Below are positions 1-64,000 of a DNA stretch of 64,000 nt, one piece after another. The DNA is taken from the NCBI GenBank assembly GCA_029262455.1, contig JAJCZJ010000020.1, forward strand, positions 325,078 to 389,077, read 5' to 3'. A program made the translations under genes and the position numbers. Below the pieces are notes generated by a model. That model searched no databases, was not told the DNA's origin, and was given only the letters and a program-made list of their open reading frames with translations. The DNA comes from Deltaproteobacteria bacterium (GTDB lineage: Bacteria > Desulfobacterota > Binatia > HRBIN30 > CADEER01). Positions within the stretch are counted from its first letter, which is position 1, and each line of letters opens with the position of its first letter.

Positions 1-3000
1 GTCAGATTCCAGAGTGAGAAACGTGACTGTGTCGCGCCCGACTCGATACGGGACTCGCGGATCACATGCCTCAAAGCGGCAAGGTACGATGGCCTGGCCA
101 CTTGGGACAACCTGGCGGGCCTCAAGGTCATACACGTACAGGACGTCGTCCTCGACGTCTCCGTCATCGTTTAGAGGCTTTCCGCCCTGAGAGGCCTCGC
201 TGACTCGATAAGCGAGCAAGGTGGGTGCACAACGATCTTCGTCTCCGCAGTCAGCCTCGGAAGCGCAGGGGCAGCCCGTCGCCCAACAGAACTTTGGACC
301 GAAGACGAAATCCTCGACTGCGAATCCCCCGCCAATGCTCAAGGGGGCATCGCGTTCCGCGTCATAGAGCTGCAGAACCCGATCCTCGACGTCATCGTCC
401 CCATTCAGGTCTTCAGAGCTGGTCTCGGACCGCTCTTCGGCGATGAACGCAACGAACGGCCCCGACGCTTCAATCACGTCGGCTCTCATTTCGACATTGA
501 CCCACGACTCCGGCGCAAGCATCGCCTCGACACCGTGAACACGAACAAAACCATCGCCATCGATCACAGCGATCCACTCAGAAGACATGGATACGTCGGT
601 CGCGATCAATTCCAAACTGACGTCCTCGCCGCCGACAAATCGATGCACCACACCACCATTGAAACTCCCGGTTGCCTCCAAATTCGCCACCGACCCAGCA
701 GGTCCTTCGGGAACCAGATAGCTCGCTCCGCCATTCGCCACCGACACAATCCCAGCAGGACCCAGGATCCGAGTCTCATGGTTACCCGTATCCACTACGT
801 AGAGAACCGTGTCGTTGAAGTCTCCATCCCCCGAATGGTCTACATCACTGCCCTGGATCTGATCACAGCCATGCACAAACACCTGAACAGACTCGTCGCC
901 GTCCGGGCCTAAAACCGCCTGCACTTTAGATTCGAAGACGACAAAATCGCCATCTGCGGAAATCGTCGGAGTAATATGATCAGTCGATCCCAGCACATCG
1001 GCGAACGAAAAAGAGCTGGTCTTGCTAACGAGGGCTGTCATGCCGGTCAACGAATCGTGAATGAACACACCGCCGACGCCTGGGGAATCAGACGGCAGCA
1101 AGGCCGTTGAATTGGTCTCGAAGACTACGAATCGACCATCAGCAGAAATCGACGGCCGATCACTCAATCCGCTCGCTTGCTCACCGCCGGAACCAACAGA
1201 CACACGGCGCGTTACGCCCTCCCCCCGATCTCGAACGAAAACGTCGAAGTCGTTGTTCGTGTCCCCGGCAACGTGCAAAGACCCGTGATCTGCGAACGCA
1301 ACAAATCGCCCATCGCGAGATAGGACGGGAAAGATCCCGCCCGTCGGAACCCGCCGGCCTGACGGGTCAAGCGTTAATCTCTCGTTGGCAGCCGTCCGAT
1401 CATTGAACTCACCGTCGCCATCCGGGTCCCTTTCACGCACATAGAGGGCAAGCCCATTACCAGAGTTTGGACCGCTAGTATCGTTGGGGGTCATGAGCTC
1501 ATCAACAGCCTGAAACACCGCCACCTTCCCGTCTGCCGAGAGTGCGGGTGGGCGAACCGCGGATCTTGTCACCTCGAAGTTCTGGTCCCGGTTGAGGATC
1601 TCACTCGCATCGACATCGTAGTTCCAAACACGCGCATTTTTGAGCGTGCCAAACGCTACAGACCGACCATCGCTCGAAACAAACGAAAGCCCATCAGACA
1701 CGCGGGTACTACCAAATTGCTCTCCGTTTTCATCGACGCTGACCAGCTCCGTATAGACAGAGTCGGGCTCGTCGAATATTCCATCGCCGTCAAAATCTCG
1801 GTCATGAAGAAAGACGTCCCAGCCACACGCGCCCTCACGCGTGTCCCAGTCGACAGAGCACTCGTTCCGGCAGTCCTCGTCAAGACAGAGAGCTACACAC
1901 TTTTCGAAAACTTGACAAGAATTCTCCGCACAGTTGACATCGCCGACAGCGAGATTCGAAGCGAGGCTTTGAAAGACAACGAACCTCCCGGTTTCGGAGA
2001 GCACCGGATCCACACTGAAACAGTTTGCTGGCTCGCGATTCAACCCTCGATTGATCAAGATATTCGCTACATCGCCTGCTTCATCAAAAGTACCATCGCC
2101 GCCAACGTCACGATCACGGACGAAAACACCGCCCCAAAAAGGCGTCTCAACGTCAGCCGCAATCGCCTCGCTGAGCGAAACGAACGCAACATATCTCCCG
2201 TTCGCCGAAATCGAAGGAAGCCCCGCACCCCCGGTGGGATTGAGATCCGGGTCAGTGCTCACGATATGCACGTCGTCGCTCCGACATGCCGCCCGTTCGC
2301 TCGTGCGTACGAAAACCCGCCCCTCCGATACCACGACGCTTCTGCCGTCTACGATTGGAGCAGCATCGACAGCGATAGACTTCGAGAGGTCCACCGAATT
2401 TCCCCCGATCTCGTAAACACGAAGAATCGAGTCAAACTCATCGCCGTCCTGGTTCTTGTCCCTATTCCCTGGTGCCCCCTGAGCAGGTTCGGATTCGAGA
2501 ATCGCGAGAACACCTCCGTCAGTTGCAAGTGCCGGCAAACGAAATGGCCCCTGGGAGACACGCACCACCGCACGACCGCTTTCAGCCTCCTCGCCCAATG
2601 CCTGCACCTCCCCCGTGCTGCGGTCGAATAGGAGAACAACATCATCGTCGGCGTCCTCATCACCGTTCACATCGCGACCGTCAACTCCCTCATCCAGCAC
2701 AACAACCAAGGCTTCGTCACTCAGTGTCAGCCCATCAATCGCGACCGGAAACCCCGCTGTCATCTGGAAGCCAACACAACGACTCCCCGCGCACTGGGCG
2801 TCACTGGTGCAAGGGGCCCCCGAGGCCACACCGGCCTGACAGATACCCTGCTCGAGTCCTGCCGATCCTGAGGTCGCCAGGTCGCCAGTGTCCTGTTCGA
2901 GCAACCGCCGGACCAGAATCGGCCCAAACCCCAAGTGATAACGCGAGGCGAAGTCAAATATTGGGTCGCACTCGTCGCCAGCACACCCTGGAGCGCGACG

Positions 3001-4053
3001 CAGGATGCGGAGCACGGTGCGCGCCGCGTCGACAGTGCCGAAGACGATCGATGCGTCCGACACGCTGCCGTCGGTCCGAGGGTCGAAAACGGGCGGGAGT
3101 AGAGACCCTTCTGGCGACAAGGACTGCAGGAAGTCATTGCTGGGGATTCGGATCGGCGCTGGGTCATCGGGAAACGCCGGGATCGCCAACGCCCCACTCA
3201 GGAGACGCCCGGCCCGTAACAATGGCGACGGCAATACGCCACTCCAGTCCATCGACAATAGGAGATTCCCTTCAGCGTCGGTTGTCATACGAAGCTGCGA
3301 GGCCCCGGGGGCGCAGGGCGGAACAGGATCAAAGCAAAGAGCCTGGAAGTTATTTTCGGGCGGGAGCGCAGTGAAGGATCCAAAGAGCTCGTGTGGCGAG
3401 TCGTCGCAGCTACCATTCGCGGCAAACAGCGAATCGATACACGCCAATCCCTGCGGCGCGGCGGTACAGTCAGCCGTCGCCGCGGCACAAGGCAAAGGAC
3501 TATTGGCAAGACTGACCACAATGCGTGCTGGACCTGCCAGAGTGAGATCGTCAGTGTCGGTACCCACCAGCTCATCCGTATCTGGGAAGACAAACCGAAG
3601 CTTCTTGTCGCCCTCAAGGCTGATCGACGGCACTGCCGCTCCCGGGTCAATCTCGACGCACGAAGTCCCACCAGTCAGGGCCATACACTGCGCGAGCTGC
3701 GGTCGGAGGGAGCTGCAATCGGTAGCCAACGTAACCGCACTAGGCGGCCCACCTGGCGGGATAAAGAAGACCGTAACAACAAGATCTTCGACCAGATCCC
3801 CAAAGGTCGGCACATCCCCATCACACAATGGGCTCAACGTGACTTCGACAACATCGCCAGGGCCAGCGTGCGGACGATCCAGGCTCCCGACTGAGCCGCG
3901 GAGATTCTTCGACACACCCGGAATCACGTTACACGCCGCACCCGCATCCCGAGGCGCCATCAACAACACAGTCACGATCAGCAACGGAACGAAACAGCGG
4001 TACGAGTCGAGATCGGTACGATTCGTGACGAGACTTGCAGCAAACTGAAACAT
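1..4053 (-). CDS. Large secreted repeat protein with PD40/TolB-like beta-propeller repeats and Cys-rich modules; ATG at 4051-4053, 3' end lies beyond window position 1 (partial)
   Basis: Manual translation of the minus strand from the ATG (plus-strand 'cat' at 4051-4053) gives an open frame to the window edge. It begins MFQFAASLVTNRTDLDSYRCFVPLLIVTVLLMAPRDAGAAC (signal peptide). Recurrent motifs SISADGRFVVFES / SISANGRYVAFVS / LSADGKVAVFQA / ISADGDFVVFES match PD40/WD40-like TolB propeller repeats, with many DxDGDG segments. It is absent from the ORF track because no stop occurs inside the window. The overlapping plus-strand ORFs give Arg-rich nonsense. Confidence 0.6.
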   Translation of the reverse strand, partial: MFQFAASLVTNRTDLDSYRCFVPLLIVTVLLMAPRDAGAACNVIPGVSKNLRGSVGSLDRPHAGPGDVVEVTLSPLCDGDVPTFGDLVEDLVVTVFFIPPGGPPSAVTLATDCSSLRPQLAQCMALTGGTSCVEIDPGAAVPSISLEGDKKLRFVFPDTDELVGTDTDDLTLAGPARIVVSLANSPLPCAAATADCTAAPQGLACIDSLFAANGSCDDSPHELFGSFTALPPENNFQALCFDPVPPCAPGASQLRMTTDAEGNLLLSMDWSGVLPSPLLRAGRLLSGALAIPAFPDDPAPIRIPSNDFLQSLSPEGSLLPPVFDPRTDGSVSDASIVFGTVDAARTVLRILRRAPGCAGDECDPIFDFASRYHLGFGPILVRRLLEQDTGDLATSGSAGLEQGICQAGVASGAPCTSDAQCAGSRCVGFQMTAGFPVAIDGLTLSDEALVVVLDEGVDGRDVNGDEDADDDVVLLFDRSTGEVQALGEEAESGRAVVRVSQGPFRLPALATDGGVLAILESEPAQGAPGNRDKNQDGDEFDSILRVYEIGGNSVDLSKSIAVDAAPIVDGRSVVVSEGRVFVRTSERAACRSDDVHIVSTDPDLNPTGGAGLPSISANGRYVAFVSLSEAIAADVETPFWGGVFVRDRDVGGDGTFDEAGDVANILINRGLNREPANCFSVDPVLSETGRFVVFQSLASNLAVGDVNCAENSCQVFEKCVALCLDEDCRNECSVDWDTREGACGWDVFLHDRDFDGDGIFDEPDSVYTELVSVDENGEQFGSTRVSDGLSFVSSDGRSVAFGTLKNARVWNYDVDASEILNRDQNFEVTRSAVRPPALSADGKVAVFQAVDELMTPNDTSGPNSGNGLALYVRERDPDGDGEFNDRTAANERLTLDPSGRRVPTGGIFPVLSRDGRFVAFADHGSLHVAGDTNNDFDVFVRDRGEGVTRRVSVGSGGEQASGLSDRPSISADGRFVVFETNSTALLPSDSPGVGGVFIHDSLTGMTALVSKTSSFSFADVLGSTDHITPTISADGDFVVFESKVQAVLGPDGDESVQVFVHGCDQIQGSDVDHSGDGDFNDTVLYVVDTGNHETRILGPAGIVSVANGGASYLVPEGPAGSVANLEATGSFNGGVVHRFVGGEDVSLELIATDVSMSSEWIAVIDGDGFVRVHGVEAMLAPESWVNVEMRADVIEASGPFVAFIAEERSETSSEDLNGDDDVEDRVLQLYDAERDAPLSIGGGFAVEDFVFGPKFCWATGCPCASEADCGDEDRCAPTLLAYRVSEASQGGKPLNDDGDVEDDVLYVYDLEARQVVPSGQAIVPCRFEACDPRVPYRVGRDTVTFLTLESD

Positions 4054-4377
4054 TCCCACCCCCGTCGTGCGTCTAGTCTAACAGATAGTACTCGTTCTCT
4101 ACTGAGCAATTCCCGCGCCACCCCGAAGACCCGCTTAGCACTAAAGCTCACTTCGACCGGAGTGGGCAAACGTCTTCTCACTCGATCCGCCGACGAGCAG
4201 ATTGCTACCCGGTGCCATCCGCCCGGCATCGCCCAGGCCGAGCTGAGTGAGGGCGGCACGAAACTTGACCTCCCTCCAAGCCATGACTCGACACAGCTTC
4301 GGTTCGATCGAAAAGGCTTACGAAACGATCGGCCCCCGAGAGCTCAATCAGGGAAGGGAACGCTCGGCGAGCGGCCC

Positions 4378-4388
4378 AAGGAGAGGAG
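4378..4388 (+). promoter_or_regulatory. Ribosome-binding site (aaggagaggag) 5 nt upstream of ATG 4394
   Basis: Strong Shine-Dalgarno-like purine run read directly from the sequence; the spacing is appropriate. Confidence 0.5.
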
Positions 4389-4393
4389 CACCA

Positions 4394-5590
4394 ATGACAA
4401 ATCTTGTTCAAGGACTCGTAAACGATCAGCGATCACGGATAGCCAAAATCGAACATGCCTCGGCGCCGAGGCATCGGACCAACCGGGCCAGCCGGTACGT
4501 CCTAGCCGCGTACGCCGCCCTCGCGATCGGCTTGGCTGGCACTTCCATCGCCTACGCCGAGTGCACAACTCGGATCGAAGGCAACAACTTCATCATTGAG
4601 GGGTGCAACGTTCACGTCCGGGATGGCAGCGGCGGTACCGACTGCGACACTTTGGCCGGCTGCAGCGGTCTCGGCAACATCGTACTCGGCTACAATGAAG
4701 ACACCGGGGACCCAAGCCCCAGAGGCGGCCAGCACAACTTGGTGGTCGGCCCTGACCACAGCTACACGAGCTCGGGAGGCTTGGTTGCCGGCCGGTCGAA
4801 CACTGTGAGTGGTGCAAACTCTTCGGTGTTTGGCGGCGGCGGGAATGTCGCTAGCGGCCTTGCTTCGTCGATCACTGGGGGAGGACTAAACATCGCAAAC
4901 GGCTGGGCCGTCACTGTCGGCGGCGGAATCAGGAATAAAGCCACCGGACCGTTCTCGACAGTTGCCGGCGGGTCCGACAATTGGACCCCCGGTCTCTTCA
5001 GCTCGGCCACGGGAGGCTTCGGAAACACAGCAGCCGGAGACCGGTCAGCAGTCACAGGCGGGTCCGAAAACACCGCGTCAGGATTCGCTTCAAGTGTCGT
5101 CGCTGGAATCGACAACGCAGCCACCGGAGCTGGTGCTTCGGTGGTCGGCGGTCGGACGAACATCGCTAGCGGCAACGGCAGCACGGTCTCGGGCGGCGAG
5201 AACAACACCGCGCAGGGCATCTCTTCCTCTGTGTCCGGTGGTGGCGACTCAGATCCAGCCAACGGGAACATAGCGTCTGGCGACTATGCGTCGGTATCCG
5301 GCGGAGGAAAGAACCAAGCAAGCGGCCCGTACGCTGCCGTCAGCGGCGGCGCAAACAACAATGCTAGCGCGGAACTGTCGAGCATCAACGGCGGCGCCGG
5401 CAACATCGCGAGCGGACAGTCCGCGACGGTCAGCGGTGGCGTTTCGAACGAGGCGTCGGGTTTGGAGTCGGTCATCAGCGGCGGCGTCCAGAATACGGCC
5501 GACGACATCGGTTCGACAGTAAGCGGCGGCGATCAACTGACGACGACGAGCCTCTTCGATCATCAGCCAGCTTGCAGCTGCGGGCCTTGA
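4394..5590 (+). CDS. Membrane-anchored/secreted Gly-Ser-Asn-rich repeat protein, Hep_Hag/YadA-head-like 14-residue repeats
   Basis: Frame of ORF 4247..5590; the internal Met preceded by a Shine-Dalgarno sequence is the likely start. The N-terminus has a hydrophobic anchor (YVLAAYAALAIGLAGTSIAYA). The remainder is a periodic x-S-x-V-S-G-G-x-x-N-x-A-S-G repeat (e.g. SAVTGGSENTASGFASSVVAGIDNAATGAGASVVGG), typical of beta-roll/YadA-head repeats. Confidence 0.45.
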   Translation: MTNLVQGLVNDQRSRIAKIEHASAPRHRTNRASRYVLAAYAALAIGLAGTSIAYAECTTRIEGNNFIIEGCNVHVRDGSGGTDCDTLAGCSGLGNIVLGYNEDTGDPSPRGGQHNLVVGPDHSYTSSGGLVAGRSNTVSGANSSVFGGGGNVASGLASSITGGGLNIANGWAVTVGGGIRNKATGPFSTVAGGSDNWTPGLFSSATGGFGNTAAGDRSAVTGGSENTASGFASSVVAGIDNAATGAGASVVGGRTNIASGNGSTVSGGENNTAQGISSSVSGGGDSDPANGNIASGDYASVSGGGKNQASGPYAAVSGGANNNASAELSSINGGAGNIASGQSATVSGGVSNEASGLESVISGGVQNTADDIGSTVSGGDQLTTTSLFDHQPACSCGP

Positions 5591-5680
5591 TTCGGGCTCC
5601 GTCCACACTCCGAAGCACTGTCTTGCAGCCGTCGAGCCCATTCCGTGGCCAGCAAGTTCAGTACACATCGCGCACCTATC

Positions 5681-5687
5681 GGGAGGA
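5681..5687 (+). promoter_or_regulatory. Ribosome-binding site (gggagga) upstream of ATG 5693
   Basis: gggaggaagacaATG read directly from the sequence. Confidence 0.45.
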
Positions 5688-5692
5688 AGACA

Positions 5693-7879
5693 ATGAAACA
5701 GCGAACAAAACACGTCCGCAAACCCGCGACCTCAAAATCGATGGTGATCATCGTATCGGTCGCACTCTCGTTGTCGCTACACGTCGCGACGGCCGACGCA
5801 GCTGTCTGTAACGCTGCGGATCTCTGCAGCCCAGGTCTGACCCTCTGCACGATCAACGGCACACACGAAATCGGCGACTTCTGCGAGCTCGATTTTCGCG
5901 GTCTGGCCGTTGCCAAGGTCGTACTGAACGGAACGCTGCAATCCGAAATCCCTGGTGGAGGTTTCGACATTCTCTCCAACGAGTTCACCCTGAACGGGAC
6001 GATCGCTGCATCTGGATCGATCGACGACACCGGCGGATCTATTTGGATCAACGCCGCGGGCGATTTCATACTCGCCAGCGGAAGGATCAATGTCTCCGGC
6101 CCGTCAGGCGCCGGAGACATTGACATCACCGCGACCGGGTCTGTCGACCTCCTGTCCGGCAGCGGCGCTGGGTTGCGCGCCGAGGGAACTACGCGAGAGG
6201 CTGACGGCGGAGCCGTCGCGATTGATGCCACGGGCCCCCTGCGCATTCATCGCAAGATCGCTACCTCCGGCGGCAACGACTCGAGCGGCGGCGACATCAA
6301 TCTCCGCGGCGCCACGATTGATATCGACGCTGAGCTCGATGTCCGCGCAAACTCCTCCGGATTGATCGAAGTGCTGGCAACTGGCGACCTGGAGATCGGC
6401 CCTAGCGGTCGCCTGCTGACGAAGGCCGTGCCCTTCGAGGACTCGGCGTCGTCCGCCGGAGATGTCGACCTCTTCTCTTTCGAAGGTAGCATCCTCATCG
6501 ACGGACAGATCGATGTCGACGGCGCCGCCGACACCGACGGCGCCGTCGTTTACCTCGACGCCGAGACCGACCTCACAGTGAACGGCGAGATTTTCGCAAG
6601 AGGAGGCAGCCTCTCAGCGAGTGGCGGTAGTATCGAAGCCTTCGCTAAGGGCGATCTGTCACTCTCCGGAAAGCTGTCGGTCGACGGCAACGGCGGCGAG
6701 AACGACGCCGGAGCCATCTCGATCGATGTCGACGGAGTTGCGCAAGTCACGGGTGAAGTGTCGGCAAACGGCGGTGCTCTATTCGGAAGCGGCGGATACA
6801 TCGACATCTTCGCAGACCAACTAAGCGTTCAGTCGCCAAGTAGTCTCCAAGTCAACGGTGGCGGCGGCGGCGGCTCTATCTTCGCAGAATCCCGCGCCGG
6901 CGACGCGATAGTCGGCGGTACTATGAAAGCAAACGGAACGGGAGGTAGCTTTGCCGGCGACATCGAGGTCCAAGCTCGCTGCCTGGTCGAAATCGGCGGA
7001 ACTGTAGAGGCCAAAGGAGAACCCGACGGTGCGATAACCCTCCAAGGCGAACAGATCTCAATTCTCTCCAACGCCAAGTTGATGGCAGCCTGCGGTCCCG
7101 CCGCTGACTGTATCCTCTTCCGAATCCGCCAAGTTTCTCCGACGAATCCAGACGTTCATCCACAGGCCATGGTCGATCCTCCTCCAACCGTCCAAGAGAT
7201 CCCCACGCTTCCAGCCTGTATCCCGCCAACACCGACACCAACCAGCACGCCGACAGCGACGCCCACCGCGACGCCGACCGCGACCGCAACCCCGACGGCG
7301 ACAGAATTACCCAGCGCAACCGCGACACCGACCCTAAGCACTCTGTGCGATACGGAGCCTAGGGACGATTGCGCCGAAGCGACGAGATCGTCCCTGTTGA
7401 TAAGGACGGACGCCGATCCAGAGCGCCAGAAGCTCATTTGGAAATGGTTGGGCGACGACCCCAACGGTTCTTTTTCGTTCGGCGCTCCCGACTCCATGAC
7501 GCGGTACCAATTCTGTGTGTACGAACAAATCGACCTCTTCGCGGCGCTTGAAATACCTCCCGCAACGACTTGCGGAACGAAACCGTGCTGGAAGCGCCTC
7601 GGGCCTACCTCCGAGCCACGGGGCTTTCGCTACAAAGATACCGATCTATCTTCAGACGGAATTCGCGTCCTACTCCTCAAAGCCAGCCAGGCAGGGACAA
7701 CGAAAGCAAAGGTCCTAGCAAAGGACGAAAACCTTCCATTCCCGTCTGCACTGGCGCTGGCACCTGAGGTCACGGTACAACTCGTCAACGATCTGGCCGC
7801 TAGTCCCTGCTGGTCGACGACGTATCAAGAAGAAGATGTGGTTCGGAACGACGACTCGCAGTTCAAAGCAAAACGTTGA
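5693..7879 (+). CDS. Secreted parallel beta-helix-like repeat protein with Pro/Thr-rich linker and C-terminal Cys-containing domain
   Basis: Signal peptide MKQRTKHVRKPATSKSMVIIVSVALSLSLHVATADA. Long run of G/D/S/I-rich pseudo-repeats (DIDITATGSVDLLSGSGAG..., IDIDAELDVRANSSG..). PT-linker PTPTPTSTPTATPTATPTATATPTATELPSATATPT. Start refined from ORF 5645..7879. Confidence 0.5.
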   Translation: MKQRTKHVRKPATSKSMVIIVSVALSLSLHVATADAAVCNAADLCSPGLTLCTINGTHEIGDFCELDFRGLAVAKVVLNGTLQSEIPGGGFDILSNEFTLNGTIAASGSIDDTGGSIWINAAGDFILASGRINVSGPSGAGDIDITATGSVDLLSGSGAGLRAEGTTREADGGAVAIDATGPLRIHRKIATSGGNDSSGGDINLRGATIDIDAELDVRANSSGLIEVLATGDLEIGPSGRLLTKAVPFEDSASSAGDVDLFSFEGSILIDGQIDVDGAADTDGAVVYLDAETDLTVNGEIFARGGSLSASGGSIEAFAKGDLSLSGKLSVDGNGGENDAGAISIDVDGVAQVTGEVSANGGALFGSGGYIDIFADQLSVQSPSSLQVNGGGGGGSIFAESRAGDAIVGGTMKANGTGGSFAGDIEVQARCLVEIGGTVEAKGEPDGAITLQGEQISILSNAKLMAACGPAADCILFRIRQVSPTNPDVHPQAMVDPPPTVQEIPTLPACIPPTPTPTSTPTATPTATPTATATPTATELPSATATPTLSTLCDTEPRDDCAEATRSSLLIRTDADPERQKLIWKWLGDDPNGSFSFGAPDSMTRYQFCVYEQIDLFAALEIPPATTCGTKPCWKRLGPTSEPRGFRYKDTDLSSDGIRVLLLKASQAGTTKAKVLAKDENLPFPSALALAPEVTVQLVNDLAASPCWSTTYQEEDVVRNDDSQFKAKR

Positions 7880-9401
7880 TGCGCGCGGCGGAACCGCCAC
7901 TGGAGCACAGGCCATCTGCCTCCTGGTCGGTTCCGTCGTTGCCTATTCGACGACATTCGCACCCTGGAACGCTTCCGCACTGTCATGGATCGCCCTGACT
8001 CCCCTATTCTGGATCCTACAAAGCCAGACACCGGCCCAAGGCGCTCTCATTGGCCTGGCCTGGGGGACGGGCGCCATTTGGGGTGTCGGCTACTGGGTCC
8101 CTTCAGCCCTCGCGCATTACTACCAGCAGCCTCTGTGGTTCGGTTACCTGTTCGCCATCGGCGCGTCGCTTATCTTCGCGGGATCTTACACCGCTGGGTT
8201 CGCCGCCTGCGCGGCGTACGTCAGCTCGAAGCGATCGGGTTTGGCTAGAATCTTGACGGTCACTTGCCTGTGGGTCGCATGGGAACTAGCGCGAGCGCGT
8301 CTACTGACCGGCGACCCCTGGCTGCTCAGCGGATACGGCATCCTCACCTACAATCATCTGGCACAGACCGCAGACATCGGCGGTGTTTACATGCTTTCGT
8401 TCCTAATCGCACTGGTCAACGCAACCATGGCCGAGGTGATCGCGACCCGACCACTACAAAGAATTGTACCGCTTGCATTGATGACCGCCTGCATTCTGGT
8501 CGTCGCCAATGGTTACGGCTCTTTTCGGCTTCATCAACCTTTCCCATCTGAACCCGAGCTTGCCATCGCGGTCGTCCAGGGAAACAACGACGTCGGTTCC
8601 CAGTGGGAGTCCAAACATTACGGCCAAGGCTTGCGCACCTATCTTCAGCTCAGCACTGACGCTGCCGACAGCAAGCCCCGCTTGCTCGTATGGCCTGAAA
8701 ACGCGGTCACATTCTTTCTTGCGCACGAACCGACTTATCGATCGATAATCGGCAGAACCCTAAGTAGTCTCAACGCGGACCTGATCATCGGGACACCACA
8801 CTTCGAATCGGAAGATCCCGCACGACCGATCTATTTCAATTCAGCTTTCTACCTCTCAAAGAACGGCGAGATTCGCGACCGCTACGACAAAGTGCACCTG
8901 TTGCCCTTCGCAGAATATTTCCCACTCCACGCGATCGGGCTGTTGCGAAGAAACTTCGCGCGCGTCCGGTCGTTCGAAGAGGGGCGGGAGACCCGTCCCC
9001 TCGATACACAGTTCGGCCCAATCGCCACCTTGATCTGTTTCGAGGGCATCTTTCCTGAACTCGCACGCAGTCAGATGAACCAGGGAGCTTCCCTCCTTGT
9101 CAACCTATCAAACGACGCTTGGCTCGGCTCCACCATCGGTGCCGAACAGCACCTCTCGATGGTCGCTCTACGCGCCATCGAGAACCGTACATGGGTCATA
9201 CGCGCAACGACGACCGGCATCTCAGCGATCGTCGCCCCCGACGGACGCGTGGTGGCCCGAACAAACTCCCTCGAGAAAGCCTTGCTCCAGAAAACGGTAA
9301 TCCCGATGCAGATTTCGACTTTCTACAAACGGTGGGGCGATCTGTTCGCTTACGCGTGCTTGACATTCGCCGTCATCGGCACGGCAACTCGCCGCCACTG
9401 A
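7836..9401 (+). CDS. lnt: Apolipoprotein N-acyltransferase
   Basis: 521 aa. N-terminal multi-TM region followed by a CN-hydrolase domain with the Lnt catalytic motifs LVWPENAV (Glu), YDKVHLLPFAEYFP (Lys) and LICFEGIFPE (Cys). It overlaps the 3' end of the upstream gene by about 44 nt, so the true start may be a downstream non-ATG codon. Confidence 0.75.
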   Translation: MWFGTTTRSSKQNVDARGGTATGAQAICLLVGSVVAYSTTFAPWNASALSWIALTPLFWILQSQTPAQGALIGLAWGTGAIWGVGYWVPSALAHYYQQPLWFGYLFAIGASLIFAGSYTAGFAACAAYVSSKRSGLARILTVTCLWVAWELARARLLTGDPWLLSGYGILTYNHLAQTADIGGVYMLSFLIALVNATMAEVIATRPLQRIVPLALMTACILVVANGYGSFRLHQPFPSEPELAIAVVQGNNDVGSQWESKHYGQGLRTYLQLSTDAADSKPRLLVWPENAVTFFLAHEPTYRSIIGRTLSSLNADLIIGTPHFESEDPARPIYFNSAFYLSKNGEIRDRYDKVHLLPFAEYFPLHAIGLLRRNFARVRSFEEGRETRPLDTQFGPIATLICFEGIFPELARSQMNQGASLLVNLSNDAWLGSTIGAEQHLSMVALRAIENRTWVIRATTTGISAIVAPDGRVVARTNSLEKALLQKTVIPMQISTFYKRWGDLFAYACLTFAVIGTATRRH

Positions 9402-9573
9402 ACTCGGGCTGTGATCTGGGGAAGCGATAGCGCATTCCGACACCATCTCGGGTACAACTGCCATGTCCAAAGCTACCGACAAGCCTGTATTGAAAACGAA
9501 GCGAGAAATTGTAGGCTCCTGAATGTCTCTGGGCCCGACGCGACTTTTCGCCGAAAACTGCCCAGCACTCTTT

Positions 9574-9579
9574 AAGGAG
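9574..9579 (+). promoter_or_regulatory. Ribosome-binding site (aaggag) 8 nt upstream of ATG 9588
   Basis: Read directly from the sequence. Confidence 0.5.
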
Positions 9580-9587
9580 CGGTTCTC

Positions 9588-10637
9588 ATGCGCAGCGCCA
9601 AAGACTTCTTCAAACCCCTAGCGATCGGTGCCCCGGAGCCACTTCGCGAAGTTCCGTTCCGGCCTTCGCGCATGATCCATTTTTTCGATCCGAGCAATCC
9701 GAAGATGGCGGCGAAGGTGCCGGACATCGCGAAACGCTGCGATGTCGTCCTCGGCAATCTCGAGGATGCTGTCGCCGCCGACCGCAAGATTGCCGCGCGC
9801 GAGGGGCTGGTCAAGATCGGCCGCGACACCGATTTCGGCAATGCGCAGCTGTGGACACGCATCAACAGCTTGGACTCACCTTGGGCGCTGGACGATCTCA
9901 CCCAACTCATCTCTGAAATTGGCGACAAGTTGGACGTGATCATGATCCCCAAAGTCGAAGGCGATTGGGACATTCACTACGCCGACCGCCTGGTCGCCCA
10001 ACTCGAGGCCCGTGCCGGACTCAAGAAGCCTCTGCTCTTCCATGCAATTCTCGAAACGGCCACCGGCGTCAGCAACGTCGAAGAGATTTGTGGCGCTAGC
10101 CCGCGCATGCAAGGGCTCTCGCTCGGACCGGCTGACCTCGCCGCGTCGCGGCGAATGAAAACGACACGGGTCGGCGGCGGGCACCCAGGATATATCGTCC
10201 GCACCGATCCCGACCCGGCCAACGAAGACGCGCCCCGCCCTACCGCGCAACAAGATCTTTGGCACTACACCTTGGCGCGCATGGTCGACGCCTGTAACGC
10301 ACACGGCATCCTGCCGTACTACGGACCGTTCGGCGACATCAAAGACACCCTCGCTTGCGAGGACCAGTTCCGAAACGCCTTCCTCCTGGGATGTGTCGGG
10401 GCGTGGAGTTTGCACCCGGTTCAGATCGACATCGCCAAGAAAGTCTTCTCTCCCCCCGCCGAGGAAGTGCTGTGGGCCAAGCGGGTCATCGCCGAGATGG
10501 GTGACGGCACCGGCGCCGTCATGATCGACGGCAAGATGCAGGACGACGCCACGTTCAAGCAGTGCGTCGTCATGGTCGACCTGGCCGAAAAGCTCGCCGC
10601 CAACGACGACGATCTCAAGAAGGCTTACGAACTCTAG
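9588..10637 (+). CDS. HpcH/HpaI aldolase / citrate lyase beta-subunit (CitE) family protein, possibly malyl-CoA lyase-like
   Basis: 349 aa with a TIM-barrel CitE-like pattern ([12 protein letters not shown]..., [17 protein letters not shown]). Family-level call from motif recollection. Confidence 0.55.
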
Positions 10638-10644
10638 TCGTCGC

Positions 10645-11613
10645 TCATCTCTGGGCGCCGGCGGCCACGTAGGCGACCGTGTGCCCATCATCGCGGAGAC
10701 TCGCAAAGACATCTTCGAGTCGGTCCCCGCCGCCGCTCAGGTATGTGTCGTAGAACGCAATCATCACCTCTGCGGCGACGTCGAGCAACGGATCCGGTTG
10801 CTCTAAGAAGCGTTCGATCATGTTGACGTGATTGCCGCCAACCATCTCGATGAGGATCTTGGGAGCCTCGAGTGCCGCGTGAAAATCGCGCGAAGCTTGT
10901 GGTGGGATTGGGAAATCGACGTCGCCCTGGAAGGTCAATGTCGGTGGACCAGCCGCGCCGAACGGTTCGCCAAAAAATGGAGCGACGGCGGTCGCGGCGG
11001 GCTCGACGAACACTGTGGCCGCGATCCGGGAATCGGCACAACAAGGCGATCGGGTTGCCGCGATCACAGTCGTTCCGCCGAGAGAGTGCCCCATGGCACC
11101 GACACCGCGGTCGTCGACGCGCTGATACAATGGATCGCCCGGATCGTTGCTCGCCTCGAGTAGCGCGTTGACAACAACCGACAGGTCCTGTGGTTGCTCG
11201 CGAACATCGCCAATGCCGCTATTAAAGCCCCCCGGGGCGTCCTGATTCGTCAGCGGGAAGGCAACGGCGACGGCTATGTAGCCGGCCGCCGCCAGACGTT
11301 GTCCGATCGCATCAAAGCGTTCCGTCCTGCCACCGAAACCGTGAGCGAGCAGGACGAGCCTGCAGCGACTACCGCGGCACGCCGGCCGACTCAGTGGCGT
11401 GGCGGCGTACCAGAGCCGGGTTTCCAGCACCCGATCAATGCGCCCCGCAAAGTCGCCGTTTGGCGGCGTTGCCCGTGTCGAGTCGGTGATCGTGCGTGTT
11501 TCTTCGATCACATCTTCAAGAGCGACGTCGGTCGGAAAACCGCCACCGTCGTCATCCCCACACGAGATTGCGAGCGACGCAGCCGCAACCACGACCACGA
11601 TTTGTTTCGCCAT
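10645..11613 (-). CDS. Alpha/beta-hydrolase fold lipoprotein (serine hydrolase, GHSLGG nucleophile elbow)
   Basis: ORF 10645..11871 trimmed to the internal Met MAKQIVVVVAAASLAISCGDDDGG (lipobox LAISC). GHSLGG motif present. Resembles dienelactone hydrolase/PAF-acetylhydrolase-like esterases. Confidence 0.55.
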   Translation of the reverse strand: MAKQIVVVVAAASLAISCGDDDGGGFPTDVALEDVIEETRTITDSTRATPPNGDFAGRIDRVLETRLWYAATPLSRPACRGSRCRLVLLAHGFGGRTERFDAIGQRLAAAGYIAVAVAFPLTNQDAPGGFNSGIGDVREQPQDLSVVVNALLEASNDPGDPLYQRVDDRGVGAMGHSLGGTTVIAATRSPCCADSRIAATVFVEPAATAVAPFFGEPFGAAGPPTLTFQGDVDFPIPPQASRDFHAALEAPKILIEMVGGNHVNMIERFLEQPDPLLDVAAEVMIAFYDTYLSGGGDRLEDVFASLRDDGHTVAYVAAGAQR

Positions 11614-11741
11614 GAGCCGGTCGCTTGCCAGATACCTCATCGGGCGCAGTCCTCCCTGTAGCCATCGTTGAAGTCGAATGAACAGACCCGTGGATATACT
11701 TCGACGGCTGCGAGCAGTACAGCACCGCGATCCGAACCCGA

Positions 11742-13133
11742 TCACAGTGCAGGCGACGGTCTCGAGACCCACCACAACCGCGCGCTCAACAAGCACGCTG
11801 CCGTGGCGAGACCAGCGAGTAAGCCATACCACACACCCGTAGCACCAATCGGGGTAAAAAGCCCGAGCCAAGCGGAGACGGGAAACCCGACCAACCAGTA
11901 GCTGACGAATGTGATGTACATCGGCAAGCGAACATCTTTCAGCCCACGCAGCGCTTGGTTGGCGGAAACCTGTGTCGCGTCAAAGAGGGCGAAGGTCGCC
12001 GCAATCGGCAGGAACGACGATGCAAGACCGAGCACTGTCGCGTTCAACGGGTCAGCCGCATCGAGGTAGAGTCCCGCGATCCCGGTGGGGACCGTCATCG
12101 CCGGCACCGCTACGAACATGATCGCTCCGATGCAAGACAGGATGGAAACCACCGCTGCGCGGCGCACCCCCGCTGCGTCGCGCGCACCCGCCATGAGTCC
12201 GACGCGCACCCCGCCGGCCATCGACAAGCCCAACGGCATCATGAACGCAAGCGCCGCGACATTGAGCGCAACTTGGTACGCAGCCATTTCGTCGATGCCG
12301 ATGCGTCCCATCAGGAAGACAGCCGCGTTGAACAACATCGCCTCGAAAAACATGGTGAAGCCGATGGGCCAGCTCAGCTGCACCAACTCATCGAGGCTCA
12401 CCCAACAGGGCTTGGAAAAGTTCGAGAAGAGCGCAAAGCGCCGGCTCGCAGATTCCAGATTGATGTAAGCGACGAGAGAGAAGAAGCCAGCGGCGTGCGA
12501 GATCGAGGACGCGATCCCAGCTCCCACGAGTTCGAGCCGGGGAAATCCCCAATTGCCGTAGATGAGCAGCCAATTGAGGAGCGCGTTGAGCAACGTCGAA
12601 ATGACGATAATGACAAGCGGTGCGCGCGTCCGTTCGATCGCAGCAAGAAAATTGCGCAGCGCCACGACTCCGAGAGCAAACGGCAATCCCGCGGCGAGCG
12701 CTAACACGTAGGGCTCGGCCATCGCAGCCGGGAGAGCCGGCTGACCGAGAATCTGGGCGATCTCCTCCGTAAAGAGAAAGGTGATCGACAGGATCGGGAT
12801 ACAGACGCCAATCGTCCACAACCCCATGCGCACCGCTCGTCGCACGCTCGCGGTATCATCTGGATCGGCACCGAGCGCCTGGGAGACCATCGGCGACACG
12901 GCCATCGCCGGACCGAAGCCGAAAAGAAACATCGCGTAAAAAATGACTTGGCCAAGTGACGCGCTCGCCAACGCCTCCGGCCCGAGCCGACCGATCATCA
13001 AGACGTCCACGGTGTTGATGGAGAACTGGACGAGCTGCGTCAGTCCCATCGGGATGCCGATGGCCAGGAGCGCAAGAAATTCGCGCCGCCAGGGGCCCGC
13101 TGGAGTGTTCGATCGGTTCGCTGAAGTCGCCAT
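11742..13133 (-). CDS. MATE family multidrug/sodium efflux transporter (NorM-like)
   Basis: 463 aa with 12 predicted TM segments. N-terminal signature GIPMGLTQLVQFSINTVDVLMIGRLGPEALASASLG typical of MATE proteins. Confidence 0.75.
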   Translation of the reverse strand: MATSANRSNTPAGPWRREFLALLAIGIPMGLTQLVQFSINTVDVLMIGRLGPEALASASLGQVIFYAMFLFGFGPAMAVSPMVSQALGADPDDTASVRRAVRMGLWTIGVCIPILSITFLFTEEIAQILGQPALPAAMAEPYVLALAAGLPFALGVVALRNFLAAIERTRAPLVIIVISTLLNALLNWLLIYGNWGFPRLELVGAGIASSISHAAGFFSLVAYINLESASRRFALFSNFSKPCWVSLDELVQLSWPIGFTMFFEAMLFNAAVFLMGRIGIDEMAAYQVALNVAALAFMMPLGLSMAGGVRVGLMAGARDAAGVRRAAVVSILSCIGAIMFVAVPAMTVPTGIAGLYLDAADPLNATVLGLASSFLPIAATFALFDATQVSANQALRGLKDVRLPMYITFVSYWLVGFPVSAWLGLFTPIGATGVWYGLLAGLATAACLLSARLWWVSRPSPAL

Positions 13134-13432
13134 GATATTCGACCGAAGATGCTACAAGAGGCTAGCTGGCGATAGGGCCTCGATTTCGACGATCGACGAA
13201 CCATCGCGCGCGATCGCGCATGAGACCAGAAGTGGCGGCGAACCACGACGTGTGCAGTCGGCCAGCTTAATCCCAACCTACGTCAACCCAAAATCCTGGC
13301 TCGCTTCCTTGCAAGCCAGGGAACTTCCGAGTCAGATCGTTGGTTCTCCTGTCGGCAATACGCTTTGACGAACCGTCCAAAGAATTGGACGCGGTGCAAT
13401 CTGCCAACGGTCATCAATTCCCACACCAATCA

Positions 13433-13439
13433 AAGGAGC
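13433..13439 (+). promoter_or_regulatory. Ribosome-binding site (aaaggag) upstream of ATG 13446
   Basis: Read directly from the sequence. Confidence 0.5.
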
Positions 13440-13445
13440 ATACTC

Positions 13446-15086
13446 ATGAAGGCAAGTGACCTATTGGTCCGCGCCCTGGAGAACGAGGGGGTCGAGTACA
13501 TCTTCGGCATTCCCGGCGAAGAGAATCTCGATTTACTCGAATCACTCAGATCCTCAAAAATCCGCTTGATCCTGACACGCCACGAACAGGCAGCTGGATT
13601 CATGGCCGCAACGGTCGGCCGGCTCACCGGCAAGGTCGGCGTGTGTCTATCGACGCTCGGACCAGGCGCGACCAACTTCATGACCGCCGCATCCTACGCT
13701 TTGCTGGCCGGACTGCCGGTCTTGTTCATCACAGGTCAAAAGCCAATCAAGAAGAGCAAACAGGGACGTTTTCAGATCATCGACATCGTGCGGATGATGG
13801 AGCCGGTAACCAAGCTCAGCAAGCAGATCGTCGACGGCAACAACATCCCCTACTTCGTACGCGAAGCCTTCCGCGTCGCCCGACAAGAGAAACCCGGGCC
13901 AATCCATCTGGAACTACCGGAGGATATCGCGGCCGAAGAAGTCGACCGCCATCCGTTTGCAGTGACCGAGCCGACACCGCCGGGAGCGAGTCACTCCGCT
14001 CTCAAACACGCCGCAGAATTGGTCATGCAAGCCAAGCGCCCGCTGCTCTGCGTCGCGGCCGGCGCAAACCGGCAAGACACACGCGCCGCGCTCGAGCAGC
14101 TGATCAACAACACCGGACTATATTTCGTAACCACTCAAATGGGCAAAGGCGCGGTCGACGAACGCCACGACCGTTTTCTCGGCACGACAGCTCTTTCGAG
14201 TGACGACTACGTTCATTGCGCCATTGAGCGTGCGGACCTCATCGTCAACTTCGGTCACGACCTGAGCGAAAAACCGCCGTTCTTCATGAAGGAGGGGGGT
14301 CGAACCGTGATCCACGTGTCCTACTCACCGGCCGAAATGGACGACGTGTACTTCCCGCAACACGAGGTGATCGGCTGCACCGCGGCCAACGCGACATCCC
14401 TGAGCGATCTCATCAAGCCCTCGGAGCATTGGGATCTCGACTACTTCGCAAGGGTCAAAGAGCAGGTCGATACGCACGTACTGCACCACTTCGGCGACGA
14501 ACGCTTTCCGTTCCTGCCACCGCGCGCTGTGCACGAGGTGCGCTCCGCGGTGAAGAGCGACGCCATCCTTTCGCTGGACAACGGTATGTACAAGATCTGG
14601 TTCGCCCGAAACTACCAGGCGCACGCCCCGAACACCGTGCTGCTCGACAATGCCCTGGCGACCATGGGCGCCGGTCTACCGGTCGCGATCGGGGCCAAAC
14701 TTCTCCGGCCCGATCGCCAGGTGATAGCCGTCTGCGGCGATGGCGGCTTTATGATGAACTCACAGGAATTGGAAACCGCGGTCCGACTCGAACTGGATCT
14801 CGTCGTCCTCGTGCTACGCGACGACTCCTACGGAATGATTCGCTGGAAGCAGGAGTCCGTCGGCTTCCCCGACTGGGGGTTGGAGTTCAAGAACCCCGAC
14901 TTCGTTCGCTACGCCGAATGCTACGGCGCCACGGGACACCGCGTGAAAGAAATCGGCGGTCTCGAAGAAACAATGCGCCGGGCGTTGGCCGCGGGCGGAG
15001 TCCATCTGATCGAAGCGCCGATCGACTACTCGGAAGACAATCACGCGCTCGGAGAGGCCCTGCGCGAAAGAACATGTGCAATCTGA
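13446..15086 (+). CDS. Thiamine-pyrophosphate-dependent enzyme, acetolactate synthase-like (catabolic ALS/sulfoacetaldehyde acetyltransferase family)
   Basis: Start refined to MKASDLLVRALENEGVEYIFGIPGEENL (TPP enzyme N-terminal Pyr domain). A central domain and a C-terminal TPP-binding region GDGGFMMN are present. About 547 aa. Confidence 0.65.
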   Translation: MKASDLLVRALENEGVEYIFGIPGEENLDLLESLRSSKIRLILTRHEQAAGFMAATVGRLTGKVGVCLSTLGPGATNFMTAASYALLAGLPVLFITGQKPIKKSKQGRFQIIDIVRMMEPVTKLSKQIVDGNNIPYFVREAFRVARQEKPGPIHLELPEDIAAEEVDRHPFAVTEPTPPGASHSALKHAAELVMQAKRPLLCVAAGANRQDTRAALEQLINNTGLYFVTTQMGKGAVDERHDRFLGTTALSSDDYVHCAIERADLIVNFGHDLSEKPPFFMKEGGRTVIHVSYSPAEMDDVYFPQHEVIGCTAANATSLSDLIKPSEHWDLDYFARVKEQVDTHVLHHFGDERFPFLPPRAVHEVRSAVKSDAILSLDNGMYKIWFARNYQAHAPNTVLLDNALATMGAGLPVAIGAKLLRPDRQVIAVCGDGGFMMNSQELETAVRLELDLVVLVLRDDSYGMIRWKQESVGFPDWGLEFKNPDFVRYAECYGATGHRVKEIGGLEETMRRALAAGGVHLIEAPIDYSEDNHALGEALRERTCAI

Positions 15087-15090
15087 GGAG
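15085..15090 (+). promoter_or_regulatory. Ribosome-binding site (gaggag) upstream of ATG 15097
   Basis: Read directly from the sequence. Confidence 0.45.
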
Positions 15091-15096
15091 ATAGGG

Positions 15097-16482
15097 ATGT
15101 CCATCCGAATCGAAGCGGCCTACGACGGAAGCCTGATCGAGGAACTGCCACTGCACACAGAAGCCGAGGCCATCGAGATGATGAGCGCTGCCCACGCCGC
15201 GTACATGGATCGCACTCGGTGGCTGCCGGCCCACCAGCGCATCGCCATTCTCGAGAAAGTAGCCGACGCAATTTCGTCACGCACGGAAGAGTTGGCCCTG
15301 CAGGCAGCCCGAGAAGGAGGCAAGCCGCTGCAAGATTCCCGCGTCGAAGTCGCCCGGGCTGTAGACGGTGTGAAGACCGCGATCGAGACATTGCGGCAAT
15401 TGGGTGGCACAGAAATTCCGATGGGCATCACCCCTTCGTCTGCGGGACGGACTGCGCACACCTACCGCGAGCCACGCGGTGTGGTGCTGGCGATCAGCGC
15501 CTTCAACCACCCCTTCAACCTGATCGTGCACCAAGTCGTCACCGCAGTGGCGGCAGGATGTCCGGTGGTGGTCAAGCCCGCCGCCACCACTCCCTTGTCT
15601 TGCCGATCCCTCGTACGGATCGTGCAAGAAGCGGGACTGCCGACCGATCTGTGCCATTTCGTCTTGTGCGAGCGAGATGTTGCTGAACGCCTTGTGACCG
15701 ATCGGCGAACGGCTTTTCTCACATTCATCGGCTCAGCCCGGGTCGGCTGGAGTCTGCGCTCGAAGTTACCACCCGGGGCGGCATGTGCCCTCGAGCACGG
15801 CGGTGTGGCACCAGCAGTCGTCGATGCTACGGCCGACATCGACGATGCCCTGCCGCTCCTCGTCAAAGGCGGCTTCTACCACGCCGGCCAGGTCTGCGTG
15901 TCGGTCCAGCGCATCTACGTCGACGACACGATCGCAGACGACTTCGTGCAGGGCTTCGAGCAGCAAGTGCGCGACCTGAAGGTCGGCGATCCTACGGATC
16001 CCGGTACCGAGGTCGGCCCGTTGATCCTGCCGCGCGAGGTCGACCGTGTAGACGAGTGGGTCAAGGAAGCTGTCGCCGCGGGCGCCGAACTGCGATGCGG
16101 CGGCGAGAGAGTTTCACCCCACGTCTACGCCCCAACGATTCTCGTCGATCCACCCGACGACGCACGCGTCACAACTTCCGAGATTTTCGGGCCCGTGGTT
16201 TGCGTCTACCGATACAAAGATCTCGACGAGGCGGTGCGGAGGGCCAACGCCCCCGACAGCTACTTCCAGGCGTCGGTCTTTACGCAGCGACTCGATGTCG
16301 CCTTGGATCTGTCCAGGCGCTTGAATGGCATGGCGGTGATGGTCAACGATCACACCGCCTTTCGCGTCGACTGGATGCCGTTCGGCGGGCACCGCCAATC
16401 CGGTCTCGGTCGCGGCGGCATCGGATACACGATCGAAGACATGTCGATCGAGCGCATGGTGGTCTTCCGAACGCCGCATTGA
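15097..16482 (+). CDS. NAD(P)+-dependent aldehyde dehydrogenase
   Basis: ALDH-family pattern (catalytic Cys region GQVCVSVQRIYV; Glu region LEHGG-like ALEHGGVAPAVV). Overlaps or is coupled with the upstream TPP-enzyme gene. Confidence 0.7.
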   Translation: MSIRIEAAYDGSLIEELPLHTEAEAIEMMSAAHAAYMDRTRWLPAHQRIAILEKVADAISSRTEELALQAAREGGKPLQDSRVEVARAVDGVKTAIETLRQLGGTEIPMGITPSSAGRTAHTYREPRGVVLAISAFNHPFNLIVHQVVTAVAAGCPVVVKPAATTPLSCRSLVRIVQEAGLPTDLCHFVLCERDVAERLVTDRRTAFLTFIGSARVGWSLRSKLPPGAACALEHGGVAPAVVDATADIDDALPLLVKGGFYHAGQVCVSVQRIYVDDTIADDFVQGFEQQVRDLKVGDPTDPGTEVGPLILPREVDRVDEWVKEAVAAGAELRCGGERVSPHVYAPTILVDPPDDARVTTSEIFGPVVCVYRYKDLDEAVRRANAPDSYFQASVFTQRLDVALDLSRRLNGMAVMVNDHTAFRVDWMPFGGHRQSGLGRGGIGYTIEDMSIERMVVFRTPH

Positions 16483-16732
16483 GAAAGCCCGTGTGGCATA
16501 CGCGGTTTGACGAATCGGCAGAATGGGCTAGTTCTTCCACAATGGTTAGACTCCTGCCTCCCACTGCCACAACGATGTTCTCGTCGACCTACCCGGCGGC
16601 TCTTTCGAACGCCGAGGCGACGTCATTGGCGGCGTTCGCCATGCTAGGGGTTTACCGACTCGGAAAGCCAGGCCACTGGGCCTGAGAAACCGCCCGCTCG
16701 GCCTCAACATCTAAGACCACGACAAAGGGCGT

Positions 16733-18856
16733 ATGGTTTCAGAAAACCAAGTCGGTTCGAGTTTGCGCTGGTGGGCCATCGTCGGGCTTGGGATCGCAGG
16801 ATATCTCGCTGCCTTCGCCCTATGGCAGATCTCGGACACCGAGCTGCCGGCAACCGGACCACCGGGACGCGGCGCTGATCTGAAGTCGTACTTCCTTCCC
16901 GGTATGGCTTTCATTCGCCAGTCATTGCTCGACGGCGAGCTGCCGCTTTGGAATCCATACGCACTGGCCGGCTCTCCGTTCATCGCGCTACACCACCCGG
17001 GCGCTCTTTACCCACTGCTCGTCGCCTTCGCTCCCCTGCCCCCACACCTAGCCATCGCTGCGCACGGACTCCTCCACCTCGCACTCGCGGGCATTTTCAC
17101 CGCCGTCTACGCGAGAAAAGTCGGCCTGCAGGCCGGAGCCTGTCTCGCTGCAGGCCTTGCGTACATGGGTTCCGGGCCCTTGATTACGGCCCTGTTCAAC
17201 ACTGCCTACCTGTCGACCTTCGTCTGGCTTCCGGCGATCCTTTGGGCCATCGAGCACCTTTGCGACAGGCCAGGTCGACTTGCAGCGGTGCGAATGGCTG
17301 GCGCGATCGCCCTTTGCTTTCTCGCCGGGCACGTACAGGCCTTTGTCTATTCAGTCCAATTCGCTGCGCTCTATGGAGCCGCCCGGTTGTTCGCCTCACA
17401 ACCGAGACAACGCTGGCTAGCCACCATCGGGTGGAGCTTTGCAGCGGGCCTACTAGCTGTTGGATTAATCGCCATACAGCTACTCCCAACGGCAAGCCAT
17501 GCAGCTTCGGCGGCTCGCAGTTTGGAGGGCCTTGTATACAATCTAGCCCGCTGGTCTCAGCTGCGATGGACGGCACTGCCGGAAATTCTCGCCGGCCAAG
17601 GCCACTACCCGTTCAGTCTGCCGTTCCTTTTCGCCCCTTTGGTCGTCGCAGCGCTGTTGTCGAGCCAGCGCATGGTCGCCGCAACGCTCTTGGCGATCTT
17701 CCTCCTTTGCTTCGACTTCATGACCGGGGGGCATGCCTTTGGTTCCAGATTCTACTACGCCCTCCCCGCTGGAAATCTGTTTCGCTTCCCCACGCGCATG
17801 GACTTTGCCTATCACTTCGCAGCCGCCACACTTATCGGATTCGGGGCGAATTTCTTTATCCTGCAGGCCAAGCGACGGAGTTCCCGATTCGCGCTCATCG
17901 CTAGCATCCTGATTCCTTCGCTCCTGGCGATCGACCTATTCTCGCGCAATCGTCTCCCGTATCACTACGACCTCTGGAGCGACCCGTTCTCAACCAGTGC
18001 CGTAGACAACACGGTCGATCTAGCCGCGACCGCCGGCTACGATCGGATGTTCATTCAGAACCACGCCTGGGTGACCGTACCGCTCAAGTTCGGGACGCTG
18101 CGCGGCGTTTTCGCTCTGCCGGATTACGATCCGATGCCACCTGGCCTCTACACTGAGTTCTTCGAAGTGCCAGGTGCGCTGTGGCACGGCCGACTCGAAG
18201 TCGTCGATCCGTGGCCAGGAAAGCAGAAAAACCGAAACCTGCAGCCGGCCAGCAGGCTCGACCTACTCAGTGTTCGTTACTACGTTGACGCACGGACAAA
18301 CGCTGTCAGAACCGGCCCCAACGGCATGGCTACCGTGGCCAAAGCCCACCGCATTCGCAGAGGCCCCCCCGCGGCTTACAAGCGCGAATCGGCCCTGCCT
18401 CGGACCTACATCGTCAAGGACGTTATCGCAGCGACGTCGGACGATGAAGCCTTGGCGCGAGTCAAAGCGCTCGACTTTGACCCCAGGCAAACCGCTGTTG
18501 TCATCGGCACCGACGCATTTCCATCAACACCGCTGAGCCCTGACGACAGCGCCCGGATCACCGCCTTCAGGCGCAACGATGTCTCGATCGAAGCCTCTTG
18601 CACTTCCGATTGCCTGCTCGTACTCACAGACCTCTACGACCCAGACTGGTCCGTGCACGTCGACGGAGCACCGCGCGAACTCCTGCGCGCCAACTACCTG
18701 GTGCGCGGAGTCCGACTCGAGGCGGGAACCCACAGGGTCGACTTCCACTACCGCGCGCCCGCGTTCTGGACCGGCGCGGCGACCACCTTGATCACCATGA
18801 CCATCGCCATATACCTGGCCGCAAGCGGACGACGGAGGCCCTCTCGTGAGCCCTGA
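16733..18856 (+). CDS. YfhO-like GT-C fold membrane glycosyltransferase, paralog 1 of 3
   Basis: 707 aa. About 450 aa of multi-TM N-terminal region followed by a soluble C-terminal domain ending YDPDWSVHVDGAPRELLRANYLVRGVRLEAGTHRVDFHYRAP. Strongly similar along its whole length to the ORFs at 18846 and 21936. Confidence 0.5.
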   Translation: MVSENQVGSSLRWWAIVGLGIAGYLAAFALWQISDTELPATGPPGRGADLKSYFLPGMAFIRQSLLDGELPLWNPYALAGSPFIALHHPGALYPLLVAFAPLPPHLAIAAHGLLHLALAGIFTAVYARKVGLQAGACLAAGLAYMGSGPLITALFNTAYLSTFVWLPAILWAIEHLCDRPGRLAAVRMAGAIALCFLAGHVQAFVYSVQFAALYGAARLFASQPRQRWLATIGWSFAAGLLAVGLIAIQLLPTASHAASAARSLEGLVYNLARWSQLRWTALPEILAGQGHYPFSLPFLFAPLVVAALLSSQRMVAATLLAIFLLCFDFMTGGHAFGSRFYYALPAGNLFRFPTRMDFAYHFAAATLIGFGANFFILQAKRRSSRFALIASILIPSLLAIDLFSRNRLPYHYDLWSDPFSTSAVDNTVDLAATAGYDRMFIQNHAWVTVPLKFGTLRGVFALPDYDPMPPGLYTEFFEVPGALWHGRLEVVDPWPGKQKNRNLQPASRLDLLSVRYYVDARTNAVRTGPNGMATVAKAHRIRRGPPAAYKRESALPRTYIVKDVIAATSDDEALARVKALDFDPRQTAVVIGTDAFPSTPLSPDDSARITAFRRNDVSIEASCTSDCLLVLTDLYDPDWSVHVDGAPRELLRANYLVRGVRLEAGTHRVDFHYRAPAFWTGAATTLITMTIAIYLAASGRRRPSREP

Positions 18857-21008
18857 GAACCCCGACGCGAGTTCAGATGCCGTTCGGAACAACCGCCACG
18901 CAACCTTGCGATGGTGGTTGGTCGTCGGGCTCGGGATCGGGGGATTCCTCGCTGCGTTTATCGTCTTCCGCCTACTCGACCAGAGCCTTCCGCTCACCGG
19001 CCCGCCGGCGAACGGCGCCGACCTAAAGTCCTATTTCATTCCGGCGATGGCGTTCATGCGACAGGCCTTCTTCGACGGCGAGCTGCCCCTGTGGAACCCG
19101 TACCAACTCGCCGGGTCTCCGTTCATTGCGCTCCATGGACCAGGCGCGCTCTACCCGTTGCTCTTCATCTTCACTCCACTACCGCCCCACGTCGCGCTGA
19201 TCGCACACGCCCTGCTCCACTACGTTCTCGCTGGACTGTTCAGCGCGCTGTACGCGCGAAAGATCGGTCTACCAAGTGCCGCATGTCTCGTGGCTGGACT
19301 CGCGTACGTGGGCTCGCCGCCACTCGTCGACGCCGCATTCAACACGGGATACCTGTCGACCTTCGTCTGGCTTCCGGCGATCCTGCTGGCAGTCGAGAGC
19401 ATCTGCGACACGCCCGGGCGTCGGACGGCGGTTCTCCTAGCCGGAGTCCTGGCGCTCTGCTTTTTGGCCGGACACCCCCAGGCGTTCGTTTATTCCGTCT
19501 TCATCGCCGCACCCTACGGCGCCCTGCGCCTGTTGACCTCCCAACCTTCTGCAAAGTGGGTGTCGATTCTCGTCTGGAGTACGACAGCAGGCTTGCTGGC
19601 GGCTGGTCTGATGGCGATACAGATCCTACCGACCGCCAGCCACGCCAACACCGCCGCCAGAAACCTCGACGGTCTCAACTATCATCTCGCACGATGGTCG
19701 GCCCTGCGATGGCATCATCTACCTAGCCTTCTCACCGGCCAAGACGGCCCCCCGCTCGGTCTACCATTTCTCTTCGCGCCCCTAACCATCGCTGCGCTCT
19801 TCTCGCGCCAACGCGTACTCGCGCTGACTCTGCTGTCGATCTTTCTATTGTCCTTCGACTACATGACCGGCGTCAGCGCACTCGGGTCAAAACTCTACTA
19901 TGCCTTGCCTGCGGGGAATCTGTTTCGTCTCCCCCAACGAATGGCATTTGCGTACCACGCGCTTGCCGCTGCATTAATGGCGCTCGGCGTGAGCGCCGTA
20001 ATCTCCGGAGCCAAACGCTGGGGATCTACCCTCGCGATCATCGCGGCAATCACGATCCCGGCGATCCTCGCACTCGATCTCTTCGTCCGTAATCCACTTC
20101 GTTTTCGCTACGACCTCTGGCGCGCCCCCTGGTCGGTCCCCGGAGCCGCAGAAACCTCACCCCTATTGAACGCAGCCGGCTTCGACCGACTTTTCATCCA
20201 GAATCGGGCCAAAGTAACAATACCGCGAAAATTTGGAATGTTGCATCGAGCGTTCATCCTGCCGGACTACGATCCGTTGCTCCCCGGCATCTACCGCCCG
20301 TTCTTTCAGATCCCGCCGAAAGGGCTGTGGCACGGTACCCTCGACATTGTCGATCCGTGGCGCGGCAGACCGCTAAATTCTGTGCGCAAGCCGATTCTGC
20401 AACCCCCAACACGCCTCGATTTACTCAGCGTTCGCTACTACGTGGATGCTCGCCACGGAGCCGCTAGCGACCCGAAAAAACTAGGCCCGGCCTCCCAACT
20501 CGCGGACATCCACGTCGGGCAACACGCTGTCTACAAACGTGAGACGGCAGTGCCCCGCACGTACATCGTGAAGGACATCGTCGGTGTGAATTCGGAGGCA
20601 GATGCCTTGGCGAGAGTGCACGCCCTCGACTTCGACCCTGCTCGGACGGCCATTGTCGTCGGTCCCCCTGCACAATCCTCAGAAACTCCGGCGGCGAACG
20701 AAGGGGCGCGCATCACGTCTTTTCGCCGCAACGACGTTCGCATCGAAGCATCCTGCAATTCGGATTGCCTGCTCGTCCTGACCGACCTGTACGACCCCGA
20801 TTGGTCAGTTCAGGTCGACGGGCAACCTACAACGTTGCTGCGCACCAACTACTTGGTTCGTGGCGTCCGGCTCAACCCTGGAACCCACACCGTAGATTTC
20901 CACTATCGCGCCCCCGCCTTCTGGACCGGTGCTGCGATCACGCTTGCGGCGCTGCTGGTGTCAGGCTACCTCGCCCTGTCCGGAAGAGAACATAAGCGAG
21001 TCGGCTAG
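18846..21008 (+). CDS. YfhO-like GT-C fold membrane glycosyltransferase, paralog 2 of 3 (GTG start overlapping upstream stop)
   Basis: 720 aa. Shares LRWW..VGLGIGGFLAAF, GADLKSYF, DGELPLWNPYQLAGSPFIALH, NTGYLSTFVWLPAIL and a C-terminal YDPDWSVQVDG motif with paralog 1. Confidence 0.5.
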   Translation: MSPENPDASSDAVRNNRHATLRWWLVVGLGIGGFLAAFIVFRLLDQSLPLTGPPANGADLKSYFIPAMAFMRQAFFDGELPLWNPYQLAGSPFIALHGPGALYPLLFIFTPLPPHVALIAHALLHYVLAGLFSALYARKIGLPSAACLVAGLAYVGSPPLVDAAFNTGYLSTFVWLPAILLAVESICDTPGRRTAVLLAGVLALCFLAGHPQAFVYSVFIAAPYGALRLLTSQPSAKWVSILVWSTTAGLLAAGLMAIQILPTASHANTAARNLDGLNYHLARWSALRWHHLPSLLTGQDGPPLGLPFLFAPLTIAALFSRQRVLALTLLSIFLLSFDYMTGVSALGSKLYYALPAGNLFRLPQRMAFAYHALAAALMALGVSAVISGAKRWGSTLAIIAAITIPAILALDLFVRNPLRFRYDLWRAPWSVPGAAETSPLLNAAGFDRLFIQNRAKVTIPRKFGMLHRAFILPDYDPLLPGIYRPFFQIPPKGLWHGTLDIVDPWRGRPLNSVRKPILQPPTRLDLLSVRYYVDARHGAASDPKKLGPASQLADIHVGQHAVYKRETAVPRTYIVKDIVGVNSEADALARVHALDFDPARTAIVVGPPAQSSETPAANEGARITSFRRNDVRIEASCNSDCLLVLTDLYDPDWSVQVDGQPTTLLRTNYLVRGVRLNPGTHTVDFHYRAPAFWTGAAITLAALLVSGYLALSGREHKRVG

Positions 21009-21114
21009 GCGAAACGACCTTCCGCCGTCCAGCGCAGGATCGGCTCTTGCGAGCCGAACAATCGCCGAGGCCCCCGACGCACGTAACCCCTGGAAGCGTG
21101 AAATCATCCAGACT

Positions 21115-21939
21115 ATGTTATCTCGGATGAGCCAAGGAGCGACATTCCCAACTCCCCCCCTCTCTGTGGTAATACCGGCCTTCGAGGAGTCCAGTCGCAT
21201 CGGCCCTCCACTCGCAAAAATTTGCCAGTATATTGCACAGAACCACCCGGGCACTGAGATCATCATCGTCGACGACGGCAGTCGCGACAGTACCTCGGAA
21301 ACGGTTGAGAAGCTCGCCCCGGATCTGCCATGCCCGGTCACCCTGTTGCGCTATGAGAAAAATCGCGGCAAGGGCTACGCGCTGCGCGTAGGTTTCGCGC
21401 ACAGCAGCGGGCAGCGCGTCCTGTTTACCGATTGCGATCTTTCGACGCCGATCGAGGAACTCGATCGGCTTCTCCCCGCGATCGAGGATGGCGCCGATGT
21501 GGTGATCGGCTCGCGGAAGATGACCGGTGCCGACATCGTCGTTCATCAAAAATGGTACCGCGAGCGGCTCGGCAAAGTCTTTACGTTTCTCGTCAACATC
21601 GCAATCGCCAACGTCAGCGACGCAACGTGCGGTTTCAAGCTCTTCGACGGTGACGTTGGCCGGAAACTCTTCGCACTCGGTCAAATCGACGACTGGAGTT
21701 TCGACGCCGAAATCCTCTTCCTAGCCAGCCGACAGAACCATCGCATCGTCGAGATTCCCGTAACCTGGCGCGATGCCGAGGGCACAAAAGTCCGCCTTGG
21801 CCGCGACGCGCTCGCGGCCCTGACTGGGCTGATGCGCATTCGATGGCTGGCGCTGCGCGGCGTCTATCGGGAGGCTGCTTCTCCGAGCCTGGACTCCTCC
21901 GTCGAAGTCAAGATGCTGCCTGACCGGCTCATATCGTGA
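21115..21939 (+). CDS. GT2 polyprenyl-phosphate glycosyltransferase (GtrB/CsbB/DPM1-like)
   Basis: Start refined to MLSRMSQGATFPTPPLSVVIPAFEES. Motifs IIVDDGSRD, YEKNRGKGYAL, DCDLSTP (DxD) and DDWSFDAEILFLA match dolichyl/undecaprenyl-phosphate sugar synthases. Confidence 0.65.
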   Translation: MLSRMSQGATFPTPPLSVVIPAFEESSRIGPPLAKICQYIAQNHPGTEIIIVDDGSRDSTSETVEKLAPDLPCPVTLLRYEKNRGKGYALRVGFAHSSGQRVLFTDCDLSTPIEELDRLLPAIEDGADVVIGSRKMTGADIVVHQKWYRERLGKVFTFLVNIAIANVSDATCGFKLFDGDVGRKLFALGQIDDWSFDAEILFLASRQNHRIVEIPVTWRDAEGTKVRLGRDALAALTGLMRIRWLALRGVYREAASPSLDSSVEVKMLPDRLIS

Positions 21940-24116
21940 GCACAGGTAGTTCCCCGCAACTCGTCAAGCAGACAAACGTCGATTCCTGGCAGTGGTGGAC
22001 ACTCGTAGGGCTGGGGCTCGGCGCCTTCCTCGCGGTATTCATAGCACTTCGGCTCACGGACCCCACATTGCCTCCAAGCGCGCCGCCGGCCCGCGGTTCC
22101 GACCTCAAGTCCTACTTCCTCCCCTCGATGGTGTTCATTCACCAATCACTGATGGATCTCGAGCTGCCACTCTGGAACCCGTTCCAGCTCGCCGGCTCTC
22201 CGTTCATCGCCAGCCATCACCCCGGCGCCCTCTATCCCCTGCTCGTCGTGTTCGCACCGCTACCTCCACATCTGGCGCTCGCCGCCCACGCACTCCTCCA
22301 CTACGCACTCGCCGGTATATTCACTGCCCTATACGCACGAAAAATCGGCGCCCAGGCCGGTGCTTGCCTCGCTGCCGGAGTTGCCTACATGGGTTGCGCA
22401 CCAATGGTGAACGCCGCCTTCAACACCGCCTATCTGTCGACCTTCATCTGGCTGCCGGCGATTCTGCTGGCCATCGAGCACATGTTTCAGAAACCCGGCC
22501 GCCGGGCAGCCGTGATATTGGCCGCCACACTTTCCCTCAGCTTTCTGGCCGCGCATGCGCAGGCATTCGTTTACTCGGTCGAAGTTGGCGCACTCTACGG
22601 AATCGCACGACTGGCCGCGTCGCAGCCAAGAGCGCAATGGCCACGCATCGCGGGTTGGAGTATCGCTGCCGGATTGATCGCCGCGGGGCTGGTCGCGATC
22701 CAGTTGCTTCCCGCAGTCGAACACGCATCCGCCGGCGGGCGCAATCTCGAAGGCGTCAACTACGGTATCGCTCGTTGGCCTGGTCTCTATTGGCAGCAGG
22801 TCCCTCGAATCCTCTCCGGACTCGACCATCGAGGCACAGGTGTCCCCTTCCTTTTCGTCCCCTTAGCCATCGCGGCAATTTTTTCCCGCTGGCGGACACT
22901 TGCCCTCACGTTCCTCGTAATCTTCTTTCTCTGCATCGATTTCATGGCCGGATCCACCGGATTCGGGTCAAAGTTGTACTACGCTCTTCCCGCCGGAAAT
23001 TTGTTTCGCTTTTCAACCCGAATGGGATTCGCATATCAGCTCGTCGCCGCTGTCATCATGGGCCTCGGCACCAGTGCGGTCATCACGCGATCACAACGAT
23101 GGGGCCCAAAAGCAGCAGGCGCCGTCGGCATCGCACTTCCTGCCCTCCTCGCTCTCGATCTCTTCTGGCGCAATCCCCTGCCCTACCGATTCGACCTGTG
23201 GAGCGACCCGTGGGACGTGAGCGCCGTCAACGCCACCGCCGATCTAGCGAAAACCACCGAATACGACAGACTCTTCATTCAGAATCACGCGTGGGTGACC
23301 GTTCCAACGAAAGTCGGGATGCTGCACAGTGCCTTCGTCGTCCCGGACTATGACCCGCTACTGCCGGGGGCTTACAAGCACATGTTCGGGTCTGGTTCGA
23401 AAGTTGTCTGGCAAGGGCGCCTCGATATGGTCGATCCATGGCCTGGCGAGAGAAAGAAAAACCACAAGCCCCCCGTCCTCCAACCACCCACGCGACTCGA
23501 TCTGCTCAGTGTTCGGTACTACGTCGACGCCCGCACAATCGCGAGGCTAGGTCCTACCAAGCTGGGATCCGTTTTAGACGCCAAACAGATCCGCGAGGGA
23601 CCACCGCCGGTCTACGAACGCACGACTGCGTTGCCGCGTACCTACATCGTCAAGAATGTGATTGCCGTCGCGTCCGAGGACGATGCTCTGAAGCACGTGC
23701 ACGAGCTCGCCTTCGACCCGACCGAAACGGCTATCGTCGTCGGGAACACCACCCTAGACACGCAGCCGCTGACTGCAGACGATCAGGCTCACATCACGTC
23801 GTTCCACCGCAACGACGTATCCATCGAAGCATCCTGCACTTCGGAATGTTTGCTCGTCCTAACCGATCTCTTCGATCCCGATTGGACTGTGCATGTAAAC
23901 GACCAGCCGCACGAAATATTGCGCACGAACTATCTGGTACGTGGCGTCCGCTTGGAAGCGGGTACCCATCGCGTCGATTTCCACTACCGCGCGCGAGAGT
24001 TCTGGAAAGGCGCAATCATCACTCTCGCAGCACTCCTGGTTTCGGCGTACCTGCTGGCAACGGGCGACCCGACTCTCCACCGCCCTGCGACCAACACCGC
24101 TCGCAGTACCGGCTGA
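21936..24116 (+). CDS. YfhO-like GT-C fold membrane glycosyltransferase, paralog 3 of 3 (GTG start overlapping GT2 stop, GTGA)
   Basis: 726 aa with the same conserved blocks as paralogs 1 and 2. C-terminal FDPDWTVHVNDQPHEILRTNYLVRGVRLEAGTHRVDFHYRAREF. Confidence 0.5.
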   Translation: MSTGSSPQLVKQTNVDSWQWWTLVGLGLGAFLAVFIALRLTDPTLPPSAPPARGSDLKSYFLPSMVFIHQSLMDLELPLWNPFQLAGSPFIASHHPGALYPLLVVFAPLPPHLALAAHALLHYALAGIFTALYARKIGAQAGACLAAGVAYMGCAPMVNAAFNTAYLSTFIWLPAILLAIEHMFQKPGRRAAVILAATLSLSFLAAHAQAFVYSVEVGALYGIARLAASQPRAQWPRIAGWSIAAGLIAAGLVAIQLLPAVEHASAGGRNLEGVNYGIARWPGLYWQQVPRILSGLDHRGTGVPFLFVPLAIAAIFSRWRTLALTFLVIFFLCIDFMAGSTGFGSKLYYALPAGNLFRFSTRMGFAYQLVAAVIMGLGTSAVITRSQRWGPKAAGAVGIALPALLALDLFWRNPLPYRFDLWSDPWDVSAVNATADLAKTTEYDRLFIQNHAWVTVPTKVGMLHSAFVVPDYDPLLPGAYKHMFGSGSKVVWQGRLDMVDPWPGERKKNHKPPVLQPPTRLDLLSVRYYVDARTIARLGPTKLGSVLDAKQIREGPPPVYERTTALPRTYIVKNVIAVASEDDALKHVHELAFDPTETAIVVGNTTLDTQPLTADDQAHITSFHRNDVSIEASCTSECLLVLTDLFDPDWTVHVNDQPHEILRTNYLVRGVRLEAGTHRVDFHYRAREFWKGAIITLAALLVSAYLLATGDPTLHRPATNTARSTG

Positions 24117-24157
24117 GCATCGGCTCACCCAACAAACCGGCCCCACACGCCAAGCCT

Positions 24158-24916
24158 TCACAGGATCTCCCAGCCTTCACAATAGAGATCCTGCCAATTT
24201 CGAGGGCCTGCCGGTTTGAACCAAGTGCGTGGGGCGACAGTCGGCCCACCGCCAAGCCAAGCCGCCCACCAGCTATAGGTACTGTTCGCAATGACATGGG
24301 CGTGGCACAGCGCCATCGCGCACATGTCGACATGTGCGTCGTTCCCCGAGACGACGACCTGGCTGTCAAAGTGCCGACGACACCAGTCAGGGTCATCAGA
24401 GAAGACAATCGGGCTGTGACCTTCGAACCTTGCCAACGCTTGCCTGTACCACGACAAAGGCAGATTGGAGTGGATCCGGCTCTTATCCGTGTAATCGCCC
24501 CGACGCACGTGAACCGACACACGTGAAGTGCGAACGCCGGCAAGCACCTCCTCTGCCCGTTCCCGCACTTCGTCGGTGAATGTGAAGTTGCTTCGCACAA
24601 TCTCTTCGCAATGCGCGAAATACTTGGGACTCTGGTAGTAACCCAAGAGATCGAAGTCGCGCCGCTCGCTGAGGCCGAACACCTCCCGCGAGAACGAGAA
24701 GCGAGGCTCGCGAAAGCTTTCTACGGGCGGCGGGACAGATTCGTCGAGAACCGAACCGAGGATGAAACCCCGAGCAAGATCGGACGCCGAGATCGGCGCG
24801 CACGGATCGTGGCCGGTAATGATCGATGCACCCAAGACGGCAGCATATTGAAACATCTGGTTTCCCAAACGCCCCTGAATCCCAATAGAGTTATGTCCGA
24901 GTCTCGCCACGTTCAA
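24158..24916 (-). CDS. GT11 alpha-1,2-fucosyltransferase (FutC/WbgL-like)
   Basis: The GRLGNQMFQYA N-terminal hallmark, VHVRRGDY and HVIANSTYSWWAAWL are the three canonical GT11 motifs. Confidence 0.7.
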   Translation of the reverse strand: MNVARLGHNSIGIQGRLGNQMFQYAAVLGASIITGHDPCAPISASDLARGFILGSVLDESVPPPVESFREPRFSFSREVFGLSERRDFDLLGYYQSPKYFAHCEEIVRSNFTFTDEVRERAEEVLAGVRTSRVSVHVRRGDYTDKSRIHSNLPLSWYRQALARFEGHSPIVFSDDPDWCRRHFDSQVVVSGNDAHVDMCAMALCHAHVIANSTYSWWAAWLGGGPTVAPRTWFKPAGPRNWQDLYCEGWEIL

Positions 24917-24940
24917 CCATGAGTGAATCAGCGCGGGCGG

Positions 24941-27472
24941 TCAAAGTCCGATCACGTGCGTAATGGCGGGAATGGGCTTCGCCAAGGCCGGCAGGCGGAT
25001 CCCAATGTGGACCGTCGCCAACTCGCCTGTCGTTCCGGGAGCGAAACGCGGCTGCACCTCGACACACTTGCCGTTTCGAATCGGACGCGGCGCCGACGCC
25101 GGCTTCTTGCCGTCGAGGAGGAACTTGACGCCGGCCTCCAACATCGCCTGGCCGCACTTCTTCTTCGAACAACACACCGCAACAAATCCCAAGCGCATCT
25201 GCGGCATCGAGAACGTCAGCCAGCCTGCCTGCTGCGAAGCGCGTGTCACCAGCCCCGCGCACGCTGCGGGGTGCCGGCACTCGGGCATGCTGCGTTCGTT
25301 GTCGGGAATGTAGCGCCCGCCCTCCTCCGCCTTCCATCGTGTCCAACCCGCGTCCGAAGTTTGCGCAAGAGCCCGGTGCGGATTCTTCTCAGCCATCGCA
25401 TCGAGGCGCGCGAAGTGCTGTTCTCCAAACGTCGGCACTTCGTAGTTGGTACACCGCGGCGGTTCAGAAACCGCACACCACTCCGCCGGGCAAGCCAGCG
25501 GCTTGGGCAGGACCGAGGCCGACGGCTGACGGGGACGCTTCGGCCAGCGCACAGTCGGATAAGGCTCAGCAGAAACTCGACCCAACGCCAGGAGCAACGC
25601 GTCCGAAAGTTTGTACGCCAGCGCGTCGGCAGTCGTCTGAAACAGAAGCGGACCGGGATGCCAATTGCGGAACACGACGCCCAACGACTGGCGGCGCCGT
25701 TCAGACACGCCCGCTGCCTCCCCCTCCCGCGTCGTCTCGTGAAGCGTGTCACCAACCACACCCCACTCCTTGCCGGGGTAGCCAACGCTCTTGATGCCAC
25801 GCTCCATACAGAGCACATCCGCGCCAAACGGACCGTAGACATCAAGCAACACCTGGTCCTCGGCCGGCAGACGCGAGCAGTCATGCGTATAAAGAATCTG
25901 CGGCACCGGGCTGCGCTCCATCAGCAGCGACCAGCGATAGAATAGCTCGTGGTAGAGCTGGAGATCTTCCGCGGAGCTGCCGGCCTCGAAATAGGTCCAC
26001 GAGTAGTGCGTCATGTCGACGTCGTCGCCCACCAGCGTGCGCAAACACCAAACCTGGTTATCGAACGAGTCGCCGCAATCCCCACCCTGGCCGGTGTTCC
26101 GCACTTCAAACTCGACGCCGGCGGTATTCCAGACCGGAGCCATCAGGCGTTCGAGCTGGAGCTGGTAAGAATCGTAGTGACAGTTGTCGAAACCCGCGGT
26201 CACCGAGCTTCCGATCGTGCCGATGACGAAGCGGTCTCGCCAAACCAGGGCCCGCGCAAGCTTGTCAGCCAAGAAGTCGATTCCTTGCTGGTAGCGGCGG
26301 TCGTTTGGTTGCAAATACCAAGTCTTACGCAACACATCGGGACCACCGTAATAGTCCTCGAGCATCGAGCGCATCTTCTCCACCTCGGCCCGGATTACGG
26401 CATAGCGGGCGCCCTCTGCGTCGGAATCGCCGGCACCGCCTCCTTGTCGCAGCGAGAGTTTCTCGCGAACTGCCGGAACAGCGATCAGCTCCCGCCAAAA
26501 CGCACGCGCAAAGCGCTCGCCACTGTCGCGATTCAGGTGTGAGCCGTCGCTCGTTGCCAAGTCCGCGACGTCGGGCAAAACGACCGGAACCCCGAGAGCA
26601 TCGCCCAAATGAGGAAGATGGCCGGTCTGGGTTTGCGCGTAGGGAGTGAGAGTCACCACCATGAGAGCACCGCGCGATCTCAGTTCACTCTGGAGTTCTC
26701 GCGCTGCCGGCACCACTCGGTCGTAGTTCCGGTCCTCCCGAGTCCAGCCAACCGCATAACTCGCAGCCGGCTCAACTGCGGGTCGCCACCAACCAGTTCG
26801 CGAAGACCGATAGATGACCCATTGCGAAGCGATCTCATCGCCAAACCAATCCAGCTTCGGCACAATGGTGTGAAGCCAACGCTGCAAGCCCCACCGAGCC
26901 CGGGTCTCGATCCATAGCTTGTGGGCCTGCCACCAAGTCAACTGCATCGCCGCGACCGCACGATCCGACACTCGATCGCCGAAGAAGTGCGGCCCGCCGG
27001 CGACGACCACCACCTTCGGTCGCAGATCATGTCGACGGATCAGCTCCAGGGCAAAACCCAGCCCTTCCGAGTGCCCCATGCCGAGAGAAAAGACTCTTGA
27101 CCCCATCACCTCAGCGGCAGGCACTATACCGTCCTCACGCAGACCGAGCGGCATGCGCGAATTACCGATGAAGAGAACATCGGCCCGGCGCGCGTTTGAA
27201 ACCGAGTCTCCGATGTCGTGAAACAGCGCGACATGACTCAGTTCATCACCAACCGAATACGTGAAGAACGCGTCGTCCCCCGGCACCTCGAACGACGGCA
27301 TCCACTGCATCCGGGCCTGGCGCCCATCGGGCAAGGACAACTTCGGTAAGAGCAATGCCGTCAGCACAAAAGAAGAAAGAAAAAGAAGAACCGCGGATGA
27401 ACGCTGATCAACGCTGATGCGCCGCGGGAAGCCACGGCTGACATCGGACGATCTGCGTTCACCTGCGTTCAT
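24941..27472 (-). CDS. Large periplasmic partner of MBOAT with two SGNH/GDSL-hydrolase-like regions (AlgJ/AlgX/PatB-like O-acetyltransferase component)
   Basis: ORF 24941..27571 trimmed to Met 34 (MNAGERR...) so that it does not overlap the MBOAT stop at 27498. N-terminal TM segment. FIGNSRMPLG and TIGSSVTAGFDNCHY blocks resemble SGNH block I. Immediately downstream of the MBOAT on the same strand. Confidence 0.45.
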   Translation of the reverse strand: MNAGERRSSDVSRGFPRRISVDQRSSAVLLFLSSFVLTALLLPKLSLPDGRQARMQWMPSFEVPGDDAFFTYSVGDELSHVALFHDIGDSVSNARRADVLFIGNSRMPLGLREDGIVPAAEVMGSRVFSLGMGHSEGLGFALELIRRHDLRPKVVVVAGGPHFFGDRVSDRAVAAMQLTWWQAHKLWIETRARWGLQRWLHTIVPKLDWFGDEIASQWVIYRSSRTGWWRPAVEPAASYAVGWTREDRNYDRVVPAARELQSELRSRGALMVVTLTPYAQTQTGHLPHLGDALGVPVVLPDVADLATSDGSHLNRDSGERFARAFWRELIAVPAVREKLSLRQGGGAGDSDAEGARYAVIRAEVEKMRSMLEDYYGGPDVLRKTWYLQPNDRRYQQGIDFLADKLARALVWRDRFVIGTIGSSVTAGFDNCHYDSYQLQLERLMAPVWNTAGVEFEVRNTGQGGDCGDSFDNQVWCLRTLVGDDVDMTHYSWTYFEAGSSAEDLQLYHELFYRWSLLMERSPVPQILYTHDCSRLPAEDQVLLDVYGPFGADVLCMERGIKSVGYPGKEWGVVGDTLHETTREGEAAGVSERRRQSLGVVFRNWHPGPLLFQTTADALAYKLSDALLLALGRVSAEPYPTVRWPKRPRQPSASVLPKPLACPAEWCAVSEPPRCTNYEVPTFGEQHFARLDAMAEKNPHRALAQTSDAGWTRWKAEEGGRYIPDNERSMPECRHPAACAGLVTRASQQAGWLTFSMPQMRLGFVAVCCSKKKCGQAMLEAGVKFLLDGKKPASAPRPIRNGKCVEVQPRFAPGTTGELATVHIGIRLPALAKPIPAITHVIGL

Positions 27473-27497
27473 CTGCGGTTCAAATCCCTTGCTCGGC

Positions 27498-28907
27498 TCA
27501 AAACTGGAAGTAAATGAACTGCTGTTCCGTCGTGTACAGCGCAAGGACCGCCGCCAACATGGCACCGGCATAGATCGGCATCTCGAAGCGCTTCATTCCG
27601 AGTCCCGAGCTCCGGATCATTGCGGACCGCAAGTGAAGCGCCACGACCGGAGCGACGAAATACCAACCGAGTACTGTCAGATCGTCTAGGGAGCCAAGCC
27701 CACCACCAACCAACGAGACGATCCCCGCCACTGCATTGCCGACAACTCGCGTGCTCTGCGATAGATCCTCGGCGCGGAACAGGCCCATGCTCAGGATCCA
27801 CGTCACTTGCACGACGAGATACCAGCCCATCGAGGCCAGACGTCCCTGAGGTCCGCGCGAGAAACCCAAGGTCCGCTCGATCGCGAGCGCCAGCCCGTGC
27901 AACGCCCCCCACATCACGAAGGTCCAACTCGCACCATGCCAAAGTCCAGCGATCACCATGACCGCTGTGACGTTCACCAACGTGCGAGCTCGTCCGTGCC
28001 GGTTCCCCCCCAACGGGATGTACAGGTAGTCGCGGAACCAACGCGAGAGCGTGATGTGCCAACGACGCCAGAAATCGCTGAAGGTTGCCGCGATGTAGGG
28101 AGCGTCAAAATTGATCGGCAAGCGAAAGCCAAGCTGATAGGCAAGCCCGCGCGCAATGTCGGTATATCCCGCGAAGTCACAGAACAGCTGGCAGGAGAAA
28201 AAGGCGAGCATCGAGAGAGCCAGCAATCCGCCACCGGTTTCCGACGCGGCGCTCTCCCAATGCGTATCGACGACGCGTCCGAGGTTGTCAGCGACGACGA
28301 CCTTGAGAAACAGGCCGCGAACGATCAGGTAGGCGCCTTCGAAGAAGACTCTACCTCTGAAACCACGGTCGCGTTCCAACTGATAGAGAAAATCCCGCGC
28401 TCGAACGATCGGGCCCGCGACGAGCTGCGGAAAGAAGGCGATATAGCAGGCGAGTCGGACAAAGCTTTTCTCAGCCGGGATGTCGCCGCGGTAAACGTCG
28501 ATCGTGTAGCTCATCGACTGAAACGTATAGAACGAGATCCCAATCGGGAGGACAATCTCCGGATCCACAAACTGCCAAAGGCCCGAGGTCGCAATGTTCT
28601 GCGCCACAAAGCCACCGTACTTGAAGTAGCCGAGCAGCCCCAGATTGAGCAGCAGAGAAAGCGAAAGAATGCCCTTGCGCCGTGCCGTAGCCGACCCTGG
28701 CGCAGCGGCAATCACGCGGGCAGCGAAATAGTCGACACACGTGCTGAAGAGAATGAGGGCGAAGTACTTGGGGACGTGCCAGGAATAAAACGCCCAGCTC
28801 AGCAACAAGAGCCCGAAGACGTACGATCGGTTCGATCGGCGCGTCGCACCGCGCAGCGCCAACGCCAAAAAGAACAGGAACAAGAAAGAGACAGAAAGAA
28901 AGCTCAC
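27498..28907 (-). CDS. MBOAT family membrane-bound O-acyltransferase (AlgI/DltB/PatA-like)
   Basis: 469 aa, multi-TM. Conserved GISFYTFQ, FWRRWHITLSRWFRDYLYIPLGGNR and the His in WHGASW. Confidence 0.75.
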   Translation of the reverse strand: MSFLSVSFLFLFFLALALRGATRRSNRSYVFGLLLLSWAFYSWHVPKYFALILFSTCVDYFAARVIAAAPGSATARRKGILSLSLLLNLGLLGYFKYGGFVAQNIATSGLWQFVDPEIVLPIGISFYTFQSMSYTIDVYRGDIPAEKSFVRLACYIAFFPQLVAGPIVRARDFLYQLERDRGFRGRVFFEGAYLIVRGLFLKVVVADNLGRVVDTHWESAASETGGGLLALSMLAFFSCQLFCDFAGYTDIARGLAYQLGFRLPINFDAPYIAATFSDFWRRWHITLSRWFRDYLYIPLGGNRHGRARTLVNVTAVMVIAGLWHGASWTFVMWGALHGLALAIERTLGFSRGPQGRLASMGWYLVVQVTWILSMGLFRAEDLSQSTRVVGNAVAGIVSLVGGGLGSLDDLTVLGWYFVAPVVALHLRSAMIRSSGLGMKRFEMPIYAGAMLAAVLALYTTEQQFIYFQF

Positions 28908-29405
28908 GTTTTCGGCGCCGGATTGAAGTGCGAAAACACATAGCGGCCGGAGAGGCAGATGTCAGCGACCGAGGACATCGGGGGTAGTGGGTCACTTTGA
29001 TCCTGAGCTCGGCGCAACCGGAGCGAAGTTGGGAGGGCACGGCACCGCCGAGCCTTTCCGGGGTGGAGTCTTGTCACAGCTACCACCCGCAGGAGCTATG
29101 CGCGGCTCGGCGGCGCCGCGCCCTCCCGGGACCCGGCTGCTCCCGTCCGCTTCGATCAAACCGACCCACCACCGGACATCGAACGCGGTACGCGTATTCT
29201 CCCTCGAAGGCCCGTTCCAAGGCGGCCTCATTCACACCCCGGTCGTAACGCAGCAAGGAGCCGTCTGCATACGCGCGCTGCGCTGTTTCCGGGTCTATGG
29301 AAATGCCACTCCGTTCCGCATTCATTTCCGTCATTTGCAGTTTCCGACACAAACCAATCCGCCCTCTTGCGGAGCCACCCAGGTCGCGCCAGGATCGCAT
29401 CCCTT

Positions 29406-30590
29406 ATGCCGAAAGAAGAGATCGAGGTCGAGGTTCGGGTTCGGCTGCGCGGAGGGCATTCCTACGATCTCACCCTATCATCCAACTCCGCTCTTCTGCG
29501 CGACTTGATCACGACGCTCGGCGGGTCGAGAAACTCGGTCCAGCCCCGACTCTTCCAGCTACCCCTCGACGGCGGCCAAACCTCCGCAACATTCGCCAGC
29601 GATCAGATATCAGCGATCGACACCCGTCCGCCACTCGACTGGAACACCATCACAACTGGTACGGAAGAGCGGTCCGCAAAAAGCCTCGGCGATGGTCCGC
29701 CTCTCGTCCTACGCGGCGCCCGCAACATTACACGCCAGCCATCCTACGAGGCAGCAGAGCGACGAGCGCGGCGGCTGATGGAACCGTTCGTGGCGCATCG
29801 ACAAGCCCGCCGTGCCGCACTGAAGAGCACTTGCGACGAGCTCGGCGGAAACACCTTCGTCGTCTCCCCCTTCAACCAAGGCTTCGTCCCGCTACTGCGC
29901 AACTGGGCCGCATCCTGTGATCGTTCCGGCATCGACTGCCGCGCCAGGACGGTACTGTTTCCGACCGACAACGGCGCCGACACTGCAGCACGCGAGCTCG
30001 GATTCGCAACCCTCTTCGACGGCGTCTCGTTTGACGGTGCCCCGCGCGACGCTATCAAAGTCTACGGGGACGCCCACTTTGCCGATTGTGTCTTCGCCAA
30101 GCTCGGCGCAGCAATCGACATGCTCGCTCTCGGCTACGACATCCTACTCCAGGATATGGATCTCGTCTGGTTCAAAGACCCGCTCCCCGGACTCAAAACT
30201 CGAGCGATGGCCGACGATCTGGACTTACAGTTCATGCGCGACATGAATCCGCGCTTCCAGCCGCTGTACTACAACTCCGGCTTCGTATTTATGCGCAACA
30301 ACGAATTCACCCGCCAAACCTGGAACACCATCTTCGACGCCTTTGCGGCGGTCGTGTTCTACCGCTCCGATCAAACCGTCGTGAACCAGGTCGTCGACTG
30401 CTACAAAGAGCGAGGATTGCGAGCCGCCCGTCTTCCAGATCGCTACGTAGATGGACAACTGCTGATCCGGGCCCAAACAAAACGCCGGCCTCTACCGCCA
30501 GATTCGATCGTGGCTCACGTCAACTGGACCGGAAACCTTGCCGAGAAGATCGCTCGGCTCAAAGCACTCGAACTGTGGTTCATCGACTGA
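29406..30590 (+). CDS. Novel ~80-aa N-terminal domain fused to a nucleotide-diphospho-sugar transferase (Nucleotid_trans/GT77-like) domain
   Basis: Start taken at MPKEEIEVEV (internal Met of ORF 29367..30590; weak RBS, start uncertain). C-terminal domain has LLQDMDLVWFKDP (the DxD...W motif of the Nucleotid_trans family). The N-terminal 80 aa are homologous to the N-terminus of the 36641 protein and to an internal segment of the 41978 protein. Confidence 0.5.
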   Translation: MPKEEIEVEVRVRLRGGHSYDLTLSSNSALLRDLITTLGGSRNSVQPRLFQLPLDGGQTSATFASDQISAIDTRPPLDWNTITTGTEERSAKSLGDGPPLVLRGARNITRQPSYEAAERRARRLMEPFVAHRQARRAALKSTCDELGGNTFVVSPFNQGFVPLLRNWAASCDRSGIDCRARTVLFPTDNGADTAARELGFATLFDGVSFDGAPRDAIKVYGDAHFADCVFAKLGAAIDMLALGYDILLQDMDLVWFKDPLPGLKTRAMADDLDLQFMRDMNPRFQPLYYNSGFVFMRNNEFTRQTWNTIFDAFAAVVFYRSDQTVVNQVVDCYKERGLRAARLPDRYVDGQLLIRAQTKRRPLPPDSIVAHVNWTGNLAEKIARLKALELWFID

Positions 30591-30673
30591 TCGATGCAAA
30601 TCACTTGCCGTGTCACAAGTTTTCCCCTTTTAAGCTTGACAGGAAGTCAGCGAACGTCGAGACTGCCTCCCGG

Positions 30674-31942
30674 ATGCCGACATTTGTTGGCGACACCTTA
30701 CCGGAGGCGCTTCGAGCCTTGGACTGCTCAAAATCCATCGAAACTCGTGTCCTGCCGCGCGCAGTGGCCTTCGGTCGCTTGCTTCTCGCTATCGCGGCGG
30801 CACTTGCCGTGGTGACAGCTCCGCATAGGGCGCCGGCAGCCCAGATCAAGTTCACGGGATTTGCCCAAATCAACGGCGCCCCGAGCGGACCGTTCGCAGC
30901 ATTCACAATGAATGAGGTCGTCGATATGACGATCACGATCGACGAGACTACGGCCGATTCGAATGGCGCCGGCGGCGCCGGATCATACAGCGATCCGACC
31001 TCGACCGCATTGTTCGAGGGACAGACCTCCGTGCAGATGGTCACTTTCACCGGCTTCGGCTTCGAACTCCTCGATTCGACGCGACTCGACCCGGCCAACG
31101 GCCTCGTCTCATCGAGCCCGAGCGCGGCGTACGTCGAGGACTGGGACCTGACCAACCTGTCGCCGATTTCGAACGTCGACGACCTTCCGACCATCATTGC
31201 CGAGTTGCCCAATGTGAACATTGGAACCGTCAGCGCCAACTTTTCGATACAACAACTGCCCGCCGGCCCGACCACGCTCTTCCTCGGGCTCAAGCCAACC
31301 GTCACGGTCACCGACTTTTGCGGCAACGGCATCGTCGAGGCCCCGGAAGCGTGTGACGATCCGGTGTGTTGCAACCCGACCTGCACCGCAATCATAGCGA
31401 ACGGAACTGAATGCCGCGCTTCAGCCGGCGTCTGTGATGTGGCCGAGACCTGCAGCAACGGCGCATGCCCCGTCGACGGCTTCGCCTCGATCGGCACCGT
31501 GTGCAACCCGTCATTGGGCGTCTGTGATCCAGAGGAAGTGTGCAGCGGCTCGAGCGCGGAATGCCCGCCGGACACGCTGACTCAGTTCACCTGTGGCACG
31601 ATCTGCGGCGCCCCGGTAGACGAGTGCGACGTTGCCGACATCTGCGTCTCCGGCAACGTCGATTGCCCACCGATGGGGACAATGTGCACACCGACACCGG
31701 TTCCGACTCCGACGCCCACGCCCGTTCCCGAAAATGGGTCCGGGGACGGGGCTTGCAGCGACGGTCTCGACAACGACAACGACAACCTCATCGACTGCGA
31801 CGACCCTGATTGCCTCGACGTCGAGGCATGCGAAACCGTGCACGCACCGACGCTCTCGCCAGGTGGATTGACGATCACCGTGCTCATCCTCGCCCTCATC
31901 GGCTTGTTGGCGATGGGGCGGGCAGTGCTCCGGAAGAACTGA
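30674..31942 (+). CDS. Secreted Cys-rich repeat protein (CGNG...ECDD myxo-type/disintegrin-like repeats) with PT linker and C-terminal TM plus basic tail (possible sorting signal)
   Basis: Internal ATG of ORF 30086..31942; the true start may be a nearer GTG. Repeats CGNGIVEAPEACDD, CRASAGVCDVAETCSNGACPVDGF and CNPSLGVCDPEEVCSGSSAECPPD, a TPTPVPTPTPTPVP linker, and a tail APTLSPGGLTITVLILALIGLLAMGRAVLRKN. Confidence 0.5.
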   Translation: MPTFVGDTLPEALRALDCSKSIETRVLPRAVAFGRLLLAIAAALAVVTAPHRAPAAQIKFTGFAQINGAPSGPFAAFTMNEVVDMTITIDETTADSNGAGGAGSYSDPTSTALFEGQTSVQMVTFTGFGFELLDSTRLDPANGLVSSSPSAAYVEDWDLTNLSPISNVDDLPTIIAELPNVNIGTVSANFSIQQLPAGPTTLFLGLKPTVTVTDFCGNGIVEAPEACDDPVCCNPTCTAIIANGTECRASAGVCDVAETCSNGACPVDGFASIGTVCNPSLGVCDPEEVCSGSSAECPPDTLTQFTCGTICGAPVDECDVADICVSGNVDCPPMGTMCTPTPVPTPTPTPVPENGSGDGACSDGLDNDNDNLIDCDDPDCLDVEACETVHAPTLSPGGLTITVLILALIGLLAMGRAVLRKN

Positions 31943-31962
31943 CGGCCGAGGTGCCTGATCAA

Positions 31963-32469
31963 ATGAGCGACTCCAAAAAGACAAGAAAGCAGCTAATCGA
32001 AGAACTCGAACAACTTCGTGGTCAAGTCGCGCAGCGACAGCAGTCGCAGTCGGACAACAGTGCACCGGCGCTTGCCGGCGACGTTTCACGACGCACCGCG
32101 CTAAAGGTCGCCTGGACCGCGCCGGTCATTTTGGCAATCCCTCTCCAGGCCGATCGCTCTGGCGCCCAACCTCCGGTCGGAACGGTGGCCCCGGGCTGTC
32201 CCACCATGACCCCGACCAACGCGGCCCCTCCGACTAGCTCGCCGACCTTGTTCCCAACGACCGCTGAGCCGACGATTTCGCCGACTCAACCAGTCCCGAC
32301 CACCAGGTTGCCAACGTCCAGTCCCACGAACGACCCGACATTGCGTCCGACCACCAGCCCGACGATCCCTGCCCCGACGGCTATGCCGACGGCGAGGCCG
32401 ACCACCAGCCCGACGATCCCTGCTCCGACGCTTTCCCCGACCCCTGGTTTCCCGACGCTTTCCCCGTAA
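31963..32469 (+). CDS. Small exported Pro/Thr/Ser-rich protein, paralog A (coiled-coil N-region plus SRRTALK Tat-like motif)
   Basis: Internal Met of ORF 31810..32469: MSDSKKTRKQLIEELEQLRGQVAQRQ...DVSRRTALKVAWTAPVILAIPLQ followed by PTTSPTIPAPT-type repeats. A paralogous N-terminus is found at 45413..45892 on the opposite strand. Confidence 0.5.
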   Translation: MSDSKKTRKQLIEELEQLRGQVAQRQQSQSDNSAPALAGDVSRRTALKVAWTAPVILAIPLQADRSGAQPPVGTVAPGCPTMTPTNAAPPTSSPTLFPTTAEPTISPTQPVPTTRLPTSSPTNDPTLRPTTSPTIPAPTAMPTARPTTSPTIPAPTLSPTPGFPTLSP

Positions 32470-32611
32470 TCATCGGCGGTCAGCCCGCAATTCGGTTGAG
32501 AAACCGCCGTCGCTTTCTTCAGAGGACTTTCATCGTCCCCGCCCAATCGTGTCGAACACCATACCGGGCCTCATCCGCGTCAGCGCAAGCACCGTTCCGA
32601 AAAGCTAGCAA

Positions 32612-33976
32612 ATGTCGTCAGGAAACAGCGTAGAAACGCCGCCTACCAACTCTGGAGACTCCCCACGAGCACGGGGTGCGGCGGCTCGGCGGGTACGTCC
32701 GCGGCAGCGGGGCGGGCTCGAGACTTTCGAAGTACACAACGAAATCGTCGTGCTTCCCGGCGAGGGGGACCGCGTTTACGCGCTGAACGAGTCCGGTAAG
32801 GAGATCTTCGGCCTCTGCGACGGTCGCCACACCCTAGAGGCAATGGTCGACCAACTGGCGTCGAGGTACGACGCGCCTGACGTCGCGATCATGGGCGACG
32901 TGTCCGCAGCGATATTCGACCTCCACGGCCTCGGGCTGGTCGATATTCCTCCACCGGCTGACGCAGCTGCATCGATCGAGCCGCAGACCTCGGTCAAGGC
33001 ACGACCCAACGTGCGTTTCGTCTTCGGCATAGAGGACGTGCCCTATTTCCACTGGCAGCTTGCCATCCTCTTCGAGTCGCTCGTCGGCCAATTGCCCGAC
33101 GGTTGGGACGTCACCGTCGTCGTTTGCAACGACGAAGCACCGATTTCCGACGAGCTCATGAAGATCGTTTCCGAGTACGGTGTTCGCATCATGACCGGCA
33201 CCAGTCTCGCCGATCGCCACAGTCTCGACTTCGCCGGCGGCGGTGATCGCTACGTTCCGATGAACCGAGTCGAAGCACTCAGCGTCATTCGGCAAATCGT
33301 CGAACCCGAAGACGTCGTTTGCCTTCTGGACACCGACGTCTTCCTGTACGGCAACCTTCAAGAACAACTCTTCCCGACCGGCAACGCAATGGCCCGCAAC
33401 TGGATCATCTCCGAAGATCGGTACTTCGCGTTCTCGACCAACAACGAACGAGGACTGTCGCTCCCGAAGCTGCTCGAAGCCCTGGGGTGCGAGCAGGAGT
33501 TCAAACCCGGTGGCGTAGCGGTCTTCTTGACGGGAGAGACGATCCAACGCGAGCGCGTCATCCCCGACATTTTCCGTTTCCTTCAGGTTCTGTTCCTGCT
33601 CGGGAAAATCGTCGACGCACCAGCGCACGGCGTTTGGGTCGCCGAAATGGCATGCTTCGCAATGGCCATGTACCCCAACGAAATCGACTACGAGCTTCTC
33701 GACATCCCGCAATTCGCCGTCCAGGAGCAGCATGCTGAAGTCGCCCCCGACGGTTCGTTCTTCCACTACTACACCGACATCAACGACGGCGGGGGATCAA
33801 ATGGTCCGTTTTTCGAATCGCAGTGGCATAAACAGTTATTTCACCAGTCCAACATGCTCCTCGAAGACTTCGACAGCTTCAGAGTGAACGCCAAAGGCCG
33901 CCTCGAGCAGCGCTTCTTCGAAATCGCCGACAAGGCGAGAAAGCGCCTTTACGGCATCGAACGCACGGGCAAGTAG
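32612..33976 (+). CDS. PqqD-like (RRE) domain fused to a DxD-containing putative glycosyltransferase domain
   Basis: Residues ~36-112 (FEVHNEIVVLPGEGDRVYALNESGKEIFGLCDGRHTLEAMVDQLASRYDAPDVAIMGDVSAAIFDLHGLGLVD) match the PqqD/RiPP-recognition-element pattern (LNETA..IWELCDG..T..EI...L...Y......DV..FL..L...GLI). The C-terminal domain has DTD and acidic motifs. Confidence 0.5.
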   Translation: MSSGNSVETPPTNSGDSPRARGAAARRVRPRQRGGLETFEVHNEIVVLPGEGDRVYALNESGKEIFGLCDGRHTLEAMVDQLASRYDAPDVAIMGDVSAAIFDLHGLGLVDIPPPADAAASIEPQTSVKARPNVRFVFGIEDVPYFHWQLAILFESLVGQLPDGWDVTVVVCNDEAPISDELMKIVSEYGVRIMTGTSLADRHSLDFAGGGDRYVPMNRVEALSVIRQIVEPEDVVCLLDTDVFLYGNLQEQLFPTGNAMARNWIISEDRYFAFSTNNERGLSLPKLLEALGCEQEFKPGGVAVFLTGETIQRERVIPDIFRFLQVLFLLGKIVDAPAHGVWVAEMACFAMAMYPNEIDYELLDIPQFAVQEQHAEVAPDGSFFHYYTDINDGGGSNGPFFESQWHKQLFHQSNMLLEDFDSFRVNAKGRLEQRFFEIADKARKRLYGIERTGK

Positions 33977-33980
33977 AGCC

Positions 33981-34598
33981 GTGTTGTCAATGTTCGATAC
34001 GCCCGCACACCTCGAGCAGCAGACGCGCGAGCAACAGGCCGCAGCCCGGTACTGCGGGCTCGGCTTCAAAAAGGCCACGCTGCCCTCCGAGGTCTTGCAA
34101 CGGTTGCGCCAACACCTGGAAACGAACAGCCGCCGATTCCGCGCCGAGGAGCCCATCGACTACCTCGTCAACCCGGACCCCGGGAAGATTCCGGCCCTTT
34201 ATTTCGAGGACAAAGAATTCAACGCCACCCTAAGTCGCGAGCTACAAGGATTGCACGAAGAGTGGGCCGGAAGGAGTCTGACCGAGTCCGCCTGCTACGG
34301 CATCCGCGTCTATCAACGCGGCAGCTTTCTCTACAACCACGTCGACCACACCGACACACACATCATCAGCTCTTCGATCTGCGTCGACCACCGCCTCGAC
34401 AAGCCGTGGCCCCTCTACGTCGAGGATATCGACGGCAATCCCCACCAGATCGATCTCGACCCTGGCGACATACTGTTCTACGAGGGAGCCCGCCTGCGAC
34501 ACGGCCGTGCCTATCCACTCGAGGGTGACTACTACGCATCCATTTTCGTCCACTATCGACCCGCAAATCTCTGGTCTTCGCGGCTCGTTGGCACCTAG
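33981..34598 (+). CDS. 2OG-Fe(II) oxygenase superfamily protein (PhyH/P4H-like)
   Basis: YNHVDHTD (HxD) followed by a distal H in LRHGR and a jelly-roll-like spacing. Alternative ATG start at 33990. Confidence 0.55.
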   Translation: MLSMFDTPAHLEQQTREQQAAARYCGLGFKKATLPSEVLQRLRQHLETNSRRFRAEEPIDYLVNPDPGKIPALYFEDKEFNATLSRELQGLHEEWAGRSLTESACYGIRVYQRGSFLYNHVDHTDTHIISSSICVDHRLDKPWPLYVEDIDGNPHQIDLDPGDILFYEGARLRHGRAYPLEGDYYASIFVHYRPANLWSSRLVGT

Positions 34599-34640
34599 TC
34601 GCCGATTTCGTTAAGAACACCCGAAAACGCAGTATTACTC

Positions 34641-36644
34641 GTGAGACATCTACTCTATACAAACTACCAGTCCGGTCAGTCGGGTTTGAGCAACGGCATC
34701 ATGTCGATCGAGCTGGGCGTGGTCCTCGCGTTCCTGACGAATCGGTTTCTCCTGCTCGATGGCAACATCTCCCCGCCGGCCAATATCGTGTCGTACGGCG
34801 ATCGAGTCGACAACAGCCAGCCGAGCCGCGTCACCGACCTGATCGACCTACCGGTCGCCTGGAGTGAGCCAGGAAGCGTCGACGTGTCCAAGTTGCCGTT
34901 CCTCGAATTGAGCGACGACCATCTGGGGAGTGCCGCGTTCTATGTCCCCGGCACCGTCGACATCCGATCCGCCGACGCGGAAGCGTTCGCCAACGGCAGG
35001 ACAGTGTGGCTCAACGCTGGCGGCTCGCTCGACGAGATCCCGGTGCTGCGAGTGTCCGAGGATCACAGCAAAGACAATCTTCGATACAATCTCAACTACT
35101 ACTCGTACTTCTTCTACCTCGACGACGAAACGCGTCGCTCCGTCTACCGCATGCTCGAGCGGATGCAACCAAAGCAGGACCTAGGGGAGCTGGCGAAGCG
35201 CGTCGCCGGCGATCTCGGAGCATTCAACGCGGTGCACTTGCGACGCGGTGACTTCAAGGTGACCTATGGAGTCACCACCCTCGACCGTCAACCTTGGGAA
35301 GCAATCGAGGCGCTCGAGCATCACTTCAAACGCGACGACACTCTGGTCTTCGTGACCGACGAGCGCGACGACCCGTTCTTCGACGAGATCAAGAAGGTCT
35401 ATACGCATCACGTATTCATCGATCACCACATCCTCGACGACTACGAGAAGGACTTCGCCGCATTGCAGCACCGCGACAGCATCGCCTTGGCCTATCTTTC
35501 CCAGCTCGTGGCGGCCGAATCCGCCGACTTCATTGGCACCATGACCAGCACGTTCACCGCCATCATCCAGCGCTACCGCGGCAATCGCGGCAAGGCCGAG
35601 AGTTTCAAGTACCTTTGGAACGAGCTCCCGGACGACGGCGATCGTCTCGAACGCGGCCGTCATCCGGTTAGTGAGTGCGTCCCGATGGACCGCGGCATGA
35701 TGGTCGAAGAGTCGTCGGGTCCGTACTCATGGAATCGCTACAACAAGAGGATCGCCGCCAACTGGATGCGCGAATGGCCCGAAAGTTTTCTGACCCAAGA
35801 GAGCCTCGAAACCGGCAAATTGACGACCGGGGCCAGCCCCGTTGCCCGCCCCATCGTTCTGGTTCGTCCCGAAAGGACGAAAGTCGAGGTCGCGTTCGAC
35901 GGCTTGAGCATCATTCTAAACTCGCAAGTGCCTCGCGTTGCGACCAAGCTGAGCGAAGCCTTCGAATCACGCCAAGCTGCGAGTCCAGCGAACGTCATCG
36001 GGGAGTTCGAGGTTGCTGAAGAAGACGGCGACTTCCGTCTTCTGCAACGCGGCCAGGAAATCGCCACCGCAGCAAGCTACGAGGAGTTGGCGCGCACGTT
36101 AAAACTCCGCATGGTGCCGATCTTTGTCGGTGCGCGCCGCCGGCACGTGTGGCTGGAAGCTTTTTCCTTCCGTAGAGCAGGCCATGCGCTGGTTCTCGCC
36201 GGCGACATGGGTCCTCCATCGGACTGGCTGCCGGACGCCATGTGCTCGAACGGCTGGGAGCTGCTGTGGGACGAGATCGTCCCGATCCGCCTGGAAGACT
36301 GTACCGTCACACCGTTCGGCCGCACGACCTGGCCGAAGGGCGCAGCCCTGCGCATCGACCGTACGCCCTGTCGCGTCAGCGGCCTGATCGTCACCAGCCG
36401 ACAAGTCCAGCGCCGCGACACCTTGACCGTCTTGTCCCCAGCCACCGGGGTGGCGGAGTTGATCGGCCGCTGCGTCGACTTCCGCACCGACCGCAAGCGG
36501 GCGGTAGAACGCCTGTGCAAGCTGGTCGAGAAACGAACCGTAGGCAGACTGTCCTTCAGCCGCGCCGAGACCGCTGTCGATCTCCTCACGCGCCCCTTCC
36601 TCGACGCGGAGCGTGAGTCCGCCCACGGTACAAAGTCTGCATGA
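34641..36644 (+). CDS. Fucosyltransferase-superfamily GT-B (O-FucT-like) domain plus ~250-aa C-terminal domain of unknown function
   Basis: N-terminal QSGLSNGIMSIELGVVLAFLTNRFLLL resembles the GGLxNQ block of O-FucT/POFUT-like GTs. HLRRGDF matches the H-x-R-R-G-D motif shared by GT11/GT23/GT65/GT68. The C-terminal region has no recognised motif. Confidence 0.45.
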   Translation: MRHLLYTNYQSGQSGLSNGIMSIELGVVLAFLTNRFLLLDGNISPPANIVSYGDRVDNSQPSRVTDLIDLPVAWSEPGSVDVSKLPFLELSDDHLGSAAFYVPGTVDIRSADAEAFANGRTVWLNAGGSLDEIPVLRVSEDHSKDNLRYNLNYYSYFFYLDDETRRSVYRMLERMQPKQDLGELAKRVAGDLGAFNAVHLRRGDFKVTYGVTTLDRQPWEAIEALEHHFKRDDTLVFVTDERDDPFFDEIKKVYTHHVFIDHHILDDYEKDFAALQHRDSIALAYLSQLVAAESADFIGTMTSTFTAIIQRYRGNRGKAESFKYLWNELPDDGDRLERGRHPVSECVPMDRGMMVEESSGPYSWNRYNKRIAANWMREWPESFLTQESLETGKLTTGASPVARPIVLVRPERTKVEVAFDGLSIILNSQVPRVATKLSEAFESRQAASPANVIGEFEVAEEDGDFRLLQRGQEIATAASYEELARTLKLRMVPIFVGARRRHVWLEAFSFRRAGHALVLAGDMGPPSDWLPDAMCSNGWELLWDEIVPIRLEDCTVTPFGRTTWPKGAALRIDRTPCRVSGLIVTSRQVQRRDTLTVLSPATGVAELIGRCVDFRTDRKRAVERLCKLVEKRTVGRLSFSRAETAVDLLTRPFLDAERESAHGTKSA

Positions 36645-37630
36645 CAGACCAAGCAACCGCACCGCGCCAGATCGACATCCGCATCTCCACCATCGGCGGG
36701 CACGAGTATCGGTTGAATCTCCGCGAAGACGCCGTCCATTTGCGCGACCTCTTTACTCGATTCGTCAACCGACCGGCGACTGGGGCTGTCCGAGCTCCTG
36801 AATTCATCCAACTGCCCCTCGACGGAGGCAACGCTTCCTGCACGATCGCCGTCGATCAGATTGTGTCGATCGTCACCACGCCACCAGTCGTCATCGAAGT
36901 GCAACAACCCGCCGTCGAGCCAAACGTAATTCCAGATGTGCCGGCAGTGGTCGCGCCACCCCAGATCCGGCGCGCACACTACACGGTGATCGACGACTTT
37001 CTCACCGTCGATGAGCACCGAGACATGCTGGCGTTGGCATTGAGCGAGAAGGACAGCTTCGAACCCGGTACGGTGCAGGGTGAACCGAGTCCACACCGAC
37101 GAAACAGCGTCATCATGAACTTCGCAGACTCGGCGCACGGAACACTGCTGACAAGTCGTCTGCTCGTTTGGTTTCCATTGATCGCAAAGGCGCTGAAGGA
37201 ACCACTGTTTCCGCTCAAGACGGTCGAGTCGCAACTGACCGCCGCCAACGACGGAGACTACTATAAGCCTCACCTCGATACCGACGGGAAGACCCCCGAT
37301 TTCCGGGTCATCGCGTGCGTCTACTATTTCTTCCGCGAGCCAAAAGGGTTCACGGGCGGCGACCTACGCCTCTATGATTCCATCGAAACAGGTGGCGAAA
37401 TCTGTCAGGCGGATTCCTTCCAAGACATTCGGCCGGCAAGCAATCGCTTGGTCGCATTCACCTGCGAGACCTTCCACGAGCTGCTCGCGACTCGCTGCCC
37501 GTCCAAGGATATCGAAGACAGTCGTTTTGCGGTGACCGCGTGGTTTCACCGCAGCGGCGCACCGGACCCCGACGCCAAGTTCGGTTGGGGACATTATCGT
37601 TGCGGCGAAGTTCCGGAGGCACTGCGGTGA
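36641..37630 (+). CDS. Novel ~80-aa N-terminal domain fused to a prolyl-4-hydroxylase-like 2OG-Fe(II) oxygenase
   Basis: C-terminal domain has YYKPHLDTD (HxD), GGDLRLY, NRLVAF..ETFHEL (second His) and RFAVTAWF (2OG-binding Arg), which is the P4H pattern. The N-terminus IDIRISTIGGHEYRLNL...LRDL...QLPLDGGNASCTIAVDQIVSIVTTPP is paralogous to the N-terminus of the 29406 protein. ATGA overlap with the upstream gene. Confidence 0.6.
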   Translation: MTDQATAPRQIDIRISTIGGHEYRLNLREDAVHLRDLFTRFVNRPATGAVRAPEFIQLPLDGGNASCTIAVDQIVSIVTTPPVVIEVQQPAVEPNVIPDVPAVVAPPQIRRAHYTVIDDFLTVDEHRDMLALALSEKDSFEPGTVQGEPSPHRRNSVIMNFADSAHGTLLTSRLLVWFPLIAKALKEPLFPLKTVESQLTAANDGDYYKPHLDTDGKTPDFRVIACVYYFFREPKGFTGGDLRLYDSIETGGEICQADSFQDIRPASNRLVAFTCETFHELLATRCPSKDIEDSRFAVTAWFHRSGAPDPDAKFGWGHYRCGEVPEALR

Positions 37631-37802
37631 GCAACGCGAGGGCTCGCTGCTCGAGACCACCGATCCTCGCGCTTTCGACCAAAGGTAGCGAAGGCGCGCC
37701 CCCCGCCGCACCGGGTACTGTCATCAGCAGCCGGCGAGTCAGCCACCTCGCTTTCGCAGGCTTGACCGAAGCCCCCGGGATCAGAGGCAGAGTGCGTTTG
37801 TC

Positions 37803-38930
37803 ATGATCTTCACGGTTTTCGTCGCACCGGTCGAACCAACGCAACAGTGGCGTGCCGATCTCCTCGAATACTCATGGCGACGCATCAAGCAGAGCGGCGA
37901 ACTGATCCGGCTGGCGCCAACCGCCCCCGGACGCGCACCAGGTAGCAGAGGGAGAGTCGGGAGAACCGTCAAAACGTTCGACTGGAACCCCCACCCGTAC
38001 ACCCAGGACGTGTACGCCGGCTATCAGACAACCGCCGGCGTACTCGAGTGGTTGTTCAACGAGCCGGCCGAAGGAACAGTCCTTTTGCTGGATTCGAGCT
38101 GCATCCTACGCCACCCGGTTACAGCAGAGGTCGAACCAGGCCACGTGCGCGGGTCGTCGTGGCCGGAGATCCCACTTGGCACGGACGGCCCATTCGGCCT
38201 GCATGATGATCTGAAGTTTCTCGAATCCTATTGCGTCAACCGCAAGCTCCCCCTCGCTCCCGTGCGGATGCCGATTTTGATCCACACGGCGGACCTGCGA
38301 AAAATCGCGGCGCGCTGGCTCGAGCTTACGGCGTTGATTCGATCCCATGCCGTAGGCGTTCACGGAAAATACCTTCATGCAGATCGCGTCGCCTACACCG
38401 TCGCCGCCGCCGAATACCGCATCCTCCACACCCTTGACGACCTCGGCACTACGACGTCGGATACCGGCAAAGACGTTCCGATCGTCGACTACAGCACACC
38501 GATCAAGTCCAAACAGGGAGAGATCGTCTGGGACCGAAAGGTCTATCGACCATGGGAGGCAGTCTACACCGAAAATGCGCGCGCAGGCGCAGGCAGAGAC
38601 GTACTCGGGATCCTGAACGAGATGGTGACGCGCCGCGAATCGGGAGCCGAGCTTGCGGCAACACGTCCACAGCGGTGCTACGGGGTGCGGGAAGCACGAA
38701 TTCTCGACGACATTCATCTCGAAGTACCTGGGTGTGCCGACTTGATGTCGCTGAATCAATCCGCGGCTGCCATCTGGGAGCTGTGCAACGGCGAGAACAC
38801 ACTCGCCGAGATCGTCAGCGAGCTCGAGAGACAATTCGACGCGTCACGCGAAACCCTCATGACATCCGTCGAATCGACGGCGAGGGATTTGGAAAGCTCA
38901 GGTGCCATCGAGCTGGAGGAGCTGTTCTGA
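37803..38930 (+). CDS. Unassigned N-terminal (possibly glycosyltransferase) domain with C-terminal PqqD-like (RRE) domain
   Basis: C-terminal 83 aa ILDDIHLEVPGCADLMSLNQSAAAIWELCNGENTLAEIVSELERQFDASRETLMTSVESTARDLESSGAIELEE match the PqqD pattern. N-terminal ~290 aa begin MIFTVFVAPVEPTQQWRADLLEYSWRRIKQSG. Confidence 0.5.
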   Translation: MIFTVFVAPVEPTQQWRADLLEYSWRRIKQSGELIRLAPTAPGRAPGSRGRVGRTVKTFDWNPHPYTQDVYAGYQTTAGVLEWLFNEPAEGTVLLLDSSCILRHPVTAEVEPGHVRGSSWPEIPLGTDGPFGLHDDLKFLESYCVNRKLPLAPVRMPILIHTADLRKIAARWLELTALIRSHAVGVHGKYLHADRVAYTVAAAEYRILHTLDDLGTTTSDTGKDVPIVDYSTPIKSKQGEIVWDRKVYRPWEAVYTENARAGAGRDVLGILNEMVTRRESGAELAATRPQRCYGVREARILDDIHLEVPGCADLMSLNQSAAAIWELCNGENTLAEIVSELERQFDASRETLMTSVESTARDLESSGAIELEELF

Positions 38931-40156
38931 TGGCATCCAAAGCAAAACCAAGCGCCAAAAAGTCCGTGCCGACCACAAAAACAAAGCACGCAGCAAAACG
39001 TGCCAAAGCCTCGGCCAAGAAAACAGCCAAAGCGCCGCCCGGAAAAGCCACGACAGCACGGGCGAAGAAGACCACCAAGACTCCGGCCTCCAAGAGCCCC
39101 AAAACCCGGACCCAAAGGACCCGGGCCCAAAAGCCCCGGGCCCGCAAAGCCGCGCTCAAAGTATCGCAAACGGTGTCGCCCAAAGGATCGCAAACGACTT
39201 CGAAGACGGAGCGAACGACCCCATCGCCTCGCGCAAAGTCGCGGCAGGCCACAAAACAACCCCAGATCTTCGTGTCGATCGCCTCCTACCGCGACCAGTT
39301 TCTTCACTTCACCATCGAGTCGGTGCTCAAACAGGCGACGTACCCAGAACGGTTGACCTTCGGCCTCTGCTGGCAAGCCGACGACACCGAGCAACTCGAT
39401 CAATACCTGCACGATCCGCGTTTCCGCATTCGCAAGTACCCGTACTACGCGAGCCTCGGCTACGGTTGGGCAAGAGCCGAGATCCAAAAACTATACGCCG
39501 GCGAAGAGTACCATCTACTGATCGATTCTCACACGTATCTCGCCAAGGGGTGGGACGAGAATCTGATCGCGCAACTCGAGAGCAAGCCGGGCGAGAAGCC
39601 GCTACTGACGACCAGCTCACCCCCTTTCACCTTCGACAATGACGGCAACGTCGTAATCCCGTGGCAAGGGACCGAACACGACGGCGTGCCGCTGATGAAG
39701 TGCGCACGAATCCAACCGGCAGGGTGGGTCGACATCCAGATGTCCAATGAGCGCAAGTCCACCAAACATCAAACCACCGGATTGGTGTGCTGTAACTTTG
39801 TCTTCACGCACGGGGCTTGGATCCGCGAAGTGCCCGAGGATCCGGCGATGATCAACGCCGGCCACGAGTCAGCCCTTTCGGTTCGTACCTTCACCCACGG
39901 ATACGACATCTACCTGCCCGACGAAATTCAAATCTGGCACCTCGACTACAACAACTACCCGAACGGTGAGCGCAACAAGGTATGGGAAGCAAAGTCCGAC
40001 AGTTGGCAGTCTGAGGGCACCGAGATCATGCTGCGGCGGCTGCAAGCGCTGTTCTACAACCGCGGCGACCGCGCCTCGCTCGGCCGCTACGGACTCGGTC
40101 GATCCCGCACCGTAGCCGACTGGGCGGAGATCACCGGACTCGACCTCAGTGACTGA
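38930..40156 (+). CDS. GT60-like (Glyco_transf_GlcNAc / Skp1-Hyp and mucin-Thr GlcNAc-transferase family) enzyme with ~110-aa Lys/Ala/Thr-rich histone-H1-like N-terminal tail
   Basis: ATG overlaps the upstream stop (TGATG). Tail MASKAKPSAKKSVPTTKTKHAAKRAKASAKKTAKAPPGK... Catalytic region starts IFVSIASYRDQFLHFTIESVLKQATYPERLTFGLCWQADD, which I recognise as the N-terminal signature of the GT60 family from memory (needs HMM confirmation). Paralogous to 46893..47900. Confidence 0.45.
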   Translation: MASKAKPSAKKSVPTTKTKHAAKRAKASAKKTAKAPPGKATTARAKKTTKTPASKSPKTRTQRTRAQKPRARKAALKVSQTVSPKGSQTTSKTERTTPSPRAKSRQATKQPQIFVSIASYRDQFLHFTIESVLKQATYPERLTFGLCWQADDTEQLDQYLHDPRFRIRKYPYYASLGYGWARAEIQKLYAGEEYHLLIDSHTYLAKGWDENLIAQLESKPGEKPLLTTSSPPFTFDNDGNVVIPWQGTEHDGVPLMKCARIQPAGWVDIQMSNERKSTKHQTTGLVCCNFVFTHGAWIREVPEDPAMINAGHESALSVRTFTHGYDIYLPDEIQIWHLDYNNYPNGERNKVWEAKSDSWQSEGTEIMLRRLQALFYNRGDRASLGRYGLGRSRTVADWAEITGLDLSD

Positions 40157-41942
40157 CGTCGACTCCGCACTACTGCCAATTCCCCAACCCGAGTGGCGTG
40201 CTTCTTTATCCGGCGACGGCGCGGCAGTTGATGTCCTGATTTTAAGCAAGGACCGCGCCTGCCAACTCGACGGACTGCTGCGCACGATGCGCGCGTTCCT
40301 GACCATCCCACACCGGAAATACGTACTGTACAAGACGTCTAATTTGGCGTTCGAGCGCGGCTACGACATGCTCCGCCGGTGGAATCCCGAGGTCGAGTTC
40401 ATCGACGAGGCGCAAACGTTTCGACAATGCTACCTCGACCTCGTGGCAAGGATCGCCGCCGGGCCTGGTCGCTACTGGATGCCGGTGATGGACGACATGA
40501 TCTTCACTCGCACGTTCACCGCACAGCCACTCATCGACCTCCTCGACACAGACGAGGACGTGCTGGCGATCTCTCTGCGCCTCGGCGAGAACATTACCTA
40601 TTGCTACACCCGAAACGCTCCAACCACACCTCCGGACTTCAGCAACGGACACCGTTGGGAATGGAGAACAGCCAGCCCAGGCTACTGGAACTATCCAATG
40701 TCCGTCGACGCCAACATCTACCGCACGGCGGAAATGGCCGAATACATCCCGACCCTCCAATTCGGCAAGGCTGAAGTCATCGAGGCACGCATGGCCGGGG
40801 TGCCCTTGAACCGCCCCCATATGCTGTGTGAACCGACCCCCAGCGTACTCAATCTCGCGATCAACCGCGTTCAACACACCTTCAAGAATCGGCACGGCAC
40901 AATCACGCCAGAAGCCCTGAACGGCGCTTTCCTCGCGGGTTTCGCGATGGATGTGCGCCCGTTGCTGGGTCGAACCTTCAACGCCTGTCACGTCGAGGTC
41001 GAGCTGTCCTTGGTCCCCGATGCGCGCGAGCGCCCCGGCGCAACGCCCCTCTCTTCGACCGGCTGGAAACCACAGCGAAACGGCGCCGTCGTCGTGACCG
41101 AGAGCCATGCTGTCGTGACGCTCAAGAGGAACGGAACGAAGCTCAAACTCAATCAGAGCGCCGAAGAGATCTGGAAACTGTGCGACGGAACACGAACGCC
41201 CGAGGACATCCAAAACGAGCTCGCGCAACATTTTGACGCAACCCCGCGCCAGCTTCACAGCGGCGTACGAAGCGCCCTGGCGAATTTCATCAATCACGGC
41301 CTTCTCCGTCAGGAACGCCCGGAAGGCGCATACCGCCGCATCGACCTGCGCCAGATTCCCTGCTTCGTGATCAATTGCGAAGCCGATGCTGAGAAGGACA
41401 CGTTGATGAAGCGTCAGCTCGCTGAGCTCGGGATACCGTACGAACGTGTACCCGGGATCGCCGCAAGCCCGGATTGGGTCGGCGTCGCGCTGTCGCACCT
41501 CAAAGTGCTTCGCCTGACCCGCTCGACGACACCCTTCCTGGTGCTCGAGGACGATTGCTTGTTCAACGACCGCTTCCAACCAGTGTGGCAAGTACCGGTC
41601 GAGGCCGACGCCCTGTATCTCGGCGTTTCCGAGTTCGGCCTCGAGACCCCCGGTCACTTCAGCTGGGGCCGCCGGCGCAAGAACCAATGGAGACCCTACG
41701 ACCGGTCCTTCCTCCGCATTTTCAACATGCTCGCACGCCATGCGGTCGTGTACCTTTCCAACGACTACTGCGAGCAAGTCATCCAATCGCAAATCGAAGC
41801 ACTGACGAATCGAAGTTTGCCGTACCCTGGGGACATCGGCTGCGCGATGCTGCAAGCATCGCACGTCGTCCTGACCCCGAACGAACCGATCTGCCGGCAA
41901 ACCGGTCGTGACTCGACCGTGCGTCCGTTGCCGGAGCTCTGA
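40149..41942 (+). CDS. Three-domain enzyme: GT-A (GT2-like) domain - PqqD-like (RRE) domain - GT25 family glycosyltransferase domain
   Basis: GTG start overlapping the upstream stop. N-terminal VDVLILSKDRACQLDGLLRTM and a DDM motif (GT-A). Residues ~312-388 VVTLKRNGTKLKLNQSAEEIWKLCDGTRTPEDIQNELAQHFDATPRQLHSGVRSALANFINHGLL (PqqD-like). C-terminal CFVINCEADAEKDTLMKRQLAELGIPYERVPGI matches the GT25 N-terminal motif (LPS GT25 / collagen Hyl-galactosyltransferase family). Confidence 0.5.
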   Translation: MTDVDSALLPIPQPEWRASLSGDGAAVDVLILSKDRACQLDGLLRTMRAFLTIPHRKYVLYKTSNLAFERGYDMLRRWNPEVEFIDEAQTFRQCYLDLVARIAAGPGRYWMPVMDDMIFTRTFTAQPLIDLLDTDEDVLAISLRLGENITYCYTRNAPTTPPDFSNGHRWEWRTASPGYWNYPMSVDANIYRTAEMAEYIPTLQFGKAEVIEARMAGVPLNRPHMLCEPTPSVLNLAINRVQHTFKNRHGTITPEALNGAFLAGFAMDVRPLLGRTFNACHVEVELSLVPDARERPGATPLSSTGWKPQRNGAVVVTESHAVVTLKRNGTKLKLNQSAEEIWKLCDGTRTPEDIQNELAQHFDATPRQLHSGVRSALANFINHGLLRQERPEGAYRRIDLRQIPCFVINCEADAEKDTLMKRQLAELGIPYERVPGIAASPDWVGVALSHLKVLRLTRSTTPFLVLEDDCLFNDRFQPVWQVPVEADALYLGVSEFGLETPGHFSWGRRRKNQWRPYDRSFLRIFNMLARHAVVYLSNDYCEQVIQSQIEALTNRSLPYPGDIGCAMLQASHVVLTPNEPICRQTGRDSTVRPLPEL

Positions 41943-41977
41943 TCGAACGAGCCGTTCCTCCAAGCCGGATCCATACA

Positions 41978-44900
41978 GTGAAAAAGGGCACAATCCACGA
42001 TCTCTTCTCCCGCACCGCTTGCGTCGTGTCCGACAGGCACCGATTCATCTATTTGACGGCGCAAAACGCCACGTCTTCCCTGAAGGCCGAGCTGTCGAAC
42101 GAGCACTGCGGCGGCGTTGTCCTCGCCCGCGCACAGGTGGCTGATAAACTCTGGAACCAATACTTTACGTTCGCCTTCCTGCGCGACCCGCTGACGCGCT
42201 TTCTCTCCGCCTATCAGGAAGTGTCTCTGCACATGGAGCGTGACAAACTCGAACCGCGCCCTTTCGGCCGGATGCCCGACGGCCTCGATCGCTTTCAGGC
42301 ATTTCTCGCGGACGTCGAGCAGAACGGTCCGTGGAACGAGCACATTGCACTCCAGCTAGCCTTCGTCGAGCGCCGAAGAATCGACTTTTGGGGGCTCGTC
42401 GAAACGCTGCAAGACGACTTCCAACAAATCTACACCCGGCTGGGATTGGGGACCTGTCCCGTTCTGCCAAAACGCCGCTCTCGCAGCGGCCGTGAGGAAA
42501 AGGACGGCATCTCGCGCTTCGCCTTCCATCCGGAGGACCTCGATGCGACGACAATTGAGCGCATCTACGACCTCTACCGTGAGGACGTCTTGCTGATTCG
42601 AGCGGTTCGCCCCGACGCACCTGAAATGCAGCCGCACTCAACCCGTGCCGCACCGCCCCCCGGAATGGTGCAGGTGGCGATCGCCCTGGCCAACGGCGGC
42701 GAATACTCCCTCGAACTTCCGCCCGGCCAACCAGAGCTGGGCGCTCTGCAAGCTGTGGTATCACCACAACAATCCGATGGACGTTTTCTCGGCCCGCAAG
42801 TTCTGCAGGTTCCACTGCGTGGTGGCAATTCCGCGCTGACGTTTTCCACGCAGCACCTCGTTCGTCTCGAGCTACGCCCCCCCGACGCCCGAGAACTGCG
42901 CCGAATCGAGGCGCCGGCCACCGGCACGGGCAACTCCGGAGTGAATCTAATAAACGTCGGGAACAAGCGGCCGCCAACCGAGGACCCATCGAGCAATATC
43001 GACGAGGCGCATCTCGGTGGCTACATTCGTGCGGCCAATACACCGATTCTCCACAGCGCCGCAGGCCCACACGGGGACCGGGGAACCTGGAATCCGCTGC
43101 TGTGGCGTTGGGCAATCGAAGATCTCGACGTGCGATCAGTGATCGATATCGGATGCGGCGAGGGACACGCCGCCGGATTTTTCTCCGACGGCGGGTGTGA
43201 AGTGCTCGCGCTCGATGGCAGCCTTCAAGCGCGCTATTCCAGCGTTGTTCCAGATCGCCACGTCGTACACGACTTCGTCGAGGGACCTTTCGTCCCAGAG
43301 AAAAGCTTCGACATGGCCTGGACCTGCGAGTTCGTCGAACACGTCGAGGCGCGTTTTCTCCACAATTTCCTGGCTACGATCGCATCGAGCCGCAAGTACG
43401 TGATGATGACGTTCGCCAGCCCGACACAAACAGGCTGGCATCACGTCAATTGCCAAGAACAGGGTTACTGGGTCGATCAGTTGGGACGCCTCGGGTTTCG
43501 CCTGGACGACGATCTAACCGAGAGAGGCCGAGCCTTGGCTCACTCTCATTTTCGCGAACGTGGCCTGGTCTTCGTCCGGCACCATCGAAAAGGCGAGTCA
43601 TCGAAGTCCACAGAACCGTCGCTGCGCGCGACTGCCGAGAGTCACTGTCTCGACCCGCTGCCGGTCCAATCCATGCAGGTCGCACAGCGCGAGAGCGATG
43701 CCTTCTACCTGTTTGTCGACATCTTCGTGCATCCGACCGCACCGAGAATCGTGGCGATCTCACCACCCTATGGCGAAGACTGGAATCCTAACGTTGTCGG
43801 CATCGACTACGATGCCGTCGACCTTGTATTCGGTGACATACGCGTCCGCGGCCGCTGCCTGCGGCACCGTCTCGACTCCTGGGAGCCTTGCATGCTTCTC
43901 GAGTTCGAGGACGAAGACCTAACAGAGCGCATTCGGGCCAACGACGAGATCAACGTCACGATCGAGGCCGGCTCGCATTCGTCGTCCTTCGTCCTGACGA
44001 CCCGCCCAGCGCCAGCCTACGATGTCGCAATGAGCCTCGTCGTACGCAACGAAAACCGCTGGATCCGCACGTTTCTCGACTACTACCTCGACTGCGTCAA
44101 AGCCGACCACGTCTTCATCTACGACAACGGAACGTCGGAACAAGACCAGCTGCTTTCCATTCTTCACCCGTACCGAGAGCGCGGGCAAGTGACGTACATC
44201 CCGTGGGATTTTCGCTGGCGCAACCGCATCGACCGCAAGATGATCGGCCAACCGACACAGGAGGCTCACTCCCTTGCAAGATTCGCAAACACCGGGTGGA
44301 TCGGCTTTCTCGACATCGACGAGTTCCTGCGCTTGCCGCACAGCACCCTGCCACAATTTCTCGCTCGCTTCGCGTCCGCGGAGGTCGACGGACTCTCGTT
44401 CGGTATCCGGTGGTTTTCTTACGAGGGCCCGCTTGCACTCGATGAGATTACGAGTGTGCCACTGCAATTCCTCCACTCGCGCCGCAATGAGCTCGGCCGA
44501 AAACGGCAGAAGTTCTTCGTCAAAGGCGGCGGCTCGAAGTTTCTTCGCTTGCATTGGCTCGAAGACGGAGGTCGCGAACTGCCCATCGACGACACCGAGA
44601 TCTACTTTCACCACTACGATCAACGTCCCGGCCGTTTCGAAGAAGGAAAGCAAATCGGAGGAGCGCGCGACGAATACATGCTGCGCTTCGCCGACCAGCT
44701 CTCGCGCCCCGAGCGGCACAGAGCCCCTCTAACCGAGAGAGGATGGATCACCCACATCAACTCTTCGATCGAACGCGCCGAACGCGACACCTCCAAACTC
44801 ACCCCGGAAGTCCTCGCCGTCGACGGCATGTGCGGGCGCTACACCCGTCACTTCTACAACAACCTCTGCAGCTTCGGAGGATGCCGCTACCTCGAGATCG

Positions 44901-45385
44901 GCAGCTATCACGGGGCCAGCACCTGCGCGGCAATCTTCGGCAACGACGTATCCGCCGTGTGCATCGACAATTGGACACAGTTTCACGGCAAGCGAAGCCG
45001 CTTCGAGGATGCCCTACGACGCTTCCGAGGAGATCGCTCGGTCCGAGTCATCGAGCAAAACTGCTTCGAAGTAGACGCCTCAAGCCTCGGCCCATTCGAC
45101 ATCTATCTCTACGATGGCGACCACAGCCAGCAGAACCAGTACCGAGCCTTGCAGCACTTCGTTCAGACGCTGGCCAAGCTCGCCGTAGTCGTCATCGACG
45201 ACTGGAATCGTCGGCATATCCGTCGGGGGACACAGGACGCGATTCGGGACCTCGAACTCGATGTAATCTTCGACCGAGAGATCCTACTGCCAACCGACCA
45301 GACGGCGGATGAAAACCGTGACGCTGGAGCGCGAACTTGGTGGAACGGACTCTACATCATGCTCGTTCGCAGTAGAACGCAGTAG
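41978..45385 (+). CDS. 1135-aa five-domain enzyme: sulfotransferase (Sulfotransfer_2-like) - novel ~80-aa domain - class I SAM methyltransferase - GT-A glycosyltransferase (DIDEFL) - TylF/CmcI-like O-methyltransferase
   Basis: GTG start. Five domains are visible:
- (1) 5'-PSB-like RFIYLTAQNATSSLKAEL and 3'-PB FLRDPLTRFLSAY, carbohydrate sulfotransferase motifs.
- (2) MVQVAIALANGGEYSLELP...LQVPLRGGNSALTFSTQHLVRLELRPP, homologous to the N-termini of the 29406 and 36641 proteins.
- (3) RSVIDIGCGEGHAAGFFSDGGCEVLALD, methyltransferase motif I.
- (4) HVFIYDNGTSEQ...GWIGFLDIDEFL, GT-A DxD.
- (5) FDIYLYDGDHS, Methyltransf_24 (TylF/MycF-like) motif. Confidence 0.55.
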   Translation: MKKGTIHDLFSRTACVVSDRHRFIYLTAQNATSSLKAELSNEHCGGVVLARAQVADKLWNQYFTFAFLRDPLTRFLSAYQEVSLHMERDKLEPRPFGRMPDGLDRFQAFLADVEQNGPWNEHIALQLAFVERRRIDFWGLVETLQDDFQQIYTRLGLGTCPVLPKRRSRSGREEKDGISRFAFHPEDLDATTIERIYDLYREDVLLIRAVRPDAPEMQPHSTRAAPPPGMVQVAIALANGGEYSLELPPGQPELGALQAVVSPQQSDGRFLGPQVLQVPLRGGNSALTFSTQHLVRLELRPPDARELRRIEAPATGTGNSGVNLINVGNKRPPTEDPSSNIDEAHLGGYIRAANTPILHSAAGPHGDRGTWNPLLWRWAIEDLDVRSVIDIGCGEGHAAGFFSDGGCEVLALDGSLQARYSSVVPDRHVVHDFVEGPFVPEKSFDMAWTCEFVEHVEARFLHNFLATIASSRKYVMMTFASPTQTGWHHVNCQEQGYWVDQLGRLGFRLDDDLTERGRALAHSHFRERGLVFVRHHRKGESSKSTEPSLRATAESHCLDPLPVQSMQVAQRESDAFYLFVDIFVHPTAPRIVAISPPYGEDWNPNVVGIDYDAVDLVFGDIRVRGRCLRHRLDSWEPCMLLEFEDEDLTERIRANDEINVTIEAGSHSSSFVLTTRPAPAYDVAMSLVVRNENRWIRTFLDYYLDCVKADHVFIYDNGTSEQDQLLSILHPYRERGQVTYIPWDFRWRNRIDRKMIGQPTQEAHSLARFANTGWIGFLDIDEFLRLPHSTLPQFLARFASAEVDGLSFGIRWFSYEGPLALDEITSVPLQFLHSRRNELGRKRQKFFVKGGGSKFLRLHWLEDGGRELPIDDTEIYFHHYDQRPGRFEEGKQIGGARDEYMLRFADQLSRPERHRAPLTERGWITHINSSIERAERDTSKLTPEVLAVDGMCGRYTRHFYNNLCSFGGCRYLEIGSYHGASTCAAIFGNDVSAVCIDNWTQFHGKRSRFEDALRRFRGDRSVRVIEQNCFEVDASSLGPFDIYLYDGDHSQQNQYRALQHFVQTLAKLAVVVIDDWNRRHIRRGTQDAIRDLELDVIFDREILLPTDQTADENRDAGARTWWNGLYIMLVRSRTQ

Positions 45386-45412
45386 AAACGCCGCAAATAT
45401 CGAAACCGGGAA

Positions 45413-45892
45413 TTACTCCTCGCCCTTGGTTTCTTTTCCCACGGGAGCCGGTCGGCCCTCGTCGTCATCCGAAGCAATGAGCTTTTTAGCACCGAAGCCA
45501 AAGAGCGCCGCTGCGGCCACAGCCGCGGCGCCGCCTGAAACCACAGGCGCATCGACTGCTGCCTGAAAGGCGGTCGGAACCGCCGTACTGGGAAGGCCCG
45601 GATCGAGGACCGTCGGGACCTGCGTCGGTGCGGCAGTAGGATTGAGGCAAAGTGACGGCGAATTGGTACATTGCGTCGTCCCAGCTTCGACAGGCGCGAC
45701 GAATCCAAGATCAGACGAGACCGGTACCGATAAGATCACCGGCGTTACCCAGGCAATCTTGAGCGCCGAGCGCCTTGAAATATCGTCGGAAAAAGTCGGC
45801 CGCGCCGCCTTCCCGTCCGTCACCAGCTCGCCCCGCAGCCGCTCGATCTCCTCGAGAAGCTCCTTTTTCGTCTTCGTTCCGTCACCCGCCAT
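45413..45892 (-). CDS. Small exported Pro/Thr/Ser/Ala-rich protein, paralog B (coiled-coil N-region plus SRRSALK Tat-like motif, C-terminal hydrophobic segment)
   Basis: Internal Met of ORF 45413..45997, preceded by gagggtc. MAGDGTKTKKELLEEIERLRGELVTDGK...DISRRSALKIAWVTPVILSVPVSS, then a PT-rich region with two Cys, then AAAVAAAALFGFGAKKLIASDDDEG. Confidence 0.5.
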   Translation of the reverse strand: MAGDGTKTKKELLEEIERLRGELVTDGKAARPTFSDDISRRSALKIAWVTPVILSVPVSSDLGFVAPVEAGTTQCTNSPSLCLNPTAAPTQVPTVLDPGLPSTAVPTAFQAAVDAPVVSGGAAAVAAAALFGFGAKKLIASDDDEGRPAPVGKETKGEE

Positions 45893-46048
45893 TATAGACC
45901 CTCTCCAATGCTGCCGCTGCCATAGCAAGAATCCGACCCAAATCCCAGGCCTGCGACATCGATTTCCTGGATTCGCGGTGAGACACCCCCTGCGCACTCG
46001 TAGCAGCGGCTCGGCAGCCTATCCCGATCAAGTGGGAGAATGGGCGTG

Positions 46049-46744
46049 TCATCCCACCCCGCAGACCTCCCGACCCGTGGCTTCACGATAGTAGGACACA
46101 TCCTCGGCGCAAATGCGCAAAGCCAGTTCTCGCGTCTCCCCATCATAGAAAAGCTCCGGAACCGGCATCCCGTGCCGGCGAAGCCAGCCCGGGGAACGAT
46201 CTGTCGCGCGCTCTCGAATCGTCACGTCCTGCGGCGAAGGATTCTCGTGCAGGACCGGCGCGGAAACCGAAACTCTCTCGTTTAAGCTCGCCAGCCCCCG
46301 CGAGAGATCTTCCACCGCAACGACTTCGTCGAAGTCTATCTGATGCGTGTTTCGGACCTGCGGCACCAAATGGTGCTGGGGTTCGATCCCGCGGGTCTGA
46401 ACATGCTGCAAGGTGTAGAGGAACTTGCGAAAGCTCTTGTCCCGCAGCGAGAGCTTCCGGTCATCGTCGGCAAAGCACCACAACGTTTCATCGCGCACGA
46501 CCCACAAGGTGTAGAACCCGACGAGTCGGCGAAGCGGATCGCGCACAAAGAAGACCTTCCAATAGTCACGACAGCGGTCGATGTCGCCGTGCCAAATCAG
46601 GAAAGCGTCAAGGTCTTCGACCGGTTGCTTCGTCTTCTCCTCAATCGCTGCCTTGCACCACGATCGGATGCTGTTCGAACCACACTTGGGACTATAGACG
46701 GCAAGTACTTCGAGTGGATCCGCGGCTAGGAAGAAGTGGGCCAT
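46049..46744 (-). CDS. Carbohydrate sulfotransferase-like protein (Sulfotransfer_2/3 family); possible N-terminal extension through the heptad repeat to a GTG at 46900
   Basis: From MAHFFLAADPLEVLAVYSPKCGSNSIRSW (5'-PSB PKCGS) and FFVRDPLRRLVGFY (3'-PB). The ORF-track version starts at a GTG at 46898-46900, 5 nt upstream of the preceding gene's stop, which is a coupling-type overlap. That start would add (T-S-H-E-S-P-V)n repeats to the N-terminus. Confidence 0.5.
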   Translation of the reverse strand: MAHFFLAADPLEVLAVYSPKCGSNSIRSWCKAAIEEKTKQPVEDLDAFLIWHGDIDRCRDYWKVFFVRDPLRRLVGFYTLWVVRDETLWCFADDDRKLSLRDKSFRKFLYTLQHVQTRGIEPQHHLVPQVRNTHQIDFDEVVAVEDLSRGLASLNERVSVSAPVLHENPSPQDVTIRERATDRSPGWLRRHGMPVPELFYDGETRELALRICAEDVSYYREATGREVCGVG

Positions 46745-46759
46745 GGGGATTCTATGTGT

Positions 46760-46878
46760 GTGATTGGTGACTGGTGATTCGTGACTGGTGACTGGTGATT
46801 CGTGACTGGTGACTGGTGATTCGTGACTGGTGACTGGTGATTCGTGACTGGTGACTGGTGACTGGTGACTGGTGATTG
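46760..46878. repeat. 17 tandem copies of a heptanucleotide (GTGACTG/GTGATTC; 21-nt super-unit x4) between the GT60-like gene and the sulfotransferase
   Basis: Read directly: gtgattg gtgactg gtgattc gtgactg gtgactg gtgattc ... gtgactg gtgattg. On the minus strand this is CAGTCAC/GAATCAC. In the reading frame of ORF 46049..46900 it encodes the heptad TSHESPV five or more times. Confidence 0.8.
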
Positions 46879-46892
46879 GTTGGGCAAAAGTT

Positions 46893-47900
46893 CTACACAC
46901 CGGCGCCGGCCTGGTACTCTTCGAAAGTGACGCAGCTCTCCCAGTCGGACGGCGACCGGATTGTCACTGGGTCGGGGTTCGCGCCACTAAACGCATCCGG
47001 ATGCGCGCGTTTGGCTCGGAAGTCAAAGCCCGAAAAAATCTCGTAGTCCCGCAAGGTCCGCACCCGACCGAAACCGTACGGTCCGGGCAGCGGTGATTCA
47101 TAGCTCGAGAGCAGCTGTTCCAAACGGGCAAACGCCTCGCGGTTGCGGCGCTCGACGACGTCTTCCCCCTGCTCCCAATGGCGCCGCGGCGGCCCGTCGT
47201 TGTGCTGCATGTGCCATGCCACGACTTCCGTTGGAAGAAAGAAGTCGTACCCCCAGGTGTACGAACGAATGGTCACATTCAGCTCTTCGCCCCAATAGTA
47301 TTGTCCGGGATCCTGCGGCACCTCGACATTCCAGATGCCGCGCGAGAACGCGAAGTTGCCGTTGACAAACCGTGTACGCCCCGGCTTCTTGACGTTGGGG
47401 GCTCCAAAGTCGAACCACGGCGCCCAATGGTCCGACGCGCTCCAGCCGCTCACCTTGGTCGTCGGCACACCCATTTCAGTACGACGCTGCGGCACACCAT
47501 CCTCGTCGTACCAGAATAGGGGAGCATTCATGCTGAGAACGGGTTTCTCACTGGGGAGAGCCTCCAGCATCTCGATCAGCCGCGCGTCCCAGTCGGGCTC
47601 GAGCTTCATATGGGAATCGATCTGCAGAGTGTAGGGTTCACCTCGCCACAGAGACTGCGCAATATTACGCGCCCAGGGGCCGCCCTGGCTTGCCGCAATC
47701 GTCGTATCCACAAACCGAAACCGCGGATCTCGGCGAAAATCCTCCAACGGCACCGGCGCTTTTGGGTCACGCTGCCAGCAAATTCCGAAACGCAGCGAAT
47801 CTGGAGCACTTGCCGTTTCGATCGCGTCACGCAAGGTGCGCGGCAACTCGGGGTCCGTGTACGACGCGATCGCGACGAAGATCTGAGGGTGGGAAGCCAC
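46893..47900 (-). CDS. GT60-like (Glyco_transf_GlcNAc family) glycosyltransferase, paralog of 38930..40156 without basic tail
   Basis: GTG start (MASHPQIFVAIASYTDPELPRTLRDAIETASAPDSLRFGICWQRD). Collinear similarity with the 38930 protein (IFV[AS]IASY.D, [IL]CWQ, DSH, W...E, WH). Confidence 0.45.
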   Translation of the reverse strand: MASHPQIFVAIASYTDPELPRTLRDAIETASAPDSLRFGICWQRDPKAPVPLEDFRRDPRFRFVDTTIAASQGGPWARNIAQSLWRGEPYTLQIDSHMKLEPDWDARLIEMLEALPSEKPVLSMNAPLFWYDEDGVPQRRTEMGVPTTKVSGWSASDHWAPWFDFGAPNVKKPGRTRFVNGNFAFSRGIWNVEVPQDPGQYYWGEELNVTIRSYTWGYDFFLPTEVVAWHMQHNDGPPRRHWEQGEDVVERRNREAFARLEQLLSSYESPLPGPYGFGRVRTLRDYEIFSGFDFRAKRAHPDAFSGANPDPVTIRSPSDWESCVTFEEYQAGAGV

Positions 47901-48115
47901 GATTCATACTCTTGCCGAAGCCAAGGTCGCACCGCAAGTGACAGAGACACCCGTCTATAGCCGCTCCACCGCTTGAATCTTGGTCGAGGACTCGGGATTC
48001 CAAACAACCTCCTCATGGCTCCAAGATCGGGATCTTCGCAGACAATCGACCCGCAAGGTTGCCCGAGCCACTGCGAGCGCGGCCGCAAACCCACCCGATC
48101 CACTCGACCCCCGGA

Positions 48116-49114
48116 TCAGACCTTGTGGGCGAGCCCCTTTTCCCGCGCCGTGTACTGATCGAAGATCCAGGCGTAGGTTTTCTCGATACCGTCGCGCAAT
48201 GAAGTAGACGGAGCCCAACCGAGCTTCTCAATGATCATCGTGTTGTCGCTGCTCCGCCCGTCGACACCCTTCGGAGCATCCAGTTTATAGGTTCGCTCGA
48301 GCCGAATTCCGGCAATCTCTTCGACGACATCGACCAGATCATTGATGGACACTGTCTCACTTGAGCCGAGATTGATCGGGTCCGAGACACTGCTCTCCAT
48401 CAGCCGACGAATTCCCTCGATGCAGTCATCGATGTACGTAAACGAGCGACCCTGGTTTCCATCGCCCCAGATTTCAATGCGATGATCGCCGCGGACTTTT
48501 GCTTCGATCACCTTTCGACAGATCGCCGCGGGTGCCTTCTCGCGACCACCGTCCCAGGTCCCATGAGGCCCATACACATTGTGGAAGCGAGCCACTCGCG
48601 TCCGCATCCCAAAGTCCTCCATGAAATGGCGGCACATACGCTCGGAGAACAGCTTCTCCCACCCGTACCCATCTTCCGGCATCGCCGGGTACACGTCGTC
48701 CTCTTTCAAGGGAGTGACATCATAGCCACGTTGCTTGTCCGCCCTGTATACGCATGCCGACGACGCGTAGAAAAAGCTCTCGGTGCCGCACACATTCGCA
48801 GCTTCCAACAGATGGGTATTGATCAAGACGTTGAGCATGCACAGAGCCTTGTTGCTCTCGATGAAGCCCATGCCGCCCATATCACAGGCCATCTGGTACA
48901 CGACTCCGACCCCCTCGCAGACATCCATGCACGGACTCCGCAACCGCAGATCCAGCTGCCGATTGTCGACGTCGTCGAAGCACTGGTACCACTCTTCGAT
49001 CGGTTTGAGATCGACCGCGCGTAGGTTGGGCTCACCACGCTGGCGCAAGTCGGCAACAATCTGCCCCCCGATAAACCCGCCCGCGCCTGTGACTAGAACA
49101 GTAGAAGCAACCAT
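48116..49114 (-). CDS. gme: GDP-mannose 3,5-epimerase (plant GME-type extended SDR; produces GDP-L-galactose/GDP-L-gulose)
   Basis: 332 aa. Collinear matches to plant GME as I recall it: TGAGGFIG, MACDMGGMGFIESN (AADMGGMGFIQSN), FFYASSACVY, GYGWEKL, FHNVYGPHGTWDGGREKAPAAICRK (FHNIYGPFGTWKGGREKAPAAFCRK), SDNTMIIEKLGWAP (SDNNLIKEKLGWAP). Confidence 0.75.
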   Translation of the reverse strand: MVASTVLVTGAGGFIGGQIVADLRQRGEPNLRAVDLKPIEEWYQCFDDVDNRQLDLRLRSPCMDVCEGVGVVYQMACDMGGMGFIESNKALCMLNVLINTHLLEAANVCGTESFFYASSACVYRADKQRGYDVTPLKEDDVYPAMPEDGYGWEKLFSERMCRHFMEDFGMRTRVARFHNVYGPHGTWDGGREKAPAAICRKVIEAKVRGDHRIEIWGDGNQGRSFTYIDDCIEGIRRLMESSVSDPINLGSSETVSINDLVDVVEEIAGIRLERTYKLDAPKGVDGRSSDNTMIIEKLGWAPSTSLRDGIEKTYAWIFDQYTAREKGLAHKV

Positions 49115-49228
49115 GGTCAGTCTGTATTTGCCTCTAACAGCTCACGTTGCAAGGATCAGCCGGGAACAATCGATGCATTCACTTCCTCATGCTTCGCCCG
49201 AAAGAGTAGACTCGAAGGTCAGGCAACA

Positions 49229-51316
49229 ATGACTGAGAAATCGCCCTGGCATGACGCTCTGAAGCTGGCGGCGTCAGGAAGTCGCAACGGAGTAGCGGCC
49301 ATCGTAGACGAGGCGCTCGCGGCTTCTGCTGTCAGCTCGAAGTACGAAACTATAGCTGCGAGAATCTTCCTTCTCGCCGCAGACTTCCCAAAGGCCGTCG
49401 CAGCTTGGGAACGTGCTCGACAAAAGGCGCAGACGGACGAAGACACTCGTGAGGTGAACATCGTGCGCGCGCTCGTTTCAGGGATGCTCGGAGACTTCGC
49501 GACCTCTCTGGACACCTACCACCAAGTCGTCAACGAGGGTTCCGACATCGCAACAATCCTCGCCGCAATCGAGGTCGCAGTGCGCGCCGAAGCCTGGGAA
49601 AAAATCCAACGTTGGCAACCGATCCTGGAAAAGCACGCGTCAGCAAAGCTCGAGCACAACCTGCGCCTCGCCGATCAGCTTCGACTCGCTGGCCGAGTCG
49701 ACGATGCTCGAGCGCTCATCCTCAGAGCCGTCGCGGCATCGACAGATCCGAAGGTCGCCAGGCCAGCGGCCGCACAACTTCTGATCGTCTGCGGCGCCTA
49801 CGACGAAGCGAGGCAGCTGTTCGAAGCACAGATCTCAGCAGGCGTAGCCTGTGCTTCGTCTCATGCGGGCATGTCTACCCTTCAGCTGTGGCACGGAGAC
49901 GTGGGCACCGCGTTGCAGGCCGCAGCAAACGCCTGCCGAATCAATCCGGAACTGAAGACAACGCGAAAAGTTGAGGCCATTGGGAAACTTCTCGACGGGG
50001 AGCACGCAGCGGCCATCGAGGCTTTGGACTCTTTGGTGAACTCCGGCGAAGCAAACGATGCTGAAACTCATGCATGGCGCGCTGAAGCGCTTGTGAGACA
50101 GGGCAAACACGATCTCGCAATGGCTGCCGCGCGCAACGCTGGAGATCTCAGTCCAGATCACGCCACTTTCATCGCGGTGCGCGTCATCGAAGCGCTCACG
50201 GCAGTACGCAGCGGGCGACGACCAACGGGAGACGGCACACTCGTCCGTGCCGTTGAGGTGCTCTGCGGTGCGCGCGACGCGTCTCTGCTACGAAAAACAA
50301 TGCGGCGCGTCGCGGCCGGTCCCTGGATGGGTCCGGACAGAGTATTGGCAGCTGGGACACGGTGGCTCCGCCGCATCGGGATCCCTGTCGCCGAAATCGC
50401 CACACCGGCGGAGGTCGAATCCATTTTGGAACGAAGTCTGGAGGCCATGGGTGGAAATCGTAGCCCCTTTCATCCGACACGAGTGGAGGGTGGAAAGCTC
50501 AAGCCGCTGCGCGTCGAAGCGCCGCCGCGCACACTCGTGAGAGATGCCCAACACGCGGTTCGGTTCGGCGGCTACGAGACCGCGCGCCGACGGCTCGACC
50601 TATTGATCGAGCGTTACCCTGGCTGGCCGCAGCCTTGGTACTACCGCGCCGAGATCTTGATGTGGCTCGGTCGCTACGACGAAGCTCGGGAAGACCTGGA
50701 GATCGCCCTGTCCCGGAAGCACAGTGATCCGGAAATCGAACACGGATACTGGCACCACATCGGCCTCGCCGGCGTGCATCTCATGCAAGGGAGACCCGAG
50801 ATCGCGCTGCGAACCATTGATCGCGTGCGGCGCCGTATGATCGGATCTCCGGCCCAACCGTACTACGCCTGGCGCGGCGAGATCCTTCGAGCCTTGGGAC
50901 GAAGCGAAGAAGCAAGGGATGCGCTGCAGGAGGTTTGCCCACCTGGCGGTCGCCGTCTCGGTTCGTGGCTTACGTTGGCAATGGTCTGCCACGATCTCGG
51001 AGAAACTCAGCGAACCAGGCAGATCCTCGTGCAAGCGGCGGAGAGCGCACCATCCTTGATGCTCGACCTTGCGCGGTCACCACAAGTCGCCCGATCTCTC
51101 AATCGGCTACAAGGTCAATCCGGCTGCGACACACTGTCGGACCGGGAGGTTCTCGAACTCCTAGCTCGAATGACAAAAGCTCTGCGCGGCAATCGCAGTG
51201 CCTCTTGTGTCACCTTTGTCGACTCCGATGGGAGTCTCCGTGCGATCCCACCGAACGGCTTCTACGAAAACGTCGCCCGACACATCGAGATTGATGGCAT
51301 TCGCGCCAAGTTGTAG
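49229..51316 (+). CDS. Ala/Arg-rich TPR-like repeat protein
   Basis: 695 aa, all-alpha, with repetitive helical hairpin patterns (e.g. WYYRAEILMWLGRYDEAREDLEIAL, YYAWRGEILRALGRSEEARDAL). No catalytic motif recognised. Confidence 0.4.
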   Translation: MTEKSPWHDALKLAASGSRNGVAAIVDEALAASAVSSKYETIAARIFLLAADFPKAVAAWERARQKAQTDEDTREVNIVRALVSGMLGDFATSLDTYHQVVNEGSDIATILAAIEVAVRAEAWEKIQRWQPILEKHASAKLEHNLRLADQLRLAGRVDDARALILRAVAASTDPKVARPAAAQLLIVCGAYDEARQLFEAQISAGVACASSHAGMSTLQLWHGDVGTALQAAANACRINPELKTTRKVEAIGKLLDGEHAAAIEALDSLVNSGEANDAETHAWRAEALVRQGKHDLAMAAARNAGDLSPDHATFIAVRVIEALTAVRSGRRPTGDGTLVRAVEVLCGARDASLLRKTMRRVAAGPWMGPDRVLAAGTRWLRRIGIPVAEIATPAEVESILERSLEAMGGNRSPFHPTRVEGGKLKPLRVEAPPRTLVRDAQHAVRFGGYETARRRLDLLIERYPGWPQPWYYRAEILMWLGRYDEAREDLEIALSRKHSDPEIEHGYWHHIGLAGVHLMQGRPEIALRTIDRVRRRMIGSPAQPYYAWRGEILRALGRSEEARDALQEVCPPGGRRLGSWLTLAMVCHDLGETQRTRQILVQAAESAPSLMLDLARSPQVARSLNRLQGQSGCDTLSDREVLELLARMTKALRGNRSASCVTFVDSDGSLRAIPPNGFYENVARHIEIDGIRAKL

Positions 51317-51498
51317 TGCCCGCTCAAATCCTCCGATACCAGCCGACTGCTACGGAGCAAAGCAAGTAGTGCGCTTGGCCCGTTTTGCGAGACAGGAGCC
51401 TGCTATTCGGGGGCCGGGGGTGGATACGGCTGGGTGCGCCGAACTCGTGGGCATCACCGGGTGGGCGCTCGCACCGTCGGCCTGCTATCGTGTCGGTC

Positions 51499-52260
51499 AT
51501 GAACGAGAACCTCTCGAAAAATCCACACCTGGCAGCGCTCCTCGTAGCCATGCTCGCGACGACCTCCGCCCTAGCCGAACCGCCGCCAGCCTATTTGAGC
51601 GCGGCAGTTGCCAATCCCGATCGCAACGCCGCCGACCGTGCCAGGGATGAGAATCGCAATCCCGCTGAAGTGCTTGCGTTCTTCGGGATCGAACCAGGCA
51701 TGACGGTGGTCGACCTCATGGCGGGTCGGGGCTACTACTCGGACCTGCTGTGTCGCGCTGTCGGCGACACAGGCAAAGTCTTCGTACATAACAATCGCTT
51801 CGTGCTAGAGCGCTTCGCCGAGAAAGCCGTCGCCGAGCTGGTTGCAAAGCCCGAGTTCGCTCATTGCAAGAGGTTGGATCGCGAGCTGGACAATCTCGGC
51901 CTTGGCGACGGGACCCTCGACGCTGCCGTCATGGTGTTGTTCTACCACGACACCTATTGGCAGAAGACTGATCGGACAAAGATGAACGCGGGCATCCTTC
52001 GAGCGCTGAAACCAGGCGGCGTTTTTGGAGTCGTCGACCACCACGCTGAGCCGGGCTCCAAAGACCGCGATGTGAGCACACTACATCGAGTCGAGGCCAC
52101 CATCGTGAAGCGTGAAATCATCGACGCCGGATTCGTTCTCGAAGCGGAGAGCGAGCTACTCCGCCATCCCGACGATGATCGCACGCTCAACGTCTTCAAG
52201 CCGGAGATACGCGGCAAAACAGACCGCTTTATCTACCGCTTCCGCAAGCCGACCGAGTAG
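51499..52260 (+). CDS. Signal-peptide-bearing class I SAM-dependent methyltransferase-like protein
   Basis: Internal Met of ORF 51385..52260: MNENLSKNPHLAALLVAMLATTSALAEPPPAY (signal peptide), then VVDLMAGRGYYS (motif I-like) and LKPGGVFGVVDH (motif post-I/II). Confidence 0.5.
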   Translation: MNENLSKNPHLAALLVAMLATTSALAEPPPAYLSAAVANPDRNAADRARDENRNPAEVLAFFGIEPGMTVVDLMAGRGYYSDLLCRAVGDTGKVFVHNNRFVLERFAEKAVAELVAKPEFAHCKRLDRELDNLGLGDGTLDAAVMVLFYHDTYWQKTDRTKMNAGILRALKPGGVFGVVDHHAEPGSKDRDVSTLHRVEATIVKREIIDAGFVLEAESELLRHPDDDRTLNVFKPEIRGKTDRFIYRFRKPTE

Positions 52261-52266
52261 CACGAC

Positions 52267-53163
52267 ATGACTTCCAGTGACACGAACGGCAAGCGGGTCC
52301 TCGTCGCCGGGGCAACAGGTTACCTCGGCAAGTTTGCAGTCCAGCAGTTCAAGCGGCGCGGATACTGGGTTCGAGCTCTAACCCGCAGCGAGGAGCGACT
52401 GCGACGCGGCGGCCCGTTCACGGCTCCCGCCATCGCACCAGAAGACTGCGACGAAATCTTTGTGGGTGAGGCTACAAAACCGGAGACGCTCGCAGGCCTG
52501 CTGGACGGAATCGACATTGTCTTCTCGTCGATTGGGATCTCGCGCCAACGCGACGGCCTGACCTTCGAGCAGGTCGACTATCAGGCCAACCGCAATCTGA
52601 TCGACCTTTGCTCAGGGACGTCGGTCGAAAACTTCGTCTATGTCTCCATGCTCGGGGCAGAGCAGATTTCCAACCTTGCCATCACCATCGCGCACGAACG
52701 GGTCGTCGAAACATTGCGCACCTCTGGTCTCGAATACACCATTGTCCGGCCCTCCGGGTACTTCTCCGATATGGGAGTACTGCTGGATATGGCAAAGCGT
52801 GGTCGGGCGTTGTTGGTCGGCAGCGGGAACAACCGCTTTACCCCTATCCACGGTCGCGACCTCGCCGATGTTTGCGTCGACGCGGCCGCCGGAAGTGATC
52901 GAGAGGTCGAAGCCGGCGGCCCTGAGACGATGACCCAACGCGAAGCCGCCGCGCTGGCATTCGACGTTGCGGGCAAGCCGGTGAAGATGACCGTCATACC
53001 CCTGTGGCTGGCCAAAGGATTGGCCCGAACCATCGGGCTGCTCAACACACAGTTCGGCGATCTCGCAGAGTTCATCGTCACCGCCGGTGAAGTCGACGCC
53101 GTCGCTCCAACACGCGGCAGAACCACCCTGCGCAGCTACTTCGAGAGCTTGAACGATAGTTGA
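52267..53163 (+). CDS. NAD(P)-binding NmrA-like/atypical SDR oxidoreductase
   Basis: VLVAGATGYLGKFAVQQFKRRGYWVRALTR Rossmann motif. About 298 aa. Confidence 0.6.
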   Translation: MTSSDTNGKRVLVAGATGYLGKFAVQQFKRRGYWVRALTRSEERLRRGGPFTAPAIAPEDCDEIFVGEATKPETLAGLLDGIDIVFSSIGISRQRDGLTFEQVDYQANRNLIDLCSGTSVENFVYVSMLGAEQISNLAITIAHERVVETLRTSGLEYTIVRPSGYFSDMGVLLDMAKRGRALLVGSGNNRFTPIHGRDLADVCVDAAAGSDREVEAGGPETMTQREAAALAFDVAGKPVKMTVIPLWLAKGLARTIGLLNTQFGDLAEFIVTAGEVDAVAPTRGRTTLRSYFESLNDS

Positions 53164-53226
53164 GGACGCCGGCACAACGAGGTGCCAACGCGCCGACATT
53201 GCTCAGCACCCCGCAACGGCCTGCGG

Positions 53227-54837
53227 CTAGTGGTCCCGAGCTTTCCCAGCCGAACCCGGTCGCCCTTGGGCAAACCAGGCGTGCTCGGGACGAGCGAGGA
53301 TCTCTGCAATCAGCGTATCGATCGCCGACGCCGCCACACCCTCACCGCGCGCTGCCGCATGCTCGGCGATCTCACGCGCTTGCGGCAGTAGCTCCTGATA
53401 AAATCGTTCCGCAACCTCGTACATCCCGTGCCACTGAGTGTAGTCCGGCGCCATCATCGCCGCACCCATGCGCGCGCGACGGCCTTCGTGGTGCCAGAGG
53501 TAGAACCAGGTCCATTCGATCTCCTCATCAAAGGGAGTCGCCGTGATCAGATCGTTCGTCTTGAGCGCCTTCATGATCGACTGACCTGGCGCTGCAAACT
53601 TCTCGTTGTAGAGAGTCACGAGATCGTCATACTGCCGGTAAAACCCGCTCGTGTGGTCGTCCGTGTGGCAGTGCGAGCAAACTTCGCGCATCCGTCCGCG
53701 CTTATCGGCGGCGCTATCGGTCACCAGCTCACGCCGCTTCTGTGGGTCGAGCTCACGTACAATCGCCCCATCTTTATCGGTGTCCATCTGCAGACTCAGA
53801 GGCGGTCGGTTGTTCCAAGAGATCCGCTCGCGCGGATCATGCGTGATCTTGCCACCGTTTCGTGAGTGTCCAGACATGTGGCAGGTAGCGCAGGTCGGTG
53901 CCTGCGCGTAGTCGCGGCCGAGCACCCAGCTGTCGCCGTCCAGGTCCATGTCTTCGCGCAGGTCGCGGTAGGCGACACCGTGCTTCGACTCCTCATAGAT
54001 CTCCTTTTGCGGATGGTCGGGTCCGAGGTGGCATTTGCCGCAATTCTCCGGCTGTCGCGCACGTCGCGGCGAAAAATCGTGACGGCTGTGGCAGGCGGAA
54101 CACGAGCCGCGTGATCCGTCGAGGTTCAACCGGCCAATTCCCGTATTCGGCCAAGTCCCGGTGTCGAGGAGCGGACGGCCATTGTCGTCGCGCAGCACGC
54201 GAGCAACCGCGTCGAGGTCCGTTGGCTTGCCGTCAACGCCAGGCTTCAAGTCCACAAACGTGATCGACTCCCCGGTGGTCGCTCGCAGTGCGACCTTGCT
54301 CCCGTGGCATTGCTGGCAGCCAGAGAGGGCTGCGGCCATACCGTCGACTTCATCTCCTCGCGCAATTGCTTCGGGCGAATGTGGTGAAAAAGCCACGCGA
54401 GAGCCCTCGACCGTCTCGGCGAGAAAGTTGTCCAACGAGGCAAGGATGTTGCCGGCCGCAGCGTGATGACTCCGCTCGAACTCGTCGGCCACCTGCGGGT
54501 GACATCCCGCACAATCGCGCGGCGTTACGATCGTCGCTATGTCTGCGCCGTAATGGGAGAACGCATCCGCCTCATCGCGTTCGGCTCGGTGACAGTCTAG
54601 GCAGGCGACACCGACCTCCGCGTGCTTGCTGCTGCGCCAGTGCGTCACGATGCCGGGATGTGCTTGACTGTGGCAGGCTACACAGCCCTCGCTACTCGAA
54701 GCCACCGAAATGATCGGCTCGCGCATCCCACCCTCTACTTCGCGTCGTACGATCTCCATGCGTTGCACGAAGAACAGAGAACCGACGAAGATCAGGGCCG
54801 CTGCGATCAGCACCAGTCGTTTGGCGTTCAAATCCAT
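53227..54837 (-). CDS. Membrane-anchored octaheme c-type cytochrome (hydroxylamine-oxidoreductase/multihaem family-like)
   Basis: N-terminal TM segment (LVLIAAALIFVGSLFFV) and eight CxxCH motifs: CVACH, CLDCH, CAGCH, CQQCH, CSACH, CGKCH, CATCH, CSHCH. Confidence 0.6.
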   Translation of the reverse strand: MDLNAKRLVLIAAALIFVGSLFFVQRMEIVRREVEGGMREPIISVASSSEGCVACHSQAHPGIVTHWRSSKHAEVGVACLDCHRAERDEADAFSHYGADIATIVTPRDCAGCHPQVADEFERSHHAAAGNILASLDNFLAETVEGSRVAFSPHSPEAIARGDEVDGMAAALSGCQQCHGSKVALRATTGESITFVDLKPGVDGKPTDLDAVARVLRDDNGRPLLDTGTWPNTGIGRLNLDGSRGSCSACHSRHDFSPRRARQPENCGKCHLGPDHPQKEIYEESKHGVAYRDLREDMDLDGDSWVLGRDYAQAPTCATCHMSGHSRNGGKITHDPRERISWNNRPPLSLQMDTDKDGAIVRELDPQKRRELVTDSAADKRGRMREVCSHCHTDDHTSGFYRQYDDLVTLYNEKFAAPGQSIMKALKTNDLITATPFDEEIEWTWFYLWHHEGRRARMGAAMMAPDYTQWHGMYEVAERFYQELLPQAREIAEHAAARGEGVAASAIDTLIAEILARPEHAWFAQGRPGSAGKARDH

Positions 54838-54859
54838 GGAATCCCCCGTGGTCTTCGCC

Positions 54860-55906
54860 TCAGTGGGCGACGGCCGCCTCCCAAATCATGAGAACCGAGA
54901 TCAGGACAACGGCCAACAGACCAATCCAAACACTCGCTTCGGAAAATCTCGTTTTTCGACGAATCAAGTCGTCGATAAAAGGCCAACAGAACATCGTGAA
55001 GACCACGAAGCCCATGCTGAGAATGGCCACGGTTCCGGAAAAAAGTTTCAGCCAACGAAACGCCACATAGAAGAACCACTCGGGTTTGATCACTTCGGGA
55101 GTCGTCAACGGATCGGCCAAAGGACCCATCGTGGCCGGGAACACAGTCGCCAACGCGCTCAGGAGAACCATCAACGACAGTCCGATGGTCAGCTCCATAT
55201 AGACGTGATCGGGGAACAGATTGAACGTTCCACCTCCGTCCGGCTCCTCCTCGAACGAGAGCTCGCTGACACCCTGCAACCGGACGATCGCGATGTGCAC
55301 AACGATCAACAGAGTCAGAATGATCGGCAACACCGCTCCGTGAAGGACAAAGAAGCGCGCCAGGGTATGGCTATTGTACGAATCGCCTCCGAGCAGCATG
55401 CGCTTGACGGTCGACCCGATCAGGGGAACGCCATCGGCGATGTTGGCGCCGACCGTCGCCCCCCAGTAGCTCAGCTGCTCATAGACGAGGCTGTAGCCGG
55501 TGAAGGCAATCGTCAGAGTGCAGACGAGCATCGACATACCGATCATCCAGTTGATCTCGCGCGGCTTGCGATAAGCCCCGGAAAAAAACACCCGCATCTG
55601 ATGGAGCACGATCGCGGCGATCATGAAGGTTGCGCCCCACTTGTGCACGCTCCGGACGTACCAACCAAATGGGACTTCGTCGGTGACATAGGCCACCGAC
55701 TGGTACGCGCGCGACGGCGACGGTTCGTAGTAAAAGGCGAGCAACAACCCCGTCACGATCTGAATCGCGTAGAGGTACGCCGGCGTACCTCCGAGGGCGA
55801 ACCACCATCGCTTCATGTGATTCGGCACCGGCTCGTTGGTGAGCCAACGTAAATCCTCACCGCTCACATCGAGTCGTTCCCCGAACCAATGGCGCACCGA
55901 CATCAT
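54860..55906 (-). CDS. Cytochrome b (Rieske/cytochrome b complex subunit)
   Basis: GWYVRSVHKWGATFMIAAIVLHQMRVFFSGAYRKPRE and downstream His-containing helices are typical of cytochrome b / b6. Confidence 0.75.
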   Translation of the reverse strand: MMSVRHWFGERLDVSGEDLRWLTNEPVPNHMKRWWFALGGTPAYLYAIQIVTGLLLAFYYEPSPSRAYQSVAYVTDEVPFGWYVRSVHKWGATFMIAAIVLHQMRVFFSGAYRKPREINWMIGMSMLVCTLTIAFTGYSLVYEQLSYWGATVGANIADGVPLIGSTVKRMLLGGDSYNSHTLARFFVLHGAVLPIILTLLIVVHIAIVRLQGVSELSFEEEPDGGGTFNLFPDHVYMELTIGLSLMVLLSALATVFPATMGPLADPLTTPEVIKPEWFFYVAFRWLKLFSGTVAILSMGFVVFTMFCWPFIDDLIRRKTRFSEASVWIGLLAVVLISVLMIWEAAVAH

Positions 55907-55915
55907 GCTCTGCCC

Positions 55916-56455
55916 CTAGGTCCGAAGCGCGCCCGTAGTGGACGGGATCAAGTCGGCTTCCGCCAACTCGATGAAAAGAAGGTTTCCTTCGACCTTTAGA
56001 TTGTACGGGATCAGATCGAGCCCCTGCTCCCCTGGCGGGCCACCCGTACCCTTGCCGGTCGAATCAAACACACCATTGTGACAGGGACAGAAATAGCGTT
56101 GGTCCCTACTCTGCCAATGAACCTTGCACCCGAGATGCGGGCAGACGTCCGAAAGCGCAGTGAATGTCACCGCGTCGACGTCATCGGCCTGGCGCGCAAT
56201 CACGACAGTCGCGCCGCTCGGTGTCGTATACTGAATCGTGCCCTCGACTCCCAGCCGGTCCAAGTCGCCGACATAGAGCCATTGCCCGAGGTTGCGCTGC
56301 GGCGGATAGAGGAACCTCGCGGCCAGTGAGGCAAACCCACCATAGGCCGTGACTAGGCTGACGAACAAACCACCCGACAAGAGCCTGGCAAAAAAGGCGC
56401 GACGCGGCGGTTGCTCCGGAATCTTCTTCCCCGATGACTCCTGCAGTATTGCCAT
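55916..56455 (-). CDS. Rieske [2Fe-2S] iron-sulfur protein with Tat signal
   Basis: Tat motif PRRAFFARLL. Rieske boxes CPHLGC and CPCHNG. Confidence 0.75.
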   Translation of the reverse strand: MAILQESSGKKIPEQPPRRAFFARLLSGGLFVSLVTAYGGFASLAARFLYPPQRNLGQWLYVGDLDRLGVEGTIQYTTPSGATVVIARQADDVDAVTFTALSDVCPHLGCKVHWQSRDQRYFCPCHNGVFDSTGKGTGGPPGEQGLDLIPYNLKVEGNLLFIELAEADLIPSTTGALRT

Positions 56456-56458
56456 GAC

Positions 56459-56908
56459 CTATGCGACAGCCGACGACGCGTTTGCCAGACGCTGTCCAAG
56501 AAAACGCAGGCAATCGGTTTCGCTAACCAGGCCCACGATCTCGTCCCCCGCCGCACCGCCGACGACAGGCAAACAACCGATGCGCTTCTCCAACATCGTC
56601 GCGACAGCATGCCGAAGCGGCGTCGTCTCGCGCGCGGTTTCGACATGCCTGGTCATCACGTGGCGAACTTCAATCTTTGAAAGCCATTCACGTTGTGGCC
56701 CCGGCTCGAACTCAAGCACTGACGAGATCGCAGCGCGGAATAAATCTCGCTGCGAAAGGATTCCGGCAAGGCGGTTGTTGACCACTACAGGCATATGGCG
56801 GATTCGGCCAAGCCGCATGATGTCATCGGCCAGATCGAGGGCGTCATCCACCTTTAGAGTGACGACCTCGCCCTGCATGATGTCTCTCAGAATCGGTTCA
56901 TCAGACAT
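56459..56908 (-). CDS. CBS-domain pair protein
   Basis: 149 aa. Two CBS-like segments (IRHMPVVVNNRLAGILSQRDL; IGCLPVVGGAAGDEIVGLVSETD). Confidence 0.6.
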   Translation of the reverse strand: MSDEPILRDIMQGEVVTLKVDDALDLADDIMRLGRIRHMPVVVNNRLAGILSQRDLFRAAISSVLEFEPGPQREWLSKIEVRHVMTRHVETARETTPLRHAVATMLEKRIGCLPVVGGAAGDEIVGLVSETDCLRFLGQRLANASSAVA

Positions 56909-57393
56909 GACAGTGACATCAGCAATTGTCGTACCGTCATTCCGCTGGTCCGTACGAACAGCGAACGAGAACAGGGATTCTCAAAATCACTGCTGGCAGC
57001 CGCTGGGTTTCTCACGTATGGGAAACCTGAATTCCAAATTCTCTGACCTGCGCGGTGGGTGGTACGACAAATCTAGTAGGGTCAGTGCGAGTCGTGCGCC
57101 GGCATCGAGGCAAAGGTATTTCGCCAAGTCGATCAAGCTTCTCTACGCCGCTTACTTCGGCGCGCTGAACACCTATTCAGCAGCAGCGCTCCAGTCGATC
57201 CAGAAGAAGGTGCCGATCTACGTACCCGACTTGGCGTTCGGCGTGCTAGGCGTCAGCCCTACCGAAGTAGCCCGACGCACTCGTCCGCGCAGGTGAACAA
57301 CCCGTCCGACGAATAACGTCGGCCGATGCCGCCCTCAGATCGTTGGTAACATTTTCTTGCTGCAATCCAGCAATCCTGGTCTACTTCGAACTG

Positions 57394-58962
57394 ATGAAAC
57401 AGACTCACCTCGTATTCCTCGCGCTGGGCCTCAGCACCCTATGCACGCACCCGATCGCGGCGCAGATCGAACCCATTGGCAACAGTATTCAAGTCGGTAC
57501 CAACGACGGCACCAACCAATTTCTGCCAACGGTCGCCGCGGCGCCGAACGGCAACTTTGTGGTTGCTTGGAGTCGTGCATTTGACTTCCCATTCATGGGG
57601 CAGATGATCCCGGTGCGCCAGCTACAAGCGCGCGCCTTCGACAGCGCCGGAGCGCCAGTGGGCTTCGAATTCAACATTCGTTCGGGGTACCAAACCGCGT
57701 TCATTCCAGACGCCACCGCGATCGATGGCGGATTCGTTGTGGCTTGGGAAAAACAGTTTGACTACGGCGTCCACGCGATAAAGCTCGACGCGTCGGGAAG
57801 CGCGCCCACCGGAGCGGAGTTTCTCGTCGACTCCACGGTTGTTTACAACAACCCGCCCGGCGAACCCGGCGACACCCTCAACCCGGAACAACCTGTCGTC
57901 GCTGCGACTGCCAACGGCGGTTTCGTCGTCGTGTGGTCCCGCGTCTACCTCGAGTGGCCCCCCACTGGAATCAGAGAGGGGCGTGGTGTGCACGGACGTC
58001 TCTATGACAGCAACGGCACGCCGGGTTCGAAGTTTCAGGTAAACACCACCCAACCAATGGAACACGCAGCCGCGGGACGCGACGTCGCCTCGGATCCCTC
58101 TGGAAACTTCGTTGCCGTCTGGGACTTTGAGAACGACGACGCAATCTTCGGGCAACGGTTTAACTCGAACGGGACACCGGTCGGCACCGAATTCTCAGTG
58201 AGCGGTCCGCCGGACACTCGCACCGACCCATCGACCTGCATGCACTCTGACTCCAGCTTCGTCGTCGAGTGGACGGCAACGGACGGCTCGGGGAACCCAC
58301 GCATTCAAGCCCAACGCTTCGACAGCGGTGGCACTTCCCAAGGCACAGATTTTCGAGTCAGCTTACCTTCGGCGACCTCAGCGCAGTACGGAGAGATTGT
58401 TTGCACCGGCGATGGCGGCTTCACCATTGCCTGGGACGAGCCCAGCGGCTTCTTCGGCCGTCGTTACGACGCCGCGGGCGATCCAGTCGGGACACGGGTA
58501 TCGTTACATGCGTCCGGACAGTCGCTTGACTCGCGTCCGCGCCTCGCGGCGCAGACGTTTCCCAATCTACTGATGGTGCATGACAGCAGCGCTATTACCG
58601 CTCAGCGAATGCGGGCGTCAGGAGAGGGATTCCCGGTCGACAGCTTCAAATGCTACAAGGCTATCGACCGAGAGGCGCCGCCGTTTCAGTCGCTGAGTGT
58701 AACGCTGGCGGACCAGTTCGCCATCAACGACGGCACTTTCAAGGTCGTCAAACCGCGCCTCCTCTGCAACCCCGTGGCAGTGGACAGCGAGGGGATTAAC
58801 CGACCTGACGAACACCAGGTTTGCTATAAGATCCGCGGACCAAGAATAGACCGCGACGAGAGACCCCTCATCTCCGTGAGCAGCGACTTCGGGGTTTCGC
58901 AGCTGGAGATCGTCAGACCATTGTACTTGTGCATACCTTCTCTCAAGACGGTACTTCCCTAG
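57394..58962 (+). CDS. Secreted repeat protein with six or more NG[NG]F[VT][VI][AV]W modules (beta-propeller/beta-sandwich-like), unknown function
   Basis: Signal peptide MKQTHLVFLALGLSTLCTHPIAAQ. Repeats NGNFVVAWS, DGGFVVAWE, NGGFVVVWS, SGNFVAVWD, DSSFVVEWT, DGGFTIAWD, each followed by QRF/GRRYD-like segments. Confidence 0.45.
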   Translation: MKQTHLVFLALGLSTLCTHPIAAQIEPIGNSIQVGTNDGTNQFLPTVAAAPNGNFVVAWSRAFDFPFMGQMIPVRQLQARAFDSAGAPVGFEFNIRSGYQTAFIPDATAIDGGFVVAWEKQFDYGVHAIKLDASGSAPTGAEFLVDSTVVYNNPPGEPGDTLNPEQPVVAATANGGFVVVWSRVYLEWPPTGIREGRGVHGRLYDSNGTPGSKFQVNTTQPMEHAAAGRDVASDPSGNFVAVWDFENDDAIFGQRFNSNGTPVGTEFSVSGPPDTRTDPSTCMHSDSSFVVEWTATDGSGNPRIQAQRFDSGGTSQGTDFRVSLPSATSAQYGEIVCTGDGGFTIAWDEPSGFFGRRYDAAGDPVGTRVSLHASGQSLDSRPRLAAQTFPNLLMVHDSSAITAQRMRASGEGFPVDSFKCYKAIDREAPPFQSLSVTLADQFAINDGTFKVVKPRLLCNPVAVDSEGINRPDEHQVCYKIRGPRIDRDERPLISVSSDFGVSQLEIVRPLYLCIPSLKTVLP

Positions 58963-59031
58963 CGCGAACTCAAGGACGCCAATGCGGCGGCACAGACGGC
59001 ACCACCCGTCGCGGAGGCAATCAACTAAGCT

Positions 59032-60456
59032 ATGGGCGACGAGATCAATCAGCGCTACTACGACGCCGATGACTTCAGCGACTTTCGACACAATCTCGAT
59101 GAGGAAACAGCGCTACTCGGCAATCTCTTTCAACAAGACGACTTCAGCAAGCGCGGAGACATGGCAGGCTTCGAGCTCGAAGCCTGGCTGATCGACGACC
59201 AGGGGGATCCATTCCCGGACAACGAAAGTTACCTGAAGGCCCTCGACAACCCACTCGTCGTTCCCGAGCTCGCTAGGTTCAACGTCGAATTGAACGGAAG
59301 CCCGACTGCCCTCACTGGCCGGGTGTTTTCACGCTTGCAAGATGAACTCGATGCAACCTGGCGATCCTGCCGCAAAGCAGCGGACCGATTGAAGTGTCAC
59401 CTCCTGACAATCGGTATCCTGCCGACCGTCAAGGAAGCCATGTTGTCGGACGAGTACATGTCGCACATGGTCCGCTATCAGACGTTGAATGATCGGGTCA
59501 TGGCGCTGCGCGACGGAAAGCCGCTCGAGCTCAACATCGAAGGCACGCCCAACCTCCTCGCGACACATTCCGACGTCATGCTCGAGGCCGCCGCCACGTC
59601 GTTTCAGGTCCACCTGCAATGCCTGCCCGACCGGGCGGTGCGCGACTTCAACGCGTCGCTGATCGCGTCTGCACCGATGGTCGCCGTCTCGGCGAATTCA
59701 CCCTTTCTGTTCGGACACGCGCTCTGGGACGAAACCCGCATCCCGCTATTTGAACAGGCAGTTGACCTCGGCGAGCGATTCCCGTCCAGAGTCAGTTTCG
59801 GCAAGAGCTATGTAAACGAGTCGCTCTTCGAAATCTTCGAAGAGAACCAGCGCGAGCATCCGATCCTGATTCCGGCGGTCCAGGAGCAACCGGCGAACCA
59901 ATTCGCTCACGTGCGCTTCCACAATGGGACACTGTGGCGTTGGAATCGCCCCTTGATCGGCTTCGATTTCGACGGCCAGGTGCATCTGCGGATCGAACAC
60001 CGGGTCATTCCAGCCGGCCCCACGATCAAGGATTGTATCGCCAATTGCGCCTTCTACTTTGGTTTGGTGCGCGGCTGGGGCCTGGACAAGGAGCCACTGG
60101 AGAACCACATCCCCTTCGAAGTCGCGCGCGACAACTTCTACAACGCCGCCCGATACGGTTTGGGCGCTCGGGTCCGATGGTCGCGCGATGGCACCGAGAG
60201 TGAAGTCTCGATTCGATCCCTGATCATCGACGAACTATTGCCAATCGCTCGCGCCGGCCTTCAGTCGAGATCAATTCCGGACTCGGAGATCGACGACTAC
60301 CTGGGAGTGATCGCAGCGCGCGCCGAATCGTCACAGAACGGCGCGGCCTGGCAACGGCGTTGGATCGAAGAGAACGGTCCAGACTTCAACGGTCTGGTCC
60401 TCGCATACCGCGAACAACAGAACCGGGGTTGCCCGGTTCACGAATGGACGCTTTAA
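59032..60456 (+). CDS. Glutamate-cysteine ligase family 2 (GCS2/YbdK-like) carboxylate-amine ligase
   Basis: 474 aa with the pattern of the GCS2 family (ELNGSP, HVHLQC, SANSPFLFG). Call from motif recollection only. Confidence 0.4.
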   Translation: MGDEINQRYYDADDFSDFRHNLDEETALLGNLFQQDDFSKRGDMAGFELEAWLIDDQGDPFPDNESYLKALDNPLVVPELARFNVELNGSPTALTGRVFSRLQDELDATWRSCRKAADRLKCHLLTIGILPTVKEAMLSDEYMSHMVRYQTLNDRVMALRDGKPLELNIEGTPNLLATHSDVMLEAAATSFQVHLQCLPDRAVRDFNASLIASAPMVAVSANSPFLFGHALWDETRIPLFEQAVDLGERFPSRVSFGKSYVNESLFEIFEENQREHPILIPAVQEQPANQFAHVRFHNGTLWRWNRPLIGFDFDGQVHLRIEHRVIPAGPTIKDCIANCAFYFGLVRGWGLDKEPLENHIPFEVARDNFYNAARYGLGARVRWSRDGTESEVSIRSLIIDELLPIARAGLQSRSIPDSEIDDYLGVIAARAESSQNGAAWQRRWIEENGPDFNGLVLAYREQQNRGCPVHEWTL

Positions 60457-60465
60457 GTCCGTCTC

Positions 60466-61461
60466 GTGCAAGAGCTTACAACCCTCCCGAAGCACCTACT
60501 GGAATGCCCTGCGACCGAGCTCAAGGCGCTGCTGGGTGGACCAACTCTGCTGCACTTGCAGGGAGAGAAAGAGCCGGCGCTCTTCGTCTCACTGCTCCTC
60601 CACGGTAACGAGGTGAGCGGATGGGACGGCCTTCGCCGCCTGCTGGCGGCGAATCCGGACTTGCCGCGGTCGATGTCGATTTTCATTGGAAACATAGACG
60701 CCGCGGAGCAACGCGTCCGCACACTGCCGAATCAGCAAGACTTCAACCGAATCTGGCGCGGTGCGACCGGCCCAGAAGGACAGATGGCGGCATCCGCCCT
60801 CCGGTCGATGACCGCGCGCAAGCTCTTTGCCGCCGTAGACTTGCACAACAATACTGGACGCAACCCCCACTACAGCGTGCTCACTGACCTGAGCGCCAGC
60901 AACTTCGGGCTGGCGTACCTGTTCTCAAACAATGCCGTCTACATCCGAGAGCCCGACACGGTGTTGACCAGCGTGCTCTCCGAACACTGTCCAGCAATCG
61001 CGCTGGAACTCGGCCCGGTCGGCGATCCGAGATGCGCCGAACGCTCGTACGACTACCTCACAAGACTTCTCCAACTCGAAGAGGTGCCCACGGCAACCCC
61101 CGACAACTTCAACCTCTTCCGTACCGTCGTACGCGTACACATCCCCGAGGGCATCGAGTTCTCGTTCGCTGACACCCCCACAGACAGCGGCGAGCTCGTA
61201 CTCACCGCGGGCATCGAGAGCATCAACTTCCACGAGATGCCCGCCGGCACGAGCTTCGGCCTCACCAACCGGCCCCTGAACGAGTCCCTCCGGGCCCTCG
61301 ACGTGGTTCACGACGATGTTACCGACCGGTACTTTCAGGTGACGGACAACGAGATCCGCACAAGAAAAAGTATCGTACCCGCCATGTACACCACCGACCC
61401 TCAGGTCATTCGGCAGGACTGCTTGTGCTACTTCATGGAACGAATCACCGGGCTTGTTTGA
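60466..61461 (+). CDS. Succinylglutamate desuccinylase/aspartoacylase (AstE/AspA) family zinc hydrolase-like protein
   Basis: LLLHGNEVSG (HGNE metal-binding motif of the AstE_AspA family), an internal His, and about 331 aa. Confidence 0.5.
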   Translation: MQELTTLPKHLLECPATELKALLGGPTLLHLQGEKEPALFVSLLLHGNEVSGWDGLRRLLAANPDLPRSMSIFIGNIDAAEQRVRTLPNQQDFNRIWRGATGPEGQMAASALRSMTARKLFAAVDLHNNTGRNPHYSVLTDLSASNFGLAYLFSNNAVYIREPDTVLTSVLSEHCPAIALELGPVGDPRCAERSYDYLTRLLQLEEVPTATPDNFNLFRTVVRVHIPEGIEFSFADTPTDSGELVLTAGIESINFHEMPAGTSFGLTNRPLNESLRALDVVHDDVTDRYFQVTDNEIRTRKSIVPAMYTTDPQVIRQDCLCYFMERITGLV

Positions 61462-61541
61462 CGGATCAGAGCCAACCGTCTTCATGACGACACGGGATGG
61501 AATGGCGTTCAACTGGTTGAACGCCAGCCGTTGGCCGTGGC

Positions 61542-62876
61542 CTAACGAATCGGTTGGAAATCGAGATTCGGGAGCTCACGTATTGCCGGCCGCAGCAGCA
61601 GCTCCTGCATCAGGGTTCGCCGATGCAGGCAACGGATCAACTCTGCATCGCGACTGCGGTCATCTTCCCAGACGAAACGCTCGAGTTCCGAGTCGGCCTC
61701 AGCCCAATCGCCGACGGATTTTCCAACGAGAACCGACACCAGCGCGAGATCTTCCTTGTCGGCAGCATCGCCCCAGAGGTCGACGGAGCGCGCCGCCTGC
61801 GCCATACGCAGCGCGGTTCCGAACTCATAGTCGGTCCTTTCGCGCTCGAGGGTTTTCACGAGCAGCTCGAACATTCCCGCGTGCCGCGATTCGGCCGCCT
61901 CGGGCAGCGCCACGGAATCGAGCTCAACTCCCTCGACACCGGCAATCGTCTCGATCGCCATGCGCCCAAACACCAGATACCAACTGAGGTACTGCGGAAG
62001 ATTCAGTCCGGCGAAAGGCTTGGCACACACTGCGGCCACCGCCATCGGCGTGTTCAACGAGAATCGCGCCGAGTGGTAGGCAATGACGCCGAGATCGATC
62101 TCTTCTCCGGTAATCTCTGCGTACTTGCGATACGCCCGTGCGATATCCCCGAGTGGTTCCGAAACATCGCGACCACGAAAAGCAGCCAGGTCGCCGAGCG
62201 GATCGCCGAGATGCGATAATTCAAAATCGAGAACAGCCGTCACCTTTCCGTCGTCGAAGAGAAACTGCGCCGCGTCCCCGGTTACGAACGTCGTCCGACT
62301 GCGATGCATCGGCACATTGCGCTTGAGCCAAAGCAAAGCAAACTCGATCAGCGGCTCCGGTCTCTGCTTGCCCTGTCGATAGCCCTTTTCCCAGACCGGC
62401 AAGTCGTCGAGCCCGATCTGCCGTGCCCCCTCGGGGCGTTGCAGACCGATCGCGTCGAACGCCGCCAGATCGATCGAGTGCATGCGTGCCAAGATAGCGA
62501 CGTACTCGTCCATCACCGCGCAACGCTCCGCTTCGTCCTGAGCGGTTGCCAGGTTCGCCCGACCGGGGGCACAGGCCATGACGATACCGCGAGGATCTTC
62601 GCAGAAACCGTAGAGCCGAGGCACAGGAATCCCGTGGTCTTCGAGAACCCGCATCACCTCGTACTCATGCCGGATGTCGTATGTCCCCTGCCCCATCTCA
62701 CGGTCGCCACGGTAGTAGACTCGCACGACCTCACCGTCGCATTCGACCTCGAGAAACCACGCCGGACGCCAGCGCGGTTGGCGTTCGACGCGAAGCGCCC
62801 GACCGCCAACCATGCGGCCAACTTCCGCGAACACGCGCTGCCAGCGATCCTCCTTTACTTGCTCGACTGGGATCAT
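61542..62876 (-). CDS. Phosphotransferase-family kinase (APH/choline-kinase-like fold)
   Basis: ORF 61542..62990 trimmed to internal Met MIPVEQV, preceded by aggagggg. Brenner-like HRD-equivalent DFELSHLGDPLGDLA and the overall APH pattern. Confidence 0.45.
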   Translation of the reverse strand: MIPVEQVKEDRWQRVFAEVGRMVGGRALRVERQPRWRPAWFLEVECDGEVVRVYYRGDREMGQGTYDIRHEYEVMRVLEDHGIPVPRLYGFCEDPRGIVMACAPGRANLATAQDEAERCAVMDEYVAILARMHSIDLAAFDAIGLQRPEGARQIGLDDLPVWEKGYRQGKQRPEPLIEFALLWLKRNVPMHRSRTTFVTGDAAQFLFDDGKVTAVLDFELSHLGDPLGDLAAFRGRDVSEPLGDIARAYRKYAEITGEEIDLGVIAYHSARFSLNTPMAVAAVCAKPFAGLNLPQYLSWYLVFGRMAIETIAGVEGVELDSVALPEAAESRHAGMFELLVKTLERERTDYEFGTALRMAQAARSVDLWGDAADKEDLALVSVLVGKSVGDWAEADSELERFVWEDDRSRDAELIRCLHRRTLMQELLLRPAIRELPNLDFQPIR

Positions 62877-63097
62877 ACCCCTCCTGGGTTGCAAGGTCCG
62901 ACTCTGAGTTGGCTCGACGCACCGCACAATGCAAGCGAGCAAGCGATGACAAGCGAAGAAACCCAGATATCGGTTCACTGGGCGCTCCAAATCTGGGTCG
63001 ACGCCGAAAGGTTGCGTCCTTACCTGGGGAGGCGTTATTGTCCGAAAGCGTGTCGCATTTTTGACCGCGAGCTAGGCAACCAAGGGGGGACATCGCA

Positions 63098-64000
63098 TGA
63101 AGACTCGGACCAGGAGTTTTGTGTTTGCGTTAGCTGCGTCGATCGTGATCGCCAGCGGAAGCGCCAGCGCCAATACCGTTACACAAAACACATCGTGGAC
63201 GATTGACCGCAGCGGCACCGGCACAACCTACCGCGTCGTCGCCTACGGCGATTCAATCTACGCTGGGTACTACGGCTCGATCTCGAGGGTAGCCCGGCGA
63301 GCCGCACCCTGGATCGAGGGCGAATACCTCTCGGCACATTGGAACGCCGACATCGAAGTCATCCGCCGCACGAAGTCAGGAGCTGTCGCCTCCGACATTT
63401 ATCAAAACAAAATCGTCGCGGAAGATTCCCACATGCAAAGCGCGAACACCCGCGTCGTCACGTTCGAGATGTGCGGTAACGACGGCCTGCAAGCGCGGTC
63501 GGACTTCGCCGGCCAGTCGGGAACCTGCAACTACGCCCCGTTGGACAATGCGTTGGCGAACTGCACGACCTACCAAGAGCTAGCGATGCAGTACATCAAT
63601 GCCAACGCCCATGCCAACACCGAACTCAAGATCGTCGCCAACCTTTACTATCCGGGTTACGACGCCGACAACGGCTTGGCGAACTGCAACGATCCAACGA
63701 CCGGCCAGCCACCGAGCAGGCAAGACATCATGATGCCGTATCTCGTGCGCATGAACTGGCGGGCCTGCAACTTCGCCAACACTTACGGCTTCGAGTGCGC
63801 CGACAGTTTCGCGGAGTACATGGGCGCCGACTACGACACCAACGGCGACAGCCTGATCGACTCGGACGCGCTGCGCTACGTGCAAGGCGAGAGTGAAGCG
63901 GACTACGTGACCCGGCTGACACAAACTCTGCGCTCAACGGTGCGTGACGCCAGCTTCCACTTCGTAAACAACACGACTAGCTTCGACTACATCCAGTCGG
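63098..64000 (+). CDS. Secreted GDSL/SGNH-family lipase/esterase-like protein (3' end beyond window)
   Basis: Manual translation: MKTRTRSFVFALAASIVIASGSASA (signal peptide), VAYGDSIYAGYYG (GDS block I), open to the window edge. Not in the ORF track because no stop occurs in the window. Confidence 0.55.

What the first reader, a model, noticed from the sequence alone, without database searches (positions are those of the whole stretch)
36641..36910. Copy 2 of the shared ~80-aa domain, fused to a prolyl-4-hydroxylase-like 2OG-Fe(II) oxygenase
The same module precedes a domain with HxD...H and a 2OG-binding Arg (YYKPHLDTD ... FHEL ... RFAVTAWF). A P4H-like enzyme carrying a docking module, encoded in an operon with GT60-like genes, is the arrangement expected for hydroxyproline formation before GlcNAc addition.
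Basis: partly seen in the sequence, partly recalled or inferred. Interest (0 to 1): 0.65.

Follow-up and report, generated by a model that had tools for sequence, protein, structure and literature searches.

The report
Uncatalogued targeting domain on prolyl hydroxylase
This gene encodes a prolyl-hydroxylase-type enzyme carrying a small, previously uncatalogued domain, and it sits in a widely conserved bacterial operon that looks built to hydroxylate and sugar-coat proline/threonine-rich secreted proteins, much as plants and protists do.

Summary
ORF 36641-37630 (+, 329 aa) has two confidently modelled domains. Residues ~9-84 form a five-stranded, one-helix module. The same module occurs in two other enzymes of the operon (pairwise BLASTP E 1e-8 to 1e-17). 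Residues ~108-329 form a 2OG/Fe(II) oxygenase with invariant H211-x-D213...H279...R295. Its closest solved relatives are Dictyostelium PhyA (the Skp1 prolyl hydroxylase), human PHD2 and Pseudomonas PPHD.

The module has no Pfam or NCBIfam family, no significant PDB fold match and no profile similarity to PqqD. It is rare: 139 cluster representatives among 1.84 billion proteins. In every case examined it lies directly N-terminal of a protein-modifying catalytic domain.

In 26-28 of the 28 distinct non-cyanobacterial genomic loci examined, each gene of one cassette recurs in the same order: leader-bearing Pro-Thr-rich precursor, PqqD-GT, a 205-aa protein, an O-FucT-like protein, this gene, an HPAT-like GT-PqqD and a GT60 GlcNAc-transferase.

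Best reading: a cytoplasmic, leader-guided hydroxylation and O-glycosylation pathway for mucin/HRGP-like secreted proteins, with the module acting as a recruitment domain. That last step is inferred, not shown. The cassette was not found in the literature searched. Cyanobacteria carry the same fusion as an orphan gene, which the model does not explain.

The parts
36641..37630 (+). Gene for the two-domain protein (329 aa): N-terminal module plus PHD-type 2OG/Fe(II) prolyl-hydroxylase-like domain
   Evidence: ORF list. ATGA overlap with the upstream gene. Pfam PF13640 at E 3.9e-15. About 95 full-length homologues. AF2 model with pLDDT 91.
36665..36892 (+). Module copy 2 (aa ~9-84): strands 10-17 and 22-28, helix 32-42, strands 55-60, 65-70 and 74-80. 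Conserved motifs are GGH, QLPLDGG and a terminal PP.
   Evidence: module-only model, pLDDT 91.5. No Pfam hit at E<=10. No PDB fold hit below E 0.1.
36893..36961 (+). Pro/Val-rich interdomain linker (aa ~85-107), modelled with low confidence
   Evidence: Mean pLDDT 59 for residues 91-100 and no secondary structure over residues 81-107.
36962..37630 (+). Catalytic double-stranded beta-helix domain. Fe(II) ligands H211 (37271-37273), D213 (37277-37279) and H279 (37475-37477); 2OG-binding R295 (37523-37525).
   Evidence: These residues are invariant in 44 homologues. The domain aligns to PhyA and PHD2 and matches them by Foldseek.
29418..29636 (+). Module copy 1, at the N-terminus of a GT77-type (Nucleotid_trans) glycosyltransferase (gene 29406-30590)
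42665..42886 (+). Module copy 3, inside the 1135-aa sulfotransferase / module / methyltransferase / GT92 / methyltransferase protein (gene 41978-45385)
31963..32469 (+). Candidate substrate 1. It has an N-terminal amphipathic helix, a Tat-like SRRTALK motif followed by WTAPVILAIP, and then a Pro-Thr-rich repeat region (28% P, 27% T).
45413..45892 (-). Candidate substrate 2. It has the same leader architecture, a shorter and less P/T-rich (11% P, 10% T) Ala-rich core, and a C-terminal hydrophobic anchor with an acidic tail.
32612..33976 (+). Cassette gene D: N-terminal PqqD (RRE-type) domain plus a glycosyltransferase-like domain of unknown family
33981..34598 (+). Cassette gene E: a 205-aa protein with an invariant HxD...H-G-R motif. 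It may be a second hydroxylase.
34641..36644 (+). Cassette gene F: O-FucT-like N-terminal half and a C-terminal half with weak similarity to HprK-related kinase A. It is translationally coupled to the target gene.
   Evidence: F-G fusions exist elsewhere.
37803..38930 (+). Cassette gene H: a distant HPAT-like (hydroxyproline O-arabinosyltransferase family) GT domain plus a C-terminal PqqD
   Evidence: PF23452 is hit by 18 of 27 orthologues, best E 4.4e-6.
38930..40156 (+). Cassette gene I: GT60-type GlcNAc transferase (PF11397, E 1.9e-44)
40149..41942 (+). Accessory gene J: GT domain, PqqD and a GT25-like domain

Best explanation
The gene encodes a soluble, probably cytoplasmic, two-domain enzyme. 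Its C-terminal domain is a PHD/EGLN-type 2OG/Fe(II) protein prolyl hydroxylase. Its N-terminal ~75-residue module is an uncatalogued domain that most likely serves as a recruitment domain.

The gene belongs to a conserved cassette whose substrates are the adjacent precursor proteins. Each precursor has a conserved N-terminal helix (K-T/S-K-E-E-L-L-A-E-I-E-A-L-R). This is followed by a twin-arginine-like motif with a hydrophobic strand ((S/T)RRxxL..WVAPVILSVP), an AxA-like site, a Pro-Thr-repeat region, and in many cases a C-terminal anchor or sorting motif.

Proposed sequence of events:
1. The precursor is made in the cytoplasm.
2. Enzymes dock on its leader region. Some dock through PqqD/RRE domains (genes D, H, J) and others through the new module (the hydroxylase, the GT77 enzyme and the methyltransferase/GT92 enzyme).
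3. The hydroxylase converts Pro of the repeats to Hyp, using O2 and 2OG.
4. The HPAT-like, GT60, GT77 and other transferases build O-glycans on Hyp and/or Thr.
5. The modified mucin/HRGP-like protein is exported, possibly by the Tat route, and the leader is removed.

Shown here: the domain architecture, the catalytic residues, the fold, the three module copies, the module's fusion pattern and the cassette synteny. Inferred: prolyl specificity on the repeats, the module's binding role and its partner, the order of steps and the export route.
For: Fold and active site:
- Pfam PF13640.
- H211, D213, H279 and R295 are invariant.
- The best solved relatives are all protein prolyl 4-hydroxylases: PhyA at E 2.6e-14, PHD2 at about 1e-7 and PPHD. 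Foldseek gives E 9e-12 to 1e-10 for the same enzymes on a pLDDT-91 model.

The module as an independent, mobile unit:
- Three copies sit on three different enzymes in the window.
- It folds confidently on its own and is separated from the catalytic domain by a low-confidence linker.
- A profile search of 1.84e9 proteins finds only 139 carriers.
- Their partner domains are 2OG oxygenase (52 of 85), methyltransferases (8), PqqD (6), O-FucT-like (5), GT92 (4), sulfotransferase (3), GT77 (2), FUT8-like (2) and JmjC/Cupin_8 (1).
- In the multi-domain proteins whose partner domains Pfam resolved (8 of the 10 examined), the module lies directly upstream of a catalytic domain.
- It co-occurs with PqqD in single polypeptides, which suggests the two bind different things.

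Cassette:
- The order precursor-D-E-F-G-H-I recurs, with each gene found in 26-28 of 28 distinct non-cyanobacterial loci (25 of them carrying D, E, F, G and H together), from Binatia, Gamma- and Betaproteobacteria, Polyangia, Acidobacteriota and Thermodesulfobacteriota.
- A leader HMM hits 28 of those loci.
- Precursor cores are 10-29% Pro with a strong Pro-Thr over Thr-Pro bias, for example 47 versus 2.
- The enzymes lack clear transmembrane or signal segments.
- The downstream neighbour is HPAT-like and GT60 genes are present. GT77 enzymes extend Hyp-linked glycans in plants (PMC8012813), and a PhyA-type prolyl hydroxylase and a GT60 GlcNAc-transferase modify Skp1 in protists (PMC8724618).
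Against: - No experiment or complex prediction links the module to any ligand.
- In about 50 cyanobacterial loci the same module-P4H fusion is an orphan gene beside purH. No precursor, PqqD or GT neighbours lie within 10 kb, so its partner need not be a cassette-encoded leader.
- The catalytic domain is closer to the PHD branch, which hydroxylates single prolines in specific proteins, than to collagen/HRGP-type P4Hs that work on repeats. The viral collagen P4H ranks only 42nd in Foldseek.
- A second candidate hydroxylase (E) is in the cassette.
- The Tat assignment rests on motif resemblance only: Pfam TAT_signal scores E 6.2 and there is no NCBIfam hit.
- The HPAT similarity of H is distant. 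The window's own copy scores E 0.09; the best orthologue scores 4.4e-6.
Confidence: 0.55

Rival explanations
1. The module is an assembly domain rather than a substrate-binding domain. It would tether the hydroxylase, the GT77 enzyme and the methyltransferase/GT92 enzyme to each other, or to a scaffold such as the F protein or the PqqD-bearing GTs. This would build a multi-enzyme complex in which only the PqqD domains touch the leader.
For: Only some enzymes carry PqqD and others carry the module. F-G fusions (O-FucT-like / module / P4H) exist, and F and G are translationally coupled. Neighbouring enzymes are fused into >2000-aa proteins in some genomes, which fits physical association.
Against: The orphan cyanobacterial fusion has no partner enzymes nearby. 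No convincing stand-alone module or scaffold with a complementary conserved domain was seen; the short hits are truncated fragments. Some of the fusions may be ORF-calling artefacts (L004).
Confidence: 0.2
2. The enzyme is a site-specific hydroxylase, as PHD2, PhyA and PPHD are. It would not be the bulk hydroxylase of the Pro-Thr repeats. It might modify one conserved proline, for example in the invariant WVAPVILSVP segment, or another residue type, while the 205-aa E protein hydroxylates the repeats.
For: The closest relatives all act on single prolines in defined contexts. The leader contains invariant prolines. E carries an invariant HxD...H-G-R motif and is named prolyl 4-hydroxylase by JGI and UniRef.
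Against: E has no detectable similarity to any Pfam, PDB or NCBIfam hydroxylase, or to G, so its activity is even less certain. The HPAT-like and GT60 neighbours imply that many acceptor sites are needed.
Confidence: 0.15
3. The ancestral and main target is a housekeeping or unrelated protein, as EF-Tu is for PPHD or Rps23 for Tpa1/Ofd1. The module would recognise that protein, and the cassette lineages would have borrowed the enzyme and the module secondarily.
For: The fusion is widespread as an orphan gene in cyanobacteria next to housekeeping genes. The module's conserved motifs are kept there. Sources annotate the protein as SM-20-related or Tpa1-like.
Against: In cassette genomes the same module also sits on GT77, methyltransferase/GT92 and other transferases. 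That is hard to explain with a housekeeping target. Tight synteny and translational coupling tie the gene to the cassette.
Confidence: 0.1

Closest known systems
PhyA / PHD2 (EGLN1) / Pseudomonas PPHD: PHD-type protein prolyl 4-hydroxylases
   Same: The double-stranded beta-helix fold, the HxD...H iron triad and the 2OG-binding Arg are shared. These enzymes are the best sequence matches (PhyA 6t8m at E 2.6e-14, PHD2 at about 1e-7) and the best fold matches (E 1e-10 to 1e-11).
   Different: Sequence identity is only ~20% over the catalytic core. None of those enzymes has the N-terminal ~75-aa module. Their substrates (Skp1, HIF-alpha, EF-Tu) are single prolines in folded regulatory proteins, whereas the candidate substrates here are Pro-Thr-repeat secreted proteins.
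Skp1 hydroxyproline glycosylation pathway of protists (PhyA, then Gnt1/GT60, then further GTs including the GT77 enzyme AgtA)
   Same: A PhyA-like hydroxylase, GT60 (PF11397) GlcNAc-transferase homologues and a GT77-type transferase are encoded together, and all appear to be cytoplasmic (PMC8724618). That AgtA belongs to GT77 is from my own knowledge.
   Different: There is no Skp1-like substrate. The enzymes carry PqqD or the new module. Multiple additional transferases and methyl- and sulfotransferases are present. The linkage chemistry is untested.
Plant/algal HRGP (extensin/AGP) O-glycosylation: P4H, then HPAT (GT95), then RRA/XEG113 (GT77)
   Same: The substrates are repetitive and Pro-rich with Ser/Thr/Ala-Pro-type motifs. 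A hydroxylase sits next to a distant HPAT-family GT (18 of 27 orthologues hit PF23452), and a GT77 enzyme is present. The family relationships are taken from PMC8012813.
   Different: The plant enzymes are Golgi type-II membrane proteins acting in the secretory pathway, and plant P4Hs are of the collagen type. Here the enzymes are soluble, are apparently guided by a leader through PqqD and module domains, and the hydroxylase is of the PHD type. The HPAT similarity is weak.
RiPP recognition elements (PqqD-like RRE domains fused to or accompanying tailoring enzymes)
   Same: The logic is the same: a small domain recurs on several otherwise unrelated tailoring enzymes of one cluster, next to precursor genes with a conserved leader. 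Genuine PqqD domains occur on three other enzymes of the same operon.
   Different: The module is not an RRE. It has a different secondary-structure order (b-b-a-b-b-b against the three strands plus three helices of RREs; the RRE topology is from my own knowledge). It has no Pfam PqqD hit, and hhalign gives 0.5% probability. Its binding function is unproven. The 'precursors' are 110-330-aa anchored proteins rather than short peptides.

Membership tests
2OG/Fe(II) oxygenase, PHD/EGLN-type prolyl 4-hydroxylase (Pfam PF13640) | Double-stranded beta-helix (jelly-roll) fold | tested here: met
   AF2 model with pLDDT 91. Foldseek hits PPHD 4j25 at E 8.9e-12, PhyA 6t8m at 1.4e-10 and PHD2 at about 2e-10. 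PF13640 at E 3.9e-15, above the curated cutoff.
2OG/Fe(II) oxygenase, PHD/EGLN-type prolyl 4-hydroxylase (Pfam PF13640) | HxD...H Fe(II) facial triad and a basic residue binding the 2OG C5 carboxylate | tested here: met
   H211, D213, H279 and R295 are invariant in 44 homologues. The Arg aligns with the R of the PHD2 'RYAITVWY' motif.
2OG/Fe(II) oxygenase, PHD/EGLN-type prolyl 4-hydroxylase (Pfam PF13640) | Catalyses trans-4-hydroxylation of peptidyl proline | not testable with these tools
   This is only inferred from the nearest characterised relatives, which are all prolyl 4-hydroxylases.
RiPP recognition element (PqqD-like RRE), tested for the N-terminal module | Sequence or profile similarity to PqqD (PF05402) and a winged-helix topology of three strands followed by three helices | tested here: not met
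   No Pfam hit at E<=10. hhalign of the module against 62 PqqD domains from the same loci gives 0.5% probability. The predicted topology is b-b-a-b-b-b.
RiPP recognition element (PqqD-like RRE), tested for the N-terminal module | Binds the leader region of the precursor | not testable with these tools
Ubiquitin-like beta-grasp or Sm-like small barrel, tested for the module | Significant structural match to members of the fold | tested here: not met
Skp1-type Hyp-GlcNAc pathway (PhyA plus Gnt1) | PhyA-like hydroxylase co-encoded or functionally linked with a GT60 GlcNAc-transferase | tested here: met
   The best PDB hit is PhyA. PF11397 genes lie at 38930-40156 (E 1.9e-44) and 46896-47900 (E 1.1e-43). 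They are co-conserved with this gene in 26 of 28 distinct non-cyanobacterial loci.
Skp1-type Hyp-GlcNAc pathway (PhyA plus Gnt1) | The substrate is Skp1, with GlcNAc alpha-linked to Hyp | tested here: not met
   The candidate substrates are leader-bearing Pro-Thr-repeat proteins, not Skp1. The linkage chemistry cannot be tested here.
HRGP-type Hyp O-glycosylation (P4H + HPAT/GT95 + GT77) | An HPAT-family glycosyltransferase next to the hydroxylase | tested here: inconclusive
   PF23452 is the only recurrent family hit in the GT domain of gene H (18 of 27 orthologues, best E 4.4e-6). The window's own copy scores only E 0.09, below the curated cutoff.
HRGP-type Hyp O-glycosylation (P4H + HPAT/GT95 + GT77) | A GT77 (Nucleotid_trans) transferase in the pathway | tested here: met
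   PF03407 at E 4.2e-15 in ORF 29406-30590, which also carries module copy 1.
Tat-exported protein, tested for the candidate substrates | Twin-arginine signal peptide recognised by curated models | tested here: inconclusive
   An invariant RR sits in an (S/T)RRxxL context, followed by a short hydrophobic stretch and an AQAQ-type site. However, Pfam TAT_signal scores only E 6.2, there is no NCBIfam hit, and the motif lies 40-60 residues from the N-terminus.

The most novel reading that the evidence does not exclude
The ~75-residue module is a second, structurally unrelated class of leader or substrate recognition domain that works alongside PqqD/RRE domains. The cassette would be a bacterial, cytoplasmic, leader-guided counterpart, and possibly an evolutionary source, of eukaryotic hydroxyproline/threonine O-glycosylation (PhyA/GT60 of the Skp1 pathway; P4H/HPAT/GT77 of plant HRGPs). 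It would produce heavily glycosylated mucin-like surface proteins that are exported after modification, perhaps through Tat.
Probability: 0.35. Interest if true: 0.85.

Novelty: new variant of a known kind. Interest (0 to 1): 0.7.

Why it matters
Hydroxyproline-linked glycosylation is regarded as a eukaryotic trait, seen in plant cell-wall HRGPs and protist Skp1. A conserved operon in Binatia, Gamma- and Betaproteobacteria, Polyangia, Acidobacteriota and Thermodesulfobacteriota combines a PhyA/PHD-like hydroxylase with GT60, HPAT-like and GT77 transferases and Pro-Thr-repeat substrates. That combination would make the prokaryotic origin of these pathways directly testable.

The operon also pairs classical PqqD/RRE domains with an uncatalogued domain on different enzymes. 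This offers a possible new recognition module for guiding tailoring enzymes, which would be useful for RiPP and glyco-engineering and for genome mining.

Two cultured strains among the fetched loci, Luminiphilus syltensis NOR5-1B and Elongatibacter sediminis, have the cassette-type locus, so experiments are feasible.

Tried and rejected
1. Module as a known family: Pfam at E<=10 and NCBIfam give nothing.
2. Module as a divergent PqqD/RRE: hhalign gives 0.5% probability. Rejected.
3. Module as a ubiquitin-like beta-grasp, suggested by the order and lengths of its secondary-structure elements: Foldseek against the PDB gives no ubiquitin-like hits. The best hits are Hfq/Sm at TM ~0.5 and E>=0.14. 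Rejected as unsupported. BFVD gives only borderline hits to uncharacterised phage proteins.
5. Stand-alone module proteins: the 50 short hits mostly continue into the start of the P4H domain or end abruptly, so they are contig-end fragments and not discrete modules.
6. Leader-bearing precursors near the cyanobacterial copies: the leader HMM finds none within +/-10 kb. Neighbour clustering finds only housekeeping synteny with purH and an ankyrin protein.
7. Wider precursor family: the word-indexed search found only 11 proteins, all named hypothetical.
8. Identity of the source organism: the exact protein is in NCBI/Logan on a 410,815-bp contig but carries no name, and the contig look-up failed. 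The best named relative is from Candidatus Binatia at 59% identity.
9. Gene E as a homologue of G or of any solved oxygenase: there is no signal.
10. Gene D's GT domain as HPAT-like: weak (6 of 25 orthologues, best E 0.027). The D-versus-H profile comparison is inconclusive at 5% probability.
11. Literature: searches combining PqqD, RRE, glycosyltransferase, prolyl hydroxylase, hydroxyproline, RiPP, GT60, GT95, bacteria, twin-arginine and mucin-like found no description of this cassette or domain.


Full report
**1. Observation**

ORF 36641-37630 on the + strand encodes 329 aa. Its ATG overlaps the TGA of the upstream 667-aa gene as ATGA, an arrangement typical of translational coupling.

Pfam places 2OG-FeII_Oxy_3 at residues 198-303 (E 3.9e-15). 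Residues ~9-84 are homologous to two other segments of the window:
- the N-terminus of a GT77-type (Nucleotid_trans) enzyme, nt 29418-29636 (42% identity, BLASTP E 1e-17);
- an internal segment of a 1135-aa sulfotransferase / methyltransferase / GT92 / methyltransferase protein, nt 42665-42886 (27% identity, E 9e-10).

An HMM of the three copies finds only those three in the six-frame translation of the window. The next best hit has E 0.9.

**2. The catalytic domain**

A profile of 44 full-length homologues has invariant H211, D213, H279 and R295. Against all PDB sequences, the best match is Dictyostelium PhyA, the Skp1 prolyl hydroxylase (6t8m, E 2.6e-14). Many PHD2/EGLN1 entries follow at about 1e-7, then Pseudomonas PPHD (4iw3).

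The AlphaFold model is confident (mean pLDDT 91). Foldseek against the PDB returns PPHD (E 8.9e-12), PhyA (1.4e-10) and PHD2 (about 2e-10) at the top. The viral collagen-type P4H appears only at rank 42.

The domain is a PHD-type protein prolyl-hydroxylase-like oxygenase. The activity itself is inferred.

**3. The module**

In both the full-length model and a module-only model (pLDDT 91.5), the element order is strand 10-17, strand 22-28, helix 32-42, then strands 55-60, 65-70 and 74-80. A low-confidence Pro/Val-rich linker follows, up to about residue 107.

The module has no detectable relative in the curated resources:
- no Pfam match even at E<=10 and no NCBIfam match;
- no profile similarity to the PqqD domains of the same loci (hhalign 0.5%);
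- no PDB fold match below E 0.1; the best hits are Hfq/Sm-like at TM ~0.5, and there are no ubiquitin-like hits;
- only borderline matches to uncharacterised small phage proteins.

A profile search of 1.84 billion representative proteins finds only 139 carriers. Of the 85 that are at least 180 aa long:
- 52 carry the 2OG oxygenase;
- 8 carry methyltransferases;
- 6 carry PqqD;
- 5 carry an O-FucT-like domain;
- 4 carry GT92;
- 3 carry a sulfotransferase;
- 2 carry GT77;
- 2 carry a FUT8-like domain;
- 1 carries a JmjC/Cupin_8 hydroxylase.

In eight of the ten multi-domain proteins examined, the module lies immediately upstream of a catalytic domain (P4H, or methyltransferase-GT92-methyltransferase); the other two had no Pfam-recognisable partner. 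It can coexist with PqqD in one polypeptide. Short hits are truncated fragments and not stand-alone modules.

A small autonomous domain recurring on unrelated tailoring enzymes of a single system is the pattern expected of a recruitment domain. No binding was tested.

**4. Context**

*Distribution.* The full two-domain architecture is conserved in about 95 database proteins. Relatives of the protein are encoded in 317 species genomes. The lineages include Candidatus Binatia (closest, 59% identity), Gammaproteobacteria (Luminiphilus syltensis NOR5-1B, Elongatibacter sediminis, Halieaceae), Candidatus Nitrotoga, Polyangia, Acidobacteriota and Thermodesulfobacteriota. Many cyanobacteria also carry it, at 30-35% identity.

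*Cassette order.* In the 28 distinct non-cyanobacterial loci fetched, one gene order recurs, with each gene found in 26-28 of them and D, E, F, G and H together in 25:
- often a second GT60 gene;
- the precursor;
- D (PqqD + GT);
- E (205 aa);
- F (O-FucT-like, with a C-terminal half weakly similar to HprK-related kinase A);
- G (this gene);
- H (GT + PqqD);
- I (GT60, PF11397).

*Precursors.* They share the following features:
- a conserved N-terminal helix (K-T/S-K-E-E-L-L-A-E-I-E-A-L-R);
- an acidic linker;
- an invariant RR in an (S/T)RRxxL context, followed by W(V/I)APVILSVP and an AQAQ-type site;
- a repeat region of 10-29% Pro with a striking Pro-Thr over Thr-Pro bias, for example 47 versus 2;
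- lineage-specific C-termini, either a hydrophobic anchor with an acidic tail or an IPVEISDFDIS-type end.

They are annotated only as hypothetical proteins.

*Other cassette genes.*
- The enzymes show no clear membrane or signal segments, so modification is probably cytoplasmic.
- Gene H's GT domain is a distant member of the hydroxyproline O-arabinosyltransferase family. PF23452 is hit by 18 of 27 orthologues with a best E of 4.4e-6, and no other family recurs.
- Gene E has an invariant HxD...H-G-R motif. JGI and UniRef name it prolyl 4-hydroxylase. It has no detectable similarity to solved oxygenases or to G.

*The wider window.* The window adds accessory genes:
- the GT77 enzyme and the giant enzyme, both carrying the module;
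- a GT-PqqD-GT25 protein;
- a second precursor, a sulfotransferase and a second GT60 on the minus strand;
- upstream, three YfhO-like proteins, a GT2 and an MBOAT.

**5. Mechanism**

The best-supported model is a leader-guided, cytoplasmic hydroxylation and O-glycosylation pathway for mucin/HRGP-like secreted proteins. G would hydroxylate Pro in the Pro-Thr repeats. The HPAT-like, GT60, GT77 and other transferases would then glycosylate Hyp and/or Thr. The product would be exported and the leader removed, possibly by the Tat route given the RR motif.

The division of enzymes into PqqD-bearing and module-bearing sets suggests that PqqD and the module bind different elements. Two further points fit this: the leader is bipartite, and the two domains can occur in one polypeptide. 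All of these steps are inferred.

Three observations limit confidence:
- The cyanobacterial copies are orphans beside purH, with no cassette genes or leader-type precursors within 10 kb.
- The catalytic domain belongs to the site-specific PHD branch and not to the collagen/HRGP branch.
- A second candidate hydroxylase is present in the cassette.

The rivals are: an enzyme-assembly role for the module; a site-specific target, for example a conserved leader proline; and an ancestral housekeeping target.

**6. Comparison with what is known**

The catalytic domain meets the testable criteria for PHD-type 2OG oxygenases. The module fails the tests for RRE/PqqD and for beta-grasp or Sm folds.

The gene set resembles both eukaryotic Hyp-glycosylation routes:
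- the protist Skp1 pathway, in which a PhyA-type prolyl hydroxylase and a GT60 GlcNAc-transferase act on Skp1 (PMC8724618). That the later-acting AgtA is a GT77 enzyme is from my own knowledge;
- the plant HRGP pathway of P4H, HPAT/GT95 and GT77 (PMC8012813).

It differs from both in substrate, in compartment and in its use of leader-recognition domains. GT60 enzymes also initiate Thr/Ser-linked mucin-type glycans (PMC8724618).

**7. Novelty and verdict**

No paper in the searchable library describes this cassette or this domain. No curated family covers the module, the precursors, or genes E and G.

I rate the finding as a new variant of a known kind: a PHD-type hydroxylase equipped with an uncatalogued putative recruitment domain, inside an undescribed but widely conserved bacterial protein-glycosylation cassette. 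Interest is 0.7. The architecture and synteny are solid. The function of the module and the chemistry remain to be shown.

Noticed in passing
window 37803-38930 (+): The gene immediately downstream of the target has a GT domain that is a distant member of the hydroxyproline O-arabinosyltransferase family. PF23452 is hit by 18 of 27 orthologues with a best E of 4.4e-6, though the window copy scores only E 0.09. The GT domain is fused to a C-terminal PqqD domain.
   Followed up: partly
window 33981-34598 (+): A 205-aa cassette protein has invariant H120-x-D122...H174-G-R176. It has no Pfam, NCBIfam or PDB match and no profile similarity to the target. JGI and UniRef name homologues 'prolyl 4-hydroxylase'. 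It may be a second hydroxylase in the pathway.
   Followed up: partly
window 31963-32469 (+) and 45413-45892 (-); homologues in L001-L029 and L038: The precursor-like proteins carry a conserved N-terminal helix and a twin-arginine-like (S/T)RRxxL-WVAPVILSVP-AQAQ segment 40-60 residues from the start. Their repeats strongly favour Pro-Thr over Thr-Pro. The C-termini are lineage-specific: a TM segment with an acidic tail, or an IPVEISDFDIS-type end in Gammaproteobacteria. Curated Tat models do not recognise them.
   Followed up: partly
window 34641-36644 (+): The 667-aa protein upstream has an O-FucT-like N-terminal half (below the Pfam cutoff). Its C-terminal half is weakly similar to HprK-related kinase A (TIGR04352, E 1.3e-6, far below the cutoff). 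It is fused to the module-P4H protein in some metagenomic proteins.
   Followed up: partly
window 16733-24116 (+), 27501-28907 (-): Three YfhO-like membrane proteins and a GT2 lie upstream, an arrangement reminiscent of the CsbB/YfhO extracytoplasmic glycosylation pair (a comparison from my own knowledge). An MBOAT O-acyltransferase is also present. These may add a periplasmic modification stage.
   Followed up: no
window 46052-47900 (-): A sulfotransferase (PF03567) and a second GT60 GlcNAc-transferase (PF11397, E 1.1e-43) are encoded divergently, next to the second precursor.
   Followed up: no
window 30698-31942 (+): A Cys-rich secreted protein has disintegrin-like repeats, a PTPVPTPTPTPVP linker and a C-terminal TM segment. 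It lacks the leader and has no counterpart in any of the 81 related loci.
   Followed up: no
L030-L081 (cyanobacterial loci), e.g. L046 9989-10891: In Microcoleus, Oscillatoria, Nostoc, Calothrix and other cyanobacteria the module-P4H fusion is an orphan gene, often directly downstream of purH and near an ankyrin-repeat gene. Tandem duplicates occur in L040 and L056.
   Followed up: partly
L005 13037-19900; L008 7301-13495: In some Gammaproteobacteria the counterparts of window genes 40149-41942 and 41978-45385 are fused into single open reading frames of more than 2000 aa. These combine GT, GT25, sulfotransferase, module, methyltransferase and GT92 domains.
   Followed up: no

What the first reader, a model, noticed from the sequence alone, without database searches (positions are those of the whole stretch)
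38679..38927. Second PqqD-like domain, here C-terminal on a protein with an unassigned N-terminal domain
ILDDIHLEVPGCADLMSLNQSAAAIWELCNGENTLAEIVSELERQFDASRETLMTSVESTARDLESSGAIELEE is a near-textbook PqqD pattern. The domain order is the opposite of that in the 32612 protein.
Basis: seen in the sequence. Interest (0 to 1): 0.6.

Follow-up and report, generated by a model that had tools for sequence, protein, structure and literature searches.

The report
Leader-guided bacterial HPAT-like peptide glycosyltransferase
The flagged stretch is a real peptide-recognition (PqqD/RRE) domain fused to a bacterial relative of the plant hydroxyproline O-arabinosyltransferase, and it sits in a widely conserved, undescribed operon that most likely hydroxylates and sugar-coats proline/threonine-repeat proteins.

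Summary
Window 38679-38927 is the C-terminus of a 375-aa ORF (37803-38930, +), and it matches Pfam PqqD at E=1.9e-13. The AlphaFold model shows the strand and helix order expected of an RRE.

The "unassigned" N-terminal 290 aa is a GT-A glycosyltransferase. It is homologous to the eukaryotic hydroxyproline O-arabinosyltransferase family (HPAT, GT95): hhalign probability 99.9%, E=3e-36.

The gene is the fifth in a cassette conserved across Binatia, Proteobacteria, Myxococcota and Acidobacteriota:
- a precursor with a conserved leader and an xPT-repeat core;
- a PqqD + HPAT-like protein, with the domains in the opposite order;
- a 205-aa protein of unknown function;
- an O-FucT-like protein;
- a PHD-type prolyl 4-hydroxylase;
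- this HPAT-like + PqqD protein;
- a GT60 GlcNAc-transferase-like protein.

Leader-bearing precursors accompany the RRE-bearing forms (37 of 48 loci) and never the RRE-less relatives (0 of 10).

The best reading is that the RRE docks on the leader and tethers the glycosyltransferase to the PT-repeat core. The enzyme then glycosylates hydroxyproline, or possibly Ser/Thr. The product may be exported through a twin-arginine-like signal.

Two caveats apply. The DxD motif is degenerate (DSS in the window protein). Donor, acceptor and leader binding are all untested.

I found no description of this system in the papers searched. I class it as a new variant of a known kind, with interest about 0.74.

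The parts
37803..38930 (+). Target gene: 375-aa two-domain protein, HPAT-like GT-A glycosyltransferase plus C-terminal PqqD/RRE. Its stop codon overlaps the next gene's ATG (TGATG).
37803..38672 (+). N-terminal GT-A domain (aa 1-290), a homologue of the hydroxyproline O-arabinosyltransferase family. The DxD position reads D97-S98-S99.
38742..38909 (+). PqqD (PF05402) match, aa 314-369. The whole RRE fold spans about aa 287-373.
31963..32469 (+). Precursor 1 (168 aa). It has a conserved N-terminal helix, an SRR..W.APVIL motif, and a 103-aa core that is 28% Pro and 25% Thr with 20 PT dipeptides.
45413..45892 (-). Precursor 2 (159 aa). It has the same leader, a shorter xPT core, and a C-terminal hydrophobic helix followed by an acidic tail.
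32612..33976 (+). Paralogue with swapped domain order: PqqD (aa 44-110) followed by an HPAT-like GT domain that keeps DxD (DTD) and WxAEM.
33981..34598 (+). Conserved 205-aa protein of unknown function, a core member of the cassette.
34641..36644 (+). 667-aa protein with a weak GDP-fucose protein O-fucosyltransferase-like region and a weak HprK-related kinase A-like C-terminus.
36641..37630 (+). 2OG/Fe(II) oxygenase of the PHD-type protein prolyl 4-hydroxylase kind, with an N-terminal 80-aa beta-grasp-like domain.
38930..40156 (+). PF11397 'Glycosyltransferase (GlcNAc)' protein (GT60-type). Its start overlaps the target's stop by one base, which suggests translational coupling.
40149..41942 (+). 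597-aa protein carrying the third PqqD domain (aa 330-386) and a weak GT25-like C-terminus.
41978..45385 (+). 1135-aa multidomain tailoring protein: sulfotransferase, the shared 80-aa domain, methyltransferase, GT92/GT2-like domain, methyltransferase.
29367..30590 (+). PF03407 nucleotide-diphospho-sugar transferase carrying the shared 80-aa N-terminal domain. The true start is probably near 29406.
46049..49114 (-). Accessory genes: sulfotransferase (46049-46900), a second PF11397 glycosyltransferase (46893-47900), and a GDP-mannose 3,5-epimerase homologue (48116-49114).

Best explanation
ORF 37803-38930 encodes a cytoplasmic, leader-guided peptide O-glycosyltransferase. Its C-terminal PqqD-type RRE binds the conserved N-terminal leader of the PT-repeat precursor proteins encoded at 31963-32469 and 45413-45892. 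This tethers the N-terminal HPAT-like GT-A domain to the substrate, so that it can work along the repeated xPT core.

The most likely acceptor is 4-hydroxyproline made by the prolyl-4-hydroxylase-like enzyme encoded immediately upstream. The other cassette enzymes then add and decorate further sugars. These are the swapped-order PqqD/HPAT-like paralogue, the O-FucT-like protein, the GT60 proteins, the PF03407 transferase, the sulfotransferases and the methyltransferases.

The leader contains a twin-arginine-signal-like segment (S/T-R-R-x-A-L, a hydrophobic stretch, then an AxA-like site). The finished glycoprotein is therefore probably exported by Tat and the leader removed.

Shown here: the domain identities, the folds, the operon conservation, the precursor family, and the co-occurrence of RRE and leader. 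Inferred: leader binding, the acceptor residue, the donor sugar, the order of steps, and the export route.
For: - PqqD domain: E=1.9e-13, with RRE topology in a model of pLDDT 93.8.
- N-terminal domain is HPAT-like. 26 of 42 family members match Pfam HPAT (best E=2.1e-9), and three tested members exceed Pfam's cut-off. An exhaustive profile search with the N-terminal domain retrieves proteins that score 110 bits on Pfam HPAT, including a green-algal protein. hhalign between the bacterial and eukaryote-type profiles gives 99.93%, E=2.9e-36.
- GT-A fold: the closest solved structures are retaining GT6 enzymes.
- The upstream neighbour is a PHD-type prolyl 4-hydroxylase by sequence (6t8m, E=4e-5) and by fold (4j25, 6t8m and PHD2, E down to 2e-12).
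- The cassette is conserved in about 40 loci from several phyla.
- A precursor family with a conserved leader (invariant R43, R44, W51, P54) and xPT-repeat cores lies directly upstream of the cassette.
- Leader-bearing precursors occur in 37 of 48 RRE-bearing loci and 0 of 10 RRE-less loci, Fisher p=7e-6.
- The three RREs of the cluster share a common motif, which is consistent with one shared leader.
- No N-terminal membrane anchor: the protein starts directly at strand 1.
Against: - The window protein itself scores only 12.5 bits (E=0.094) on Pfam HPAT.
- The DxD motif, invariant as DPD in eukaryote-type HPATs, is DSS here and degenerate across the family. Position 99 is acidic in only 39 of 120 sequences. 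Catalysis may therefore be metal-independent, different, or lost.
- The paralogue at 32612 keeps DxD and WxAEM. It could be the real Hyp glycosyltransferase.
- The Pfam HPAT family also matches long algal ShK-domain proteins. From my own knowledge the plant Ser-galactosyltransferase SGT1 is related to HPAT, so Ser/Thr acceptors are possible.
- No UDP-arabinose pathway gene is present. The only sugar-nucleotide enzyme found is a GDP-mannose 3,5-epimerase homologue.
- The precursors did not match any Tat-signal model in NCBIfam.
- No binding or activity data exist.
Confidence: 0.55

Rival explanations
1. Same leader-guided enzyme, but the acceptor is Thr or Ser of the xPT/SPT repeats rather than hydroxyproline. 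The swapped-order paralogue at 32612, which has an intact DxD, would be the Hyp-directed enzyme.
For: Thr is as abundant as Pro in the core (25% against 28%), and SPT is the commonest triplet. The paralogue resembles eukaryotic HPAT more closely at the DxD and WxAEM motifs. Pfam HPAT-family members also include long algal ShK-domain proteins of unknown acceptor.
Against: The RRE-bearing form co-occurs almost always with the prolyl hydroxylase, while RRE-less relatives lack it. The hydroxylase and this gene are adjacent in most loci.
Confidence: 0.2
2. The GT-A domain is catalytically degenerate. The protein would then be a leader-binding scaffold or chaperone that presents the precursor to the other enzymes, or holds it back from export. 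This would resemble inactive partner proteins in other RiPP pathways, or Tat proofreading chaperones.
For: The DxD position is not conserved: DSS here, and G/A/R/N at the first position in 18 of 120 sequences. Tat signal peptides are known to be bound by dedicated chaperones (PMC3712460, PMC3316669).
Against: Many other putative active-site residues shared with eukaryotic HPATs are invariant or nearly so: H64, H161, D164, W172, R180, Y198, H209. The closest structural relatives include the metal-independent bacterial GT6 enzyme BoGT6a, which works without DxD (4ayj).
Confidence: 0.1
3. The PqqD domain does not bind the precursor. Instead it mediates assembly of the tailoring enzymes into a complex.
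For: Three enzymes carry PqqD domains, and three others share a different 80-aa domain. This could reflect enzyme-enzyme docking.
Against: The RRE correlates strongly with the presence of leader-type precursors. In characterised pathways PqqD-family domains are peptide-binding (general statement in PMC11626156).
Confidence: 0.07
4. The cluster builds a polysaccharide or lipid-linked glycan, and the PT-repeat ORFs are unrelated neighbours.
For: The wider window holds YfhO-like and MBOAT membrane proteins and many glycosyltransferases.
Against: The precursor is syntenic and leader-conserved in 38 of 59 sources. A protein prolyl hydroxylase and three RREs have no role in polysaccharide synthesis.
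Confidence: 0.04
5. It is the PqqD chaperone of PQQ cofactor biosynthesis.
For: The best NCBIfam hit is PQQ_PqqD.
Against: That hit scores 36.6 against a cut-off of 46. No PqqA, B, C or E homologues appear among the scanned ORFs between 16.7 and 51.3 kb. The domain is fused to a glycosyltransferase.
Confidence: 0.01

Closest known systems
Plant/algal hydroxyproline O-arabinosyltransferases HPAT1-3 (CAZy GT95; Pfam PF23452)
   Same: The catalytic domain is homologous (hhalign 99.9%). It shares the conserved W, HP, TxDxY, H..DL, W, R, Y and H positions. It partners genetically with a prolyl 4-hydroxylase and with PF03407 transferases. My own knowledge is that the plant GT77 RRA/XEG113 enzymes belong to that Pfam family; PMC5371791 gives HPAT as GT95 and RRA/XEG113 as GT77.
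   Different: It is bacterial and cytoplasmic, with no membrane anchor. It is fused to an RRE. The DPD motif is degenerate. Donor and acceptor are unknown, and no UDP-arabinose genes were seen.
Skp1 prolyl-hydroxylation/glycosylation pathway of Dictyostelium and Toxoplasma (PhyA, Gnt1/GT60, further GTs)
   Same: It is a cytoplasmic pathway with a PHD-type P4H (the best sequence hit is the Dictyostelium enzyme 6t8m), PF11397/GT60 transferases, and stepwise glycan extension.
   Different: The substrate is a repetitive PT-rich protein with a leader, not Skp1. Recognition is by RRE domains. An HPAT-like enzyme is present, and the Skp1 pathway lacks one.
RRE-dependent RiPP tailoring enzymes, and the RRE-glycosyltransferase fusions flagged by RRE-Finder
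   Same: A PqqD-type RRE is fused to a tailoring enzyme next to a leader-bearing precursor. RRE-GT fusions have been listed bioinformatically (PMC7470986; PMC12710340, which names PF00535).
   Different: Those fusions are GT2-type and uncharacterised. Here the GT is HPAT-like, three enzymes carry RREs, and the core is a 100-300-aa repeat protein rather than a short peptide.
Glycocins (SunS/ThuS-type S-/O-glycosylated bacteriocins). This comparison rests on my own knowledge.
   Same: Ribosomal peptides are glycosylated in the cytoplasm by a soluble GT-A enzyme.
   Different: The glycocin enzymes are GT2 and have no RRE. They place a single sugar on Cys, Ser or Thr of a folded helical peptide, with no hydroxylation and no repeats.
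Bufferins: RiPP precursors with a general export signal (PMC11626156)
   Same: The precursor is long, is modified in the cytoplasm, and carries an N-terminal export signal in place of a dedicated transporter.
   Different: Bufferins use a Sec signal and MNIO chemistry. Here the signal looks twin-arginine-like and is preceded by a conserved helix.
Tat signal-peptide chaperones (TorD/DmsD REMPs; PMC3712460, PMC3316669)
   Same: They offer a possible analogy: a cytoplasmic protein binds the twin-arginine leader until maturation is complete.
   Different: The fold is unrelated. Here the binder would be an RRE fused to the maturation enzyme itself. This is inference only.

Membership tests
PqqD / RiPP recognition element (PF05402) | Profile match above the curated cut-off | tested here: met
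   51 bits against 23.4, E=1.9e-13, aa 314-369. 42 of 42 homologues also match.
PqqD / RiPP recognition element (PF05402) | Winged-helix topology: three strands followed by three helices | tested here: met
   DSSP on the pLDDT 93.8 model gives E296-300, E303-307, E315-317, H319-327, H334-345, H349-365.
PqqD / RiPP recognition element (PF05402) | Binds the leader of a co-encoded precursor | not testable with these tools
   Indirect support only: leader-type precursors occur in 37 of 48 RRE-bearing loci against 0 of 10 RRE-less loci, p=7e-6.
PqqD of the PQQ pathway (TIGR03859 equivalog) | Score above the equivalog cut-off, with pqqA/B/C/E neighbours | tested here: not met
   36.6 bits against a cut-off of 46. 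No pqq genes appear among the scanned ORFs between 16.7 and 51.3 kb.
HPAT family (PF23452, CAZy GT95) | Pfam profile match above the cut-off for this protein | tested here: not met
   The window protein scores 12.5 bits, E=0.094, against a cut-off of 23.9. Homologues 48-50% identical score 25-29 bits. 26 of 42 family members match at E<=0.01.
HPAT family (PF23452, CAZy GT95) | Homology of the catalytic domain by profile-profile comparison and reciprocal search | tested here: met
   hhalign gives 99.93%, E=2.9e-36 over 243 columns. The bacterial profile retrieves proteins that score 110 bits on PF23452.
HPAT family (PF23452, CAZy GT95) | GT-A fold | tested here: met
   Foldseek hits GT6 enzymes (2y7a, 4cjb, 4ayj, 1g8o) at E 4e-7 to 8e-6, with TM-score (target-normalised) 0.5-0.62.
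HPAT family (PF23452, CAZy GT95) | Conserved DxD (DPD) motif | tested here: not met
   D160 and D162 are invariant in the eukaryote-type set. The window protein reads DSS, and the family is degenerate at this position.
HPAT family (PF23452, CAZy GT95) | Type II membrane anchor and secretory-pathway location | tested here: not met
   The protein starts at strand 1 (MIFTVFV) with no hydrophobic N-terminus. Eukaryote-type members have 40-100 extra N-terminal residues.
HPAT family (PF23452, CAZy GT95) | Transfers L-arabinofuranose from UDP-L-Araf to peptidyl hydroxyproline | not testable with these tools
   A prolyl 4-hydroxylase-like neighbour supports Hyp as acceptor. No arabinose-nucleotide genes were seen; a GDP-mannose 3,5-epimerase homologue is present instead.
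RiPP biosynthetic gene cluster | Precursor with a conserved leader and a variable core, next to RRE-bearing tailoring enzymes | tested here: met
   Leader alignment with invariant R43, R44, W51 and P54, and hypervariable xPT cores. The arrangement is syntenic in 38 of 59 sources.
RiPP biosynthetic gene cluster | Short peptide product released by a dedicated leader protease | tested here: inconclusive
   Cores are 40-270 aa long. No protease was found in the core cassette. An AxA-like site after the hydrophobic stretch suggests signal peptidase.
Twin-arginine (Tat) substrate | S/T-R-R-x-F-L-K motif, a moderately hydrophobic h-region, and an AxA site | tested here: inconclusive
   [ST]RR is invariant and is followed by an x-A/V-L stretch, W.APVILS.P and TA[HQ]A-like sites. 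The hydrophobicity peak lies at aa 45-61. No NCBIfam Tat-signal hit was found.

The most novel reading that the evidence does not exclude
Bacteria of several phyla possess a cytoplasmic pathway, guided by RRE domains, that turns PT-repeat proteins into hydroxyproline- and threonine-O-glycosylated, sulfated, mucin- or extensin-like glycoproteins and exports them by Tat.

Its enzyme set comprises a PHD-type P4H, two HPAT-like GTs, GT60 proteins, a PF03407/GT77-like transferase, an O-FucT-like protein, and a GDP-L-galactose supply. This would be the prokaryotic counterpart, and possibly the evolutionary source, of the plant HRGP and protist Skp1 hydroxyproline-glycosylation machineries.

The three RREs and a second shared beta-grasp-like docking domain would order the enzymes on a single leader.
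Probability: 0.35. Interest if true: 0.88.

Novelty: new variant of a known kind. Interest (0 to 1): 0.74.

Why it matters
To my knowledge, hydroxyproline O-glycosylation is regarded as a eukaryotic trait, and HPAT/GT95 as a plant and algal family. I found no paper contradicting this, but the point rests on my own knowledge. This finding places a large bacterial branch of that family inside a leader-guided (RiPP-style) operon, together with a protein prolyl hydroxylase and repeat-protein substrates.

If the mechanism holds, four things follow:
- A new post-translational chemistry and a new RRE-fused enzyme class join the RiPP field.
- A soluble, leader-addressable glycosyltransferase and hydroxylase toolkit becomes available for engineering mucin- or extensin-like glycopeptides.
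- A prokaryotic model becomes available for HPAT enzymology. No HPAT sequence turned up among solved structures here.
- The evolutionary origin of eukaryotic Hyp-glycosylation becomes directly testable.

Two cultured carriers, Elongatibacter sediminis CH-27 and Tepidamorphus sp. 3E244, make experiments feasible.

Tried and rejected
- A PDB sequence search with the whole protein gave nothing significant. With the C-terminal 83 aa alone, the solved PqqD 5sxy appears only at E=1.1. The Pfam profile is what carries the assignment.
- The PQQ-pathway reading was rejected.
- The precursors match no Pfam or NCBIfam family and no Tat-signal model. The only hit is Pfam 'PT disordered repeat' for one homologue.
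- A promoter/terminator scan around the precursor gene found nothing above chance.
- The N-terminal 325 aa of the third RRE protein (40149) shows no similarity to the HPAT-like profile. Its fold remains unassigned.
- Relaxed Pfam scans of the 205-aa and 667-aa cassette proteins added nothing.
- Literature searches combining HPAT/GT95, RRE/PqqD, prolyl hydroxylase, hydroxyproline, glycosyltransferase, GT60 and twin-arginine found no description of this system.
- The organism of the window could not be named. An identical protein is on a 410,815-bp NCBI contig. The closest named relatives, at 58% identity, are an unclassified bacterial MAG and a Candidatus Binatia MAG.
Full report
**1. The observation**

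The reverse strand carries stop codons. The stretch is the last 83 residues of a 375-aa ORF, 37803-38930.

Pfam PqqD (PF05402) matches aa 314-369 at E=1.9e-13, 51 bits against a cut-off of 23.4. NCBIfam gives only sub-threshold hits to PqqD equivalogs: PQQ_PqqD scores 36.6 against a cut-off of 46. So this is a PqqD-family domain but not the PQQ-pathway protein.

An AlphaFold2 model built on 42 homologues has pLDDT 93.8 and pTM 0.88. In its C-terminal part three strands are followed by three helices, which is the RRE order.

**2. The N-terminal domain**

They do. Foldseek against the PDB returns retaining GT-A enzymes of family GT6 at E 4e-7 to 8e-6: human GTA/GTB, bovine alpha-1,3-GalT, and the metal-independent bacterial BoGT6a.

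The domain is also homologous to the hydroxyproline O-arabinosyltransferase family (Pfam PF23452, HPAT; CAZy GT95 according to PMC5371791). The evidence is as follows:
- The window protein alone is sub-threshold, at 12.5 bits.
- Homologues 48-50% identical pass the cut-off.
- 26 of 42 family members match at E<=0.01, the best at 2.1e-9.
- An exhaustive HMMER search with a profile of the N-terminal domain found 517 cluster representatives at E<=1e-3.
- Among the distant hits of that search, four proteins score 110 bits on Pfam HPAT. One hit is a ShKT-domain protein of the green alga Raphidocelis.
- hhalign between the bacterial profile and a profile of eukaryote-type HPAT proteins (scoring 29-115 bits on Pfam HPAT) gives 99.93% probability, E=2.9e-36 over 243 columns.

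Shared positions include W16, R36, H64-P65, D69, Y74, G113, H161, D164, W172, R180, Y198 and H209.

There is one clear difference. The DPD motif, invariant in the eukaryote-type set, is DSS in the window protein and degenerate across 120 homologues. The first position is E or D in 102 of 120. The third is D or E in only 39 of 120.

**3. Family and context**

The word-indexed search returned 207 relatives. The 120 listed are nearly all about 360-410 aa long and cover almost the whole query. All 120 carry the C-terminal PqqD, and those that carry a name are called 'hypothetical' or 'PqqD family'.

A scan of species-representative genomes found 54 loci. They come from these groups:
- Candidatus Binatia (among the closest, 58%)
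- Candidatus Nitrotoga
- Gammaproteobacteria
- Myxococcota
- many Alphaproteobacteria
- Acidobacteriota
- Thermodesulfobacteriota

Gene tables and a tblastn synteny table show a conserved cassette in this order:
- a small ORF;
- a PqqD-N protein of about 440 aa;
- a protein of about 210 aa;
- an O-FucT-like protein of about 670 aa;
- a 2OG oxygenase;
- the target;
- a PF11397 (GT60-type) transferase.

A large multidomain protein often follows, with a further PqqD, sulfotransferase, methyltransferase and GT92/GT2 domains. In the window the target's stop codon overlaps the ATG of the GT60 gene (TGATG).

**4. The partner enzymes**

The 2OG oxygenase's best solved relative by sequence is the Dictyostelium Skp1 prolyl hydroxylase 6t8m (E=4e-5). 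A model with pLDDT 89.9 is closest to PHD-type protein prolyl 4-hydroxylases: Pseudomonas putida PPHD 4j25/4iw3 (E about 2e-12, TM-score 0.75), 6t8m, and human PHD2. Source annotations of its homologues say 'SM-20-related' or 'Tpa1-like proline 4-hydroxylase'.

The 32612 protein has PqqD at aa 44-110. Its C-terminal 334 aa match the eukaryote-type HPAT profile at 95.4% probability, E=2e-8, and keep DTD and WxAEM. The cluster therefore encodes two HPAT-like paralogues fused to RREs in opposite orders.

A third RRE sits in ORF 40149-41942. The three RREs are about 33% identical and share the pattern LN[QE]S..EI[WF].LCDG..T.

Other cluster genes are:
- a PF03407 nucleotide-sugar transferase;
- a second PF11397 transferase and a sulfotransferase;
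- a close homologue of GDP-mannose 3,5-epimerase (E about 1e-93 to 8sg0 and 2c59). This suggests GDP-L-galactose as one donor, plausibly for the O-FucT-like enzyme. That link is inference.

**5. The substrate**

Directly upstream of the cassette lies a 168-aa ORF, 31963-32469. It has four parts:
- a conserved N-terminal helix (KTRKQLIEELEQLRGQV);
- a linker;
- the motif SRRTALKVAWTAPVILAIP;
- a 103-aa tail that is 28% Pro and 25% Thr, with 20 PT dipeptides.

The same design recurs upstream of the cassette in other loci. The repeats are hypervariable, including AFPT, MxVPT, SPT, EPT and NPT. A second copy in the window lies at 45413-45892 (-). It ends in a hydrophobic helix followed by an acidic tail.

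The leader alignment has invariant R43, R44, W51 and P54. A database search found 66 such proteins. All are unnamed and none has a Pfam domain.

An HMM of the leader finds a precursor in 38 of 59 sources. That breaks down as 37 of 48 loci whose target homologue has the RRE, and 0 of 10 loci whose homologue lacks it (Fisher p=6.8e-6). Most RRE-bearing loci that miss a precursor are contigs cut off upstream. The RRE-less relatives also lack the hydroxylase and the PqqD-N paralogue.

This phylogenetic coupling is the strongest available evidence that the RRE serves the leader.

**6. Mechanism**

Shown here:
- the domain identities and folds;
- operon conservation;
- the precursor family;
- the coupling of RRE and leader;
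- cytoplasmic architecture, with no membrane anchor.

Inferred: the RRE binds a leader segment and tethers the GT-A domain to the repeat core. The enzyme then glycosylates hydroxyproline generated by the adjacent P4H, and the other enzymes add further sugars, sulfate and methyl groups.

The leader's [ST]RR-x-[AV]-L motif is followed by a moderately hydrophobic stretch, basic residues, and TA[HQ]A-like sites. This resembles a twin-arginine signal (SRRxFLK, PMC3712460). Tat exports proteins that have already folded and matured in the cytoplasm, which would suit a cytoplasmically glycosylated protein.

Two precedents bear on this. Bufferins are RiPP precursors with general export signals (PMC11626156). 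Tat signals are held by dedicated chaperones until maturation is complete (PMC3712460, PMC3316669). The Tat reading is not confirmed, because no Tat-signal model matched.

**7. Uncertainties and rivals**

- Thr or Ser could be the acceptor, with the DxD-bearing paralogue as the Hyp enzyme.
- The degenerate DxD could mean a scaffold rather than a catalyst. Against this, strong conservation of the other pocket residues and the similarity to metal-independent BoGT6a argue for activity.
- The PqqD domain might mediate enzyme-enzyme docking rather than leader binding.
- A polysaccharide role and a PQQ role are both unlikely.

**8. Comparison and novelty**

The closest known systems are:
- plant HPAT (GT95) with P4H and GT77;
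- the protist Skp1 pathway (PhyA plus Gnt1/GT60);
- RRE-dependent RiPP enzymes.

RRE-glycosyltransferase fusions have been listed only bioinformatically, and the one Pfam family named is GT2-type (PMC7470986; PMC12710340, PF00535). I found no paper describing a bacterial HPAT homologue, an RRE-HPAT fusion, or this operon.

I class it as a new variant of a known kind: leader-guided tailoring with a new enzyme family, a new chemistry and an unusual protein-sized repeat substrate.

The protein is a member of the PqqD/RRE family. It is a homologue of the HPAT family, but not a demonstrated member in the functional sense. Three defining features fail when tested: the Pfam cut-off for this sequence, the DxD motif, and the membrane anchor. 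Donor and acceptor cannot be tested with these tools.

Noticed in passing
window 36668-36889 (2OG oxygenase aa 10-83); 29424-29636 (PF03407 transferase ORF aa 20-90); 42641-42904 (1135-aa ORF aa 222-309): An unnamed domain of about 80 aa (IDIRISTIGGHEYRLNL...FIQLPLDGGNASCTIAVDQIVSI) is shared by three tailoring enzymes that lack PqqD. It is 42% identical between the first two (E=7e-14) and 27% identical to the third (E=4e-7). In the hydroxylase model it has strand-strand-helix-strand-strand-strand order, which is beta-grasp-like. It may be a second kind of substrate-docking or partner-docking module.
   Followed up: partly
window 45413-45892 (-): A second precursor gene on the opposite strand at the far end of the cluster. 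It has the same leader, a shorter xPT core, and a C-terminal hydrophobic helix followed by an acidic tail. That tail type recurs in several other loci (L005, L008, L012, L019).
   Followed up: partly
window 48116-49114 (-): A close homologue of GDP-mannose 3,5-epimerase (E about 1e-93 to PDB 8sg0 and 2c59). An epimerase gene similar to this one is present in about half of the related loci. It points to GDP-L-galactose as a donor sugar of the pathway.
   Followed up: partly
loci L047-L052, L054-L056, L058 (Gammaproteobacteria, Parasphingorhabdus, Silvibacterium): Relatives of the target's GT domain exist without the PqqD domain. Most that have enough flanking sequence sit next to homologues of the 205-aa protein and/or the GT60 protein. 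They have no prolyl hydroxylase, no PqqD-N paralogue and no leader-type precursor. This looks like a distinct, RRE-independent sister system.
   Followed up: partly
window 30086-31942 (+): Immediately upstream of precursor 1 is a large ORF with Cys-rich repeats (weak disintegrin and 'acidic double-disulfide repeat' hits), a PTPVPTPTPTP linker and a C-terminal hydrophobic anchor. It could be another PT-linker substrate or an unrelated surface protein.
   Followed up: no
window 16733-24116 (+): Three tandem paralogous YfhO-like membrane protein genes of about 710-725 aa each (PF09586), upstream of the cluster. An MBOAT acyltransferase lies at 27498-28907 (-), and an 876-aa ORF with no Pfam match at 24941-27571 (-).
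   Followed up: no
window 34641-36644 (+), aa 500-570: The C-terminus of the O-FucT-like protein weakly matches NCBIfam 'HprK-related kinase A' (TIGR04352, E=1.3e-6, far below its cut-off).
   Followed up: no
loci L018, L025, L032, L036, L037, L043, L056: Several related loci additionally encode small discrete PqqD-like ORFs of 90-129 aa beside the fused ones.
   Followed up: no
loci L003/L021, L009, L022: Gammaproteobacterial precursors end in a conserved IPVELT(E/D)FEV(N/D/S)G tail instead of the hydrophobic-helix tail. This may be a different sorting or anchoring signal.
   Followed up: no

What the first reader, a model, noticed from the sequence alone, without database searches (positions are those of the whole stretch)
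38930..39260. Histone-H1-like Lys/Ala/Thr/Pro-rich tail (~110 aa) on a GT60-like glycosyltransferase; a tail-less paralog lies at 46893-47900
MASKAKPSAKKSVPTTKTKHAAKRAKASAKKTAKAPPGKATTARAKKTTKTPASKSPKTRTQRTRAQKPRARKAALKVSQTVSPKGSQTTSKTERTTPSPRAKSRQATKQPQ is extremely basic (pI well above 11) and low-complexity. The catalytic part begins IFVSIASYRD.

Such tails are known on bacterial histone-like or Alg-type proteins but not on glycosyltransferases. The tail could bind a polyanion, such as nucleic acid or a sulfated acidic substrate. Alternatively it could be a Thr/Ser/Pro-rich auto-substrate.

The GT60 call itself matters: this family is otherwise almost exclusively eukaryotic, found in Dictyostelium, trypanosomatids and apicomplexans.
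Basis: partly seen in the sequence, partly recalled or inferred. Interest (0 to 1): 0.65.

Follow-up and report, generated by a model that had tools for sequence, protein, structure and literature searches.

The report
Lysine-rich tail on bacterial GT60 glycosyltransferase
One uncultured bacterium has gained a 112-residue, strongly positively charged, disordered tail on an otherwise ordinary, widespread bacterial sugar-transferase; the tail is a one-off, and the more interesting thing is the conserved operon around it, which looks like a bacterial version of mucin-type protein glycosylation.

Summary
ATG 38930 opens a 408-aa protein. Residues 1-112 are K/A/T/S/P/R-rich (net +33, pI 12.0), and residues 113-408 match PF11397/GT60 (E 2e-44). 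The tail-less paralog at 46893-47900 (-) is real (38% identity). The tail is probably translated: its ATG overlaps the upstream stop as in orthologs, a GGAGGAG lies 8 nt upstream, the DNA has 3-base periodicity, and no other start keeps the invariant IF of the first strand.

The tail is a singleton. None of the 120 best of 230 homologs has it, nor do ten related loci; close orthologs (81-83% identity) start 8-13 residues before IFVSIASYRD. It is therefore a lineage-specific in-frame insertion of about 300 bp. It has no detectable homology and is predicted to be disordered.

GT60 is not eukaryote-restricted: 5,231 clusters match, many of the named ones bacterial. Basic tails also recur before GT60 domains elsewhere, for example in Polynucleobacter.

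The enzyme sits in a conserved operon with a P4H-like oxygenase, three PqqD/RRE-bearing enzymes, sulfotransferases, and a leader-bearing, twin-arginine, (x)PT-repeat small protein that is the likely substrate. My best reading is an accessory polyanion-binding arm, or a neutral extension.

The parts
38930..40156 (+). Gene for the tailed GT60-family glycosyltransferase (408 aa plus stop)
   Evidence: ORF and start. PF11397 E 1.9e-44. Exact protein P0001 is present in NCBI and Logan.
38930..39265 (+). Polycationic low-complexity N-terminal tail, residues 1-112 (net +33, pI 12.0), predicted disordered
   Evidence: Composition. pLDDT below 50 and no secondary structure for residues 1-97. No Pfam hit and no homologs. 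Absent from all orthologs examined. 3-base periodicity.
38915..38921 (+). Shine-Dalgarno-like GGAGGAG, 8 nt before ATG 38930, inside the end of the upstream gene. The stop and start overlap (TGATG).
   Evidence: Sequence read. Same junction architecture in L002.
39096..39143 (+). 15-bp tandem repeat x3.3 inside the tail. A 20-nt direct repeat also lies at 39153-39196. Both are traces of local duplication or slippage.
39266..40153 (+). GT-A catalytic domain (residues 113-408) with invariant D199-S200-H201 (DxH) and H337
   Evidence: Alignment A2. AlphaFold model with pLDDT mostly above 80. Best PDB fold matches are GT27 polypeptide GalNAc-transferases, E 1e-10.
46893..47900 (-). Tail-less GT60 paralog (335 aa), conserved next to a sulfotransferase in other loci
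   Evidence: PF11397 E 1.1e-43. 38% identity to the tailed copy. Orthologs in L002, L012, L013, L014.
36641..37630 (+). 2OG-Fe(II) oxygenase, prolyl-4-hydroxylase-like
   Evidence: PF13640 E 3.9e-15. The only PDB sequence hit is 'Prolyl 4-hydroxylase subunit alpha' 6t8m, E 4e-5. Fused to GT60 domains in P0121-P0123.
37803..38930 (+). Protein with C-terminal PqqD/RRE-like domain, translationally coupled to the GT60 gene
   Evidence: PF05402 E 1.9e-13. NCBIfam PqqD-type chaperone hits. Synteny in 9 loci.
40149..41942 (+). PqqD/RRE-like domain protein with a weak GT25-like region
   Evidence: Synteny.
32612..33976 (+). First PqqD/RRE-domain protein of the operon
   Evidence: PF05402 E 7.6e-14. 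Synteny.
33981..34598 (+). Conserved 205-aa operon protein with no family assignment
34641..36644 (+). O-fucosyltransferase-like protein (below the Pfam cut-off). Its C-terminal part weakly resembles HprK-related kinase A.
   Evidence: Synteny.
31963..32469 (+). Candidate substrate 1: 168-aa protein with a conserved N-terminal helix (KxxLIEELExLR), invariant twin arginine, a W-x-x-P-V hydrophobic stretch, then an (x)PT-repeat region
   Evidence: Homologs sit directly upstream of the first PqqD gene in L002, L012, L013, L014. Family search.
45413..45892 (-). Candidate substrate 2: second copy (159 aa) of the leader/twin-arginine/P-T-rich protein
41978..45385 (+). Multidomain sulfotransferase / methyltransferase / GT92 / methyltransferase protein
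   Evidence: Synteny.
46049..46900 (-). Sulfotransferase downstream of the paralog. Its 5' end contains a heptamer/21-bp tandem repeat (46760-46880).
   Evidence: PF03567. Repeat. Ortholog starts at the position of ATG 46744.

Best explanation
The feature is a genuine, translated, intrinsically disordered polycationic N-terminal extension. It was created by a lineage-specific in-frame insertion of about 300 bp of A/C-rich low-complexity DNA just after the start codon of a conserved, soluble bacterial GT60-family enzyme. That enzyme is a retaining GT-A polypeptide alpha-HexNAc-transferase type with a DxH motif.

The enzyme belongs to a widely distributed operon that appears to build a mucin-like glycoprotein in the cytoplasm. 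The inferred steps are as follows. A small protein carries an N-terminal recognition helix, a twin-arginine signal-like segment and (x)PT repeats. PqqD/RRE domains fused to three of the enzymes recognise it. A P4H-like dioxygenase acts on it. The two GT60 enzymes give it its first sugars on Hyp and/or Thr. Further glycosyltransferases, methyltransferases and sulfotransferases elaborate it, and it is then exported.

The tail is not needed for catalysis, since every ortholog lacks it. If it does anything, it most likely acts as a non-specific electrostatic arm that holds the enzyme on a polyanion. By default that would be nucleic acid or polyphosphate, as for other bacterial Lys-rich tails. Operon-specific alternatives are the sulfated glycoprotein product or the anionic membrane at the export site.

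Shown: the anatomy, the insertion, its uniqueness, the family assignment, the synteny and the gene fusions. Inferred: translation of the full tail, the substrate, the order of reactions, and any binding function.
For: Translation and insertion:
- The start/stop overlap and Shine-Dalgarno sequence are conserved with L002.
- 3-base periodicity exceeds all 2000 shuffles.
- No alternative start preserves the invariant I113-F114.
- An independent assembly is identical.
- Internal 15-bp and 20-nt repeats are present.

Uniqueness: none of the 120 best homologs nor ten related loci has the tail.

Disorder: pLDDT is below 50 for residues 1-97.

Enzyme: PF11397 match, GT27-like fold, invariant DxH.

Operon:
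- Six-gene core synteny across Binatia, Lysobacterales, Halieaceae, Luminiphilus and Nitrotoga.
- P4H-GT60 fusion proteins exist, and the oxygenase hits a P4H structure.
- The PT-repeat protein has an invariant RR and a conserved leader.

Recurrence of basic segments before GT60 domains: 5 of 82 upstream windows have net charge >= +8, against 21 of 2655 background windows, p = 8.6e-4. Examples include Polynucleobacter P0228 and the P0121 linker.

Literature: GT60 enzymes initiate mucin-type O-glycans and Skp1-Hyp glycosylation in protists (PMC8724618, PMC6939170). Lys-rich bacterial tails bind DNA, RNA or polyphosphate (PMC9239181, PMC12818456, PMC3553676).
Against: - The tail is a singleton, so there is no conservation signal and no test of selection.
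- T-poor DNA leaves every frame open, so the ORF itself is weak evidence.
- The tail has no homology to any characterised polyanion-binding family.
- The enrichment of basic pre-domain segments is modest (p = 5.6e-3 without the query). It partly comes from proteins whose Lys/Asn/Ser-rich sequence suggests AT-rich genomes, and from interdomain linkers.
- The Tat reading of the substrate rests on motifs only; no Tat-signal HMM hit was obtained.
- No expression or biochemical data exist.
Confidence: 0.55

Rival explanations
1. Neutral extension. The tail is translated but has no function. It is a recent slippage- or duplication-born low-complexity insertion, tolerated because the N-terminus of this enzyme accepts almost anything.
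For: - The tail occurs in one lineage only.
- Short internal repeats are present.
- N-terminal variability and fusions occur in the family (P0011, P0118, P0044, P0049).
- A second junction insertion, a heptamer repeat, lies in the same operon of the same genome.
- The A/C-rich DNA gives basic peptides in all three forward frames.
Against: - Basic segments recur at this same position in unrelated family members more often than in background windows.
- A +33 disordered arm in the cytoplasm will bind polyanions, so it is unlikely to be without effect.
- Codon-position periodicity suggests the frame has been maintained.
Confidence: 0.3
2. Not translated. The true start is downstream (GTG 39173 or GTG 39272), and 38930-39172 is a non-coding A/C-rich insert between two genes.
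For: T-poor DNA keeps all frames open by composition alone. Orthologs have only 8-13 residues before the domain. The same genome has a repeat insert at another gene junction, where a downstream ATG is available.
Against: - There is no Shine-Dalgarno sequence before 39173 or 39272, while GGAGGAG precedes 38930 at the conserved coupled junction.
- A start at 39272 would delete the invariant I113-F114 of the first strand.
- A start at 39173 still leaves a 31-aa basic extension.
- The insert length keeps the frame and shows codon periodicity.
Confidence: 0.1
3. Auto-substrate or fused substrate. The Thr/Ser/Pro-rich tail is itself glycosylated by the enzyme or the operon, as a cis-acting acceptor or substrate mimic.
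For: The tail is 38% T+S+P. GT60 enzymes modify Thr and Hyp in Pro/Thr-rich contexts (PMC8724618). The operon's apparent substrates are P/T-rich.
Against: - The candidate substrate core has 20 PT dipeptides and no Lys. The tail has 1 PT and 21% Lys.
- The tail lacks the conserved leader helix and the RR motif.
- Dedicated substrate genes are present twice in the window.
- The tail is absent from all orthologs.
Confidence: 0.05

Closest known systems
Protist GT60 polypeptide alpha-GlcNAc-transferases (Dictyostelium/Toxoplasma Gnt1 acting on Skp1-Hyp; Trypanosoma cruzi and Dictyostelium mucin-type pp-alphaGlcNAcTs)
   Same: Same Pfam family PF11397, far above cut-off. DxH motif. A partner P4H-like dioxygenase is adjacent, and fused in relatives, mirroring PhyA+Gnt1. 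A Pro/Thr-rich acceptor is likely. Family roles are taken from PMC8724618 and PMC6939170.
   Different: The protein is bacterial and soluble. It is embedded in an operon with PqqD/RRE-bearing enzymes and sulfotransferases. There is no Skp1. It carries a polycationic tail. Neither the sugar nor the acceptor residue has been determined. No phylogeny against eukaryotic members could be made with these tools.
GT27 polypeptide GalNAc-transferases (animal and Toxoplasma mucin-type initiation)
   Same: These are the best structural matches of the catalytic-domain model (Foldseek E 1e-10, TM about 0.5). They share the retaining GT-A fold with DxH and act on Thr/Ser/Pro-rich mucin domains.
   Different: Sequence identity is only 13-16%. 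There is no C-terminal ricin-type lectin domain. No PDB sequence-level hit was obtained. The protein is cytoplasmic, not Golgi.
Lys/Ala/Pro-rich 'histone H1-like' tails of bacterial proteins (AlgP, PhaF, mycobacterial Ku and HupB)
   Same: Extreme basicity, low complexity and predicted disorder. Those tails bind DNA, RNA or polyphosphate non-specifically (PMC9239181, PMC12818456, PMC3553676).
   Different: There is no regular KPAA/PAKKA-type repeat; only a 15-bp x3.3 repeat is present. The tail is much richer in Thr and Ser. No homology is detectable. It is attached to a glycosyltransferase, and binding has not been tested.
GT60-family protein of Polynucleobacter paneuropaeus (MBT8543380.1 = P0228) and other members with basic pre-domain segments (P0136, P0141, P0121, P0138)
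   Same: A Lys-rich disordered segment sits immediately N-terminal to the IFVxIASYRD strand of a GT60 domain. The P0121 linker (KKPTKAPSAKSTSTKKTATAKSTATK) has nearly the same K/A/T/S/P composition.
   Different: The origins are independent, with no alignable similarity, and the subfamilies are distant. The gene context differs in Polynucleobacter. Several are interdomain linkers rather than terminal tails.
RRE (PqqD-like)-dependent RiPP pathways; RRE-glycosyltransferase fusions flagged by RRE-Finder
   Same: Three operon enzymes carry PqqD-like domains. An adjacent small gene encodes a conserved N-terminal 'leader'. RRE-glycosyltransferase fusions are noted as uncharacterised in PMC7470986 and PMC12710340.
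   Different: The substrate is a 100-190-aa repeat protein rather than a short peptide. The leader precedes a twin-arginine signal-like segment. The chemistry (hydroxylation, O-glycosylation, sulfation) resembles eukaryotic mucin or extensin processing.

Membership tests
GT60 / Pfam PF11397 (GlcNAc-transferase family) | Significant match to the family HMM above the curated cut-off | tested here: met
   153 bits (cut-off 21), E 1.9e-44. Paralog 150 bits.
GT60 / Pfam PF11397 (GlcNAc-transferase family) | GT-A fold related to GT27 polypeptide HexNAc-transferases | tested here: met
   AlphaFold model pLDDT mostly above 80 for residues 113-408. Top 50 PDB hits include GT27 GalNAc-Ts throughout, E 1e-10 to 2e-8.
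GT60 / Pfam PF11397 (GlcNAc-transferase family) | DxH metal-binding motif plus a distal His | tested here: met
   D199, S200, H201 and H337 are invariant in 32 sequences, including the paralog. Their assignment as metal ligands is inferred from knowledge of GT27/GT60 and was not checked structurally.
GT60 / Pfam PF11397 (GlcNAc-transferase family) | UDP-GlcNAc:polypeptide (Thr/Ser/Hyp) alpha-GlcNAc transfer | not testable with these tools
   Needs an enzyme assay.
   230 close homologs, with bacterial names wherever a source gives one. Nine loci in named bacterial genomes. 5,231 clusters at 50% identity.
Histone H1-like / AlgP-type Lys-rich nucleic-acid-binding tails | Extreme basicity, low complexity, disorder | tested here: met
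   Net +33, pI 12.0. pLDDT below 50.
Histone H1-like / AlgP-type Lys-rich nucleic-acid-binding tails | Sequence homology to, or the characteristic short repeats (KPAA, PAKKA, AKKA) of, a described family | tested here: not met
   No Pfam family even at E<=10. No homolog among 5.8 billion proteins. Only a 15-bp x3.3 repeat.
Histone H1-like / AlgP-type Lys-rich nucleic-acid-binding tails | Binding to DNA, RNA or polyphosphate | not testable with these tools
   Needs EMSA or heparin/polyphosphate binding assays.
PhyA+Gnt1-type hydroxyproline glycosylation pathway | Prolyl-4-hydroxylase-type 2OG oxygenase functionally linked to the GT60 enzyme | tested here: met
   A PF13640 gene lies two genes upstream in all syntenic loci. 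It is fused with GT60 domains in P0121-P0123. Its only PDB sequence hit is a prolyl 4-hydroxylase. The link is by synteny and fusion only.
PhyA+Gnt1-type hydroxyproline glycosylation pathway | Skp1 as acceptor | not tested
   No Skp1-like gene was looked for. The operon instead carries (x)PT-repeat proteins.
RRE-dependent (RiPP-like) modification system | PqqD-like recognition domains in, or next to, the modifying enzymes | tested here: met
   PF05402 in three operon proteins, E 4e-11 to 8e-14. NCBIfam PqqD-family chaperone models match below their cut-offs.
RRE-dependent (RiPP-like) modification system | Adjacent precursor gene with a conserved leader and a variable core | tested here: met
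   Six sequences share M1, E14, L18, R19, R43, R44, W51, P54, V55 and P60, followed by variable (x)PT repeats. 17 further family members, all 'hypothetical'. Leader-RRE binding is itself not testable here.
Tat (twin-arginine) exported protein (candidate substrate) | Invariant RR followed by a moderately hydrophobic stretch and a small-x-small cleavage site | tested here: inconclusive
   RR is invariant and a W-x-x-P-V stretch is conserved (W51, P54, V55 invariant; most copies read W-x-A-P-V-I-L). AHA-Q, AQA-Q or VHA-Q follows in the gammaproteobacterial copies. No NCBIfam Tat-signal model matched at E<=0.01.

The most novel reading that the evidence does not exclude
The operon is an undescribed bacterial, cytoplasmic, leader-guided (RRE-dependent) mucin-type O-glycosylation and sulfation pathway. 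It acts on a twin-arginine-exported (x)PT-repeat protein and uses the same enzyme pair (P4H-type dioxygenase plus GT60) that protists use for Skp1 and mucins. That would make it a candidate prokaryotic counterpart, or source, of that eukaryotic chemistry. In this one lineage the initiating GT60 has acquired a polycationic arm that keeps it on the growing sulfated, polyanionic product or at the anionic export site.
Probability: 0.3. Interest if true: 0.75.

Novelty: new variant of a known kind. Interest (0 to 1): 0.45.

Why it matters
The tail alone matters little. It is a single-lineage disordered extension on a member of a large bacterial enzyme family, and similar basic segments have arisen elsewhere in that family.

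The context it led to matters more. A conserved operon found in a cultured Luminiphilus and in Halieaceae, Lysobacterales, Nitrotoga and Binatia MAGs combines a prolyl-hydroxylase-like enzyme, two GT60 enzymes, RRE-bearing glycosyltransferases, sulfotransferases and a dedicated Pro/Thr-repeat protein. If confirmed, it would be a bacterial system for making mucin-like sulfated glycoproteins by RiPP-style substrate recognition. It would also give a tractable prokaryotic model for GT60 and PhyA-type chemistry. Luminiphilus syltensis NOR5-1B offers a cultured organism in which to test this.

Tried and rejected
- Tail alone against Pfam at E<=10 and against 5.8 billion proteins: nothing, so no derivation from H1, AlgP or Hc families could be shown. 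HMMER's composition-bias handling may hide weak similarity.
- Sequence search of the full protein and of a 32-sequence profile against PDB: only chance-level hits. Similarity to solved glycosyltransferases was detectable only by fold search, which returned GT27 enzymes.
- L007 looked as if it matched part of the tail (query residues 62-407). On inspection this was read-through of upstream DNA, and its real start is MSTNTGGAPR-IFIS.
- A scan of the window for other Lys-rich low-complexity stretches in six frames found none outside 38867-39260. A 32-nt piece of the tail occurs once only.
- Rfam over the whole window: no RNA family. The promoter/terminator scan was no better than shuffles.
- The afdb50 fold library was unavailable, so no taxonomic spread of structural neighbours and no eukaryote-versus-bacteria phylogeny could be made.
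- Literature searches for this operon, for GT60 in bacteria, and for PF11397 found no description. They turned up only generic notes that RRE-glycosyltransferase fusions exist.
- The window's own genome is not among the GTDB representatives searched. The organism is inferred only loosely, since the nearest ortholog is from a Candidatus Binatia MAG at 82% identity.
Full report
**1. Observation**

The ORF listing shows a long frame from 38552 to 40156. Within it, ATG 38930 begins MASKAKPSAKK, and the motif IFVSIASYRD starts at 39266.

The 112 residues in between are K24, A20, T19, S12, P11, R10, Q7, with one Glu and no Asp. Net charge is +33 and computed pI is 12.0. The remaining 296 residues have pI 5.4.

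PF11397 matches the protein at E 1.9e-44 (153 bits, cut-off 21). It matches the ORF 46896-47900 on the minus strand at E 1.1e-43. The two are 38% identical over 303 residues, and the paralog starts four residues before its IFVAIASY.

**2. Is the tail translated?**

The tail DNA is 34.5% A, 36% C, 24% G and only 5.7% T. Stop codons are therefore rare in every frame, and long ORFs appear on both strands. The open frame alone is weak evidence. Four other observations support translation from 38930.

- *Conserved junction.* The ATG overlaps the stop of the upstream PqqD-domain gene (TGATG). In the syntenic locus L002 the ortholog's start overlaps the same gene's stop in the same way.
- *Ribosome-binding site.* GGAGGAG lies 8 nt upstream of 38930. 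The in-frame GTGs at 38966, 39173 and 39272 have nothing similar.
- *No nearer start.* There is no ATG, GTG or TTG in the 31 codons before I113-F114. Both residues are invariant in 32 family members. A start at 39272 would remove them.
- *Codon periodicity.* Base composition differs strongly by codon position (54% C at position 2). The chi2 is 32.6, against a mean of 5.7 and a maximum of 22.2 in 2000 shuffles.

Codon usage is similar to neighbouring genes, with somewhat more A-ending codons. A Logan assembly of run SRR15505514 is identical to window 32394-42174, so the insert is not peculiar to one assembler. I put non-translation at about 10%.

**3. Distribution of the tail**

A search of 5.8 billion clustered proteins gave 230 homologs at E<=1e-10. 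The best 120 are 60-83% identical over the catalytic part. Almost all are 298-313 aa. The only exact match with the tail is the window's own protein, a cluster of one.

The longer hits carry other things:
- an unrelated N-terminal domain (P0011);
- flanking sulfotransferase-like and methyltransferase-like regions (P0118);
- a short Gly/Ala/Ser-rich extension of about 27 aa (P0044, P0049).

In ten related loci the in-frame sequence upstream of the motif was read directly. Every ortholog has a start codon 8-13 residues before IFVSIASYRD. One apparent partial match to the tail (L007) was read-through of upstream DNA.

The tail is therefore a gain in this lineage: about 300 bp inserted between the start codon and the conserved 'xPR-IFV' entry to the domain. 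It contains a 15-bp unit repeated 3.3 times (39096-39143) and a 20-nt direct repeat 24 nt apart (39153-39196). These suggest growth by local duplication.

The tail alone matches no Pfam family even at E<=10. It has no homolog in the protein collection. AlphaFold gives it pLDDT below 50 and no secondary structure for residues 1-97.

**4. The enzyme**

The catalytic part folds with confidence (pLDDT mostly above 80) into an alpha/beta GT-A domain. Its best matches among solved structures are human, fly, mouse and Toxoplasma polypeptide GalNAc-transferases (GT27), at E 1e-10 to 2e-8 and TM about 0.5.

No solved structure is detectable by sequence. D199-S200-H201 and H337 are invariant. This fits the DxH...H metal site of GT27/GT60, an assignment from general knowledge of those families.

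According to PMC8724618 and PMC6939170, GT60 comprises the polypeptide alpha-GlcNAc-transferases. In protists these initiate mucin-type O-glycans, and Gnt1 modifies hydroxyproline of Skp1.

The family is not confined to eukaryotes. Named sources of close homologs include:
- Halieaceae, Congregibacter, Acidobacteriota, Polyangia and Pseudomonadota MAGs;
- Candidatus Binatia, Lysobacterales, Thermodesulfobacteriota, Nitrotoga and the cultured Luminiphilus syltensis NOR5-1B.

A profile search of 1.84 billion representatives finds 5,231 clusters at E<=1e-3 and 3,566 at E<=1e-10.

**5. The surroundings**

The gene order is conserved in L002-L014, across several classes:
1. small P/T-rich protein;
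2. PqqD-domain protein;
3. 205-aa protein;
4. O-FucT-like protein;
5. 2OG-Fe(II) oxygenase;
6. PqqD-domain protein;
7. GT60.

Downstream genes are less uniformly conserved. L002, L003, L010 and L011 have the PqqD/GT25-like protein next, and several loci have a sulfotransferase/methyltransferase/GT92 protein. A sulfotransferase+GT60-paralog pair occurs in L002, L012 and L013, and L014 has the paralog.

The oxygenase is PF13640. Its only PDB sequence hit is a prolyl 4-hydroxylase. In P0121-P0123, several GT60 domains are fused with PF13640 domains in one polypeptide; two of the three also carry an AhpC domain. This independently ties the two activities together.

Three operon proteins carry PqqD-like domains, the fold of RiPP recognition elements (PMC7470986).

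Directly upstream of the first PqqD gene, each of five loci has a small gene with no family assignment. The window has a second copy at 45413-45892 (-). Six sequences share an N-terminal helix-like KxxLIEELExLR, an invariant Arg-Arg, a conserved W-x-x-P-V stretch (W51, P54, V55 invariant), and then a variable run of (x)PT repeats. Seventeen more were found, including one in Luminiphilus, and all are 'hypothetical'.

I read this small protein as the substrate. In this reading the RRE domains recognise a leader, a twin-arginine signal-like segment follows, and the mucin-like core is hydroxylated, O-glycosylated, methylated and sulfated before export. The synteny, fusions and motifs are shown. 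The chemistry, its order and the export route are inferred. No Tat HMM matched.

Searches of the paper library found no description of this operon. RRE-glycosyltransferase fusions are mentioned only as uncharacterised.

**6. What the tail may do**

Because every ortholog works without it, the tail is accessory. Three points bear on function.

- *Physics.* A +33 disordered arm in the cytoplasm will associate with polyanions. Characterised bacterial Lys-rich tails (AlgP, PhaF, Ku) bind DNA, RNA or polyphosphate (PMC9239181, PMC12818456, PMC3553676).
- *Operon chemistry.* The operon encodes two sulfotransferase-domain proteins, and none of the N-termini I read showed a signal-peptide-like hydrophobic stretch. 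A sulfated, polyanionic glycoprotein would therefore probably be present beside the enzyme. This gives an operon-specific candidate ligand.
- *Recurrence.* Basic K/S/T/A/P segments recur immediately before GT60 domains in unrelated members. Examples are an 80-aa tail in Polynucleobacter paneuropaeus MBT8543380.1, a 40-aa tail in P0136, and linkers in P0141, P0121 and P0138. Among 82 domains with at least 25 upstream residues, 5 have net charge >= +8 in the preceding 40 residues. The background is 21 of 2655 windows from the same proteins (p = 8.6e-4, or 5.6e-3 leaving out the query).

This enrichment is modest. It partly reflects linkers from proteins whose Lys/Asn/Ser-rich sequence suggests AT-rich genomes. 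Still, it argues that a cationic flexible segment at this position is at least well tolerated and perhaps useful.

Against the auto-substrate idea, the candidate substrate core has 20 PT dipeptides and no Lys. The tail has one PT and lacks the leader.

I therefore favour an accessory polyanion-binding arm with the target undetermined. A neutral extension is the main rival.

**7. Comparison and novelty**

The enzyme is a member of GT60/PF11397 by HMM, fold and motif. Activity is untested.

The tail works like an H1/AlgP-type tail in composition only, and it fails the homology and repeat criteria. The combination of a GT60 enzyme and a basic tail is not unique, as Polynucleobacter shows. The finding as stated is thus a new variant of known kinds and of moderate-to-low interest. 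The operon is the part that deserves follow-up.

**8. Limits**

- No phylogeny against eukaryotic GT60 was possible. The afdb50 library was unavailable, and the large protein libraries carry no taxonomy.
- The organism is not identified beyond its nearest ortholog, a Binatia MAG at 82% identity.
- Only 64 kb of the genome was available, so I cannot say whether other proteins of this organism carry similar tails.

Noticed in passing
window 31963-32469 (+) and 45413-45892 (-); also L002 3368-3937, L012 3356-3886, L013 3521-3847, L014 3642-4040: Uncharacterised small proteins with a conserved N-terminal helix (KxxLIEELExLR), an invariant twin arginine, a conserved W-x-x-P-V stretch and (x)PT repeats. 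They always sit just upstream of the first PqqD gene of the operon. They are the likely leader-bearing, exported, mucin-like substrate. No Pfam or NCBIfam family matches.
   Followed up: partly
window 46760-46880 (-): A heptamer GTGACTG repeated 17.3 times (21-bp unit x5.8, 96% matches) lies between GTG 46900, which overlaps the end of the GT60 paralog, and ATG 46744, where orthologous sulfotransferases start. Read from 46900 it encodes (HESPVTS)n in frame. No Shine-Dalgarno sequence precedes 46744. Gain or loss of one unit would shift the frame, so this may be a slipped-strand on/off switch for sulfation. It is also a second junction insertion specific to this genome.
   Followed up: partly
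proteins P0121, P0122, P0123: Giant proteins of 1,641-2,461 aa fuse several GT60 domains with P4H-type PF13640 domains; P0121 and P0123 also carry an AhpC/TSA peroxiredoxin domain. These fusions link the hydroxylase and GT60 activities.
   Followed up: partly
window 16733-24116 (+): Three consecutive YfhO-like membrane proteins (707, 720 and 726 aa) with a GT2 glycosyltransferase between the second and third. This looks like an extracytoplasmic glycosylation module about 10 kb upstream of the operon.
   Followed up: no
window 30086-31942 (+); L002 925-3342: A Cys-rich disintegrin-like protein with a PT-rich linker (TPTPVPTPTPTPVP) and a C-terminal hydrophobic anchor lies directly upstream of the small PT protein. 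The L002 homolog has a very long (PTVTAT)n tract. It may be a second mucin-like substrate.
   Followed up: no
window 34641-36644 (+), residues 500-570: The C-terminal part of the O-FucT-like protein weakly matches TIGR04352, HprK-related kinase A (E 1.3e-6, far below cut-off). From memory, that family belongs to peptide-modification cassettes that also carry PqqD-family chaperones; this was not checked here.
   Followed up: no
window 27498-28907 (-); L012 16230-20024; L014 11407-13434: An MBOAT acyltransferase (window, L012) and a Peptidase_C25 gingipain-like protease (L012, L014) recur beside the operon. They are possible acylation and processing steps.
   Followed up: no
L016 8001-10700 (JGI 3300025889 contig, 29.9 kb): An 899-aa GT60+GT2 fusion with a 40-aa Lys-rich N-terminal tail sits in a co-directional block of large genes, most without a Pfam hit; the contig's origin (bacterial or viral) was not determined.
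   Followed up: no
window 41978-45385 (+) versus L002 12733-15474: The sulfotransferase/methyltransferase/GT92 protein is 1135 aa here, with an extra C-terminal Methyltransf_24 domain. It is 913 aa in L002. In L012 and L013 it is fused to the upstream PqqD protein (1430 and 1837 aa). Domain shuffling in this operon is frequent.
   Followed up: no
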